Origin: a virus
Virus record (IMG/VR): IMGVR_UViG_3300027690_000123
Location: 1 to 49,990 of that record
Length of the DNA: 49,990 nt
Direction: 5' to 3' (one strand)
Positions 1-49,990 of the stretch are shown here, piece by piece (position 1 is the first letter of the stretch; every line of letters begins with the position of its first letter). Both the position numbers and the translations under genes were made by a program. Under the pieces are notes generated by a model. The model had not been told where the DNA came from. It made no database searches and saw only the letters and a program-made list of their open reading frames with translations.

Positions 1-255
1 TTATCTCGATAACATATGAGGATGGTTTTTTGATTCGGTATATGCCTCAAGATTGTCGGTAACCAAATAGCTCCACCAGCAGACCATTTCCTCCCGCGTC
101 GTGGTCCATTGGCCCTTGATTTTGCGCATCGGCATGGAGGGAAACTCGCGTTTCCATTTCAGGATCGTATCTTCGCTGGCGCCACCCAAGACCGGTTGAA
201 TCGCCTTGATACCAGTCAAAATATCATCGCTATTGTTCTTACCCATTGTCACCAC
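1..255 (-). CDS. Small HTH / excisionase-like DNA-binding protein
   Basis: 84 aa. DILTGIKAI..VLG.SEDTILKW...PMRKIKGQW pattern typical of phage MerR/Xis-like HTH proteins downstream of terL. Confidence 0.6.
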   Translation of the reverse strand: MVTMGKNNSDDILTGIKAIQPVLGGASEDTILKWKREFPSMPMRKIKGQWTTTREEMVCWWSYLVTDNLEAYTESKNHPHMLSR

Positions 256-2019
256 ATCCTTGCCTTTTCAGGTTTATCGTCATGCTGTCGCTTCCGGACT
301 TCCGATTGTTGAGTCTCTGTTTCACTCGGCCGCGGCCAGAACTTCACGCCCAGGATCTCGCGGGCGGCCATGATCAGCACCGAGCAGTCCCAGCCGTGGT
401 TCGCCCGGCCGGTGGTGATCGGCTCCCATAGCCCCTTTTCGTTGATGCCCTCGGCCACCATGTGGCGGGCCCATTCGATGCTGAGCTCCGCATGGTAGTG
501 CCAGGCGCCGGGATCCCCGGCCTTGATCTTGAGTTTCCCATCGAGCTGGTTTTTAAAGTAGTTGGTGTCCACCTTGACCAGTTGCAGGCCGCCGGGGATA
601 GGGACCCGGCGCACCTTGGCATCCGGTGGAAAGTATTCCAGGGTCGTGAACGAGACCGGCACGGCCTGGCGCACCTTGCCCTGGGAGGGCAGGATCCGGC
701 CGCGGTGTCCCATGCAAAAGGTGTAGACATCGGCCGTGCGGTGGCCCATGGCGTCCTGGATGGCCAGGTCGCCTGCCTGCTTCCGGGCACGCGGCCCTCG
801 GGCCGATCGTCGCACAGCTCGAGGATAGTGTTTTCCGCGCGGTCCGAGGCGGTGGCCCGCCAGGGCCTGGCCGCAAAGCCGTTGTTAAAGTCGCGCAGCT
901 TGATCAGGTAATCGGGCTGGCCCTTCTGGGCCTTTAAAAAGGCAGCCGCGCACTCCCACATGTCCACAAAGGCGATACCCAGGCCGGGGCATGAAAACCG
1001 ATCCTGAGCGGCCGCACGGCCTCCAGGGCCTCCTGGACCGGGCGTTTTTTCTTTCGATCGCGCCACTGGCCCGAGCGCACGGCCTTTTTGCGCTGGCCGT
1101 CGTCCCATTTACCTTTACAATGGATGCACTCGTACCAGACATCGCGCGTGGTCTCGATGACCATGGGATCGCGCACGGCGGCGGTCCACTTGATCTGCTC
1201 GAAGGCCATCAGCTGCTCGTGGCCGCAATGGGGGCAGACGGCATAATAGTCGAAGATCAGGTGGCAGTTGTTGAGCGCCACCCAGATGGCGCCGTCCTCG
1301 ACAGTGGGGGTGCTCGCCCGGAACATCTTTCGCATGTGCTTGTAGGTGCGCATGCGCTTTTCGGCCAGTGCATGGGGAGAGGACTCCTTTTTTCCCACCG
1401 TGGGCGGGTATTTGTCCTCCTCGTCTAAAAAGACCTAGGGCAGGGGACGGTTGGCCAGGCGGGCGGCCGAGGTGGCCCAGGCCATGGTGATGCGCATGTG
1501 CTGCAGGGTGATCTTGATCCCGGTCTCATCGTCGGCATAGCCAGTGCGGTAGGACTTGAGCCGCGGCGAGTCGTTGAACATGGGGATGATGCGGTCGCCG
1601 GCATTGTCCTTGGCGTCGATCTCGTTGGGGAAGACCACCAGCCAGTTGCCGGGTTTTCTGTCGGCCGTGTAGCCCATGCAGGTGTAGACGATCTCGGTCT
1701 TGGCGCCCTGGGGGGCAAAGCACAGCACGATCTCCTGCACCGAGGGGTAAAAGGCCGCGTCCATGATGGCCGGGGCATAGGGTACGGTGCTGTTTTTCCA
1801 GCGGCCGGGGACCGCGGCATCCCGGGGAAGATAGCGGTGCTTTTCGGCCCAGAGGCTGGGGGCGATCTTTTTGCGCTTGCGCAGCACCCGCTTTTCCTGG
1901 CGGGAGAACTTGATCTGGGCGGTGCCGCCTTGCGGGCCGATATGATATCGGGTCAGGGCCTCGAGGTCGCCGATGGCCGGCAGCCACTTGGGATCGATAG
2001 GCAGGGGTTGGGGGATCAT
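249..2019 (-). pseudogene. Phage terminase large subunit (lambda GpA family), disrupted
   Basis: Fragments 1435-2019, 934-1398, part of 374-1108 and 249-~780 join into GpA motifs (WAEKHRYL, Walker A-like APQGAKTE, Walker B VFLDEEDKY, STPT, CPHCG, NHGWDC). In-frame TAG at 1435-1437, frameshift near 970, apparent deletion near 775. Confidence 0.9.
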
Positions 2020-2022
2020 TGG

Positions 2023-2766
2023 CTATCGCTCCGGCCCGGCCGGCTGCAGTGCGATCTGCAGCTCGTCGAAGTTGCAAAACTCATTCATTAAACTATCGAT
2101 CTCTCCGAAGATGGTTTCCCGCAGGTCCTCGAAGTGTTTGGGATCCCCGCCCACCGACTCGATCCACTCCACCAGGTTGACGGCGATCAGGTTCTTGACG
2201 CCGGCCTCGATGGCGCCCAGTTTCATGGCCAGCTCGGCCCGCACGTCGGCCTTGGGAAGAGAAAGCCCCATTTCTCTTTCATGCTCGAAGCGCAGCTTGG
2301 CTTCCCGGGCCCGCAATAGATCCAGCTCGGCAGAGGCCTTGTCGGCAAAGATGCGGTCGTCTACTTTCGGGCTTTTATCCGGGGTCTTTTCAAGTCCGGC
2401 CCGGACCGCATAGGCAAGCACATCGCTTTCCAGCACGCTGCGGTCCTCCTGGACGGCCAGGATCCCGCGCTGGGCATCGGCGTACATCTTGGACTTGGCG
2501 ATCTTGTAGCCCTGGGCCTTTAAAAACTCGAGGGCCTCCTTGACGTTGGCAAAGGACTGCGGCTTTCCGAAGTGCCTGGCCTCCAGGTCGGAGAGCATTT
2601 GATCCAGGGCCGATGAGGCGGCCTGGTGGTCGCGCAGCTTGGCCGCCGAGTTGTCTGCCTTGTAGGCGGCCAGGGTATCGGCTGCGGCCTTCTGCAGCGT
2701 CGAAAGAACCTCTTTCTGGTCGTCGCCGACCACGGCGAACAGTTTTTCGATTCTGGATGCGGTCAC
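2023..2766 (-). CDS. Putative terminase small subunit / DNA-binding protein
   Basis: Directly upstream of terL. HTH-like segment followed by a helical C-terminus (AREAKLRFEHERE..) as in Nu1-like proteins. Call rests largely on position. Confidence 0.5.
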   Translation of the reverse strand: MTASRIEKLFAVVGDDQKEVLSTLQKAAADTLAAYKADNSAAKLRDHQAASSALDQMLSDLEARHFGKPQSFANVKEALEFLKAQGYKIAKSKMYADAQRGILAVQEDRSVLESDVLAYAVRAGLEKTPDKSPKVDDRIFADKASAELDLLRAREAKLRFEHEREMGLSLPKADVRAELAMKLGAIEAGVKNLIAVNLVEWIESVGGDPKHFEDLRETIFGEIDSLMNEFCNFDELQIALQPAGPER

Positions 2767-2844
2767 GCCAGGATCTCCGCGGACACCTTGCCGGTCAGCT
2801 CGATGCCGGATTGTTGAGCTGCGGTCAGTTTGATCAGGCCTTGC

Positions 2845-4374
2845 TTACCCATTTTGCTTTCCTCCTTGATTTGCGGTGTTCGGCGCCAAGGATCCGCCGA
2901 CCAGATAGTTGTTGCCTTGGACCAACTCTTCCGGGTGGCTCAGCAGATGCGCCCGACAGTCCGGATCGAAAAAGACCAGGGTGGATATGCGCGCCTCGAT
3001 GGCATCGTTTCTGAACTGGCTCGGCTTTTCGATGGCGGTGCGCTTTTCGGTGTTGATGATTTTGACCGGGTACCGCCGCAGTAGGTCGCCGAGCTCGATG
3101 ACAGTTGCGGGAAGATTTCGGCCCTGGGGTTGTGCCGGCGGCGGTTCGGGATCCGGGGCAGGGGGGTTTTGCGTTGACGTGAGCGCCGGATCCGGATTCG
3201 GAATGGGATCGCCTTGCGGCTGTGCCGGCGCCTGGGCTTGGGTTCGTTTGAGGCCCTGGGCCGCAAACGTCGAAATTTTGACATGCCAGGCGGGCGGAAG
3301 GCCGGCAAGGACCCAGGCCCGGATGTCCACGCCGGCACGGCAGGCGTCTCCGGGGTCTTTACCGACCGGTACCGGCCAGCGCTCGGCCTGGGGATAGGTT
3401 GCCTGCCACTTGGGCCAGGCCTTGCCCCCGGCCTGGTCGAAATCAAGGGCGTTTAAGATCACCAGGGCCTCGGCCAGATGCTGGTGGCAGTAGTCGTCGG
3501 GCATGTTGGACGCGGCGCCCAGGGAGAGCACGCCCACCAGGTCGCAGGCCTCCTGGTCGACCAGCAGGCCGTCGAGCTCGGTTTCGATCACGATGTAGGC
3601 CCGCCGCTTTTCGCCGATGAGCCAGGGCATGGCCGAGGATCCGGGAAGCAAATAATAGCGAGGGTCCTTTTCGCTTCGAAGATGCTCCTTTGGCCGCCGG
3701 ATCCGGATGCGCTGCAGCACGCCGCCGCGGCGATAGGGGATCACCAGGCCCCGGGGGATCCATAGCTTCTTTTTCTTGCCGTCCTTTTCGACGGTCTCAA
3801 GGCCCCAGGCCTCCCGGGCCCGGAACAGGTCCTTGCCGTCGTTGCCGGGATTCCAGCCCAGGCCCCAGCGCAGCATGGTGGCGGGATCGATGCCCCGGCC
3901 GGCAAGATAACGCATCTGATCCGGGTGGTGTTCGACGAGCTGCTCGTGGGCCCAGGCGGCGAACTTTTCGGCATGCTCGCGCCACTTGTGGGCCGGTTGC
4001 TGGTAGGTAGCGACCGGCCGTTCGGGCTGGGACCGACGCCTTCCGGCCGACCGCGGCTTGATGGGGACCGACGGCGCTTCGGGCATGTCGACGCCCAGCG
4101 CCGCGCAGGCCTCCTTGTACGACAGGCCGTCCATGGTCATCAGCAGGGCGATGTTGTCTCCAGCGTATATTCGTTTTCCATCCCGTTCGCATTGTCTACA
4201 CCACCACGACCCTTTCCCTTCTTCTTGCATCGGCCAGATATGGAATCGGTCCGACGCGGCGCCCTTGCCGCCGTCTCCGCAGATCGGGCAGCTGCTGTGC
4301 CACTCCCCGCCCTTGGCCGACGATGCCCGCCGGGGTTCGATGCCTTTTCTGCGTACCAGGTCGATGACGTTCAT
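2845..4374 (-). CDS. DNA primase, CHC2 zinc finger plus TOPRIM-like domain
   Basis: EWHSSCPICG..DRFHIW..WWCRQC zinc finger, IVIETELD, ALDFDQAG, GKDPGD. Confidence 0.85.
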   Translation of the reverse strand: MNVIDLVRRKGIEPRRASSAKGGEWHSSCPICGDGGKGAASDRFHIWPMQEEGKGSWWCRQCERDGKRIYAGDNIALLMTMDGLSYKEACAALGVDMPEAPSVPIKPRSAGRRRSQPERPVATYQQPAHKWREHAEKFAAWAHEQLVEHHPDQMRYLAGRGIDPATMLRWGLGWNPGNDGKDLFRAREAWGLETVEKDGKKKKLWIPRGLVIPYRRGGVLQRIRIRRPKEHLRSEKDPRYYLLPGSSAMPWLIGEKRRAYIVIETELDGLLVDQEACDLVGVLSLGAASNMPDDYCHQHLAEALVILNALDFDQAGGKAWPKWQATYPQAERWPVPVGKDPGDACRAGVDIRAWVLAGLPPAWHVKISTFAAQGLKRTQAQAPAQPQGDPIPNPDPALTSTQNPPAPDPEPPPAQPQGRNLPATVIELGDLLRRYPVKIINTEKRTAIEKPSQFRNDAIEARISTLVFFDPDCRAHLLSHPEELVQGNNYLVGGSLAPNTANQGGKQNG

Positions 4375-4392
4375 GGGATTTTGGCCTCATCA

Positions 4393-4682
4393 GGACCATT
4401 GAGCGATTTTGGGGACCATTTCGGCAATGGTCCAGCAATGGTCCAGACTGAAAAGTATCTGTTATCTATTATTATTTTCTTTTTTTAGGACCATAGGACC
4501 ATTACTACATAAAAAAAAGAAAACATTAGTACCCTCAAAACATTTGAAAATTTGGTGAAAAATGGTCCTATGGTCCTGCGCAGCTGTGCTGCAGTTGATT
4601 TTTTGTTGCGTTTCAGCCGGTTAAAAACCCGGCTGCCCCTGGACGATCACCAGGACCATCCGTCCAATAGTCCCCATGGTCC
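4393..4682. repeat. Iteron cluster (10 x GGACCAT, both orientations) around an AT-rich core; putative replication origin
   Basis: GGACCAT at 4393, 4413, 4488, 4496, 4653 and ATGGTCC at 4427, 4438, 4562, 4570, 4676. Perfect 17-bp inverted repeat 4487-4503 / 4561-4577 flanks A/T tracts. Confidence 0.75.
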
Positions 4683-5573
4683 TGTTATGGATCGTCTATG
4701 GTGGACAGCAGGCCGATGCCGTAATAGCGATAGATGCCCCCGACCTTCTCGCTGCGGAAGCGCTTGCGCATGGCCGAGCAGCCGCTGCATGAACTCGCAC
4801 ACGGGGCGGCCCTCCTCCGGATCCAGGTGGTCCTCCTCGAGGACCTGCGCTAAAAACCGTTCCCACTCCGGACACGGCGCATCGATCCCTTTCCACTCGG
4901 CTGCGGCGTGCTTGTGCAGGTAGTCCTTCGGGAGGCCGTCGCGGGACCTTCCGGTCCGCAGGTCGACCACGGCGTTTATACAGGCCAACAGCCAGGGCTT
5001 TCTGTCTATTTCGTCACCGTGGATGGCGATGGCATCCTCGCAGGTGTGGGCTATGCCCAGGCAGTTGTTGCGCCGGCGAGTGATGCGCAGGGCCGAGATC
5101 CGCTGGTTCAAGGCATCGCGCAGGGCGCCCAGGGACCGCTCCCTGGCCGGGTCCTTGCCGTCCATCTCCCGGATCTCGGCGCAGACCCGCACCACCTCGC
5201 GGATGTACTTGGCTACAACGTTCTCGACTGCCACCGGAGCCATCCCCATGGTGTCGATGTCCCAGTAGTGGCCTGTCCACACCATCCAGGCGTCCATGGC
5301 CTTGTTGAAGATGAACTTGCCCCGGTGCAGCTCGCGGAAAAGGATCCCGTCACCCAGCTCGTTCATTCTCAGGCAATCCTGGACAAAGGCGCTCGAGATG
5401 TCGTCGTCGCCGTCGTCGCCCTTGCCGTACTTTTCGGCCTCCTCGGCCTTCCGGGCCTCCACCTGGTCGCGGATTTCCGCCACTTTTTCCTTGCCGGCCG
5501 CCCTTTCGGCCAGCGGGATCACATTGCTCTCCATCGATACCCCCTTATCTTTGTCACCCCGATCGTCAGCCAT
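4647..5573 (-). pseudogene. P4/D5-family primase-helicase, C-terminally truncated
   Basis: D5_N motifs (NELGDG, WMVWTGHYW, LLACINAVVDLRTG, CPEWERFL, FMQRLLG), then the frame becomes non-homologous. The SF3 helicase Walker motifs are absent. Confidence 0.8.
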
Positions 5574-5655
5574 CGAGCGCCAACCCCGTCAAAAACGGCC
5601 CCGATTCCGCGGCCATTCCGTTTTCCGCGCCGAATTGTTTTTTCACCTGGACGCA

Positions 5656-5703
5656 CCGCGGGCGCTGGTGGAAACCGTAAGTCCAGGGTTCCAGGAAGGA
5701 CCC
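5656..5703 (-). other. Lambda-like cos site (cosQ plus cosN-like)
   Basis: Minus strand GGGTCCT-N16-TTACG-N15-CGCGG resembles lambda GGGTCCT-N18-TTACG-N12-CGCGG. The element encodes a GpA-type terminase. Confidence 0.6.
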
Positions 5704-5962
5704 GCGACCCCTGTAGGCCATCGGACCATAGGCCTGTTTTACTTTTGCCGGGGGTGCGGGGGCGCAGCGAAGGCGGCCGGGCACAAAAAAAGCCGCGCGC
5801 GGTCGTCTCGAGCGACCGTCAACGCGGCTATGCGTCAAGGAAAAAAAATGATAAGGAATGCTGTCGATTTGATGTGGGATGGTACTGCATTCCGTGGCAT
5901 CAAAAAGAGTCCGGGATTGATACGATATAGGACAGCTATCCATGGGTTACTCCAATGCCAAA

Positions 5963-5993
5963 TTGAAGTGCATTTGAAGTGCGCTTGAAGTGC
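5963..5993. repeat. Three TTGAAGTGC direct repeats at 11-bp period; probable integrase arm-type sites
   Basis: Copies at 5963, 5974 and 5985, about 70-100 bp from the att core. Confidence 0.65.
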
Positions 5994-6064
5994 AGGAAAT
6001 AGGTTGTTAATAAACCTGTTGCATTTGTAACTTGCTTGATTTACTAAGGAAGGAAATTGAGGGG

Positions 6065-6092
6065 TGGCGGAAGTGCATGGGAATCGAACCCA
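6065..6092 (-). other. selC: att core: 3' fragment of tRNA-Sec (not a complete tRNA)
   Basis: Minus strand TGGGTTCGATTCCCATGCACTTCCGCCA has a T-loop, then 13 nt (the 8/5 fold diagnostic of tRNA-Sec), a G discriminator and CCA. It lies 26 bp past the integrase stop. No 5' half is present. Confidence 0.85.
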
Positions 6093-6118
6093 AGCACCAT
6101 GTTCTTAAACTACTGAAA

Positions 6119-7717
6119 TCATTCCTTTTTATTCCTCAAAAAAATCACATTGGATAGGTCTTGGTTTGGTTGGTTGGATAGGTTCTCCATCTCCTTTTTC
6201 ATTTTCTCCTCTTTTTCCACCATCATTCTGGTTCTTTCCTGGGCTGCGGCTTGGACTTGTTTGATCCGGTTCGCTGTGACATCGGCGTACCGTCTTATCG
6301 ATGCGGCGTTCTTATGACCGGTCAACAGTTGGAGTTCAGCCGGGGTGCCCCCATCCTCCATAAACTGGGTGCATGCCGTGTGCTTAACGCCATTGTAAGT
6401 CCAGATGCGTTCGACGCCGGCATCGTCACATGCCTTGTACCAGATGTTGCGAAGCGCCTCGAGGGTGTAGCGGCCCTTTTTCCGTGACCGGGGATTATTG
6501 AAAAAATACTTTGAGCCCGGATCCTTTTTGCAGGCCTCTTTGGCCCATTCCCGATAATTGGGGTGGCAAGGGGTAATGTGAATGGTCGGGTTCTGCCAAT
6601 TCGTTTTGACCGAATTGACATCCACCCGGGCCGAGATCGACCGGCGGATGGTGAACACTTCGTTGATTGGATCGTAATCGACTTTCTGCAGGGCACATGC
6701 TTCGCCGGGGCGGCGGAAATGGTATTTCAGCCACAAGAATATCGACAGGTGTTCGTCAGGGATATTTTTGAATACCGCATCGGCTTCGTCCCGGGAAAGC
6801 CATTTGATCTCGACAGCCTGGATGCCGTAATCCTCAGTCTTTGGAAAAGGGGGAATTTTTTGAATTTTGCCTTTCCGCAAGGCATAGTCCATCATGGTGT
6901 GGAGGGTTGACAAAATGTTGAGGGCGGTCTTGCCGTAGTTTTTCCGATCGGATGTTTCTGGCCGACTGTCCTTTGATTTTTCTTCGTTTTGGGCGATTGT
7001 GCGGCGGATCCACCTGTCGCTGATTTTAATGCCGTATCGGTCCTTGATGATGGTAGCGATCTGCGGGCTTTTGGCGTTGGGGTTGTCGGCATGGATTTTT
7101 AAAATCATCCGCGTCTTCTCATCGCCCGTTTTTTTGGCAGGTTTCTCAAGACCATTGAGGATATGCTCGAGTAGCCTTGTCAGAACGTCCAGATCAATTT
7201 CATGCAGCCGCACGTTATTTTTCTCAAAGAAGGGTTTGATCCATGTCCGATGGTATGACCGGTACGCTTTGACGGTGGCAGGTTTTCTAAATTTCTCGAT
7301 CGCCTTGTTGATCCATTCCTCATAATAATTAGCCACATCGACATAATCAGCTTCCGTGAACTCCTCGATGCTGAACTTACATAGGCCGGCTTTGGCCTCC
7401 TCATATCGATTCCGCATCAAGGTGAGCAATTTTTCGGCTCGTTCATACCCCTGGCATTTTTCCTTGTCGGGGATCAAACGATTTTTGCTGTCCAGGCGGG
7501 GTTTTCCTTTATGGAATTGAAAAGCGGTACAGGGCATCAACTCGCCCTTGTATCGAGAGATCAATCGGTTTTTCCGTTCGATTTCATCATACCAAAACAC
7601 CCGCCATTGGCAGCGATCTGCAGCGTATTGGATTTTGCCTTTCATGCAATCATCCCCTTTAGCTCGATTGGCAAACGCTTTTTCCAACTGTTTAATATAG
7701 ATCTGCTGGGGGGTCAA
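6119..7717 (-). CDS. int: Tyrosine recombinase / integrase
   Basis: FRRPGEACAL (Arg I), YNGVKH (variant HxxR), LTGH, RRY (catalytic Tyr). TTG start with AGGAG RBS. Adjacent to the att core. Confidence 0.93.
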   Translation of the reverse strand: MTPQQIYIKQLEKAFANRAKGDDCMKGKIQYAADRCQWRVFWYDEIERKNRLISRYKGELMPCTAFQFHKGKPRLDSKNRLIPDKEKCQGYERAEKLLTLMRNRYEEAKAGLCKFSIEEFTEADYVDVANYYEEWINKAIEKFRKPATVKAYRSYHRTWIKPFFEKNNVRLHEIDLDVLTRLLEHILNGLEKPAKKTGDEKTRMILKIHADNPNAKSPQIATIIKDRYGIKISDRWIRRTIAQNEEKSKDSRPETSDRKNYGKTALNILSTLHTMMDYALRKGKIQKIPPFPKTEDYGIQAVEIKWLSRDEADAVFKNIPDEHLSIFLWLKYHFRRPGEACALQKVDYDPINEVFTIRRSISARVDVNSVKTNWQNPTIHITPCHPNYREWAKEACKKDPGSKYFFNNPRSRKKGRYTLEALRNIWYKACDDAGVERIWTYNGVKHTACTQFMEDGGTPAELQLLTGHKNAASIRRYADVTANRIKQVQAAAQERTRMMVEKEEKMKKEMENLSNQPNQDLSNVIFLRNKKE

Positions 7718-7737
7718 TTTCGTTCTCCTTACATAAA

Positions 7738-7749
7738 GTAATTAATTAC
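7738..7749. promoter_or_regulatory. Palindromic operator-like site GTAATTAATTAC upstream of int
   Basis: Perfect copy of the recurrent 12-bp palindrome. Confidence 0.7.
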
Positions 7750-7811
7750 AATGACTTGCGGGCATAAAAATGCCGTGAGCGATCATCGATCGGTCCCATG
7801 CTGAAAAAGAT

Positions 7812-7831
7812 GCCCCGGCCGAAGCCGGGGC
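7812..7831 (-). terminator. Rho-independent terminator
   Basis: GCCCCGGC-CGAA-GCCGGGGC hairpin followed on the - strand by a T-rich run, just after the HAD gene. Confidence 0.7.
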
Positions 7832-7838
7832 GTTTGGA

Positions 7839-8168
7839 TTAGATTATCTGTCCTGTGTTTTTCAGGACTCGGAAGGCTCGGTCATCATAAAAGTGACTCA
7901 TGTTGTAATCCTTGGTAGCCGTGATCTCTAATTCGGGCAGGCCTTGTTCTCGGAGCCATTGCTTGATGATAGTTTCCTGACCCTGATAGCCGGCCCGGGC
8001 GGTGAAGATCTTAACGTGAATCCCTTTTTCCAGATACCCGCGAAGCCGCTCGACCATTTCGGGGACAGGTTCTCCGACGCTTGCCAGGTTCTCTGTCGGG
8101 GTGATGGTGTTGGCCAATGTCCCATCGAGATCAAAACCGACCCATGTTCGGTCTTTGTTCCGTGTCAT
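7839..8168 (-). CDS. HAD-superfamily phosphatase (PNK-phosphatase-like)
   Basis: WVGFDLDGTLA, IFTAR, FYDDRA. Start taken at MTRNK (8168), overlapping the upstream stop. Confidence 0.8.
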   Translation of the reverse strand: MTRNKDRTWVGFDLDGTLANTITPTENLASVGEPVPEMVERLRGYLEKGIHVKIFTARAGYQGQETIIKQWLREQGLPELEITATKDYNMSHFYDDRAFRVLKNTGQII

Positions 8169-8485
8169 AGCCGAAACCTTTCTACGTCCCAACGGCCGGC
8201 AGCCTGACGACGACGCCAAACCGGGCAATATTTTTTCGGATCGCTCTTGTTTCCCACAACAGCCTGCCAACAATCCGGTTTTTGCCAAAAAGGACAGGTG
8301 GCAATCTGGCAACCGTCCTTGGGGGCCCAGGACATCGAATCATAATTCTCGACATAATCACGGGAGGCCGAGATCTGGTCTTTGCAAAACAGGCATCCGA
8401 CGGTTGTGATGCCACATTCACCCTTCGTGTTGCCGTCCCGGCGATCGATCACGCCAGGAGGGGGATTTTCATTTATCGGGATCAT
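8165..8485 (-). CDS. Hypothetical Cys-rich protein
   Basis: ATGA-coupled in the operon; CLFC..CQIATCPFW..CW..YCP. Confidence 0.6.
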   Translation of the reverse strand: MIPINENPPPGVIDRRDGNTKGECGITTVGCLFCKDQISASRDYVENYDSMSWAPKDGCQIATCPFWQKPDCWQAVVGNKSDPKKYCPVWRRRQAAGRWDVERFRL

Positions 8486-8772
8486 CGAAGCACCTCCTTT
8501 AAATCCTCGATCTTTTGTAAATTTTTAGGCCGGGGCATATACAAGCGAGGCATCGCCCGCGGGCTAGTAATCACCTCGACTAAATAGCCCGTACCATTTT
8601 CGTCAACGGGCGGGTTCATACCGTCAAACATCCGTTTGTGATTCGGAAATTCTTTCCTTGCAATTACGGGAGGATAGTCCTTCGCTTTCAACAAACGGAT
8701 GATGGTGCCGGCCTTTTTCGTTGTGCTGCCGTTGGATTGACTTTCCCATTGGACCTTGTCGCCTTTTCTCAT
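8482..8772 (-). CDS. Hypothetical phage protein
   Basis: ATGA overlaps at both ends; GGAGG RBS. Confidence 0.7.
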   Translation of the reverse strand: MRKGDKVQWESQSNGSTTKKAGTIIRLLKAKDYPPVIARKEFPNHKRMFDGMNPPVDENGTGYLVEVITSPRAMPRLYMPRPKNLQKIEDLKEVLR

Positions 8773-9023
8773 GCAGGCACCTCCTCCGGCTTTGCTTTGA
8801 CAGTTGTTTCTAAAAACTTGGCCCGGGATGCTTTAAATTCGGCATCGGTGAAAATGCCCTTATCGAGCAACACCTGATAAAGAGCGTTCATCCCTACCTG
8901 CAGGTCTATAAGGGCTTTTGTGAGGATCGCCATTTTCTCCTGGGTGGTCTGCTGGGATTGGATTTTCGTCGCTTTTTTCGCCTTGCGGGCTTGGGCCCGG
9001 CGGACTTGCCTGCTTGCGTTCAT
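8769..9023 (-). CDS. Hypothetical phage protein
   Basis: MNASRQ start with GGAAAGGA RBS; coupled to the downstream gene. Confidence 0.6.
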   Translation of the reverse strand: MNASRQVRRAQARKAKKATKIQSQQTTQEKMAILTKALIDLQVGMNALYQVLLDKGIFTDAEFKASRAKFLETTVKAKPEEVPA

Positions 9024-9570
9024 GGTATTTTCCTTTCCGTTGCGATGGTAATAACAGGACGTTTTCGATAAGGGCTTTGGCGCTGTCTTCCAGATCTTCC
9101 AGGGTTCCGATGTTTTCGACATAGACATCGTAGGCGTAGTCTTCTACGCCCATGTCCGCGTGGTTGTCTGGCACATGGCTTTTTGCGCCTCGCACCAACA
9201 CGGTGATGCAATCCATCGGGTATCGATTGGCTACCTTTTCGATCTCCTCGGGCTCCCTGGCATGGACAAAAATCAAGATCCTGTCGCTTGGTTTTTTGTT
9301 CCATCGGGTGGATTCCACCAATTCGACGATCTCTCTGAAGGGACCGTCACAATATCGGGTGTAGGCATCCTTCAGATCCGACCAGAGGCGACGTTCCTTG
9401 TCGCCTTTTTGTTTGGTTTCATCGGCCCCAAAGAATTTGGCTGCCTCTTTTACGGTTGCAACGGTGCTATGGTTGATCACGGTCCCGTTGAAATTCTTTT
9501 TGATAAGGCTGACGAAGGTGTCTTTCCCGTGCTTTGCCACCCCATTTACAATTACGATCTTGAGAGTCAT
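8860..9570 (-). CDS. P-loop deoxynucleoside monophosphate kinase-like protein (possible stop-loss extension)
   Basis: NGVAKHGKDT Walker A, HAREPEEI, NHADMGVEDYAYDVYVEN..TLEDL. AGGAGG RBS before MTLK. The tail overlaps the next gene by about 160 nt. Confidence 0.78.
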   Translation of the reverse strand: MTLKIVIVNGVAKHGKDTFVSLIKKNFNGTVINHSTVATVKEAAKFFGADETKQKGDKERRLWSDLKDAYTRYCDGPFREIVELVESTRWNKKPSDRILIFVHAREPEEIEKVANRYPMDCITVLVRGAKSHVPDNHADMGVEDYAYDVYVENIGTLEDLEDSAKALIENVLLLPSQRKGKYHERKQASPPGPSPQGEKSDENPIPADHPGENGDPHKSPYRPAGRDERSLSGVAR

Positions 9571-9580
9571 CGGCGGCCTC

Positions 9581-10228
9581 CTATGCACAGACCTCGACCA
9601 TCGGCAGAAGGTAGTTGTCGATCACGATCTTGGACCAGGGCTCCCAGGAAACGGTGATATCGGCAGCGGTTTCCAACAAGGGTTGCATCTTGCCTTCGAG
9701 CTTATCTTTTTCCATGACTTCGACCGTGGCTGCTGAGTCCAATTCAATGTGATAAACCAGGCCCAAATGGACTTTTCCGACATCATTCTGGTCATCGTTG
9801 ATCATCCCCACGAGCGTCGGAATGAGGATAGGCGGCTGATGATTCAGTACCAAAACCTCCTCCGCCAATTCGCGCATCATGCTGGCATGGATCAACGGAT
9901 TGATGCCGCGATTCATCTCTTTCATGGGGTTGATATGGCCGCCGACCCCCAGGCTTGCCATGGTGTGCAGCCGGGTTTCATCGCTGCCGGTCTTTCGCCG
10001 GTAAACAAAGATTGAATCGCCGGCGGTGAGCAGGCAATATGGGATCACTTGCTTGAATTCAGGATCGGTTTCACAATCTGCTCGACGGCGAAAGCTCGCA
10101 TATTTTTCGACCCTGTTTTTCAAATAATCGATCAACGGGCTTTTCCTGGCATACCCGGAAAAATAAAATCCGGATTCAAACAACAGATTTGTCGGTACTC
10201 CCATTACCAATTCATTTTCTTTTTTCAT
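9581..10228 (-). CDS. NUDIX-family phosphoesterase (YmaB/COG4112-like)
   Basis: ETDPEFKQVIPY, SLGVGGHINP, RELAEEV (Nudix box), NDVGKVHLG. Confidence 0.85.
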   Translation of the reverse strand: MKKENELVMGVPTNLLFESGFYFSGYARKSPLIDYLKNRVEKYASFRRRADCETDPEFKQVIPYCLLTAGDSIFVYRRKTGSDETRLHTMASLGVGGHINPMKEMNRGINPLIHASMMRELAEEVLVLNHQPPILIPTLVGMINDDQNDVGKVHLGLVYHIELDSAATVEVMEKDKLEGKMQPLLETAADITVSWEPWSKIVIDNYLLPMVEVCA

Positions 10229-10231
10229 CCT

Positions 10232-10468
10232 TTACTCCTCCTCGGTCTTCAACATGCAGCTTTCATCTTCTGAAAATTTAAAATTATGCTTCGGAGAGAT
10301 ATATCTTGCTCTCTCAAAGTCGGCATAATCGATTGCCGGTTGGGATTCAGCATCGTGAGTGTGTTGCAAATAAAGCTGGTAGGCATGCAGTTCTTTACAT
10401 ATCTCCGAACAAACGGTTTTATTTTTCTTAAAACACTGTGGCCTTGCACACGGACTCAGGCTTTTCAT
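10232..10468 (-). CDS. Hypothetical protein
   Basis: 78 aa, Cys-rich N-terminus, preceded by a palindrome variant at 10489. Confidence 0.55.
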   Translation of the reverse strand: MKSLSPCARPQCFKKNKTVCSEICKELHAYQLYLQHTHDAESQPAIDYADFERARYISPKHNFKFSEDESCMLKTEEE

Positions 10469-10524
10469 GGTGCAGCCCCTTTAGCGAAGTAATTGATTAG
10501 GTTGATACTGCTATGCAAAAAAGC

Positions 10525-12843
10525 CTATCCGCACTTTGAGCCGCAATTGGGGCAAAATTCACATCCGTCGTGCATATATGTTGGGGCATTGCATTCGGCG
10601 CAACGGCGGATTGGGATGGAATCCTTTTCTATGTATTCGACCTCTGGTGGGTGGGTATTCCCGTTACAATAAAACCGATGAATAACCTTGCCGATAGCAT
10701 CCGGAATACTGATGATCGGGATGGCTTTTTGATCCGATTCATCGAGGCGATCCCATGCAACGGTGCCGTCGTTGATGTTTTCGATAGTCCGGGCAAGGCG
10801 TTCCGGGGCTACCCCTTCTTGCAAAGCGATGGAAACCAGCCGGGCCATGGCTTCGAGGTTGGCGGCATTAACTGAGCCGTTTTTGCCGCCGTTGGTAAAA
10901 ATCTCCATCGGGCGGCCGGCATCATCGCAATTGACGGTGAGATAAATTCGGCCATGACCGGTGTTCACTTCATGAGTGTACCCGTGACGGACCTTTGGAC
11001 GATAAATTGGGGGCAAGGGTTTCTTTTCGGCAGTCGTTGAAACCGGGGGATGGAGTTCCTCAACTGTCTTGCCGAATCGCACCGGTTGATCTTTCAGACA
11101 GCCATCCCGATAAACGGTGATGCCTTTCAATCCCATTTTCCAAGCCTCGATGTAGATCTCACCGATTTCTTCCACTGTGGCTGAATTCGGCAGATTGATC
11201 GTCGAGCTGATTGAGTTGGAAATGCCTTTTTGCAGGGCGGCTTGCATCTTTATTCGGGAATGCCAATCAAGGTCGTGGGCGCAAACGAAAATATCGGCGG
11301 CTGCCGGCAGGTCCAGACCTTTTAACGACCCATGATTCTCTGCGATTTTCTTTATTGCGGATGGATACCAAGGCATTCCCGAAAACTTTCGTTCAAAAAT
11401 TGGGTTCACAAAGACCAATACATCTTTTGAATCCGAAAGGTGTTTGTCGTAACAAATGGCAAACAATGGCTCCATGCCCTGGCTGCAGTCACATGAAATG
11501 GAAGTTGAGCCGGTCGGGGCGATGGTCGTCCATTGGCTGTTGCGGATGCCATGTTTTTCGATCTGTTCGATCAGGGCCAGGTCATATCCGGCAAACCGGC
11601 GGATGACATCCAACGTTGCTTCCCGATTTTTATCGAGCATCGGAAACGGGGCTTTTGAAATGGCCAAATCCGCCGAAGTTCGGATCGCCTCTGTAGTCAA
11701 TGTGCGACTGAGAACAGTGGCAAAATCAAAGGAATCCTCTGACCCGTACCGAATGCCGAGCAGAATCAAAGCGTCGGCAAAACCCATAATCCCAAGGCCG
11801 ATTGGCCGGGTCAGCTTGGCCATTTTTTCATACTCGGGTGTGGGAAAGCCTGACAAATCGATGCAGTTATCGAGGAAGGTCGTGGCCTGGGATACGATGG
11901 TTTTAAATTCTTTCCATAAAAACTGGCCTTCACTTGAGACAAATGCGGCGACGTTGATTGAACCCAGGCCGCACGCTTGCCTGGGGTGCAAAGTCTGCTC
12001 GCCACAAGGATTTGTTGTCACCATTCGGCCTATGCTGGGGACGGTGTTATCGGCGTTGGCGTGATCGATGAACCACATCCCCGGGTCACCGTTACGCCAG
12101 GCGTTTTGGATGATTTGCTGGTAAATGTCTCTGGCCTGGTGGGTAGCTTTGATTTCACCGTCAACAACACCGATCAAATGCCATTCCGTATCATCGATGA
12201 CGGCTTGCATGAAGTTATCCGAGGCGGCGATGGAAAGATTCATGGCACTGAACAAAGGTGTTTTTTCTCCGTTGGGGAGAATAACGAATTCATCGCTTTC
12301 AGCTTTGATTCTGATGAACTCCAAAAGATCCGGATGGGTGTCGGTCATCATCGCCATATGAGCCGCACGCCGGCTGCTTCCGCCCGATTTCACAGCATGT
12401 GCGGTCCCGGCAGATTTCCGGAGAAATTGAACCGGTCCAGAGCTTTTTCCGCCCGTGGATAGTGGGGTGTTTTTCTCCCGCAGCATGCCGTAATTTCCAC
12501 CAATTCCCGAGCCCGATTTATAGATAATGGCTGCATCCCTGTCGAAGTCGAGGATGCTGATCATATCGTCTTGCAGATCACCGACAAAGCAAGCCGATGT
12601 TTGGGGGTTCTTTCTCACACCGGCATTCATAAAAGTCGGGGTGTTCGGCCGGAATTGATTCTTTTCCATCATTTGGAAAAATTGTTCTTCACGGACTTTA
12701 CGGCGGTCGGGATCTTTTTCGGCTGATGCTGCAAAGCAGGCAACCCGCCGGTGGGTTTCTGTTGAGGTTGTCTCCTTGAGAATCTCTGAAAAATACAGCT
12801 TCTTGTAAATGGCCAGGGCGTTGTCAGACAGTCGTTTGGGCAT
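10525..12843 (-). CDS. nrdJ: Class II (B12-dependent) ribonucleotide reductase with TSCPD and Zn-ribbon tail
   Basis: PNTPTFMNAG, SACFV, TNPCGEQ, RPIGLG, TIAPTG, GITVYRDG, TGHGRIYLTVN, terminal CxxC..CxxC. No beta subunit nearby. Confidence 0.92.
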   Translation of the reverse strand: MPKRLSDNALAIYKKLYFSEILKETTSTETHRRVACFAASAEKDPDRRKVREEQFFQMMEKNQFRPNTPTFMNAGVRKNPQTSACFVGDLQDDMISILDFDRDAAIIYKSGSGIGGNYGMLREKNTPLSTGGKSSGPVQFLRKSAGTAHAVKSGGSSRRAAHMAMMTDTHPDLLEFIRIKAESDEFVILPNGEKTPLFSAMNLSIAASDNFMQAVIDDTEWHLIGVVDGEIKATHQARDIYQQIIQNAWRNGDPGMWFIDHANADNTVPSIGRMVTTNPCGEQTLHPRQACGLGSINVAAFVSSEGQFLWKEFKTIVSQATTFLDNCIDLSGFPTPEYEKMAKLTRPIGLGIMGFADALILLGIRYGSEDSFDFATVLSRTLTTEAIRTSADLAISKAPFPMLDKNREATLDVIRRFAGYDLALIEQIEKHGIRNSQWTTIAPTGSTSISCDCSQGMEPLFAICYDKHLSDSKDVLVFVNPIFERKFSGMPWYPSAIKKIAENHGSLKGLDLPAAADIFVCAHDLDWHSRIKMQAALQKGISNSISSTINLPNSATVEEIGEIYIEAWKMGLKGITVYRDGCLKDQPVRFGKTVEELHPPVSTTAEKKPLPPIYRPKVRHGYTHEVNTGHGRIYLTVNCDDAGRPMEIFTNGGKNGSVNAANLEAMARLVSIALQEGVAPERLARTIENINDGTVAWDRLDESDQKAIPIISIPDAIGKVIHRFYCNGNTHPPEVEYIEKDSIPIRRCAECNAPTYMHDGCEFCPNCGSKCG

Positions 12844-12868
12844 AGAGCGTTTCTCCTATTGGTTCTCG

Positions 12869-13645
12869 TTACTCTTGGATTCCGGCCCGGATTTTGGCCA
12901 GATCCTTGACGTATCCGTAGATGTGAAGCCCTTTGCTGGAGCAAATCATTTCACCTTGTTCGACACCGATCTCAGCCGCCATATACTCTTGGAGCATGCT
13001 GATGCCGGCCAGGTTGGCGGGGAAGCCACCCCACAAGTCCCAGGAACGTAAATAGGGGAAAAAATGGAGCTGGCCATCTTGGATGCGGGTATCGATGGAT
13101 CTCAGGCAGGGCGGATCGGATAGTAGCAGGTCCGATGGTTGAGCGACCTGGAGCACCATCTGGTTGTTGCGGGGGCCATATTCTTTATAGGTTTTGATGA
13201 TGCGTTCGATCTGGTTGAGTTGGGCGAATTCGGTGGGGGGTTGCACCCGTTCGCCTGTGTCTATTTGTACTTTAAAAAAGATAATCTGTGGTTGTGCTGT
13301 TGCTAAAAACAAATACCCAGCCAGGCGCTCGCCGTAGGTGTATTGCTCTCCAGGCTCCTTATCGGGGGTCATGATGTATTTGGCATAATTCCGGACGTAA
13401 TCCTTGGTCACCGGGGCGGGCATCGGCGAGCTTTCCGGCATCTCGGGGATCAGCGGCAAACCATCAACATCCCTCAAATACGGTTTGGTGATATGAACAT
13501 CCACCCAATCGAGTTCGAGGCGAGTTTGGCCGGCATATGAGCCATGATCGATTTTAAATTCGCGGCCTTGTTTGACGGCAGCATAGATCAATTGGAACCA
13601 GGCGTCGGGCAAGGTGGTTGCGGTAATGATGATCCGGTTAAGCAT
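12869..13645 (-). CDS. thyA: Thymidylate synthase-family protein (archaeal/deltaproteobacterial type)
   Basis: YTYGERL, DPPCL (catalytic Cys), RSWDLWGGFPAN, GLHIY. Start taken at MLNRII. Confidence 0.85.
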   Translation of the reverse strand: MLNRIIITATTLPDAWFQLIYAAVKQGREFKIDHGSYAGQTRLELDWVDVHITKPYLRDVDGLPLIPEMPESSPMPAPVTKDYVRNYAKYIMTPDKEPGEQYTYGERLAGYLFLATAQPQIIFFKVQIDTGERVQPPTEFAQLNQIERIIKTYKEYGPRNNQMVLQVAQPSDLLLSDPPCLRSIDTRIQDGQLHFFPYLRSWDLWGGFPANLAGISMLQEYMAAEIGVEQGEMICSSKGLHIYGYVKDLAKIRAGIQE

Positions 13646-13773
13646 AAGCTCTCCTTTTCTCTTTATTCTTTCTGGCGAGGTATTTCGCCCATCCTGGCGC
13701 CTTTCATCCACTACATTCCGATCAAAGAGCGACAGATAGGCTATCTTGTAACAAACCCAAAAATGGGAAACAA

Positions 13774-13785
13774 GTAATTAATTAC
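13774..13785. promoter_or_regulatory. Palindromic operator-like site upstream of the thyA-nrdJ unit
   Basis: Perfect GTAATTAATTAC; the flanked form AAGTAATTAATTACAATGA is identical to the int site. Confidence 0.7.
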
Positions 13786-13814
13786 AATGAAACAAAATAA
13801 TTACAAAGCCGGGG

Positions 13815-14351
13815 TCACCGCATCGGAAAACGGCACTCAGGAAGGGCGGATAAGGGCTGTTTTTTCCGATCCGACATCAGTATCCGTTGGTTCAAAAACG
13901 TAACGGTATCAGCAACTTTCAATCGTGAGGAAAAGTCGTCTTCAAAACAGATCACCGAAGTGCGTTTGCCAAGCTCTTGGTATCGGCGGATCATGTCGGA
14001 AAAACCGCCGTCCCCGGAAACCAAAACCAAATGATCCACCTGATGGATCATGGCCATTCCGTCTTCAATGATTTCCGGGTCCCAATTTGAGTTTTGAAGC
14101 TGCTCCTTTTTTGAGTAAAGCACCTTGATTTTGACGGTATATCCTACCTTCCTCAACAAACTTAAAAATCGGGTCTGATCGATGATTGGATCGGCCACCA
14201 GATAATTGATCACCGTGGCGGTTTTGTAACCGCCTGTGATCATCTGATACAGTTTAGAAAAATCCACCTTTGATCCTGGTCCCCATTTTTCCCGTGGGGT
14301 GTAATAAAGGTTTTCTGCATCGACCAATCCAAGTATTCGTTCAAATGACAT
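13815..14351 (-). CDS. NYN-domain (LabA/DUF88, PIN-like) protein
   Basis: LVDAENL, NWDPEI, LVSGDGGF, SSRLKVAD. Confidence 0.85.
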   Translation of the reverse strand: MSFERILGLVDAENLYYTPREKWGPGSKVDFSKLYQMITGGYKTATVINYLVADPIIDQTRFLSLLRKVGYTVKIKVLYSKKEQLQNSNWDPEIIEDGMAMIHQVDHLVLVSGDGGFSDMIRRYQELGKRTSVICFEDDFSSRLKVADTVTFLNQRILMSDRKKQPLSALPECRFPMR

Positions 14352-14363
14352 AGGCTGCTCCTT

Positions 14364-14858
14364 TCAGATGAGAACCAGGGGCTTTCGGGATATTTTCTTT
14401 TCCTGGGGTTCATTTTGATATTTCTTTTCCGGGTTAAGTACAGGCAACAAAGAACCTTCCCGAATTTCATGAAATTCGACACTTTTTAAGACAACAAGGA
14501 TGTAGTGATTCATGTCTGCAGTAACTACCCACCCGTCGGCGAATAAGTCCCGGCTGACGGGGATACAACCTGGCCTGACTTGTTCCATCGACGCGGTTAT
14601 CATTGGGTCGCTATCGGTTTCATCAACGGATGGAGTGTGAGCCGTCACGGTGAGAACCTGAACGTCTTCGATGGTGGCGGCCTTCTTCAATTCAAAAATC
14701 GCTTCAAGGTTTTGGGTGACGGCTTCCATTGATTCCGATAAATAATGGGTGTTCTGAGCTTGACCGGCAGATACCGTTTCAATCCTGTGATCGAAATAAA
14801 TTGCCAACCCTACGCCGATAACCAAAACGAAAATGTTTGCAAATATTCGAAGTTTCAT
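14364..14858 (-). pseudogene. Membrane-anchored 3D-domain (cell-wall hydrolase-like) protein, apparently damaged
   Basis: N-terminal TM helix; LTVTAHTPSVDETDSDPMITAS..VSRDL matches the 3D-domain start, but the rest of the domain is missing or garbled. Confidence 0.55.
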
Positions 14859-15346
14859 TCGACACCTCTCTTTCCGAGCAGTTCGGCGAGGCTAAATTTT
14901 GAACCAAGTGCTCCTTCAATATCAGTTGTTGTTTCGCTGAGCCGCACGCAATAGTTGTTGTAAACATAGGCAAATTGCGGGGTCACCAGCCGACTCTCGA
15001 CAAAGGCAGCGCCGGATTCAGTAATGCGCCACATCCCGGCATCATCCGGTGAGGTTTCAAGCAGCCCCCAAAAGCGCAGGATGCTATAATCCCGGGTAAT
15101 ATGGTGATCACTTTTGACGATCAGTTCTTTACTGACATTGATCCAGCGGTCGGCTGCCGGTCGATCGATGGTGAGGTTATAAATATCAACCAAGAACCGG
15201 GCCAGGGCGGATGAAAGTTTCCGGGGATACAATTTAACTACCTGGCCGCAAACCGGGCATTTGCAGGGTTTGAGGGTGATCGCCGTTTCGATCACCCATT
15301 TCTTGGCGTGACCGATGGTGGTTATCCCATGTGGGCACCGCAGCAT
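14855..15346 (-). CDS. Hypothetical protein with CxxC and winged-helix-like C-terminus
   Basis: CKCPVCGQ, RFWGLLE..GMWRITESG; GGAGG RBS. Confidence 0.65.
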   Translation of the reverse strand: MLRCPHGITTIGHAKKWVIETAITLKPCKCPVCGQVVKLYPRKLSSALARFLVDIYNLTIDRPAADRWINVSKELIVKSDHHITRDYSILRFWGLLETSPDDAGMWRITESGAAFVESRLVTPQFAYVYNNYCVRLSETTTDIEGALGSKFSLAELLGKRGVE

Positions 15347-15591
15347 GTGATCTCCTCCTTTTTCTCTGTCAAAGGATCGTCGAAAGAAACGCCCGTCAAG
15401 GTGTAATAGTCGGACCATGTGCGACCGCATTCGAGGCAACGGCAGGTTTGTTGGGCGCCGTTCGAATCGACAGAAATAAACCCACCCTCGACATCCTCGG
15501 ATTTACAGTCGGGGTAGGGGCATTTACTGAAACCCCGTTTGATGTATTCCTCTGCAGCTATTTCCTCGGGGGTTTGTTTTTTGTTTCTCAT
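15322..15591 (-). CDS. Hypothetical zinc-ribbon protein
   Basis: CPYPDC..CLECG; AGGAG RBS; palindrome variant at 15609. Confidence 0.65.
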   Translation of the reverse strand: MRNKKQTPEEIAAEEYIKRGFSKCPYPDCKSEDVEGGFISVDSNGAQQTCRCLECGRTWSDYYTLTGVSFDDPLTEKKEEITCCGAHMG

Positions 15592-15639
15592 AACGATCTC
15601 CTTTAAATGTAATGAATTACAATGATTTCGGGGCAAAAA

Positions 15640-16128
15640 TCATTTCGGGAATCGGGTTCGTTCACGGATGGTTTGCACCAGATCTTCAAACAACACCATG
15701 GCATAAAGCGGGGTGCTGTTTTTCTTGAAGACCAGAATCGGTCTGCCGTTGCCCGGCACCTTACCGGTTTTCTGTTTCTCGGCGTGGGCCTGGGCTTGGG
15801 TAAATTTGGCCCAAACGCTGTGATTCAACGAAGCGGTGACTTCGATCGCATGGAAGGGCCATTTTTTCCGAGCGGCTTCCGTCAACCGGACATCCTGGCC
15901 GGATTGGCCCATGGCGATGGATTCAAAATCCTCCGGGCTCAATAAGAAAGCCTCGACCAATATTTCAGCGACTTTCTGTTGAGCCCGCCTGGCTTTTTGT
16001 TTGACCGATTTATTGGTCATCCGTCTCTGTTTCTTTTCCTTCAACACCTCCTTGGAAATGATGGAGACTTCTTTATTGCAGGTCGGACAAAACCCGGTAA
16101 ATAGCTCTTTGATGGTTTTAAGATCCAT
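15640..16128 (-). CDS. PD-(D/E)xK Holliday junction resolvase-like protein
   Basis: KQKARRAQQKV, SIAMGQSGQDV, AIEVT (Lys replaced by Thr), QAQAH, PILVFKKN. Confidence 0.7.
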   Translation of the reverse strand: MDLKTIKELFTGFCPTCNKEVSIISKEVLKEKKQRRMTNKSVKQKARRAQQKVAEILVEAFLLSPEDFESIAMGQSGQDVRLTEAARKKWPFHAIEVTASLNHSVWAKFTQAQAHAEKQKTGKVPGNGRPILVFKKNSTPLYAMVLFEDLVQTIRERTRFPK

Positions 16129-16316
16129 TATTTTGGTCCCTCCTTTCCTTCTGCTTCATCGATGGCGGCTGACAATTCTTTCCAGTCATCGAACATTTCG
16201 CCCGTTTCTTCGTCATAGCATTCATCGCGGTCCATGGCGTCTTGCAAAAGCAATTTCGCGGCCGCCAACAAGCGGGAGTCTGTTCTCAAAACAGCCGCCG
16301 CTGCTTCATCTTTCAT
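16128..16316 (-). CDS. Hypothetical protein
   Basis: AGGAGG RBS; TAATG-coupled to the next gene. Confidence 0.6.
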   Translation of the reverse strand: MKDEAAAAVLRTDSRLLAAAKLLLQDAMDRDECYDEETGEMFDDWKELSAAIDEAEGKEGPK

Positions 16317-16326
16317 ATCTACCTCC

Positions 16327-18258
16327 TTACGCAATGATGCGTGAATAGCCGTCTTTCCCTTTGACGACGGTGATGGTGCTGTCGAACATCGCTTTCAATT
16401 CGCTGTTGTGGGTGACGACCAGGACCGTGCCGATTTCCTTCGATACCTCGTTGAGCATCTCGATGACGTTGGCGACGCCTTCACTGTCCAGGTTTTCAAA
16501 AGGTTCGTCGTAGCTGCAATATGAAAGGGTGTTGCGGCCATACGACCGGACCAGATCTTGGATGGATTGGGCGATACAGACATCAGCCCGTTTGCGTTCA
16601 CCACCACTGATCCCTTTGTACTTTTTGGCACCGTTCTTATGGCTGATGTTGATGGCGAACTTGTCTTTCATTCCACCGGTCTTGGTCTTGGTAACCGTGG
16701 AAAAATCGATCTCGATCTCGCCGCCGGTCACTGTGGTTGAATGATGATTGGCTCGTTCATTCAACGCCGGTGTTACGTTGTCGAGTAAGAACGAAGGGAT
16801 ACCGGAATAACCGAAGGCATTCTCCCAATATTCGACATGTTGAATCTCCGATTGTTTTTCAGCAATCACATCATCCAGCCCTTTCATCTTCATCAGGGCA
16901 TCATCGATGGTGGTTTGTTCCTTGTCGATATACGAGCGCCATGGCGAGGTTTCCTCTGCCCGTTTGAGTTTTGCAGCCCTGAGATCTCGAATTTGACCTT
17001 CCAACAAAGTGATCTCGGCTTTTGAGGCTTCGATCCGGGCGAGCTGAATTTTCAGGGCGGCGATTTGATTTTGGGCGTCCTGGCAGACTGAGACTTGATC
17101 TTGGACTTCAGCTTTCTGGTATTCAAACTCTTTCAGTTTGGGTTGGGCCCGGCTGATCAACGATTGATATTTTTCGATCTCGGCCGTGGTGATTTCGATC
17201 TGAACCTTCATCGAGGCAATGACCTCGGCCAAATCGTCCTCGGTGATGGGTTTGCCACATTCGCTGCAATTGGTTCCAACCCGCCGGCTGGCTAAACTGA
17301 GTTCGCGGGTCTTGGTATCCAGCAAGCGTTCAAGCTCCTTAGACTTGTGATAGAGCAATTTATAGGAATCGCTGAACCGGGAGAATGCCTCATCGATCGA
17401 GGTCTTATTATTGAGGATCTCAGGCAGGTTCTCGAGGGTTTTCCGATGGGCCTCCATCGCATCTCGGATTTCCGGGTCTTTCGTTTTCGCTCCGCGGATG
17501 AGTTCAAGCTTGGCTTCGACTTCAGCAATAGAACGATCGAATTTTTCCAGATCAGCCGTCTGAGTTGTGTCGAATGCGTCATGCTTAAATTGATAATCGC
17601 GTTGCCGGGTTTGGGCTTCGGTTACTTCCTCCTCAAGCCGAATCTTGCGGCCCTGGAGGGTGGCTTGCTCCTCACGGAGCGTTTTTAGATCCAGGCGAGT
17701 TTTTTCCAATGCCTGGGTGAACCGGCCCATGTCCAGGGCTTCGATGAAAACCTCTTTGAGCTGCTTGTCGGTAAAGGTGGAAAACGGTTTGACGTTGTTC
17801 TGACTGAAATAGGTGCTATTGCAAAACAAAGTGAAACCGCTGCCGATGAATTTTTCGATCCGCTGCTGGGTTTCAGTCTTATCGACGCCGGCCAGGTTTT
17901 CCTTTTCCCCTTCATCGTTGATTTTGAAAAACAAAAGGTCATCGCCGTGGTCGGAATGATTGCGGTATCGAATGATATGATATGTATCGGTTCCATCTTC
18001 AAATTCGGCTTCGACGTAACAGTCCTTTTTGTGAATGTTATTAACCACATCGTTGACATCTACGCCTTTGGTTGTTTTCCCGAACAGCACCCACGGCAAG
18101 GCTTCCTGGAGGTTTGTCTTTCCGGCGCCGTTGCTGCTGGCGGTGTCTGAAATTTCATTGACCCCATTAATGAGGGTCAGCCCCCGACCGTCGAGTTTGA
18201 CTGTGTTGCTGGGGCCGAAAGACATGAAATAATTCAAGGTCATCTGTATGAGCTTCAT
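16327..18258 (-). CDS. sbcC: SbcC/Rad50/T4 gp46-like SMC ATPase
   Basis: SNGAGKT Walker A, coiled coil with CSEC Zn-hook, ISGGE signature, YDEPF Walker B, VVTH. Confidence 0.93.
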   Translation of the reverse strand: MKLIQMTLNYFMSFGPSNTVKLDGRGLTLINGVNEISDTASSNGAGKTNLQEALPWVLFGKTTKGVDVNDVVNNIHKKDCYVEAEFEDGTDTYHIIRYRNHSDHGDDLLFFKINDEGEKENLAGVDKTETQQRIEKFIGSGFTLFCNSTYFSQNNVKPFSTFTDKQLKEVFIEALDMGRFTQALEKTRLDLKTLREEQATLQGRKIRLEEEVTEAQTRQRDYQFKHDAFDTTQTADLEKFDRSIAEVEAKLELIRGAKTKDPEIRDAMEAHRKTLENLPEILNNKTSIDEAFSRFSDSYKLLYHKSKELERLLDTKTRELSLASRRVGTNCSECGKPITEDDLAEVIASMKVQIEITTAEIEKYQSLISRAQPKLKEFEYQKAEVQDQVSVCQDAQNQIAALKIQLARIEASKAEITLLEGQIRDLRAAKLKRAEETSPWRSYIDKEQTTIDDALMKMKGLDDVIAEKQSEIQHVEYWENAFGYSGIPSFLLDNVTPALNERANHHSTTVTGGEIEIDFSTVTKTKTGGMKDKFAINISHKNGAKKYKGISGGERKRADVCIAQSIQDLVRSYGRNTLSYCSYDEPFENLDSEGVANVIEMLNEVSKEIGTVLVVTHNSELKAMFDSTITVVKGKDGYSRIIA

Positions 18259-18749
18259 ATCGATACCGCTGCCTCCTTTTTGCGTTTTTCGAGGATGTTT
18301 TTGACGCTTTCGCTGTGAATGGCCTGGGGAATTGATGCGAGGGGGTCATCTTCTTTGGCTTCCAAATCAAATTCCTCTGTCTTAAAAGGATCTTCGATTT
18401 TGCGCCTTGAGGTCGGATCGATTACGGCCATTTTTTTAATCATATCGGCTGGCGTGATAACAATTTCGCTATCTGGATCGGTGGGGTGGGTCAAAATGAC
18501 GTTGACGGCTTCAGGGCTCCTTTTACCGGGTTCGGTTCCTTTGACGCGGAACTCTTGATTCGGGTGATAAATGGTTTTCATGTGAAACTTCAGTTTGCCG
18601 TCAGACGCCTTGTACCGGGTCGGTAACTTGGCAGATTTTTTGACAGTCAGGATGGGATATACGCCTTTCGTCTTTTTGTATTCCTCGACGTAAGGGTTTA
18701 CGGTGATACCAAGTTCCTCAAATGAATGAGTATCGAAATAATCAGACAT
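18255..18749 (-). CDS. Hypothetical protein between gp47 and gp46
   Basis: 164 aa; GGAGG RBS; ATGA overlap with sbcC. Confidence 0.7.
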   Translation of the reverse strand: MSDYFDTHSFEELGITVNPYVEEYKKTKGVYPILTVKKSAKLPTRYKASDGKLKFHMKTIYHPNQEFRVKGTEPGKRSPEAVNVILTHPTDPDSEIVITPADMIKKMAVIDPTSRRKIEDPFKTEEFDLEAKEDDPLASIPQAIHSESVKNILEKRKKEAAVSI

Positions 18750-18758
18750 AACGGCCTC

Positions 18759-19868
18759 CTAACTCAAATATTTGATTCCGGTGGCTTTCAAACGGCTGGC
18801 ATCCAATTCGGTCTTTCCCCATTCGGATCCAATGTACTTGTCGATGATTTCTTCATCCTTGGCACCTGGGGCGAGATCGATACGGGCAGTTTTTTTGACT
18901 GGGATGATTTCAATCCGGTATTCAGCAACGCCGGCTCGTTCTAACAATGTCGCAACACGGGTGCTTTCGGCTTTGCTTTTGACCTTGACTGTGACGAAAT
19001 CACCGGCGATTTTTTCGGGGATGATGGTTTTTTCACCTTCAAAAAAGTGAAACCCCGGCGATTCGATGGGAACGAGTTCGACATCAAAGGTGTCGGTGTC
19101 GATGATCAGATAACCTTTCTTTTCACCTCGTTCAGCGGCGGTGATTTGAATCGGGGAGCCTATTGAAACAACCTTTTTAGGTCTGCCAAGGTGATCTTTC
19201 GGGCCGTCGATAACGTGGTGAATGTGATAATGGCCGAGCAAGGTCAAATCGAATATTTTGATCAGTTCCTTCGCTGAGAAATCGCCGTCACGATCCAAAT
19301 GGGCCCTCATCAATTCATGCGTGAAAAGATGGGAAACCAAGATCTTTGTTTTGATTTCGCCAAGCCCGGCGATCGTTTTTTGGGCGGTGTTTAGCTGCGC
19401 CTGGAATTTGTCTTCGCTAAACCGGCCATGCTCCATGGGGTATGAAATGACAGTAAACAGAATGCTTTCGTCTGAATAATAAACGAAATGGGGGGCAGTA
19501 TGAGTTTCGGTCGGGATGATAATACCTGGCAAGGTCGCCAGGGGTTCAAGAGCATGTCTTGAACCGTCGTGGGTGGCGGCGTCATGGTTCCCGATGCAAA
19601 TGATATCAGGATGGAGGGCGTCGGTATGGTAGCTCCTTTTTGTTACGATTCTAGCCATTTCGTTATAGGCGATGACGTTCACCGACCCTTTAACTTGGAA
19701 AGTGTCTCCGCCGGAAATAACTGGCATTTTAAGTTCATTTGCATCGGCATAGATTTTATCGACGACCTTGATGGTGTCCACGAGGCGGGAGTTCATTCCG
19801 TCGGGCAGCACTTTGGAATATCGTTGATGGGGGTGGATGTGCGGGTCGCTGTATGCGATAAATTTCAT
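18759..19868 (-). CDS. sbcD: SbcD/Mre11/T4 gp47-like metallophosphoesterase nuclease
   Basis: SDPH, GGDTF, GNHD, SH, LGHYH, GSP motifs. Confidence 0.92.
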   Translation of the reverse strand: MKFIAYSDPHIHPHQRYSKVLPDGMNSRLVDTIKVVDKIYADANELKMPVISGGDTFQVKGSVNVIAYNEMARIVTKRSYHTDALHPDIICIGNHDAATHDGSRHALEPLATLPGIIIPTETHTAPHFVYYSDESILFTVISYPMEHGRFSEDKFQAQLNTAQKTIAGLGEIKTKILVSHLFTHELMRAHLDRDGDFSAKELIKIFDLTLLGHYHIHHVIDGPKDHLGRPKKVVSIGSPIQITAAERGEKKGYLIIDTDTFDVELVPIESPGFHFFEGEKTIIPEKIAGDFVTVKVKSKAESTRVATLLERAGVAEYRIEIIPVKKTARIDLAPGAKDEEIIDKYIGSEWGKTELDASRLKATGIKYLS

Positions 19869-19869
19869 G

Positions 19870-20040
19870 TCATGCCTCCTTCAAATGCGCGGAATAACCT
19901 GAAAGTTCGTGGCGTTCTTCATAGGAAAGGTATTCAAAATCCGGTTCGAATTTTTCAATTTCCAGCTCCGCCGGAAGCATCTTTTCGATGTGTCTGAAAA
20001 CGAGTTTTTCGACCTCTTCCTTGGATATACTGATTTTCAT
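19870..20040 (-). CDS. Small hypothetical protein (56 aa, not in ORF track)
   Basis: Translated by hand: MKISISKEEVEKLVFRHIEKMLPAELEIEKFEPDFEYLSYEERHELSGYSAHLKEA. AGGAG RBS; fills the gap in the operon. Confidence 0.65.
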   Translation of the reverse strand: MKISISKEEVEKLVFRHIEKMLPAELEIEKFEPDFEYLSYEERHELSGYSAHLKEA

Positions 20041-20055
20041 CTTTTCTCCTTTGGA

Positions 20056-20077
20056 ATGCCCGGCTTCGGCCGGGCAT
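20056..20077. terminator. Stem-loop after recA
   Basis: ATGCCCGGC-TTCG-GCCGGGCAT. Confidence 0.55.
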
Positions 20078-20174
20078 CGTGTTTTACGGGGTGGTTTGGG
20101 CGTTGTATTCAGCTTCGACTTCGGCAGCGAGGTCTTTTTGCAACCGTTCGTTTTGCTGGCCCAGGTAGGTATCT

Positions 20175-21290
20175 TCAGATAGCAATTTTTTCAGATACCT
20201 CAACACCAGGATCATCCATCGCAACATCAGGGTGTTTGAGTTTTTCATCGACGACCTCCCTTGCCATGCGATGGAGTTCATCGGCCAGTTTGCGATCGGC
20301 CTTGGCCAGTTCGTAAAGCTGCTTTTGCCGATACTTTTTTCCATCCCATTCATAGTAGCCGGAGCTTGTCCCCAGCCGTGTGCTGTAGGTTCTGAGAAAG
20401 CTGATCGACTCCCAAAGTGTGTCGATGCCTCGATCGAAAAAGGTGATGTACTCCACCCGGGCGAACGGGCGGCCGACCTTGTTTTTCGAGACATATACTT
20501 TTGTGATGATGCCTTCAGCGTCTTCGTCTTTGGCGGCTTCGGGAAATGTTTTTCCGCGATTCATCTCCAATGTGATGGCGCTGTGAAAATCGATCGGGTT
20601 CTTGCCAATGTAGGTGTCAGGGCTGCCAAACATCACTCCAATTTTTTGCTTGAGTTGATTGACCAAAATCAGAATGCAATTCATGTCATGGACAACCGGC
20701 ATGATTTTCCGAAATGCCTGGGACAAGATTCGGGAGTGAGCGCCCATTCCCGCCTTGCCGATGTCGGCTTCAATTTCCGAGGCGACCGACGAACCGGCAA
20801 CGGAATCGAGGACGACGCCGATCAGCGCGTCTTTGTCCTTTTTACGAACGACCCGGATGACATCTTCCATGATGTCGAAAGCGCCTTTGACTTTGACTTT
20901 CTTCCCATTATCGATATCGACCTCTTCATAAGTGTCGAGGGATTCGGGTTGGCAAGCCAAATAGCGGGTCATGTCCAGGCCTTGGGCTTCACATCTGGTT
21001 TTGAGGTTGGATCGTTCCACATCCAGGCCCAAACCGATGCCGTCATGTTTTTGGATTTGGGCAAGGCAGTGAACGCCCAAGGTTGATTTCCCAACTGACT
21101 TGGCTCCGATGAAACAGATCATTCTGCCCAGCGGAAGGCCGCCGCCCAAAGCAAGGTCGAGCTGTGGGATGCCGGTCGGAATCCATCTTTCGACATCCTT
21201 CAAGACGGTCAGCTCATTTTTCAAAACGGCTTTTACATCCGAGACAAGTTCGTCCAGGCTGATGACTGGTTTAACAGGTGTTCTTCCCAT
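20175..21290 (-). CDS. recA: RecA/UvsX recombinase
   Basis: IPTGIPQLDLALGGGLPLGR, GAKSVGKST, VVLDSVA, VNQLKQKIGVMFG, KNKV..PF. Confidence 0.93.
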   Translation of the reverse strand: MGRTPVKPVISLDELVSDVKAVLKNELTVLKDVERWIPTGIPQLDLALGGGLPLGRMICFIGAKSVGKSTLGVHCLAQIQKHDGIGLGLDVERSNLKTRCEAQGLDMTRYLACQPESLDTYEEVDIDNGKKVKVKGAFDIMEDVIRVVRKKDKDALIGVVLDSVAGSSVASEIEADIGKAGMGAHSRILSQAFRKIMPVVHDMNCILILVNQLKQKIGVMFGSPDTYIGKNPIDFHSAITLEMNRGKTFPEAAKDEDAEGIITKVYVSKNKVGRPFARVEYITFFDRGIDTLWESISFLRTYSTRLGTSSGYYEWDGKKYRQKQLYELAKADRKLADELHRMAREVVDEKLKHPDVAMDDPGVEVSEKIAI

Positions 21291-21296
21291 AAAATT

Positions 21297-22205
21297 TCAC
21301 CTCAATTCTTTAAAGGGTCTGACCCAAGAACCAAAATCGACATAAATTCCATGGATCTCATTTTGAAGGGCTATTTCTCTGACATTTGCCCAGTTGGGTT
21401 CCTGGCGGTAGATTTTCGCGGTGGCGAAATCGGCCAGGGGATTATGTAGATCGATCATCGATTTGCTGAGTTCGTATTGATCCCAACCGTCGATGATCCG
21501 TTGAAGCATCTTGCTCGGGGTGGTTGTTCCGGTAGCTACCGCCGAGCGCCAATTCTCAACGCTTCCGAATTCGACCAAGAGCTTCTTGGCTGTCTTTTCA
21601 CCAACCCCTTTGACGCCGGGAATATCATCGCTCGAATCCCCTTGCAGGGCTTTGAATTGAAGATAATTTTCCGGTGTCAGGCCATCGTGGACTTCTGAAA
21701 AGTTCTCATGCGTCACATGCCGATGGCCCTTTTGGTTTCGGGTCGAATACACACTGATGTAGGGGGTCACCAACTGGTGGAAGTCTGAATCCGACGAAAT
21801 GATGATTGCATGCTGGCCTAACTGGTTGCACTTCTTGGCCATGAGTGCGATCAAATCATCGCCTTCGATCCCCGGGCCTTCCATTGTGTATAATCCCAGG
21901 TCCAAGGTGGCTTGTTTGATGATCGGTAACTGTGCAATCAATTCGTCGTAATTCATTTTTTGCTCAGGGGTCTTTTTTTCAAGAGCCCGGTTTTCTTTGT
22001 ATGTTGGGTGAAGGGCCATCCGTTTTTTGGATTTTCCACCGTCCCAGGCGATGAAGACTTTCTCTGTTTGAAATGTCTGAACGTACACCCGGAGTGATTT
22101 TAAAAACCCCGTAATGGCTTGCGTGGGAAAACCGTCTTTCCGCGATAAACCGCCGAGACTGTTGTGAACGAAAGCCAAATTCGTTCCGTCAATCAAAAGT
22201 ATCAT
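21297..22205 (-). CDS. 5'-3' exonuclease / flap endonuclease (T4 RNase H-like)
   Basis: LLIDG, AWDGG, YKENR, EGDDLI, SSDSDFHQL, GDSSDDIPGVKGVGEKTA. Confidence 0.93.
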   Translation of the reverse strand: MILLIDGTNLAFVHNSLGGLSRKDGFPTQAITGFLKSLRVYVQTFQTEKVFIAWDGGKSKKRMALHPTYKENRALEKKTPEQKMNYDELIAQLPIIKQATLDLGLYTMEGPGIEGDDLIALMAKKCNQLGQHAIIISSDSDFHQLVTPYISVYSTRNQKGHRHVTHENFSEVHDGLTPENYLQFKALQGDSSDDIPGVKGVGEKTAKKLLVEFGSVENWRSAVATGTTTPSKMLQRIIDGWDQYELSKSMIDLHNPLADFATAKIYRQEPNWANVREIALQNEIHGIYVDFGSWVRPFKELR

Positions 22206-22222
22206 TTGACACCCCTCCTTTC

Positions 22223-22245
22223 AGGGGGTGGGGTTACCACCCCCT
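22223..22245. terminator. Stem-loop downstream of ssb
   Basis: AGGGGGTGG-GGTTA-CCACCCCCT. Confidence 0.55.
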
Positions 22246-22262
22246 TTTTCTTGGACTGAGGG

Positions 22263-23366
22263 TTAGCGATTAATCGCGGCTTCCATTTCCTTCATCAGAT
22301 CGTCGGCGGAAATACCCGGGGCTGTGGATGCCGGGGCTGCGGGCGGTGCAACGGGCGGAGTTACTGCCGCCGGAGTGACAGGCGGTGCGGCTGCAGCCGG
22401 GGCCGGAGTCGCTTTGCTGCGAGATAAACGTCTGAGTTCGACCTTTTTCATCTCGCAATCATCCTGTTCGGCGCAATCGAGGCAAACGGGATTGTTTTCA
22501 TTAAAGGCACCGAAACATGCCGGTTGTGCGGGTGCCGCCGGGGGTGCAGGGGGTGCAACTGGAACTCTGGCGGCGGGTGCCGCGGGTGGAGCAACCGGGG
22601 CGGCGGGTGCCGGTGTGGAAATGGCAGTCAAAGGAACGTGGGTTCCATCCACCACCTTGGTTGCGATGGTCAAGCTATCATCCTCCGGGGCCGGCAGCGC
22701 CTTGCTCTCCAGGGCCGGAAGGGGTTCTTTTCCTTCCCATACCAGCTTCAGGTTCTCATAGGTTTCATTCCGAACCAGCAGATCCAAATTCGGAAGCTCG
22801 GCAACGGTGATGGGGAGTGGCACCGGGGTGGGGGTCAATTTGGCCCGGACGGTGTATCTGGTAGAAAGACCTTTTCCGATCTTGTCGATGATAATTTCAC
22901 GGCCGGTTTCAAGGTTCGTGATGTCGCCGATACCGGCATCCTTATCGACCATGATTGAATACAGCTCTAACAAAACAGATTTGGGCATTTCAGCAACTTG
23001 CACGCCGGCGCTGATGTCGTTCATGTCGATGACATTGGCGAAGAACCGGGGTGCCGAGCTGACTTTTTTCAGCCATTCCTTCGTGGCATCGTCCGGTTTT
23101 CTTTTCCACATGGCATCGATGTTGTCGCAGATGGGGCAGGGCTTGTCGAAGCAGATCTTGGGGCAATACACCATGGTTTTGCCTTCAGGGCCGAGGTTCC
23201 AGTGCTTGCCAAAGATTCGGGTGAAATCATCGGCACCTTCCCAGGGCGGGAGAAAGCGCAACACGTTGCGGTTCTCTTTCCAGGTATAGTAATTCGTGTT
23301 GCGACGGGCCATTTCTTCAAGGGCTTTCTCTCTCTGGACGCGGATTTTGTCAAGATTAAGGGACAT
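22263..23366 (-). CDS. Single-stranded DNA-binding protein (gp32-like) with Pro/Ala linker and Cys4 module
   Basis: LRFLPP, HW..CPK..CPICD, ANVID, GREIII.K.GKGL.TRY, acidic tail. Sits between uvsY and the exonuclease gene. Confidence 0.82.
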   Translation of the reverse strand: MSLNLDKIRVQREKALEEMARRNTNYYTWKENRNVLRFLPPWEGADDFTRIFGKHWNLGPEGKTMVYCPKICFDKPCPICDNIDAMWKRKPDDATKEWLKKVSSAPRFFANVIDMNDISAGVQVAEMPKSVLLELYSIMVDKDAGIGDITNLETGREIIIDKIGKGLSTRYTVRAKLTPTPVPLPITVAELPNLDLLVRNETYENLKLVWEGKEPLPALESKALPAPEDDSLTIATKVVDGTHVPLTAISTPAPAAPVAPPAAPAARVPVAPPAPPAAPAQPACFGAFNENNPVCLDCAEQDDCEMKKVELRRLSRSKATPAPAAAAPPVTPAAVTPPVAPPAAPASTAPGISADDLMKEMEAAINR

Positions 23367-23461
23367 AGTAACTTCTCCTTTGTATGGTGTGATGGAAGAT
23401 AAACGAAAGTAAGTAATTACAATGAAGCGAGCGTAAAAAAAAGGCTTTTGTGAAATTTATT

Positions 23462-24181
23462 TTACGATGCTTTGGATATCACCTCCTTGACTCGGTCTTT
23501 CAGACTCATACCGATCTGATCCATCTCTTGCCGCTTGGCTGATCCCAGTTGAATCAACATGTCTTTGCGCTGGATGAAGGCTTCCTTTGCGCCCCGGGCG
23601 ATGTCGGCATCACAGTTGGCCTGGATCAAGGCTTGCTGGGCGGCGGAATATTCCGGACTGGTGATCACTTCCGATTCGATCATCTTTTCAGTGGGTTTTA
23701 TCCCTTCACTGATCAATTTTTCCCGGATTTTCTTCGTCATTTCCGCGCTGACGACCTCCAAACGCAGTTTGGCTGTCATTACCTTTGCCTTGGCTTTGGC
23801 TTCCTCTGTTGCAAAAACGACGAATTTACTGGCTTGGTTTTTAAACTCCGTGTTGAGGTCGCCTTCGTTGATAGCAACCTCTTTGGCGAAATTGTTTTCA
23901 TCCATGCTGATTCCCGGCATAACATGAGGCGGGGCGGTCCCGACATGATCCGAAATATGTTCATGCGCCGGGACTTCCACAGCGACCGGGGGTTCTACGA
24001 CCGTAATCGGAGCCCTGGCTGCCGGGGGAGCTAAAGCCGGTTCGGATTCCGATCCCTCACCTCCAGACGCCGTGCACATTTTTTCGACGATCATTTCTTG
24101 CAACTGATCAGGTGTTGTTTCTTTCGTGTAAGCAATCCCCATTTCCTTGGCTTGGGTTCTGAGTTCTCGTAGCGTGGCCAT
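23462..24181 (-). CDS. uvsY: UvsY-like recombination mediator with N-terminal HeH/Rho-N-like motif
   Basis: INEGDLNTEF.NQ, KPTEKMIESEV..SPEY, AFIQRKDMLIQL; N-terminal LRELRTQAKEMGI. Confidence 0.65.
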   Translation of the reverse strand: MATLRELRTQAKEMGIAYTKETTPDQLQEMIVEKMCTASGGEGSESEPALAPPAARAPITVVEPPVAVEVPAHEHISDHVGTAPPHVMPGISMDENNFAKEVAINEGDLNTEFKNQASKFVVFATEEAKAKAKVMTAKLRLEVVSAEMTKKIREKLISEGIKPTEKMIESEVITSPEYSAAQQALIQANCDADIARGAKEAFIQRKDMLIQLGSAKRQEMDQIGMSLKDRVKEVISKAS

Positions 24182-24216
24182 AATGTTTTTTCTCCTTTTT
24201 GCTTGATATACGGAAT

Positions 24217-27200
24217 TTATAGATATTGCTTCAACTTACGAATCGCCTCCTTAAACATTTCCTCCTTTTCTCCGGATTCATCGTAAATCATCATTCCAGG
24301 GGTTATGGAGAAAACGACCATTGCTCGATATTTGCCGTGCCAGATCGCCGTGGCGTTCAGTTTCATGATCCCCGAGGACTGCCCGGTAAACGCCGCCGCC
24401 GCTGCGTTGCCCATGGCCAGGATCACATTCGGCGAACATGCGGTGACCAATTTTGATAGCCAAAGGCTGGGACAAATACACCCATCGAGGATCTCTTTCT
24501 GGAGTCTGCCGGATGTTGGACGACAACTGAAAACATGGCCTTGAAATACCTTCCCAGGAGTGATGTCGGCTTCCTCTTTCAAGATCTGCCACATCTTCGT
24601 GTACGCTTTCCCAAAAAATGGTTCACCCTTGGCTTCCTCCCCTGCATTGGGGAATTGGCCCAGCATCATCACCTTGTTATGGGTTGACCATTTCCATGGG
24701 ACGGGGGCATTATCCTTCGTGGATAATGGACACGCCTTGCATGTAAGGTGTTCACCCGAAAGCATCGTGAGGATATCGTCATCGATGGTCATGTCGGCGA
24801 TGATCTCAATGGTTGAACTTGAGAAAACACCCGGGGCATACTCCGCCTTCTGGCTGTACTTTTCAGTTTCATCATAATCGACTGAAGAAACCAAAACATG
24901 TTCCGGTGGGCTACCTTCGTGTGTGACAAATACTGGGTAATTGTCGATGATCCATTTCGTGTTCGGGGCCAGGGATTCAAACCCGCCAGCGTAGGCAATG
25001 GATTCGACAACCCTTTTGTTTACGGCCCTCCTTTCTGTGCGTTTGATGAAATCTTCAAAACTGACAAAGGATTCCCGGCCCCTGCTGACAACGATTTTTT
25101 CACCGGCTATCGATCCAACGCCTTTTACCGAGGCGAATCCGGCAACGATCCTGTCGCCGACGGCTGACCAATTTATGTCGGACAAATTGATGTTCGGGCC
25201 TTCGATCTTGATCCCCAGCCTTTCGGCTTCTTTGATGTATTTCTCAGTCGTTTCGGCTTCTGATACAACCGAGCGCAACAAAGCGGTCATAAATTCCACC
25301 GGGTAATAGTACTTTGCCCAGGCGGTCAGATAGCTGATGTACGAATAACAAGCGGCATGAGCCTTGTTAAAACCATACCGGCCAAATTTGACGATGTTAT
25401 CGTAAATGGTGTTGGCGACGGTTTCTGTCATCCCGACGGTTTTTGCACAGCCATCGATGAAGGTTTTCCGTTTTTCTTCGAGTAGGGCAGCTCCTTTCGA
25501 TTTACTGATGATCTTCCGCATGTTGTCGGCTTCCGGCCAGGTAAATCCGGCCAAGTCAACAAACTGGCGCATGATCTGTTCTTGGAAAATGGGCAAACCA
25601 AGGGTTTGTTCCGTGATTTTCGTTTCGGCTTCGTGCAGATAACTGACTTCCTCTTTCTTGTGATAACGATTGACGTAACTATCGACCATCCCCGAATCTA
25701 AGGGGCCAGGACGATACAATGCGTTGATATGAACCAGGGTTTCAAAGGACTGTATCGGAGTGAGTTTTTGGCATACCCCGGTGATTCCGGGTGACTCAAA
25801 CTGGAAAAAGCCCGCCGTGTGGCCATCGGAGAATTGTTTCAACACCTCGGCATCTGTTGGTTCGATGGTGAAAAAATCGATCACAACGCCTGTCCGTTCT
25901 CTCACCAGGGCGGCTGTGTCACCCAAAACCGAAAGGTTGCTGAGGCCCAGGAAATCAAACTTCAGCAATCCGAAGTGTTCCACTTCACCCATGTGCCAGT
26001 TGATGGCTGATGCAGCTTTGCGTTTTTCCAATACGCCTCGATGGGTAAAACCATCTTCCGAAAGGATGATGCCGCCGGCATGAATCCCTTTGGACCGGAG
26101 CTGACCATCCAACCGGATCGCGTGTTTAACGATCAGAGGATGGGATTCGGCAAAGGCGGCAAGTTCACCGGAGGCGAAATTTTCCTCCAGGTTCAGATCC
26201 TTGTCGATCTTTTTTGAGATTTCGTTGACTTGAAGAATGGGAATTGAAAATACTCGGGCGACATCTCGAAAAGCCGATTTACCGTGCATGACGGTCGATG
26301 TGCTGATCTGGCAGACGTTCTGTTCGCCGTAGGTTTCCTTGACGTACTTTATAACCTTGTCGCGGTCGTCACCAGCGAAGTCGAAATCGATATCAGGCAT
26401 GTCGATGCGATCTTCACGAAGGAACCGTTCGAAATACAGTTCGTGCTTGATTGGATCCAGGGCGGTGATCCCCAATAAATAAGCAATCAGAGAACCTCCG
26501 GCGGATCCACGGCCAAACCCGCAAAGGATTTTGCTTTTCTTGGCGTAATTAATTACATTCCAACCAAGTAAAAAATATCGAATGGCACCGATTTTTGAAA
26601 CGACTCCCAATTCGTGCTTCAGGCGTTTGAGATAGGTTGTCTCATCCAACCCTCGCCCGGCTATTTTGGTTTTCCACCCTTCTTTGCAGAGTTTCACAAG
26701 GAAGCTGGCTTCATTCTCCACCTTATGGGTGACCAACGGGGGCAGGGCAAAATCCAATTTGGGGATGTCGATGCCACTGCATTTATCAACGATCTCCTGA
26801 GTCGATACAAATGCGGCATGTAAAAATTCCAAATCAAAATAGCCGCCTTCGATCCAAGGTTTGAAGGAATGAATCATTTCGGATTGAGTTTTCAGATACA
26901 GGCCTGCCATGTCACCGTTGAGGAAGCTGAAGCGTCCTTCATCGTTGATGTTCGCATTCGTCTGAATGGCGAGCAGAACGTCATGGGTCAGGGTATCTTC
27001 CTCCCGGGGATAGTGGGCGTCGTTTGCCACGACGGGTTTGATGTCGAAAAGTTTGGAAAGTGAAAAAGCCCGATTATTTATCTCAAACTGAACATCGATC
27101 CAATGGGGTTGGATTTCCAAATAAAAATCTCCGCCATAGGTAGCTTTCATCTTTGTGACAATGTGAACATAATTGGGATGTTTCAAAAGACCGGCCGCAC

Positions 27201-27600
27201 AAGCAGAGGTAAGAATACAGTCTTCGAATTTGAAAATCTGCTCGATGGATAACAGGGGCCGGTAATACATCTGTTCGTTTGCGATGGTGAGCTGCTTAAA
27301 AATGGACTGCAGCCCGTTCCAATTTTTGGCCAACACAATCAAATGGTATCGTTCCATTCGTTCGCCTTTGGGCGGCCGATAAAACGGGTCATCGGCTACA
27401 TAAAATTCACAGCCAATGATAGGGATGATTCCAGCGGCTTTCGCTGCTTTGTAAAATTCCAATGCGGCGCCACATGATCCGTGATCGGTAAGGGCCAAGG
27501 CTTTGAAACCTTTTTTCACGGCCGTTTCAACCCAGGTCGGTGGGTTGCCCAGGCCATCGAGCAGGCTGTGGGAACTATGACAATGCAAATGGGTAAACAT
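24217..27600 (-). CDS. dnaE: DNA polymerase III alpha (family C) fused to a C-terminal family-4 UDG-like domain
   Basis: HLHCHSSHSLLDG PHP domain, GRGSAGGSL, MPDIDFDF, GLLKFDFLGL, YGFNKAHA. C-terminal CKACPL..MLGQFP..GEPFFG..SCRP..C..ILAMG. AGGAG RBS before MFTH. Confidence 0.95.
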   Translation of the reverse strand: MFTHLHCHSSHSLLDGLGNPPTWVETAVKKGFKALALTDHGSCGAALEFYKAAKAAGIIPIIGCEFYVADDPFYRPPKGERMERYHLIVLAKNWNGLQSIFKQLTIANEQMYYRPLLSIEQIFKFEDCILTSACAAGLLKHPNYVHIVTKMKATYGGDFYLEIQPHWIDVQFEINNRAFSLSKLFDIKPVVANDAHYPREEDTLTHDVLLAIQTNANINDEGRFSFLNGDMAGLYLKTQSEMIHSFKPWIEGGYFDLEFLHAAFVSTQEIVDKCSGIDIPKLDFALPPLVTHKVENEASFLVKLCKEGWKTKIAGRGLDETTYLKRLKHELGVVSKIGAIRYFLLGWNVINYAKKSKILCGFGRGSAGGSLIAYLLGITALDPIKHELYFERFLREDRIDMPDIDFDFAGDDRDKVIKYVKETYGEQNVCQISTSTVMHGKSAFRDVARVFSIPILQVNEISKKIDKDLNLEENFASGELAAFAESHPLIVKHAIRLDGQLRSKGIHAGGIILSEDGFTHRGVLEKRKAASAINWHMGEVEHFGLLKFDFLGLSNLSVLGDTAALVRERTGVVIDFFTIEPTDAEVLKQFSDGHTAGFFQFESPGITGVCQKLTPIQSFETLVHINALYRPGPLDSGMVDSYVNRYHKKEEVSYLHEAETKITEQTLGLPIFQEQIMRQFVDLAGFTWPEADNMRKIISKSKGAALLEEKRKTFIDGCAKTVGMTETVANTIYDNIVKFGRYGFNKAHAACYSYISYLTAWAKYYYPVEFMTALLRSVVSEAETTEKYIKEAERLGIKIEGPNINLSDINWSAVGDRIVAGFASVKGVGSIAGEKIVVSRGRESFVSFEDFIKRTERRAVNKRVVESIAYAGGFESLAPNTKWIIDNYPVFVTHEGSPPEHVLVSSVDYDETEKYSQKAEYAPGVFSSSTIEIIADMTIDDDILTMLSGEHLTCKACPLSTKDNAPVPWKWSTHNKVMMLGQFPNAGEEAKGEPFFGKAYTKMWQILKEEADITPGKVFQGHVFSCRPTSGRLQKEILDGCICPSLWLSKLVTACSPNVILAMGNAAAAAFTGQSSGIMKLNATAIWHGKYRAMVVFSITPGMMIYDESGEKEEMFKEAIRKLKQYL

Positions 27601-27652
27601 GACTGCTCCTTGGGTTTTGGACGAAAAAATGTTCGGTTTAAACGCAAGAAAG

Positions 27653-27680
27653 CGATGCAGGGCCGCTAAGCCCTGCATCG
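27653..27680. terminator. Stem-loop between the AT-hook gene and dnaE
   Basis: CGATGCAGGGC-CGCTAA-GCCCTGCATCG. Confidence 0.55.
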
Positions 27681-27695
27681 TTTAAAGGTTGTTGA

Positions 27696-28388
27696 TTAGC
27701 TGGTCGCCGGGGCGGCGGCCCGATCGATAACTTCGATCTGGTGCGGCATGAAATCGGCGTTGGTTTTTGTCTCCTGATGCACGCCACGGAAACACTCGTA
27801 TTTCTCCGAGTAGCAGGAAACGACAAACAGTGTGCCGTTGAACTTGCTGCGGGGGTTGACAATCTTGACGATGTCACCGGCGCTGACGACCAGATCGGCG
27901 TCCTTGGGATCGATAGCAGATGCCAATTTGAGTTTGCCGTCGGCATCTTTCTTGAACAAAGCCGTCTTCAGCGCCGTATGTTGCCGGGGAGCGGATACTT
28001 TCACGGTGCCGGCTTCGGCCGGGGTTTCCGCTTTCGTGGGGGCGGCTTCTTTCTTGGTCCTGGGGCGGCCGCGTTTTTTCGCGGGGGCTGGGACCGGCGC
28101 TGCTGCCAGTTCCGGTTCGGCAGTCAGTGTTTCTTCTGCTGCCTTGGCCGCCGCTTCTTCCTCCAGGGCTTTCTCTGCCGCAACTTCGGCGGCTTCGAGT
28201 ACCGGAGCAGGCAAATCAATCGGCGGTTCCTCGGTCACCACTTCCGCGGTCACCGGGGCGGTTTCAAGTACCGGGGTGGCTCCGACTTCTTGAGCGGCTT
28301 GGCATTCTTTGTTGAGCTGACACTTTTTGCAATCGGCGTCGTTGGCGTCAAAAAGTTTTCCGAAACAAGGGGCTGTTGCTGTCGTCAT
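27696..28388 (-). CDS. Hypothetical DNA-binding protein: Cys4 module, Ala/Glu linker, AT-hook
   Basis: PCFGKLFDANDADCKKCQLNKEC; KKRGRPRTKK; AGGAG RBS. Confidence 0.75.
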   Translation of the reverse strand: MTTATAPCFGKLFDANDADCKKCQLNKECQAAQEVGATPVLETAPVTAEVVTEEPPIDLPAPVLEAAEVAAEKALEEEAAAKAAEETLTAEPELAAAPVPAPAKKRGRPRTKKEAAPTKAETPAEAGTVKVSAPRQHTALKTALFKKDADGKLKLASAIDPKDADLVVSAGDIVKIVNPRSKFNGTLFVVSCYSEKYECFRGVHQETKTNADFMPHQIEVIDRAAAPATS

Positions 28389-28434
28389 GGTCTTTCTCCT
28401 TTTTTGTGGGAATTTTGGAGGATCTTTGCACTCA

Positions 28435-28459
28435 TATAAATCTCAATTTTCTGTAAAAA
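28435..28459 (-). promoter_or_regulatory. Conserved 25-bp upstream motif (copy 1 of 4)
   Basis: TATAAATCTCAATTTTCTGTAAAAA on +; also at 31718, 37784 and 44278. Confidence 0.7.
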
Positions 28460-28467
28460 GATGACAT

Positions 28468-30480
28468 CTACGTCAGGGTCTTATAAAGATTGGCCATCAG
28501 GACTTCCGGGAACTGTTGCAGATCGTTCACCAGCAAATAGTTTTTGTAAAAATGCTTCGGTGCATCTGTCCTCATACCAAAGGCGACCAATGCCATCGAA
28601 GGATCACGTTCAAGATCTCTTACGACTGATCTTAGATGGGTGTTGAGGGTTCCCGATTTACACCGGCTGGCGCAGGGCATACCGTCCGACAAAACGAAAA
28701 GGATCTTTTTCCTTTCGGGGCGAGCCTTAAGCCGGGTTGCTGCAAACAGGACCGATTCACCATCATAATTTTCCCGGTGAGCGACCATTCCGCCAATTCT
28801 CTTTTTTTGATCCTGGCCGAAATATTCATCGAATTTCTTGAAATAGAATATGTCGAGGGTGCCCCAGCGGTTAAAGATCTTGCGATCACCTTCTGAGGGG
28901 GTATGCGAACTATGATCCCCGCTGAAACCAAGGATTTCAAAAGGGATGCCGATTTTGGTCAGTGTCTCGGCCATCAAAGCGGTCGTCTGACGGGTGATTT
29001 CCATCTTGCCACCCATCGAACCTGATAAATCGATCAGGATCGAAACGGCGGTATTGAGTTTGACGCCGTCTTTCCTGACCCGGTAAACCGAATCCGATGT
29101 CTTGGTTACGATCTGATGAAGTTGTGCGGGATTGATGATGCCTTTGCGCTTATTTCCGTCCCATCGGCTTCGTTTTTGCGAAAGCAAAATACGGGAAAGG
29201 CGGCCTCGCAATGTCGTTACGATCCCTGATAATTTTTCGGTCAAACCGTTGTAATAATCGAGATCAGCGTCTTTACAGGGATGGGGTTCAAACGTGTCTT
29301 TCTCTGTCGAATAGGGGCGATATCCGGACACCGTCTTGGCTGCATCTGAAATATCATGGCCAATAGAGGGAATTTCGCGCTCACCATCGGCGGCCAGGGC
29401 TTTTTCTAAGCGCCGCTTGAGTACCTTGGCAGCTTTGGTTTCTTCATCTTCCTCCTCCTCGGATTCATCTTCATCGGCGTCGGATTCATCTTCATCCCCT
29501 TCATCGGTATCAGGCTCCTCGGGTTCATCTTCATCGGATCCAAATGGGGAAAGAGGTTCCGGTTCTTTGTCTTCGGGTTCGGGTTCGGATTCATCCTCAT
29601 CCTCGGGTTCATCTTCATCGGAATCTTCCTCGGATTCCGGTTCCGGTTTGACGACTGTTATGGAGGTTGGATCATAAATTTCTTCCGGTTCGGGGGCTAT
29701 TTTGTCCCCTTCCGTATATGCTTCATCGGGGATGCCAGTTGCGTCCGGGTCGCCTTCTTCAATTATTTTGCTTCCTCGAACAACCACGCCGGGATCGATT
29801 TCATCACCGCCTCCGCCTTTTGGGCGGGAAACCAAACCCAATTCCGGTTCGTGAGCAAAGGTTTCGATTTTTTCCAAAATCTTCAGGGCCAGATCGTATG
29901 CATCTTTGGTATCGGTGAGCGATTCTGTTGCTTCGATCTCGGGGGCCAAATGCTCCAACAGGGGCATCACATCGCTGGCATATTCCAAAATAAATGGGTT
30001 ATCCCAACCGGTTTGGCAAATCAGGATAAAAAAGATCATGGTCCGGAAAATGGGATCACCACCGTCATCGATGTCACCGGCTTTAGCGGCGGCTTCCCAC
30101 CGGTCCTTGAGTTTCTTTGTCGTCAGATCGCGGGCTTTGTCAAAATTTACCCCGCAGCCACGGTACACTGTGGCCATCTTGCGTTCGATCCGAACATCTT
30201 CAACGGCGTTGAGGATGAATTTCACCGGCCGTTTTTCCTTGGCGCCTTTTTTGGCTGCGTCCTCGATCAAACTGAAGTCCGAAAAGAGGATATGGGCAAC
30301 TTCGTGGTCGAGATAACCACGAATCATTTCAACGAGTTTCCCCGGCAAGGTATCCGGTAGGGATGGCAGGACGATCAATTTTTTGGTAGCGAAACAATCC
30401 GAGCCCCGGAATATAACTTTGATCCGATAATTTTCGGTCAAGGCCGTTGCGATGTTTTCAATAACAGATCGGGCTATCAT
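28468..30480 (-). CDS. cobT: CobT-like metallopeptidase/VWA protein
   Basis: GYLDHEVAH (HExxH), NAVEDVRIE, acidic linker, LIDLSGSM MIDAS, ENYDGE, VLSDGMP. Confidence 0.85.
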   Translation of the reverse strand: MIARSVIENIATALTENYRIKVIFRGSDCFATKKLIVLPSLPDTLPGKLVEMIRGYLDHEVAHILFSDFSLIEDAAKKGAKEKRPVKFILNAVEDVRIERKMATVYRGCGVNFDKARDLTTKKLKDRWEAAAKAGDIDDGGDPIFRTMIFFILICQTGWDNPFILEYASDVMPLLEHLAPEIEATESLTDTKDAYDLALKILEKIETFAHEPELGLVSRPKGGGGDEIDPGVVVRGSKIIEEGDPDATGIPDEAYTEGDKIAPEPEEIYDPTSITVVKPEPESEEDSDEDEPEDEDESEPEPEDKEPEPLSPFGSDEDEPEEPDTDEGDEDESDADEDESEEEEDEETKAAKVLKRRLEKALAADGEREIPSIGHDISDAAKTVSGYRPYSTEKDTFEPHPCKDADLDYYNGLTEKLSGIVTTLRGRLSRILLSQKRSRWDGNKRKGIINPAQLHQIVTKTSDSVYRVRKDGVKLNTAVSILIDLSGSMGGKMEITRQTTALMAETLTKIGIPFEILGFSGDHSSHTPSEGDRKIFNRWGTLDIFYFKKFDEYFGQDQKKRIGGMVAHRENYDGESVLFAATRLKARPERKKILFVLSDGMPCASRCKSGTLNTHLRSVVRDLERDPSMALVAFGMRTDAPKHFYKNYLLVNDLQQFPEVLMANLYKTLT

Positions 30481-30500
30481 TGCTTTCTCCTTTTAAAGTG

Positions 30501-30523
30501 AAGGGGCGGGGAGCCCGCCCCTT
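30501..30523 (-). terminator. Stem-loop between cobS and cobT
   Basis: AAGGGGCGGG-GAG-CCCGCCCCTT. Confidence 0.5.
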
Positions 30524-30533
30524 ACCGGCGGGA

Positions 30534-31670
30534 TCATCCCCAAATCCGTTGAATTAATTCCTGAACCGTTTTCGAATCTTGGAATGGCAGGATGGATGTG
30601 CAGGAATAGGTCATCGCTTTCTTGGCATCACCCATCAGAACGTAAAGCTCTGCCCAGTTGATCAAGTCGCGGAGGGAATAAGGAACATCCAGGCGACCGG
30701 CTTCATACTGTTCCCGAATTTTCTTGGCGGTTTCGGTGAGCATTTTGGCTTCGTCATCCGAAATCGTGGGGAACTTTTTCTTGAGGATTTTCATCTCATG
30801 CTTCTGTTCGAGATAATCCAGTTTGACGCGGAGCTGGAACCGGGAAACAAAGGCCAGGTTTTGAATTTGGGTGCCTTGGTAATGGCCCTTGTCATCACCC
30901 AACCCGCAGGTGTTACTCGTGGCGATGATCCTGTACTGGGCATGACTGGTGACTTTGATTCCACCGGCTGCGGTGAGGACGAGATTTCCGAGGCGGCCGT
31001 CGTGCCGGCGTTCCAGAACCGGTTGATACATCATGCCGATTTCGGGGTTGATCGCATCCCATTCATCCATGATCATCAAAATGGGGCGGACCATGGAAAA
31101 GGGCAGGGGCCCTGGTTCGTACTCTGTGTTGCCATCCTTGACTTTCATCTGGCCGACGATGTCGTAGCTATACATATCGACATGGTGATTGATTCGCATC
31201 ACCGGGTAATTGATGCGGGCCGCGATCTGCTCGATCAGCGTGGTCTTGCCCGAGCCGGTGGGGCCGTGAACCATGGTCGGTTTGTTGAGCCGGAGGCCCA
31301 GCAAGATGATCTTGGTTGCCTCCGGGGGGAATTGATACTCCGGATCGATTTCGGGAACCAGCGTGTGACGTTCCACAAAGCCGGTGACGGTTTCCATCGA
31401 ACCCATGTCGATGCCGAAGTTTTCCTTGATGTTGAATTCGCATGCCGTCAGATTCATGATATCGACTTCTGCGGCCTCGGCGTGGCGTTTGGTTTGAATC
31501 ATCTCGGCAAGTTTGCGATCAAACAATTCGCTGGTCACCCGGGCGGTCGGATACCGGTCTTGATACTCTTGCAAAGTTACGCTGCAAGACGGTTCGCGGC
31601 CCCCAAGAAAATGGGGTTTCAAATTGTGGCTGGTGAATCCACATACTTTACAGGTGATCGGTTGATCCAT
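30534..31670 (-). CDS. cobS: CobS/MoxR-like AAA+ ATPase with N-terminal zinc finger
   Basis: CKVCG..H, HGPTGSGKTT, MIMDEWD, IATSNT.G, SRF, YSLRDLI. Confidence 0.88.
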   Translation of the reverse strand: MDQPITCKVCGFTSHNLKPHFLGGREPSCSVTLQEYQDRYPTARVTSELFDRKLAEMIQTKRHAEAAEVDIMNLTACEFNIKENFGIDMGSMETVTGFVERHTLVPEIDPEYQFPPEATKIILLGLRLNKPTMVHGPTGSGKTTLIEQIAARINYPVMRINHHVDMYSYDIVGQMKVKDGNTEYEPGPLPFSMVRPILMIMDEWDAINPEIGMMYQPVLERRHDGRLGNLVLTAAGGIKVTSHAQYRIIATSNTCGLGDDKGHYQGTQIQNLAFVSRFQLRVKLDYLEQKHEMKILKKKFPTISDDEAKMLTETAKKIREQYEAGRLDVPYSLRDLINWAELYVLMGDAKKAMTYSCTSILPFQDSKTVQELIQRIWG

Positions 31671-31717
31671 TTTCAGTTTCTCCTTTATGCGGTGGTTTTG
31701 AGGTGGGTTTTCCAGCG

Positions 31718-31758
31718 TATAAATCTCAATTTTCTGTAAAAATAAAGTAATCCATTAC
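31718..31758 (-). promoter_or_regulatory. 25-bp motif (copy 2) plus palindrome variant GTAATCCATTAC upstream of cobS
   Basis: Exact 25-mer at 31718-31742; palindrome variant at 31747-31758. Confidence 0.7.
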
Positions 31759-31776
31759 TGTGATAAAAGGGCGCAA

Positions 31777-32331
31777 CTAAATCAAAACCAGTGGTTTTCT
31801 ATCGATCTTTGGTTTGGGTTTACTCGATTTACCAAAAACGGGTTCATCCCAATCAAAACTTTCACCTGATTTTTCTTCTGTCTTTAACCAGGCGGCTTTT
31901 GCTTCTTCCCGTTTTACTTCTTTAGGTTTTTCGGCCTTGTCTGCCCAGGTTTCGATGTTCTTTATTTTTGGAGTTCCTCCTGCGAACAAGTGAGAATAAT
32001 CCCAAGCAAACTTGGCTATCATCAATTTAAGATCGTATTCAAAATGTTTTTCTTCATAAACGGTTGCATTGGATCCATCTGCTAATCTATACCCCTTTTT
32101 CAGTTTCTCCTTTATTTTTGCCATGAGCATTTTAAAAGCGCCGTGACAAGTCGGTTGAGGTTTTTCGTTTGATTGCCCAGGATGGCCAATAGGACCAAAG
32201 CTGGCGACAAATTTATATTTCGGTGGTGAGCCGGGTGCTTTTTCCCGATGAACTTGACCGAACCAAAATTTATTGGAAGTACCCATAGTACATTCCAATC
32301 TAATTTCTATAATGCGTTCCATCATGCCCAT
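31777..32331 (-). CDS. WGR-domain protein
   Basis: RLEC..GTSNKFW..SFGPIG..GQ..A..KIKEKLKKGY. Confidence 0.8.
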   Translation of the reverse strand: MGMMERIIEIRLECTMGTSNKFWFGQVHREKAPGSPPKYKFVASFGPIGHPGQSNEKPQPTCHGAFKMLMAKIKEKLKKGYRLADGSNATVYEEKHFEYDLKLMIAKFAWDYSHLFAGGTPKIKNIETWADKAEKPKEVKREEAKAAWLKTEEKSGESFDWDEPVFGKSSKPKPKIDRKPLVLI

Positions 32332-32344
32332 CTAAATATCCTTT

Positions 32345-32665
32345 CTATCTTCGGAGGTTGAGCATATAGCAAACCTCCTCAAAAGTTGCTTTTTGGAAAA
32401 GTGCTTTTTTCAGGTGGTCAAAGGCTAATTTATTGATGCAGGTGATATATGTGGCGGTATTGTAAGCGATAAAGATTTCGATCTTATCTTTCGATCGAAT
32501 GGCGTAACTAATCTGATCCGGCCCGTTCAGCATAAGGTTACGAATTGAATTGTCGTTCGAGAGCGTATAATAAAACCAATCTTCATCACAGACTTGCGGG
32601 GGATTAAAAGATATAGATTCGATCATAAAGCACTGTTCCTTGTCGTGAAAATAATCAATTAGCAT
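32345..32665 (-). CDS. Hypothetical protein (AT-rich)
   Basis: 106-aa ORF in operon orientation; start uncertain. Confidence 0.5.
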   Translation of the reverse strand: MLIDYFHDKEQCFMIESISFNPPQVCDEDWFYYTLSNDNSIRNLMLNGPDQISYAIRSKDKIEIFIAYNTATYITCINKLAFDHLKKALFQKATFEEVCYMLNLRR

Positions 32666-32702
32666 GAACCAAATTAATTACTTATATTTCAAGACACAAA
32701 AA

Positions 32703-32736
32703 ATCGATGGACTAAAAATAGAACAAGTCCATCGAT
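32703..32736 (-). terminator. Rho-independent terminator after the XRE gene
   Basis: ATCGATGGACT...AGTCCATCGAT inverted repeat followed by a T-run on the - strand. Confidence 0.65.
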
Positions 32737-32739
32737 ATT

Positions 32740-33057
32740 CTATTTCTTTTTCTTGACCTTTTCTAATAGCGGCAACAAATACGGTTCCATTTCAGGATGG
32801 ACATCACAAAGAGCGGTAAGCAAGAACTCTGTCGGATCGGCTTCGATGGCTTTGGCATATTCCAACCATTTTCCTTTAGCCAAGGGGAAAACGGAGTTGC
32901 CTGACTCAAGCATCCCGACAAAATTCCCGTACTTATATCCCAGTTCTTTGGCTAATTCGGCTTGAGTAAGCTGGTTGCTGTCGCGGTAAGCTTTGATCAT
33001 TTTGCCAACCCGATTCTTTGCCGCCGGCGGACCCACATCTTTTTTCTTGAGGACCAT
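32740..33057 (-). CDS. XRE-family HTH regulator (candidate repressor)
   Basis: GKMIKAYR..LTQAELAKELGY..NFVGMLESG; GGAGG RBS; two palindromes upstream. Confidence 0.85.
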   Translation of the reverse strand: MVLKKKDVGPPAAKNRVGKMIKAYRDSNQLTQAELAKELGYKYGNFVGMLESGNSVFPLAKGKWLEYAKAIEADPTEFLLTALCDVHPEMEPYLLPLLEKVKKKK

Positions 33058-33086
33058 GTCTTTCCTCCTAATTGGGGGTTTCAATC

Positions 33087-33127
33087 CCGATACAATGTAA
33101 TCAATTATATGTCAAGTTATTAATTAC
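33087..33127 (-). promoter_or_regulatory. XRE promoter: TTGACA (33115-33110) flanked by two operator variants (33097, 33116)
   Basis: GTAATCAATTAT and GTTATTAATTAC start 19 bp apart and bracket a perfect -35. Confidence 0.7.
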
Positions 33128-33134
33128 TATGATC

Positions 33135-33548
33135 TCATTGCAAGTTTTTAACTTGTTCGATGATGTTTTGACGAAGGATGTCTGACATCGATGTGGCGAT
33201 GGGTTTTCTCTGAACTAGCGGGGTTGTTCTTGGCTTCGGCAGTTCTGTTTTACCTTCATCATTGTGATCCACTTCGAATACCGGGGCTGCGGATTCAACA
33301 AATGATGTCTCTGCCGAAACCGGGCATCTCATGATCGGAATCGGTTTGGTCAATTTTTCCAGGTTGTCTTTGACATCGGCGATGGTGGAAATACGCATCG
33401 GAGCGATTGACCACAATTCCGATCCATAATGGGTGACGATCTTCTTGAAAAGGCAGTTTGATGTGGCGCACCTCCTTTTTTTGCAAACTTCCCAAAGCAT
33501 GGCTTGTTCAAGCCGGCTGCAATACAAGACCAATTTATTCAAAATCAT
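33135..33548 (-). CDS. Hypothetical protein
   Basis: GGAGG RBS directly after the gyrB stop; 137 aa. Confidence 0.6.
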   Translation of the reverse strand: MILNKLVLYCSRLEQAMLWEVCKKRRCATSNCLFKKIVTHYGSELWSIAPMRISTIADVKDNLEKLTKPIPIMRCPVSAETSFVESAAPVFEVDHNDEGKTELPKPRTTPLVQRKPIATSMSDILRQNIIEQVKNLQ

Positions 33549-33556
33549 ATCGCCTC

Positions 33557-36500
33557 CTAAATATCGATTTGAGCTTCGAGCGAATTTTTGGTTATGAATT
33601 CGGCCCGGGGTTCGACTTGGTCACCCATCAAAATCTGGAAAAAATCATCGCAATCCGAATCGCTGACATCCACCTGAATCAAAATCCGGTTTTCGGGGTT
33701 CATTGTTGTTTTCCAGAGTACCTCCGGCGGCATCTCGCCCAACCCTTTGAACCGGGAAACGACGGTATTCAGCCTGCTGTTTTTGAATTTGTCCAAGATC
33801 TCCTTGAGCTGTTTGTCGTTGAAGGCCCAGGCGGTCGTCTTACCGGCCTTGACCCGATAAAGGGGCGGCTGGGCGATATACAAATAGCCGCCGAGGATCA
33901 GTTCGGGCATGTGGCGGAAAAACAAGGTCAGCAGCAAAGTCCGGATATGACTATTGTGAACAAAAACACCTGATCCTTTGCCAGCACATACAAGAAAATT
34001 GTGATATTTTTCGACGGTAAGGTCATAAACAGGTATCGGTTCGGGTAGTTTCACTAATCGGATTGCCTTGACTTTGTGATTGTAATCTCTCGAAAAAAGC
34101 GCCGCTTCGATTACATTCCGGAAGCCCATTTTTTTCATCATATTTTCATATTTAGGAACTCCTGTTTTGGGTCGTTCTGATTCATAGGTAAAGCGGTTCA
34201 AAATACCATGTACTCTAAGTGCTCGGTTAATTACATTCACAATCCGAGTGGCTTGCATACGAAAAGCGATTGTTTTGTCCTCCCATTGTTTTTTGACATT
34301 TTTTGAAATGGATTCACCTCCACCATTCTTTAACCACTCTTGGTGTTTCTTTTTCATGTGGTTTTGATAATCGGGATCTTTCCACATCCGGATGTTCCGC
34401 TCCGTGGCAATGGCTCCGTGACAACCAGATTCATTATATTTTTGAAAAACCTCATAAACTTTATCATATACTCCTTCTCGGTGGAGCTGACGAATTCGCT
34501 CGCGTTGAAGTTCTGATCCGTTGTAATCGGTTACCAATGAAGATTTTTCCGCATGTAACGATCGATGCTTATTCGGGGCCATTGGCTCAAGATTCTCGGG
34601 AGTGTTGTTTTGAGGGTTTCCATCCTTGTGATGGACATCCAATCCATCGATATTATAAAAACATGAAGCAACATATCGATGGGTGGGGTATTGGTTTTTG
34701 TCAGCCGGAATATAAAGTTCTTCCCTGTTGGGGTTATAAGTGTTCTCTCCATTCAGCCGCCAAGTCATACGCATAAGCGACATGCCGGGAGTGAGTTTGT
34801 CGGTGCGGATAAATTCACCTGTGCGTAACATGAAGGGATGATTTTCAGTGGCTCGTATCGTACTCCCATCGTCAAGCATAATCTCATAGATCTCAGAGAC
34901 ATAACGGGTGATCCTCGCTGAATGTGCAACGGCTGGGATGTGACGACCATTGCCATCATCAGCCCACACCCAAAACCGCGTTGATTCTTTGGGGTAAAGG
35001 GTCGCAAGCTTCTCCATTGTCCGGTAGGTACCATCAAGCAGTTTAATTTTTGTGTCACCGGCCAAACAACCGTCCACATCGGCATCGGTCATGATGATCA
35101 CCTTATGGTATCTGAGGCGTCTAAGATCGACCGAACCGGTCCCGATTCCTAACCCTAAAGCCGCAATGATGGTTTGCACCTCTGTGTTTTTGAGAATGGT
35201 TTTAAGGTTGGCTTTCTCGCAGTTGAGAATCTTGCCTCTTAGCGGCAAGATCGCTTGATTTCGACGATCTCGGGCCTGTTTGGCAGAACCTCCCGCGGAG
35301 TCGCCTTCTACCAGAAACAGTTCGCGTTCGGCGGGGTTTGAGCTTTGGCAGTCGGTGAGTTTGCCAGGCAAGGTGTCTGCGCCCAGGTTGGCTACCTTCC
35401 GGGCGTTGTCTCTGGCCCGCTGGGCAGCCAGACGGGCCTTGGTTGCGTTGATGATCCGGTCGGCGATCAGTTTGAGCTGGTCTTTTTTGGCATTCTCAAA
35501 CCAATCGTTGAGCCCTTGGTAAACGATTGTACCTGTCACCGTTTGGGCGATCGATGTGCCAAGCTTGGCCTTGGTCTGCCCTTCGAACTGGGGTTGCGGC
35601 ACCCGGACGCTGACGACTGCAGCAAGCCCTTCTCGAATATCGTCGGCGGTGGGTTGCTCGAGGTTCTTCGGAATGTAGTTGGCCAGGAATTTAACGGCGG
35701 CCCGGGTCAATCCGGTTTTGAAGCCGGTCAAATGGGTGCCGCCTTCAATGGTGTTGATGTTGTTACAAAAGCTCCGGATTTCTTCGTGCGGGTTTTTCGT
35801 CCATCGAAGGGCAATGAAGCAATAAATGCCACCTTCGTTTCCGGATAACTGGATCGCGGCCGGCTGGATCTCTTTGTCGGAGCTGATGGCATCGACGTAA
35901 TCCACCAGACCGGCTTTGCTGATGAATTTGACCTCTTTCCCTTTGGAGCTGACGAAAATGATCTTCAGCCCGGGGTTGAGATAAGAAAGTTCCTTCAGCC
36001 GGGTGGCGATGATCTTTTCGTCGAAAACCGTGGTTTCAAATATGGTAGGATCAGGCCAGAATTGAACGCGGGTTCCGGTGCGGGTTCTCAATGTGGGTAC
36101 TTTGAGTAAACCCGTAACGGGGGTGCCGCGTTCATACGTTTGCTGGTATTCGGCTTTGTCCCGCCAAACGGTGACGAACAGTTTTTCCGACAAAGCGTTG
36201 ACGCAAGAGATACCGACGCCATGGAGTCCGCCAGAGGCACCATAGGCTTTCTCATCGAATTTACCGCCGGCGTGGAGCTTGGTCATAACGACCTGAACGG
36301 CGGGGACACCCTCTGTCGGATGGATGGCAACGGGAATGCCGCGGCCGTTATCTTCAACCGATATGCTGCCGTCAAGGTGATGAATGATGGTGACTTCGTC
36401 GCAATAACCGGCCATGGCTTCATCAATGGAGTTATCGACGGCCTCCCAAACCAGATGGTGCAACCCGGTGGGCCCGGTCGATCCGATAAACATGCCAGGC

Positions 36501-36562
36501 CGTGACCGAACAGGTTCGAGGCCTTCGAGGATTCTGATTGATTCCGCTGAATATTCAGGCAT
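33557..36562 (-). CDS. gyrB: Type IIA topoisomerase B subunit (GyrB) with intein
   Basis: LEGLEPVRSRPGMFIG, EAVDNSIDE, GGLHGVG, EGDSAGG, PLRGKILN, IMTDADVDG|intein|SHIRTLLLT, RFKGLGEM. Confidence 0.95.
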   Translation of the reverse strand: MPEYSAESIRILEGLEPVRSRPGMFIGSTGPTGLHHLVWEAVDNSIDEAMAGYCDEVTIIHHLDGSISVEDNGRGIPVAIHPTEGVPAVQVVMTKLHAGGKFDEKAYGASGGLHGVGISCVNALSEKLFVTVWRDKAEYQQTYERGTPVTGLLKVPTLRTRTGTRVQFWPDPTIFETTVFDEKIIATRLKELSYLNPGLKIIFVSSKGKEVKFISKAGLVDYVDAISSDKEIQPAAIQLSGNEGGIYCFIALRWTKNPHEEIRSFCNNINTIEGGTHLTGFKTGLTRAAVKFLANYIPKNLEQPTADDIREGLAAVVSVRVPQPQFEGQTKAKLGTSIAQTVTGTIVYQGLNDWFENAKKDQLKLIADRIINATKARLAAQRARDNARKVANLGADTLPGKLTDCQSSNPAERELFLVEGDSAGGSAKQARDRRNQAILPLRGKILNCEKANLKTILKNTEVQTIIAALGLGIGTGSVDLRRLRYHKVIIMTDADVDGCLAGDTKIKLLDGTYRTMEKLATLYPKESTRFWVWADDGNGRHIPAVAHSARITRYVSEIYEIMLDDGSTIRATENHPFMLRTGEFIRTDKLTPGMSLMRMTWRLNGENTYNPNREELYIPADKNQYPTHRYVASCFYNIDGLDVHHKDGNPQNNTPENLEPMAPNKHRSLHAEKSSLVTDYNGSELQRERIRQLHREGVYDKVYEVFQKYNESGCHGAIATERNIRMWKDPDYQNHMKKKHQEWLKNGGGESISKNVKKQWEDKTIAFRMQATRIVNVINRALRVHGILNRFTYESERPKTGVPKYENMMKKMGFRNVIEAALFSRDYNHKVKAIRLVKLPEPIPVYDLTVEKYHNFLVCAGKGSGVFVHNSHIRTLLLTLFFRHMPELILGGYLYIAQPPLYRVKAGKTTAWAFNDKQLKEILDKFKNSRLNTVVSRFKGLGEMPPEVLWKTTMNPENRILIQVDVSDSDCDDFFQILMGDQVEPRAEFITKNSLEAQIDI
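33953..35068 (-). mobile_element. Intein (372 aa) with HNH homing endonuclease
   Basis: Starts CLAGDT, has block B ATENHPF, HNH motif THRYVA..VHHKDGNPQNNTPENL, and ends VYDLTV..HNF..VFVHN followed by +1 Ser. Confidence 0.93.
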
Positions 36563-36574
36563 TTTGATTCCTTT

Positions 36575-36946
36575 CTATTTATACGCTTCGTCGATGAAAT
36601 CACTGGCGACTTCGGCGATTTTGTTCAGCCGGTCGATGGCTGCGTTTTCTCGTTCGATTTGTTTTTGCAACCGCCATTGCCAGGATTGGAATTGGGCCAA
36701 TACGACATCGGGTTCTGTCGCCGGGTCGGCGTCCCCAGTGGCGTCGAAAAAACCTTCATCGAGCACCCATTGGAGGTTTTCCGGATCCTCGAGAATTTTA
36801 TTCGTCAATTCCGTCAGCGTCAGTTTGAGGTTCGTCGTCCGGGTCGTGTCGCGGATGAAATCTGATGCGTTGTTTTCGGTAATGAGATAAAAATCAGCGA
36901 TGATGGCCAGGACTTTTTCGTTCAATTTTTTGGATTGGATTTTCAT
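36575..36946 (-). CDS. Hypothetical protein
   Basis: Likely start MKIQSKK (36946) with AAGGA RBS, ATGA-coupled to the upstream gene. Confidence 0.65.
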   Translation of the reverse strand: MKIQSKKLNEKVLAIIADFYLITENNASDFIRDTTRTTNLKLTLTELTNKILEDPENLQWVLDEGFFDATGDADPATEPDVVLAQFQSWQWRLQKQIERENAAIDRLNKIAEVASDFIDEAYK

Positions 36947-37465
36947 AGCAGGTTCCTTTCTATGGCTTCTTTGATGATGTCTCCGTGGCAGGGTTTGGGT
37001 TTGCAGTTGCAGACCAATTGAACATCTTTTCCTTCTTTGACAGCCTTTACGATGCGTTCTATTTCCTGGGCTGCCGGTGAGGGTTGAAACCAAGCCCAAT
37101 CCTCGAATAAACCGTCCAGCAATAATCGATACTTTTCGATGACAATCTCCCTGTCACCGTTCGGGCCGATGATAAAGGGATTGCCAAGCGGATGGGGTCG
37201 ATCGATTGCGATCCGAACGGTATTGGCTGCGGCACAGGGCGCCGGGATTGTTCACAAAGAGAAATTGACAGATTGCTTTGGCAACGCCGGGGAATCCATT
37301 TCTCCGCAAGTGGGTGAAAAATTGCAGGGCTTCAATGGGGAAATCGGTCTGTTCGACGAATGCTTCGCAACAAGCCAGGAACCTTTCCTTTTCAACGAGT
37401 TGTTTGACGATACCTTCCAGGTCGATTTTCAGTGCGGTGGAAATGGCGATGACGGCTTTGTTCAT
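36943..37465 (-). pseudogene. DUF4326-domain protein split by a frameshift near 37245
   Basis: ORF 37154-37465 shifts frame into IDRPHPLGNPFIIGPNGDREIVIEKYR...LVCNCKPKPCHGDIIK, which ends at 36943. Confidence 0.75.
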
Positions 37466-37489
37466 TTCTTTCTCCTTTAATGTCCGGGT

Positions 37490-37501
37490 GTAATTAATTA
37501 C
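37490..37501. promoter_or_regulatory. Palindromic operator-like site upstream of the DUF4326-gyrB unit
   Basis: Perfect GTAATTAATTAC. Confidence 0.7.
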
Positions 37502-37502
37502 T

Positions 37503-37712
37503 TCAAAACATTGGTAAATTGAAATATTTCAAAATGGCTAACGGAGCTTCGTTGATGGTTTGATTTGAAGCGATCAGATTCGCCACCGTGATGGCGGCTT
37601 TGCAATCATAGACGAAGGATTCGTCTAAGGTGGCTGCGAGCATTGGAATGTTTTGCTGGTAGGTGAAGCAGAAAACCGGGTGATTTGAGTCGAAGGTTGC
37701 GGGCAAGTTCAT
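37503..37712 (-). CDS. Small hypothetical protein
   Basis: AGGAGG RBS; preceded by the 25-bp motif and a palindrome variant. Confidence 0.6.
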   Translation of the reverse strand: MNLPATFDSNHPVFCFTYQQNIPMLAATLDESFVYDCKAAITVANLIASNQTINEAPLAILKYFNLPMF

Positions 37713-37783
37713 ATACCTCCTTTTGTGCGGGTTTCAATATCATTGGTTACTGTGGGTGTAAATAATTAGTTCAATTTGCTTCT

Positions 37784-37808
37784 AATAAAGCTCAATTTTC
37801 TGTAAAAA
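37784..37808 (-). promoter_or_regulatory. 25-bp motif (copy 3)
   Basis: AATAAAGCTCAATTTTCTGTAAAAA. Confidence 0.65.
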
Positions 37809-37824
37809 TATCGTGCTCGATTGA

Positions 37825-37859
37825 CCTAATAGATAATATTGAAAATATTATCTATTAGG
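37825..37859. repeat. Perfect 16-bp AT-rich inverted repeat
   Basis: CCTAATAGATAATATT-GAA-AATATTATCTATTAGG, just past the primase stop. Confidence 0.8.
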
Positions 37860-37862
37860 CGG

Positions 37863-38900
37863 TTATGACAATTTGCTGATTGCTACAGTGAGCCGATCGA
37901 GCTTGTCGATTGGAGTAGCGGCTTCAATGTAATCGGGGGTATCGGGGCATTCATCGGGGTCGAGCTTTCCAGGGATCCTGGCGATCAGCACCTCTTTGCT
38001 GGTGGAAAGTCTCATCCCGGCTTCGTAGGCTTCTGGCAGCGTGCCGCCGTCCCAAAGCATAATCACCCGTTCGACTCGCTTTTCGGCTTTGATCATCTTT
38101 TCCTGGTTTGGCTTGAGGGATTTTCCGAAGGTGGCTGTGACATTGTGATAACCGCGTAGCCATACCCGCCAGGCGGATGTAACGCCTTCCACAATGATAA
38201 TCGTTTTGAAAAACCGGGCATCATCCCAATTATAAAGCTCATTGCCGAATTCAGGCGGGAATAGGTATTTCGGAATGGCTCCTCGGATCGAGCGGCCCTG
38301 GAAAGAGATTCCGACACCCTCTTTGTAAATGGGGATGATGATGCGGCTGGCGTAGGGGCAACACCTTTTGCCGGCGGCCCGGATATGGCATTCAGGGCAA
38401 AGTGTACCTTTCGGCGGCCCGGGTGGGCAATAAAACAGTCCGAAATGTTCGATCACTTCTTTGCCGAACCGACGTTCTGCCAGATAGTCCCACTCCGGGG
38501 TTCCTGGGTTGATCCTGCGAAGGGGTGGGAATTTGCATGGCTCGGGTTTGTCGGAAGTGATATGCGGCGGTTCAGGTTCGGGGGGTTTGAGTTTGGCGAG
38601 GGCTTCCTCCAGCCGGTGGGTGCCATAAGTTCGAATCGGAGCGGTTGACCGAGCGATTTTCAGAGCGGCAAATTTGCTGATCCCTTCAGCCTGGGCAACA
38701 AAACTGATTTCGTCATAATGGGTGCCGCATTTAAAACAGAATGCCACCTTCTCGGCCAGGTTGACGGTCATTTTCCGGTTGCGCCGCCAGTTGTCGTCGC
38801 AGTCCGGGTTGATGCAACTGATGGATACCTGATCGGGGTTCATCTGCTGGGGTTTCGGATCGAAGTGCTCCTCGACATATTCTCGGAAGTTGAAACTCAT
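37863..38900 (-). CDS. dnaG: Phage DnaG-type primase
   Basis: Zn finger CINPDC..CFKCG, RIIIPIY, FQGR, IIVEG, ATFGK, LWDGG, DPDE. Start taken at MSFNF. Confidence 0.88.
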   Translation of the reverse strand: MSFNFREYVEEHFDPKPQQMNPDQVSISCINPDCDDNWRRNRKMTVNLAEKVAFCFKCGTHYDEISFVAQAEGISKFAALKIARSTAPIRTYGTHRLEEALAKLKPPEPEPPHITSDKPEPCKFPPLRRINPGTPEWDYLAERRFGKEVIEHFGLFYCPPGPPKGTLCPECHIRAAGKRCCPYASRIIIPIYKEGVGISFQGRSIRGAIPKYLFPPEFGNELYNWDDARFFKTIIIVEGVTSAWRVWLRGYHNVTATFGKSLKPNQEKMIKAEKRVERVIMLWDGGTLPEAYEAGMRLSTSKEVLIARIPGKLDPDECPDTPDYIEAATPIDKLDRLTVAISKLS

Positions 38901-39014
38901 ATCGACTCCTTGTTTGGATATGGGCAAATTTCGAATTCTCGCCGTGAATTTCGAATGATCGACCTGATCTTGCGGTAAATAGACTCGGGTTTGAATTTCG
39001 GGCTCTAAGGGGGT

Positions 39015-40409
39015 TTATTTGATGATCCGGCCAAAATGGGCCAAGTCGAAATTGTCGAAGTCCTTCATCGACACTCGCATCTTGGTAAAATCGGTCAAAA
39101 ATTCGGCTTCAACCCCTTTGGGTCCGTTGCGGTTTTTGGCAACAAACGCCCGCATGAGTCCAGTGCCGCGGCCTTCTTCTGAAAAAGTTTCTTCCGATTT
39201 GGTTTGGGATAGGCCGATGACGTAATCGGCGGTCATCGCTTTGGAAAAGTCTTCAGCCAGGCTGTCGATATCCACGGCTTTTTTCCGAAGGCTGTCCCTG
39301 TTGGCCTGGGATGCGGTTAAAACCGCAACGCCGAATTCTTTGCCGATGCTGCGGATCTGCTCATACACATCGCCGTGTTCGAGCCGGCGTTCATCGATCT
39401 TCTTGTCGCTGGCCATAATGTCGGCATAATCCACGACCAAAACCGAAATATTGATGCCTTGATCCTGGTACCAGTAAAGATGCTGGCGGATCATATTCGG
39501 GGTCAGGTACCGGGGCGGCAGGTCGTGGAGGAAAATCTCACCCAATTTAAAACTCGTTTGAATGATCCCCCACCGTTCGGCGACAAGATCGGCGTAGCGG
39601 ATCAATTCAACAAAGGGAATGCCCGTGGTCATGGCGTCGATGCGGCTGGTGACGATGTCAGCGGCCATTTCAAGTGTGTAATACAAAGCGTTGTGCCCCC
39701 GGAGGATGGCGGCCATGGTCAAGTTGGCAAGCCAAATGGATTTGCCGCGGCCTGGGGAGCCACAAATGACCATCATCTCGCCGCGGCCGGTGCCGTGTCG
39801 GTAAAGCAGGTTGTCGACTTTTTCCAACCCGGTTGAAATGCCATCTTTCCTCAAAGCGGCTTCCGGGTCTTTGAGTTTGACAATGCGGTCATCGATCGTT
39901 TTGATGATTTGGATGTCGGATCGCTCTTTTGAACTGTCGATTTTTGAAAAGGCTTTGTTTATTCGATCCACGATCTCCCGGTACCGGCCTTTTCTCATCA
40001 AATCGACGGCGCCGACCAATTCGACCTCCAGGGTTTTGGATAGGGCAAACCGGCGCAGCTCGGTTCTGACATATTCCGGGGCTACGGGTGTCGTGGCGAT
40101 CTGTGCAAATCGAGTGATGTATTGATGGCGGTCTTCATCCTCGATGCGTTTTGACAAAATGAGCTTCTTGATCTCATTGAAGACCACGAATTTTGAGATC
40201 TTGTCTTTGGGGAATTTCCTGGCGAATTCGAGAAAGATCTCGGCATAGGCGGCATCGATCTTGTCGTCAAAATGCTCCGGCTTGATAACATCTGCGATCA
40301 TTCGCAAAAAGCCGTTATCCGAATACATCATGGCCAGGATCTGTTTCTGGAATTCGCGGTCATATTCCTCTTTGATTGTTGCTGCTGGTACCAATGCGGC
40401 GGTTGCCAT
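39015..40409 (-). CDS. dnaB: Replicative SF4 helicase (DnaB/gp41-like)
   Basis: GSPGRGKS, YYTLEM, VVDYADIM, TASQANR, KNRNGP. Confidence 0.92.
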   Translation of the reverse strand: MATAALVPAATIKEEYDREFQKQILAMMYSDNGFLRMIADVIKPEHFDDKIDAAYAEIFLEFARKFPKDKISKFVVFNEIKKLILSKRIEDEDRHQYITRFAQIATTPVAPEYVRTELRRFALSKTLEVELVGAVDLMRKGRYREIVDRINKAFSKIDSSKERSDIQIIKTIDDRIVKLKDPEAALRKDGISTGLEKVDNLLYRHGTGRGEMMVICGSPGRGKSIWLANLTMAAILRGHNALYYTLEMAADIVTSRIDAMTTGIPFVELIRYADLVAERWGIIQTSFKLGEIFLHDLPPRYLTPNMIRQHLYWYQDQGINISVLVVDYADIMASDKKIDERRLEHGDVYEQIRSIGKEFGVAVLTASQANRDSLRKKAVDIDSLAEDFSKAMTADYVIGLSQTKSEETFSEEGRGTGLMRAFVAKNRNGPKGVEAEFLTDFTKMRVSMKDFDNFDLAHFGRIIK

Positions 40410-40421
40410 AACATATCGCTC

Positions 40422-41900
40422 CTATTCTTGGACGTTTCGAAAAAGGATGGCTGTTTTAAAATAGCTTTCAGTCGGTTCGTAACGTTTGAGTTTCTCGACG
40501 TTGTGATGGGTGCCGTAGCCTTTGGCCCAGGCCTTGGGTAGTAAACCATAATCGATGGCTTGGGTGACCAAGTCCCATAGACGATGGCCGGTGATCATGG
40601 CGTTGCGTTCCAATTCGACGAAAACGCAATCCTGATAAAAGGTTTTCGCCAGGTTGAATTGTTCAGGGGTTTGGGCTGGGGTTGCGTAATTTTCGGCAAG
40701 AAAGAAATTTGCGTTGCCGGAATACAGGATGTCTTGCCGGGTAATGAGGACAGAGCCTTTCAAATTCTGTTCGATGTAATCCTTGACGGCAGCAACGTGG
40801 GTTTCACCGGCAAACTGTTTTGTTTGAGGGGTGTTCTCCAGGCTACTGCGAGCGTTCAAATCGAATTGGTATTCGGCGATGCCCACCATGTAATCTTCAT
40901 ATCTGGCGTTGAGCAAATCGGCTTCGATCCGGGCTTTGTTCAGATCGGAAAAGAGCTTTCCGGATTTTCTGAAAAGGGCGGGGCTCGTTAATGCTTTCTT
41001 ATATCCCGGGTTCATCCTGTACCCTTTAAAAAGTCGGGTAATGATTTTCGTCCAGGCTTTTGCGAATTCAAAACTCCGCTGTTCCGGGGTAAGCCTAAAA
41101 TATCGGACATGAGGGGTGAATATGTTTTCGGTGATGTAATCCTCTTTCGCTCTCATTTCCTTTGAAAGTCGGATTGCTGGGGTTTTCTCGAGTTCTCCGG
41201 ATTTTTTCAGAAATTTTTCAATATTCCCAACGGGGAGATCTCGGGGCTTGGATTTTTCCTCGGATAAGGTTTTTTCAGGAATCGGGGTCGAGGATATGAA
41301 TTTAACGCTCGGGTCGGATTCAGGGAATTTAACGCTCGGGTCGAGGGAATCCGGGGATACCTCATCGGAGGATTTTTCTAAAACGGGTTTCCGGAGAATA
41401 GGGAATATTTCCGTTTCAGCAAATCGGAGAATTTTATTCCAAAGTTCGTCGGGGATGGTGGATGATAATTCACGTCCTGAGTCATTCAAAAATTTATCGA
41501 GCATGTGATCAAACTCGATTAATTTTTTTCTGATCTCTGGAATGGGGTTAATTTCAGCTTTCTTTTTAAGTATATGTTTAATCGAATACAGTATATTATA
41601 TAATAGATCGAAATAAGAATCGGAAAAAGTGGTAGCAAAAGTGGTAGCAAAAGTGGTAGCAAAAGTGGTAGGCGGCGAAAAAGTGGTAGCAAAAGTGGTA
41701 CCTCCTTTTCGCCGATAAAGGTACCTACAATGGAAACTCGGGTCCGATTTTCGGTCAACAACACCCACCTCGACCAGTCTCGAAAGGGCTCTTTGAATCG
41801 CTGTTCGATTCCGTTTGAGGATGGCTTTCATCTCATCGACGGTGTAGCTCTTGCCGGGATTGCTATCCATTGTCTTGATGATTTGATCAACGATATTCAT
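40422..41900 (-). CDS. Putative replication initiator (N-terminal winged HTH, internal iterons)
   Basis: YTVDEMKAILKRNRTAIQRALSRLVEVGVV HTH; TTFA repeats encoded by 12-bp iterons; directly upstream of the helicase. Confidence 0.7.
   Translation of the reverse strand: MNIVDQIIKTMDSNPGKSYTVDEMKAILKRNRTAIQRALSRLVEVGVVDRKSDPSFHCRYLYRRKGGTTFATTFSPPTTFATTFATTFATTFSDSYFDLLYNILYSIKHILKKKAEINPIPEIRKKLIEFDHMLDKFLNDSGRELSSTIPDELWNKILRFAETEIFPILRKPVLEKSSDEVSPDSLDPSVKFPESDPSVKFISSTPIPEKTLSEEKSKPRDLPVGNIEKFLKKSGELEKTPAIRLSKEMRAKEDYITENIFTPHVRYFRLTPEQRSFEFAKAWTKIITRLFKGYRMNPGYKKALTSPALFRKSGKLFSDLNKARIEADLLNARYEDYMVGIAEYQFDLNARSSLENTPQTKQFAGETHVAAVKDYIEQNLKGSVLITRQDILYSGNANFFLAENYATPAQTPEQFNLAKTFYQDCVFVELERNAMITGHRLWDLVTQAIDYGLLPKAWAKGYGTHHNVEKLKRYEPTESYFKTAILFRNVQE
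41625..41700. repeat. Six AAAAGTGGTA(GC) iterons next to an AT-rich tract; putative phage origin
   Basis: Copies at 41625, 41637, 41649, 41661, 41679 and 41691; AT-rich 41520-41620. Confidence 0.8.
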
Positions 41901-41909
41901 AGTGTTCTC

Positions 41910-42401
41910 CTATACCTCAATGAGTTTTTTCCGAGCTTCGAGCCTGGCGGTTTCCGCTGCCTTTTCCTTTTCTGCCTGTGCGGCCGCCACCTTTTCGGCG
42001 TATGCGATTTCCTCTGCTTTAAGGGCATCGGAGAGTGCATGGGGAAAATTCTGCAGATGTATTTGGAGCATCTGCTGGAGGCCTTTTTGAATATCCAGAA
42101 CCAGGCGCTTGTTGATTTCGAGCGTCAAATCGTACATGTCATCGACTCCGAAGCGGCCAAGTGAGCAATATTGCTCGATCTGTTGAAGGATGTGTTTTCT
42201 TTCTCTGCCGGTAAAATCGGGTTGTTCCCAGTCATCGAGGTAATCGACGGCTGCTTGCCCGATCTCACTTGCGAATTGGGTCATCTTTCTTATAAATTCT
42301 TTGTAAAATTCCGGGTCGACTTCTTCCTCGTATGGTTCCTCGGGGCCATCTTCAAACGAATCTAAAAGGTCATCGTCGTTGATGTATTCGTGGTCATCCA
42401 T
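41910..42401 (-). CDS. Hypothetical acidic protein
   Basis: AAGGAG RBS; 163 aa. Confidence 0.7.
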   Translation of the reverse strand: MDDHEYINDDDLLDSFEDGPEEPYEEEVDPEFYKEFIRKMTQFASEIGQAAVDYLDDWEQPDFTGRERKHILQQIEQYCSLGRFGVDDMYDLTLEINKRLVLDIQKGLQQMLQIHLQNFPHALSDALKAEEIAYAEKVAAAQAEKEKAAETARLEARKKLIEV

Positions 42402-42460
42402 TATTGTCTCCTTCCGACTCTAAAGCGGTCTTTAGGCTTTCCCGCTGTCTTTCGATTAAA

Positions 42461-42730
42461 TTAATGGGCGTGCCTGGGTCTGTTGGCGGCCATCTGTCTC
42501 AATTCTTTGTGTCGAAGCGAGCACCATTTCGGGGTGGAGTATGGGGGCCAGCGGCGGTGCAGATAGACTTTGAGGCGCAGCCGTTGAGCGAGGAAATATT
42601 CCGGCTTGATGTGGCATTCATTGTCGCGGATCAGTCTTTGAATCAGGGATGGGGACCAAACGTAAAAAGCGGTCAGGCCATAGCCATATCGATCGATATG
42701 CTGTTTCAGTTGTCTGAAAGTCATATTCAC
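42461..42730 (-). CDS. Hypothetical protein
   Basis: GTG start with AAGGA RBS after the helicase gene. Confidence 0.5.
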   Translation of the reverse strand: MNMTFRQLKQHIDRYGYGLTAFYVWSPSLIQRLIRDNECHIKPEYFLAQRLRLKVYLHRRWPPYSTPKWCSLRHKELRQMAANRPRHAH

Positions 42731-42740
42731 GTCCTTTCGG

Positions 42741-44219
42741 TCAGGCGGCTTTTTTCAGTAAAAAATCAAAATCCGGTACGATGATGAAGCCGGGTTCGTC
42801 TTTGACCAGAACGAACCGCTCCTTCGAGTGGCGGGCCAAATGTTTGTTGGTCAGGTCGATGAAATCGACGATCAGCACCCAGTTGCCGTCGGCTTTGGGG
42901 CGCATGCCACGGCCAATCCTCTGAAACAGCTTTATAGGGGATTTAAGGCCGCCGGCGAGGATGACGGCCGACACCGCCGGAATATCTACGCCCTCATCGG
43001 CGATCGTGGATGAAATGAGGATGTCGAGCCGTTTATCGGCCAGGGCTTTGAGGGCTTCGTCACGGGTTTCGGTGTCTTTTGAACCGTGGATGAATTGGAT
43101 CCGCAACCCCGGGTAGCGTTCGAGCATCGATAGCAAGGTCTTGCCGTGATTGATTTTGCTGACCAGGATCAGGGTGGTCAAACCGGCTTGGGCAAAGCCG
43201 ACGGCTTCGTTGACGATGATCCCGTTTCGGTAGGTGTTTTCCACCACGCCTTGTTTGTATGCCGTCGCGTAGGAAAGGTGCCGCGGCAATTCTGGCAACG
43301 TGATGCGTTGAAGTTTTATATATGGTTGAGCCAGCAAACCGCGATCGACAAGGTCTTTGATGGTGATGCGATAGATGACGTTGCCGGTTTGACTGATCAG
43401 CGCCAGGTCTTCAAACAAGCCTTTCATCAGCGGGGTGGCGGTCAGGCCGATGCGGTAATAGCCGTTCACGCACATGTTACAGACGGTCTGGAACGTCATG
43501 GCGTCGCCGCGGTGGGCTTCATCGATGATGAGCATGTCAATGCTCTGCAAAAGGGCAACGATCTCCGGATCGGCTTTTTTGATGATGTTGCCTCTCTTGT
43601 CCCTTTTTTCCAGTCCGGCATAGATGGTTTGAACTGTGGCGATGATGGTCGGGTGATGGATGTCACGGATTCCATCGCCGAGCCGGCCGGTGTCGATCCC
43701 CGAGCCGGTGTACGAACTCCAGGTTTGATGCAGCAGTTCTTTTTGATGGGTCAAAAACAGGACTTTTAATCCCTGGAGGTTTGCGATCTTGACGGCGCCG
43801 GCGGATATGACGGTCTTGCCCGAGCCGGTTGGGGATTGGATGATGCCCCGGGTGTATTGAAAGATGGCTCGAATGGCGGAAACCTGAAAATCACGCAGGG
43901 TCTTATCTGAAAGAATGGATGCAATAGCGGCGTCTGAGCCGAGGGTGATCTCACGGTGCCGCCGGTTGTCGATGACGGGAAGTACAATTCCGACCTCTGC
44001 TGCTTTCTCCAGGGCGATCGCAAGTAAACCGGTTGCAAAGGTATTGCTGTGGCGTTTGAAAAAACACAGGTTGCCATCCCATCCGCTGGTCTTGTGTGCC
44101 TTCGTGAATTTGAAAGAGGGGAGCTGGAAGGTCAGCCCTTTGGCGACAAGGTTTCTCAAGTAAAAATCGTCTGTCACAAGACGGGTTATCTGGTTGTCTT
44201 CAATTTGAAAGTGGGACAT
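42741..44219 (-). CDS. uvsW: SF2 DEAH helicase (UvsW-like)
   Basis: LRDFQ, SPTGSGKT, IIDEAH, GLTATP, DEGVDIP, QRIGRGMR. Confidence 0.88.
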   Translation of the reverse strand: MSHFQIEDNQITRLVTDDFYLRNLVAKGLTFQLPSFKFTKAHKTSGWDGNLCFFKRHSNTFATGLLAIALEKAAEVGIVLPVIDNRRHREITLGSDAAIASILSDKTLRDFQVSAIRAIFQYTRGIIQSPTGSGKTVISAGAVKIANLQGLKVLFLTHQKELLHQTWSSYTGSGIDTGRLGDGIRDIHHPTIIATVQTIYAGLEKRDKRGNIIKKADPEIVALLQSIDMLIIDEAHRGDAMTFQTVCNMCVNGYYRIGLTATPLMKGLFEDLALISQTGNVIYRITIKDLVDRGLLAQPYIKLQRITLPELPRHLSYATAYKQGVVENTYRNGIIVNEAVGFAQAGLTTLILVSKINHGKTLLSMLERYPGLRIQFIHGSKDTETRDEALKALADKRLDILISSTIADEGVDIPAVSAVILAGGLKSPIKLFQRIGRGMRPKADGNWVLIVDFIDLTNKHLARHSKERFVLVKDEPGFIIVPDFDFLLKKAA

Positions 44220-44277
44220 CCATCGACTCCTTTCATCGTTGGGGTTGGGATTTCGAGTACGCAGATTGATGGCAGGG

Positions 44278-44367
44278 GATAAATCTCAATTTTCTGGAAA
44301 ATGAAGGCATTCGCGTTTTTGCTTGACGGTCGCAAGGTAATTAATTAATGTGAAGGTAATTAGTTAC
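44278..44367. promoter_or_regulatory. Divergent control region: leftward 25-bp motif, and rightward sigma70 promoter (TTGACG-17-TAATGT) overlapped by two operators
   Basis: Motif 44278-44302; -35 at 44323-44328; -10 at 44346-44351; palindromes at 44337 and 44356 (19 bp apart). Confidence 0.72.
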
Positions 44368-44402
44368 TTTCAAGCATGGAACTGGAAAGGAGTCAAGCAA
44401 AA

Positions 44403-44816
44403 ATGAATGACCGCTTGTTTCTCGAGTACCAAGCCCATTTCGATGCGGCCCATTATTTAAAGGGGTATTTGGGACCGTGTGCGAATTTGCATGGGCATCG
44501 TTGGGAGGTTCGGATCGGCATCTCAGGTACTGTGTTGAATGAGGTGGGGATCCTGGTCGATTTTCGGGATCTCAAAGATATGATGAAGGCGGTCTTGCCT
44601 GACCATCAATGCCTCAACGATCTTGCCGAGTTTGCCGAGATGAACCCTACTGCCGAAAATCTGGCCGGATATCTGTTCCGCCGGATCGATGATTACATCC
44701 AGGCTTGCTTTTGCAATGATGGATTCAAAGAGGCGGCCCGACCTGTTCGTCTGGACTGGGTCCGGGTGTATGAATCGCCTGGGGCTTGCGCCTTGGTAGA
44801 AAGGGGGGCGGAATGA
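44403..44816 (+). CDS. queD: 6-carboxy-5,6,7,8-tetrahydropterin synthase
   Basis: FDAAHYL, CANLHGH, VDF, NPTAENLA, VYESP. Confidence 0.93.
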   Translation: MNDRLFLEYQAHFDAAHYLKGYLGPCANLHGHRWEVRIGISGTVLNEVGILVDFRDLKDMMKAVLPDHQCLNDLAEFAEMNPTAENLAGYLFRRIDDYIQACFCNDGFKEAARPVRLDWVRVYESPGACALVERGAE

Positions 44817-45469
44817 CAAACCCCCGCGATGTTCGATTCGACGGCGATAGATATCCTGTCGTTGAAATGTTCACCTCGGTTCAAACAGAAGGCGCCCGTT
44901 GCGGTACCTTAGCTCATTTCCTTCGTCTTGGTGGATGCAATTTCAATTGCCCTTTCTGTGACACTCCTTTGGATAAATTCGAGATGCTGTCCCCGGCTGA
45001 AATTGCAAGCCACCTTTGTGATCTGGAATGGAAACGAAGCACCGGTGGTTGGGTTGTCATCACGGGTGGGGAGCCGATGGTGCACAATTTGTGGCCGCTC
45101 TTGGCCCAAATCGGGAATCGGTTTTCCATCGCTATGGAGAGCAATGGCAGTCTTCTTCATCAGGTGTCTGAAAAACAACCCGAGGTGCTGCGGTGGATCG
45201 ACTGGCTGACTATTTCCCCGAAAACATTTATTCCAAACCATCTGCTGATGAAATACGCCAGCGAGGTAAAATATGTCGTTCCGGATCATGAATCGTTGAT
45301 CTCCCAAAACGAAGATTTGATGTTTTCGTTGGCGACCGTAAAACCTTTCGTCTTTGTTCAGCCCGAGTTTAACAATCCCGAGGCGGTCGAACGCTGTCTT
45401 GTGTGGATGTCGAACTACACTAAGCTTCGGCTGAGTGTCCAGTCTCACAAGTATATCGGTTTGAGGTGA
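44813..45469 (+). CDS. queE: 7-carboxy-7-deazaguanine synthase (radical SAM)
   Basis: FTSVQTEG, FLRLGGCNFNCPFCDT, ITGGEP, ESNG, ISPK, RLSVQSHK. Confidence 0.93.
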   Translation: MTNPRDVRFDGDRYPVVEMFTSVQTEGARCGTLAHFLRLGGCNFNCPFCDTPLDKFEMLSPAEIASHLCDLEWKRSTGGWVVITGGEPMVHNLWPLLAQIGNRFSIAMESNGSLLHQVSEKQPEVLRWIDWLTISPKTFIPNHLLMKYASEVKYVVPDHESLISQNEDLMFSLATVKPFVFVQPEFNNPEAVERCLVWMSNYTKLRLSVQSHKYIGLR

Positions 45470-45473
45470 TGAA

Positions 45474-46082
45474 ATGAGCGTACAAGAGGTGATGAAAAAT
45501 CCGGCGCCGTCTTTGGATGATATGCGATCGGCGCTGAAATCGATGCTGCACTTCATGGGAGAGGATCCGGAGAGGGAAGGGCTTCTCGAAACACCGGACA
45601 GGATCCTCAAGTCTTGGACAGAGCTTTACGCCGGCTATAAGCAATCGCCGGAGGAAATTCTGTCGAAACGTTTTTCCGAAACCGATGGCTACGATCAGCT
45701 TGTGCTGCTTAAAAACATCGGTTTTTTTTCGATGTGCGAACATCATAATCTGAGCTTCATCGGCGTCGCCCATGTTGGGTATCTCCCGGGCGACTGTGTC
45801 GTGGGGATCAGCAAGCTGGCCCGTCTGGTGGATTGCCACGCCCGGCGTCTTCAGATCCAAGAACGTATGACCAAATCCATCGCCGATGATGTCATGAAAC
45901 ACCTGGCGCCACGTGGGGTAGCTGTCGTGGTCGAAGGGCAACACCTGTGCATGCAGGCCCGCGGCATCAAAAAGATTGGCAGCAGCATGGTCACCTCCGC
46001 AATGGAGGGGGTATTCAAGAACAACGCGGGTGGGTGCAAGGATGAATTTCTGACGCTGGTGAACATGTCGCCGGCGTATTGA
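45474..46082 (+). CDS. folE: GTP cyclohydrolase I
   Basis: REGLLETPDR, SMCEHH, GISKLAR, RRLQIQERMT, HLCMQARG. Confidence 0.95.
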   Translation: MSVQEVMKNPAPSLDDMRSALKSMLHFMGEDPEREGLLETPDRILKSWTELYAGYKQSPEEILSKRFSETDGYDQLVLLKNIGFFSMCEHHNLSFIGVAHVGYLPGDCVVGISKLARLVDCHARRLQIQERMTKSIADDVMKHLAPRGVAVVVEGQHLCMQARGIKKIGSSMVTSAMEGVFKNNAGGCKDEFLTLVNMSPAY

Positions 46083-46099
46083 TTTGCCTTTAAACACAA

Positions 46100-46111
46100 G
46101 TAATTAATTAC
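46100..46111. promoter_or_regulatory. Palindromic operator-like site upstream of queC
   Basis: Perfect GTAATTAATTAC between folE and queC. Confidence 0.7.
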
Positions 46112-46128
46112 ATTGAAAGGTTTGATTG

Positions 46129-46824
46129 ATGGAAAAGAAAAAAGCGGTTGTCGTTTTATCGGGGGGTCAGGATTCCACCACTGCGCTGTTTTGGGCAAAA
46201 ACGATGTTTGATGAGGTTCTGGCGGTGTCTTTCGATTATGGCCAGCGCCATAAGATCGAGCTGCAGTCGGCTGTCATCGTGGCGGCCAAGGCCGGTGTGC
46301 CCCATGAGATCGTCGATGCGAAGTTTATTAACGCCCTGGCGGCCAATGCCTTGACCCGGAAAGACATCGATGTCGAGTGCCCGGAGGGGAAATTGCCAAC
46401 GACCTTTGTCGATGGCCGGAATCTGTTTTTCCTGTCGATGGCTGCGGTCTACGCGAAGCAGCGGGGGATCCACAATCTGGTGACCGGGGTGTGCCAAACC
46501 GATTACAGCGGCTATCCGGACTGCCGGATGGATTTCATCGCCTCCCTTCGAAACACCCTGGTCTATGCCATGGATTATGAGTTCAGCATCCACGTCCCGA
46601 TGATGTTTTTGACCAAGGCCCAAGAGGTTGAGCTGGCCGTCAGCCTGGGTGTGGATTGCCTGGATGCTCTGTCCCAAAGTCACACCTGCTACGAGGGGGT
46701 ATTCCCGCCGTGCGGCAAGTGTCCGGCCTGCAAGCTTCGCTCAAAAGGGTTCAAAGAGGCGGGGTATTCAGACCCGTTGATCGTGCGTGCCAACCTGGCG
46801 GGGTCTTACAAGTCGCGGATGTAA
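46129..46824 (+). CDS. queC: 7-cyano-7-deazaguanine (preQ0) synthase
   Basis: LSGGQDS, YGQRH, TFVDGRN, GYPDCR, TCY..CGKCPAC. No N-terminal Gat domain. Confidence 0.95.
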   Translation: MEKKKAVVVLSGGQDSTTALFWAKTMFDEVLAVSFDYGQRHKIELQSAVIVAAKAGVPHEIVDAKFINALAANALTRKDIDVECPEGKLPTTFVDGRNLFFLSMAAVYAKQRGIHNLVTGVCQTDYSGYPDCRMDFIASLRNTLVYAMDYEFSIHVPMMFLTKAQEVELAVSLGVDCLDALSQSHTCYEGVFPPCGKCPACKLRSKGFKEAGYSDPLIVRANLAGSYKSRM

Positions 46825-46838
46825 CAATAACGATCGGA

Positions 46839-47501
46839 ATGGCTATGGGAAAAGACATCGAGCTGTCGCTTGACATCGCTATGGGTAACCTGGGGTGGGT
46901 CTGTTTCAAAGACAGCGTACCCCAGGCGTGTGGGGTGGTTTCTCCTTCGATTCCAAAGGATCTCGCTTCGTTGAAGGGAAAGAAAAAGCTTTCAGTCAGG
47001 GAGCAAAACGTCATCCTTCTCGAGCAATTGATCGATGGGTTTGACCGGGTGCTGGTCCGGCACCATCCAGCCCTGGTTGTGGGGGAGGCTCCTCCAGGCG
47101 GCGCCCAGGATGCCAATGCGGCGGTGAAGCTCAACATGGCGTTGGCGGTCGTGGTGACGGTCTGCTTTGTTCATGGGGTGCCGTATCAGTGGTGTTCGCC
47201 TCTGGATGTGAAAAGGGCGACTGCAGGTGCCGATACGGCCTCCAAAGAACAAATCATGGACTGGGCCCTCGATCGGTTCGGCGGCGAAAAGGATGTTCAA
47301 GAGGTCTTGATCAAAAATGGGAAATGCGCCGGCAAGGTCACCCGCCGGCTGAAATACAATTTCCTGGGGCGGTGGATCCCCGGCGGAAAGTTCGAACACA
47401 TTGCCGACGCCTGCGGGGCTTATGTGGCGGTGAAAAATCAACCAACGAGCCGGCCAGGTGCCCGGGGTTATCGAAACAAGCCCAGGCGGCTGGGGCAATG
47501 A
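46839..47501 (+). CDS. ruvC: RuvC-like (RNase H fold) nuclease/resolvase
   Basis: LSLDIA..NLG, VVGEAP, SPLDVKRAT.G...ASKEQI, EHIADA. Confidence 0.75.
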   Translation: MAMGKDIELSLDIAMGNLGWVCFKDSVPQACGVVSPSIPKDLASLKGKKKLSVREQNVILLEQLIDGFDRVLVRHHPALVVGEAPPGGAQDANAAVKLNMALAVVVTVCFVHGVPYQWCSPLDVKRATAGADTASKEQIMDWALDRFGGEKDVQEVLIKNGKCAGKVTRRLKYNFLGRWIPGGKFEHIADACGAYVAVKNQPTSRPGARGYRNKPRRLGQ

Positions 47502-47511
47502 AAGGGCGGAT

Positions 47512-47724
47512 ATGAAATTCGGTGATGCTTTTGAAGCGATAAAACGGGGCGGTGGGATGCGACTCCCGGAATGGAGTCCGGATGTCGTCATCCGGGTCCA
47601 ATATCCGGATGAAAATAGCAAAATGACGGCGCCATATCTTTATGTGGAGAGCCGTTTCGGCCGGGTGCCCTGGAAAGAAAACATGATCGAGCTGTTTGCT
47701 GAGCATTGGGAACTGATTTCATAA
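47512..47724 (+). CDS. DUF2829 / Tad2-like protein
   Basis: MKFGDAFEAIKRG..MRLPEW...PW.....LFAEHWEL matches the DUF2829 pattern. Confidence 0.75.
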   Translation: MKFGDAFEAIKRGGGMRLPEWSPDVVIRVQYPDENSKMTAPYLYVESRFGRVPWKENMIELFAEHWELIS

Positions 47725-47784
47725 CCGGTGATATGGATCGAATCGATTTCGATTGGAATCATTTGAAATGAAAGGGGAACAAAT

Positions 47785-48336
47785 ATGGATGATCGTTATG
47801 CAGGTCAATCAGATGAGTTGAAGCAACTGGGGGCGAAAAAGACGGATTACAATCGTGCGCCGGCGGTGGGGATTCTGGAAACATTCCCGAACAGGGATGC
47901 CGGCGGCGAGCCGTATCTGGTGGAGTTCACAACCGAGGAATTCACGTCGCTGTGTCCTAGAACTGGTCAACCGGATTTTGCCGAGTTCCATTTGCGGTAT
48001 GTGCCGGTGGAAAAGTGCATCGAGTCCAAGTCCCTCAAGCTGTATCTGTTCAGCTACCGCAATGAAGGGCAGTTCATGGAGTCGATCACCAACCAGATGC
48101 TCCAGCATTTCGTCGAAGCTTGCCAACCGCTGGCTATGATCCTTGAGATGGATTTCAACGCCCGGGGTGGTATCGGCACCAAGGTCGAGGCCAGATATTT
48201 CAGCCCGTTGCTCCAGGTGGGTCCGATTATCGCGGCGCCGGATGAACTGGGCGAGGTCATTGTCGATGAAAGCACTGCTGCCACCTTGCGGTTGCTGGCG
48301 AAAGTCGAATCGCTCTTGAACGTGGGGATCATGTAA
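47785..48336 (+). CDS. queF: NADPH-dependent preQ0 reductase (type I QueF)
   Basis: LETFPN, EFTSLCPRTGQPDFA, ESKSLKLYL (QueF motif), FNARGGI. Confidence 0.93.
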   Translation: MDDRYAGQSDELKQLGAKKTDYNRAPAVGILETFPNRDAGGEPYLVEFTTEEFTSLCPRTGQPDFAEFHLRYVPVEKCIESKSLKLYLFSYRNEGQFMESITNQMLQHFVEACQPLAMILEMDFNARGGIGTKVEARYFSPLLQVGPIIAAPDELGEVIVDESTAATLRLLAKVESLLNVGIM

Positions 48337-48337
48337 A

Positions 48338-49177
48338 ATGCGGATCTTTTTCGCCGGCGTGAGCCCGCAATATGAAAAAGCTTTCCTCCAATTGGGGGTA
48401 AAGAATTATCTTTCCTCCTACGAGAACCAGAAAGGCACCGACCTGGCAGCCAGTATCGCCGGCCGGTGCCGGCCTGGCAATGCGTTCCTTTTGGATTCAG
48501 GCGCCTTCAGTGCATGGAATAGCGGCCGAGCGATCGATCTCAAGGAATACATCTCCTATGCCCGGGATTTTATCGCCCGGCACTGCGACAAGATCGATCA
48601 AATCTATGTCGTTAACCTCGACGTGATCCCCGGGGTCCAGGGCGTCAAGCCGACCAAAAAGGAAGTTGAGGATGCGGCCCGGCAGGGGTGGGAAAACATG
48701 ATCCGGTTTGAAAAAGCCGGGCTCACCCCGGTTCACATCTTCCATCAAGGGGAAAGTTTCGAATGGCTGGTGCGGATCGCCGCCCGTCACCGGTATATCG
48801 GGATCTCACCGAACAACGATGCCAGCATCAAGTCCAAGTTCAATTGGATGCAGCGGGTTTACAGCATCATCAAAGCCCGGAATATGACCCACGGCTTTGC
48901 AGTCACAGCCCGGAAGCTGATGCAGGCTTTTCCTTGGTATTCTGTCGATTCAACTTCCTGGATGGCGCCGACGATGTATGGCAAGGCGGTGTTCACGCCC
49001 GAGTTTGATGAATTGGGGTTGTCCTCCCGCTGTAAGTCCCATGTCGAATATGTGATTCACGCCAATATCAACGAACTGCGCCGGCTGCAGAAAAAATACA
49101 CGCGCTTGTGGGCGTCCCGGGGGGTCGTGTGGGATGAAGACGAACCCATCGGGCGGGGTGGGCCCAAACTGGTCTGA
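48338..49177 (+). CDS. dpdA: TGT-fold DNA 7-deazaguanine transglycosylase (DpdA-like)
   Basis: LLDSGAFSAW, NLDVIPG, HIFHQGE, THGFA, YSVDSTSW; directly follows queF. Confidence 0.75.
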   Translation: MRIFFAGVSPQYEKAFLQLGVKNYLSSYENQKGTDLAASIAGRCRPGNAFLLDSGAFSAWNSGRAIDLKEYISYARDFIARHCDKIDQIYVVNLDVIPGVQGVKPTKKEVEDAARQGWENMIRFEKAGLTPVHIFHQGESFEWLVRIAARHRYIGISPNNDASIKSKFNWMQRVYSIIKARNMTHGFAVTARKLMQAFPWYSVDSTSWMAPTMYGKAVFTPEFDELGLSSRCKSHVEYVIHANINELRRLQKKYTRLWASRGVVWDEDEPIGRGGPKLV

Positions 49178-49221
49178 TGTCATATCATACCGGTTCAAAT
49201 CATATCGGTCGAGGTGGAACC

Positions 49222-49890
49222 ATGTCATACGAAATCAAAATCAACGAACAAATCGTGGATACGAGCCGGCTGCGGCCCAATCCATGGAATTACAATGAAC
49301 AGTCCGAGTTCATGCAACAAAAGCTGGGCCGGTCGCTCGATCGGTACGGCCAGGTCGCCGAGATCATCGTCAGGGAAAAACCAGACGGGACTCTTCAGAT
49401 TATCGACGGGGAGCACCGGTACAAAGAGCTGGTCGCCAAAAGCGAACCGACGGCCTTGGTCAATAATTTGGGTGAAGTGTCCGAGGATGATGCCCGGCTT
49501 TTGACGGCGGTGATGAACGAGCTCCGCGGCAGCCGGAACCCGTCGAAGTTGAGCCGGCTGCTCAATTCCTTATCCGGGTCCACGGATTGGGATGAGATCA
49601 CCCAGGTCTTGCCGTTTACCGAGGTCGAACTCGAGAACTTGATGGCGATCGCAGATGATGCCCCCAAAGAGCCCAAGGAAGCCGTTGGCGATGGGGATGG
49701 GAAAAAGCCGATGGCCTGGGTGGATGTGAAGGTGTCCGTCCATCAGGACCATCTCGACGAAGTTAAAACGATGATGAGCCAAGCCAAGGTCAAACTGGGA
49801 ATTGGCGCCGAACCGGATGAAGCCCTGGAAAACGGCAAATTGCTCAAGGTTCTTTTGAAACATGGGGTGGTGGATCATGAAACCGCATGA
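49222..49890 (+). CDS. ParB/Sulfiredoxin N-terminal domain protein
   Basis: LRPNPWNYN, SLDRYG..EIIVR, IIDGEHR, MNELRG. Confidence 0.85.
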   Translation: MSYEIKINEQIVDTSRLRPNPWNYNEQSEFMQQKLGRSLDRYGQVAEIIVREKPDGTLQIIDGEHRYKELVAKSEPTALVNNLGEVSEDDARLLTAVMNELRGSRNPSKLSRLLNSLSGSTDWDEITQVLPFTEVELENLMAIADDAPKEPKEAVGDGDGKKPMAWVDVKVSVHQDHLDEVKTMMSQAKVKLGIGAEPDEALENGKLLKVLLKHGVVDHETA

Positions 49891-49990
49891 GGTCTTTTTT
49901 CCAGAGTTGAATGTCATTTCGGATAAGGGAATCCGTGAGCTGGTCTTGGATGTGCTGCAGAAGCTCGAGGTGGCCAATATCTATTTTTAC
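49877..49990 (+). CDS. Partial ORF (N-terminus only), possibly an HD-domain protein
   Basis: MKPHEVFFPELNVISDKGIRELVLDVLQKLEVANIYFY, cut by the window edge. Resemblance to phage HD proteins is weak. Confidence 0.4.
   Translation, partial: MKPHEVFFPELNVISDKGIRELVLDVLQKLEVANIYFY

Follow-up and report, generated by a model that had tools for sequence, protein, structure and literature searches.

A DnaE-type polymerase of a Desulfosarcina provirus with a catalytically degenerate family-4 uracil-DNA glycosylase fold at its C-terminus

A polymerase gene of a ~120-kb (119.7 kb) provirus of Desulfosarcina, a sulfate-reducing bacterium, ends in a family-4 uracil-DNA glycosylase (UDG) fold, in which exactly the three catalytic and recognition residues are replaced. 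This domain would probably serve as a non-excising DNA-binding module, which holds or guides the template, does the job of the OB fold and may add processivity; other readings are weighed below. The protein is a derived offshoot of a common polymerase-glycosylase fusion and not a new system. To our knowledge, UDG-bearing polymerases of the C family have so far escaped experimental study.

Gene and domain architecture

The window, i.e., the whole stretch of DNA analysed, comprises 49,990 nucleotides. Residue numbers of the fusion protein (DnaE-UDG) refer to the minus-strand ORF 24217..27678, which translates to 1153 aa. Translation most likely begins with the ATG at 27600 and not at the ORF end at 27678, because AAGGAG is located 6 nt 5' of this ATG and the relatives (1123–1128 aa) share the same start methionine, all of them opening with MFTHLHCH. 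The gene and its domains are as follows:

24217..27600, minus strand: DnaE-UDG polymerase gene, probable ATG at 27600, 1127 aa; stop codon at 24217-24219
27103..27591, minus strand: PHP domain, residues 30-192 (Pfam PF02811, E 1e-31)
25441..26703, minus strand: Pol III alpha catalytic core and fingers, residues 326-746 (PF07733, E 4e-73; PF17657, E 1e-42)
24961..25215, minus strand: (HhH)2 duplex-binding domain (HHH_6), residues 822-906 (PF14579, E 3e-18)
24754..24960, minus strand: linker replacing the OB fold, residues 907-975, with a low-confidence stretch of ~20 residues in AF2
24220..24753, minus strand: family-4 UDG-fold domain, catalytically degenerate, residues 976-1153 (PF03167)

Judged by its sequence, the protein is to be classed as a DnaE-type C-family polymerase, since PHP, Pol3 core and fingers (Pfam DNA_pol3_alpha at residues 326-578, fingers at 581-746) and (HhH)2 are all present; the score with the DnaE-type model TIGR00594 was 789 bits (cut-off 434). 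It would be the replicative polymerase of a temperate phage. The columns of the PHP metal ligands (His, Glu, Cys and Asp) are invariant or almost so in an alignment of the fusion family, and from these conserved positions an intrinsic proofreading activity may be considered possible.

Matches to DnaE models end at about residue 916, and neither Pfam nor NCBIfam gave a match for an OB fold or a tau-binding C-terminal domain (CTD) in this protein. Their place is taken by the UDG fold, with a PF03167 match over residues 1000-1150 (E 2e-14, 54 bits versus a cut-off of 24). The first-pass annotation had proposed for the span 24217-24770 (residues ~970-1153 and the stop codon) that a family-4 UDG fold of ~180 aa replaces the OB and C-terminal domains of DnaE; Pfam, AF2 and Foldseek agree with this. 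The replacement is contained within a single ORF, and the same precomputed architecture is present in the relatives P0002-P0007. The tether would appear to be a short flexible linker: the full-length AF2 model (pLDDT 89, pTM 0.76) showed pLDDT values of 61-64 for the linker at model residues 891-910 and < 50 at 903-905.

Fold, residues and selection of the glycosylase domain

AF2 modelling of residues 950-1153, a check proposed in the first-pass annotation, yielded a UDG fold (pLDDT 94.4, pTM 0.90), for which the best Foldseek matches were the family-4 UDGs 1vk2 and 1ui0 (E 4e-12, TM 0.80/0.85), followed by UdgX. With phmmer, E values of 6e-14 to 1e-12 were obtained for 1ui0, 4zbx and 1vk2, the lowest for 1ui0 from T. 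thermophilus. The scores with TIGR00758 (54.1 bits, cut-off 125.3) and Arch_udg (56.7 bits, cut-off 250) are below the cut-offs. The following motifs were located:

24730..24741, minus strand: CKAC, first two predicted 4Fe-4S ligands C980 and C983, aligning to C13/C16 of 1ui0
24646..24660, minus strand: motif A, GQFPN in place of GE(A/G)PG, Glu replaced by Gln 1008 (alignment)
24517..24540, minus strand: GHVFSCRP, with His 1048 instead of the uracil-reading Asn, and the third Cys ligand C1052
24472..24483, minus strand: GCIC, fourth Cys ligand C1069, an invariant column aligning to C100 of 1ui0
24295..24309, minus strand: motif B, SITPG in place of xxHP(A/S), His replaced by Thr 1126

All of these motifs had been named and correctly placed in the earlier annotation, and its statement that the Cys ligands are retained while Glu, Asn and His are replaced is borne out by alignment to 1ui0 and to the fused domains. 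In the phmmer alignment Q1008 is equivalent to E41, H1048 to N80 and C1052 to C84 of 1ui0, and in multiple alignments T1126 occupies the column of the motif-B His. The columns of the four predicted ligands C980, C983, C1052 and C1069 are invariant or almost so, those of C980 and C983 being invariant across 90 UDG domains. The base-stacking Phe is also retained (F1021, equivalent to F54 of 1ui0). Ten columns are invariant in 30 canonical DnaE-fused UDG domains; seven of these are kept in the window protein (C, C, P, G, C, G, P), and the changed ones are exactly E, N and H. The changes are thus beyond chance, since precisely the three catalytic or recognition columns are altered.

The joint replacement of these three residues speaks against an active uracil-DNA glycosylase with non-canonical residues, which we regard as improbable. 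In UdgX, an E-to-Q mutation abolishes activity. Some UDG families do function without the canonical motif-A acid; family-5 UDGb, for example, is active although its motif A has no polar catalytic residue. A missing canonical Glu does not, then, prove inactivity, and this must be held against our main interpretation; the intact fold, Fe-S ligands, stacking Phe, Pro 1010 and Pro 1127 would likewise suit an active enzyme. On the other side, the TIGR00758 score is 54 bits versus a cut-off of 125, and E-to-Q has served as a study mutation of UdgX (PDB 6ajq is the E52Q mutant).

The seven closest relatives, which are only 64-73% identical in the UDG domain, show no variation in GQFPN and ITPG and have either His or Tyr at position 1048. 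Among the best matches listed, relatives with replaced residues are all part of a DnaE and none stands alone. When the window gene was compared with that of P0002, dN/dS amounted to 0.049 over the core, 0.055 over the linker and 0.051 over the UDG domain, the last from 51 synonymous versus 14 non-synonymous differences. The UDG domain is under purifying selection as strong as that on the polymerase core. A decaying, functionless remnant of a formerly active domain is therefore already disfavoured and very improbable: dN/dS is 0.05 as in the core, AF2 pLDDT is 94, and every relative retains the whole domain, no truncated DnaE without it occurring in the clade. This stands even though the catalytic residues are lost and other lineages show progressive erosion, Cys ligands included.

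The pI of the domain is ~8.9 and its net charge +5, equal to active family-4 UDGs. Since the catalytic residues are replaced, whereas fold, charge and purifying selection are kept, a non-excising DNA-binding module is the most likely explanation; with Glu, Asn and His gone and the fold preserved, the non-excising role suggested in the first-pass annotation is the most economical reading. In the window lineage, where Gln, His and Thr stand for Glu, Asn and His, and fold, four Cys, Phe and basic surface charge stay, the domain would hold or guide template DNA without excision. It would assume the DNA handling of the lost OB fold and might add processivity. A purely structural role, on the other hand, needs no four Cys, and the Rhizobium phage copy (see below) has lost them.

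The fixed GQFPN and ITPG and the His/Tyr at 1048 would also fit a pocket with a new ligand and not merely an unused one. Such a neofunctionalised pocket would flip a base and read or excise one other than uracil (hmU, or guanine versus dPreQ1), perhaps coupling replication to modification. The fixation of these residues in relatives of only 64-73% identity, the domain dN/dS of 0.05 and the retention of the stacking Phe and of Glu 1014 are consistent with it. But the pockets of deeper members of the same clade differ (SQKID/T/SPG, SDFPL/H/SPG, GENAT/N/SPS), i.e., no common new specificity is conserved, and the motif-A Glu is not replaced by a carboxylate or other obvious general base. Together with the genomic evidence in the following section, this leaves a neofunctionalised pocket unlikely.

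Distribution, DNA modification and genome context

The first-pass annotation had considered the fusion a strong candidate for an undescribed system. This does not hold, since the architecture was reported in 2014 (PMC3919608), and the fusion is abundant in phages, phage-plasmids and metagenomes. About 60 of the best 150 clusters at 50% identity are DnaE-UDG, whole or as fragments. In IMG/VR, 69 of 77 UDG matches share one ORF with DnaE, and most of these 69 loci carry GExPG, N..KC.P and HP(A/S). In viral metagenomes this fusion is one of the settings in which family-4 UDG-like domains occur most commonly; it was present in the pMT1-type plasmid and the Acinetobacter and Aeromonas phage-plasmids examined. 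A single-protein scan of viral contigs gave no match; with the clade alignment, five fragments were matched, which are too incomplete for judging their que content.

A tree of 46 DnaE cores was constructed by a quick search, with three OB-bearing phage DnaEs as outgroups. The fusions form one clade versus these three (SH-aLRT 99). The rewired clade of Desulfosarcina prophages (8 rows, support 100) is nested among them as sister to the canonical P0014 (support 100); the loss of catalytic residues is therefore derived.

UDG copies in Rhizobium phages and in phage-plasmids of ~110 kb are more degenerate than that of the window. Rhizobium phage RHph_X66 matched the UDG profile with an hhalign probability of 99.5, although all Cys and the E, N and H are lost. 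The copies of Cupriavidus, Aeromonas and Acinetobacter phage-plasmids and of Y. pestis pMT1 are recognised by HMM (E 2e-20 to 2e-37), their motifs being gone. A tblastn search of phages with the UDG domain alone gave four weak matches and no others; UDG domains of Rhizobium phages are too diverged for BLAST and were seen by profile comparison.

A natural series is thus available, from canonical motifs to a state with Fe-S ligands kept and catalytic residues replaced (the window) and to one with all of them lost (the Rhizobium phage examined and most phage-plasmid copies). This series could separate a repair role from a structural role of a polymerase-tethered glycosylase and so test the processivity hypothesis of 2011. 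The window case alone is an incremental variant, and the proposed tie to 7-deazaguanine is not borne out.

The presence of genes for 7-deazaguanine DNA in this phage, as claimed previously, was confirmed by profile matches to one cluster:

44376..49177, plus strand: queD-queE-folE-queC-queF-dpdA cluster, preQ1-type 7-deazaguanine DNA modification

Pfam matches included QueC (E 9e-74), QueF and radical SAM; DpdA (phrog_887, E 2e-42) and QueD were also matched, and QueF-II and FolE exceeded their NCBIfam cut-offs. The specific link between the UDG domain and this modification, also put forward in the first-pass annotation, did not stand. QueC was found in six or seven of 25 long IMG/VR records with canonical (predicted-active) fusions, whereas DpdA (phrog_887) was absent from RHph_X66 and three phage-plasmids, all four being complete genomes with degenerate UDG domains; as positive control, the window genome was matched at 1e-44. 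The suggested comparison of fusion and que/dpdA occurrence thus gave no specific correlation, and the UDG domain of the window is not specifically connected with the 7-deazaguanine modification of the phage. In the close lineage, dpdA is present in every informative member; this association is inherited synteny within one phage group. The same rewired gene occurs in a D. variabilis Montpellier prophage that has no phage que/dpdA, but this prophage is uninformative on the point because it is truncated past gyrB, with primase, DnaB and helicase missing too.

These data bear on the neofunctionalised pocket. The regular presence of dpdA in the close lineage and a thymidylate-synthase-like gene of uncertain specificity at 12869-13711 would agree with it. 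They are countered by the degenerate domains without DpdA in four complete genomes, by canonical domains co-occurring with QueC and by shared ancestry as the source of the lineage co-occurrence. The narrower version, in which the rebuilt pocket with its Fe-S ligands would read or excise a non-uracil template base and act as a replicase sensor tied to preQ1-type or pyrimidine modification, appears still more doubtful.

In agreement with the earlier remark that no clamp or clamp loader is visible, no match to a beta clamp (PF00712) or a clamp loader (PF13177) was obtained in the whole 119.7-kb provirus; this statement concerns these two profiles, since in the search for a gp45-type clamp (PF09116) the control matched nowhere. 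The host beta clamp could be an alternative source of processivity. The replication-recombination block around the gene is conserved (CobS/CobT-like, AT-hook protein, DnaE-UDG, UvsY-like, gp32, 5'-3' exonuclease, UvsX). The conserved downstream gene at 23462-24181 was considered as a hidden clamp, but the leads indicate UvsY-like mediators instead; for the upstream gene at 27696-28388 an Atlas search gave no usable lead to identity. Partners of base-excision repair were considered as a marker of activity, but showed no pattern: an ATP-dependent ligase was found in one of 14 canonical-fusion phages and in all four degenerate phage-plasmids or phages, with none in the window genome, and an Xth-type AP endonuclease in none of the genomes compared.

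The location in this block, from CobS/CobT-like to UvsX, could also be understood if the UDG fold were a protein-docking module, tying the polymerase to the gp32-type SSB, the helicase-primase or the host beta clamp, with DNA contact being secondary. Such a module would stand in for the tau and beta contacts that went with the C-terminal region. The domain replaces the region which carries the tau-binding CTD in cellular DnaE (PMC3919608), and a Cys4 mini-domain, borne on long Pro/Ala linkers and in need of a docking partner, is common to the SSB and the AT-hook protein encoded upstream. Vaccinia D4 UDG acts via protein contacts, as cited in PMC3201878. In the linker alignment, a conserved PG[VL][FY] motif immediately N-terminal to the UDG fold sits at the position of the internal clamp-binding motif of E. 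coli DnaE, but the motif of the window clade (QKAEY...) does not match the clamp-binding consensus. The basic charge of DNA-binding UDGs is also kept, and we consider a docking module about as unlikely as the neofunctionalised pocket.

Comparison with known systems

Timinskas, Balvociute, Timinskas and Venclovas (NAR 2014; PMC3919608) described a DnaE in which a PF03167 domain stands in for OB and CTD, in Y. pestis and S. enterica, i.e., in phage-plasmids of the pMT1/pHCM2 type. The window protein has the same order, PHP, Pol3 core, (HhH)2 and then UDG, and its core falls inside the same fusion clade. The 2014 paper records the architecture alone, neither function nor motifs; the pMT1 copy of CO92 has lost motifs and Cys ligands, whereas the four Cys remain in the window protein, together with conserved replacement motifs peculiar to it.

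With stand-alone family-4 UDGs (1ui0, T. maritima 1vk2/1l9g, S. tokodaii 4zbx) and UdgX the domain shares the fold, four Cys, the Phe and a basic pI. It differs from stand-alone family-4 UDGs in having Gln, His and Thr for Glu, Asn and His and in scoring below the NCBIfam family-4 cut-off. Vaccinia D4, which is family-1-like and catalytically active, is a protein on its own and works through A20, whereas the window UDG is covalently fused and no A20-like bridge is evident. The idea common to both is that of a UDG fold serving polymerase processivity, D4 being a processivity factor as cited in PMC3201878; the processivity hypothesis dates to 2011 (PMC3201878).

Missoury et al. (NAR 2026; PMC13697223; phiLo structure 9qhs) described A-family polymerases of the SPO1-like and SP15-like types, whose N-terminal UDG is active. 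[quoted passage not shown] The phiLo UDG domain is of type IV and was the Foldseek match of rank 40 to the window domain. By this analogy, the UDG domain of canonical DnaE fusions would most likely examine single-stranded template in front of the polymerase and excise uracil. The PolA enzymes differ from the window protein in being A-family polymerases with an N-terminal fusion, intact motifs and shown activity, instead of C-family with a C-terminal fusion, and the genomes with which they are associated are T-modified and not of the 7-deazaguanine kind.

The closest functional analogy would appear to be the N4-like PolA, whose UDG domain is devoid of catalytic residues according to Czernecki et al. 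(cited in PMC13697223); there, too, a polymerase-fused UDG fold was kept after the loss of these residues. The N4-like enzyme is an A-family polymerase with an N-terminal UDG and an independent fusion, which makes this an analogy and not a membership; among C-family polymerases, the window domain may be regarded as the equivalent of the inactive N4-like UDG.

Polymerase gene and C-terminal domain

The minus-strand open reading frame at 24217-27678 translates into 1153 amino acids. Translation most likely starts at the ATG at 27600, giving a product of 1127 aa: this codon has an AAGGAG box 6 nt in front of it and corresponds to the first Met (MFTHLHCH...) of all relatives; the mechanical start, the ATG at 27678, is probably wrong (window 27601-27678). 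Residue numbers follow the 1153-aa translation; subtraction of 26 gives those of the probable protein. Pfam domains were:

residues 30-192 (window 27103-27591), minus strand: PHP domain
residues 326-578, minus strand: Pol3 alpha domain
residues 581-746, minus strand: fingers
residues 822-906, minus strand: (HhH)2
residues 1000-1150, minus strand: UDG superfamily PF03167 (E 2e-14)

Residues 27-916 matched DNA polymerase III alpha (NCBIfam TIGR00594; 789 bits, cut-off 434), and no OB fold or tau-binding C-terminal domain was matched anywhere in the protein by Pfam or NCBIfam. Across 35 fusion proteins the metal-ligand positions of the PHP domain show little or no variation, and to judge from these residues the domain may provide proofreading. 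The linker (window 24754-24960, residues 907-975) carries, before the UDG fold, a motif conserved throughout the fusion family (..AEYAPGVFS in the window, ELLPG[VL][FY] in the Rhizobium phage as in many canonical fusions), at about the position of the internal clamp-binding motif of E. coli DnaE.

The last ~205 residues matched solved family-4 UDGs by sequence (1ui0, 6e-14; also 4zbx, 1vk2 and 1l9g). Modelled with a 90-sequence alignment (pLDDT 94.4, pTM 0.90), they resembled the same enzymes most closely (TM 0.80-0.85, E ~4e-12), then UdgX; the phiLo PolA-UDG structure 9qhs was also among the structural matches. Pfam, the family-4 matches and the AF2 model thus bear out the anatomy proposed in the first-pass annotation, a DnaE core with a UDG fold in the C-terminal place; the motifs which it quoted were all found in position, and that observation was right in every particular. 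Alignment with 1ui0 gave:

C980, C983, C1052, C1069: the four cluster cysteines
F1021: stacking Phe54
Q1008: Glu41
H1048: Asn80
T1126: motif-B His

Among 30 canonical fused domains, i.e., those with the motif-A Glu, the uracil-reading Asn and the motif-B His, ten columns do not vary (C, C, E, P, G, N, C, G, H and P). The domain of the window lacks the residues on which recognition and hydrolysis of uracil depend; the earlier description of it as non-excising is a reasonable inference, and residual uracil excision by the retained fold is improbable.

Distribution and origin of the fusion

Searched exhaustively with HMMER, 1.84 billion cluster representatives yielded 3082 matches to the domain. 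About 60 of the best 150 were DnaE proteins or fragments with a C-terminal UDG domain, some containing inteins, and nearly all of these ~60 showed GE(A/G)PG, N..KC.P and HP(A/S). Several DnaE-UDG homologues of 1280-1640 aa contain inteins. A pattern scan of IMG/VR gave 78 loci, with the UDG match in the same ORF as DnaE in 69 of 77; two contigs (L052, L074) encode an otherwise canonical DnaE-UDG with motif A as GQDPG, like the family-1 UNG motif GQDPY. By tblastn against plasmids and phages, the same extended DnaE was found, annotated plainly as dnaE, in ~105-120-kb phage-plasmids of Cupriavidus, Aeromonas, Acinetobacter, Rhizobium, Sinorhizobium and Methylobacterium, and also in Rhizobium phages. 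The fusion, proposed earlier as a candidate for an undescribed system, is very widespread and already in the literature: Timinskas et al. (2014, PMC3919608) recorded DnaE proteins with a PF03167 domain in the place of OB fold and C-terminal domain. The protein of the window is a lineage-specific variant of it.

In a tree of 46 DnaE cores, from which UDG or OB tails had been removed, the fusions formed one clade against an outgroup of three OB-bearing phage DnaEs (SH-aLRT 99). The window protein and its relatives P0002-P0005 and P0007-P0009 formed one clade (support 100), whose sister (support 100) was P0014, a fusion still possessing Glu, Asn and His; the replacements thus arose in a lineage whose fused UDG had been canonical. 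GQFPN and ITPG do not vary among the seven closest relatives, in which position 1048 is His or Tyr; a pocket rebuilt for a new ligand, a reading with which these residues would agree, is rather unlikely. Deeper clade members show SQKID/T/SPG, SDFPL/H/SPG and GENAT/N/SPS.

The C-terminus of Rhizobium phage RHph_X66 is clearly homologous to UDG (hhalign probability 99.5) and has lost all four Cys and also E, N and H. Since the Cupriavidus, Aeromonas and Acinetobacter copies (HMM E 2e-20 to 2e-37) and that of pMT1 CO92 are likewise degenerate, loss of glycosylase residues on a kept fold is recurrent in the family; the most widely shared change is motif-B His to Ser or Thr. On Y. pestis CO92 pMT1 (56784-57254, minus strand) the UDG-like domain lies in an open frame no longer than 184 aa, with no DnaE segment detected in ORFs of at least 100 aa in the 3.5 kb examined; this strain may have a disrupted polymerase gene.

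7-Deazaguanine genes and gene neighbourhood

A modification cluster accompanies the polymerase gene:

window 44376-49177: queD, queE, folE, queC, queF (preQ1 synthase, above cut-off) and DpdA (phrog_887)

DpdA homologues of ~80% identity occur on contigs which are apparently those carrying P0003, P0005 and P0006, and the prophage of a Desulfosarcina MAG with P0004 has DpdA (84% identity) and QueC (69%) ~33 kb from the polymerase gene. All close relatives sharing que/dpdA belong to one syntenic phage lineage, whose host, for the window phage, is Desulfosarcina. Outside this lineage the suggested tie between UDG domain and 7-deazaguanine fails both ways: QueC was found in 6-7 of the 25 long viral records whose fusion is canonical, and DpdA was absent from four complete genomes with degenerate domains (profile search; the positive control matched). 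On the chromosome of Desulfosarcina variabilis Montpellier (4.55-4.63 Mb; loci L101, L103-L105) a related prophage keeps the RNR-to-GyrB block, with the rewired DnaE-UDG intact. Over the 39 kb that follow, primase, DnaB, helicase and the que/dpdA cluster are absent; this prophage, probably truncated or rearranged, speaks neither for nor against the tie.

Other genes of the window were:

23462-24181, minus strand: conserved gene that directly follows DnaE-UDG, on its downstream side, in all relatives examined; matches only PHROGs of unknown function, with atlas leads to UvsY-like recombination mediators, fitting the neighbouring gp32 and UvsX/RecA genes
22263-23366, minus strand: gp32-type SSB
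27696-28388, minus strand: AT-hook protein upstream of the polymerase; both it and the SSB carry a CFG..C..C....C mini-domain on long linkers rich in Pro and Ala, a candidate docking tag
33557-36562, minus strand: GyrB gene split by an intein with HNH endonuclease; GyrB of the relatives contains inteins in some and none in others
12869-13711, minus strand: thymidylate-synthase-like, matching only the C-terminal half of PF00303 (best model TIGR03283, archaeal-type, 112 bits, cut-off 175); may be an authentic ThyA, or a pyrimidine hydroxymethylase instead
1-6000: G+C ~0.61 against ~0.49 in the phage, with gpA-type terminase fragments and a D5_N primase-like ORF, adjoining the integrase (6119-7717); probably host flank or another mobile element

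Selection and possible role of the domain

Compared with the P0002 gene (95% identical), dN/dS was 0.049 in the core, 0.055 in the linker and 0.051 in the UDG domain (51 synonymous, 14 non-synonymous differences), i.e., the domain is under purifying selection. In more distant relatives, where synonymous sites are saturated, it is 69-72% identical against 77-81% for the core. With a pI of 8.9 and a net charge of +5 (median pI 8.65 in canonical fused domains, 9.1 in stand-alone enzymes) it is still basic, as active family-4 UDGs are. A stretch of ~20 residues (residues ~917-936) that separates the (HhH)2 region from the UDG has low confidence in the full-length model (pLDDT 89.3, pTM 0.76), suggesting a tethered module. 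The domain is, on this evidence, functional, basic and flexibly attached, and a functionless remnant is very improbable. A role of the UDG fold mainly in docking partner proteins is rather unlikely.

Two Pfam models found neither beta clamp nor clamp loader in the provirus, in agreement with the earlier reading. The UDG module sits where the OB fold, which handles single-stranded template in cellular DnaE, would be. Canonical fusions would scan this template for uracil, as PolA-UDG fusions do; in the lineage of the window the module could have been kept to hold or guide DNA without excision, perhaps with a gain in processivity, and this explanation is moderately favoured.

Our literature search turned up no study of what the DnaE-UDG fusion does. 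Kazlauskas and Venclovas (2011, PMC3201878) described the C-termini of viral C-family polymerases as divergent and proposed that the UDG domains found in SPO1/T5-type PolA act as intrinsic processivity factors. According to Missoury et al. (NAR 2026, PMC13697223), SP15-like PolA-UDG enzymes remove dU from the template before synthesis reaches it, the template 5' end being channelled towards the UDG domain, and the UDG domain of N4-like PolA is without its catalytic residues.
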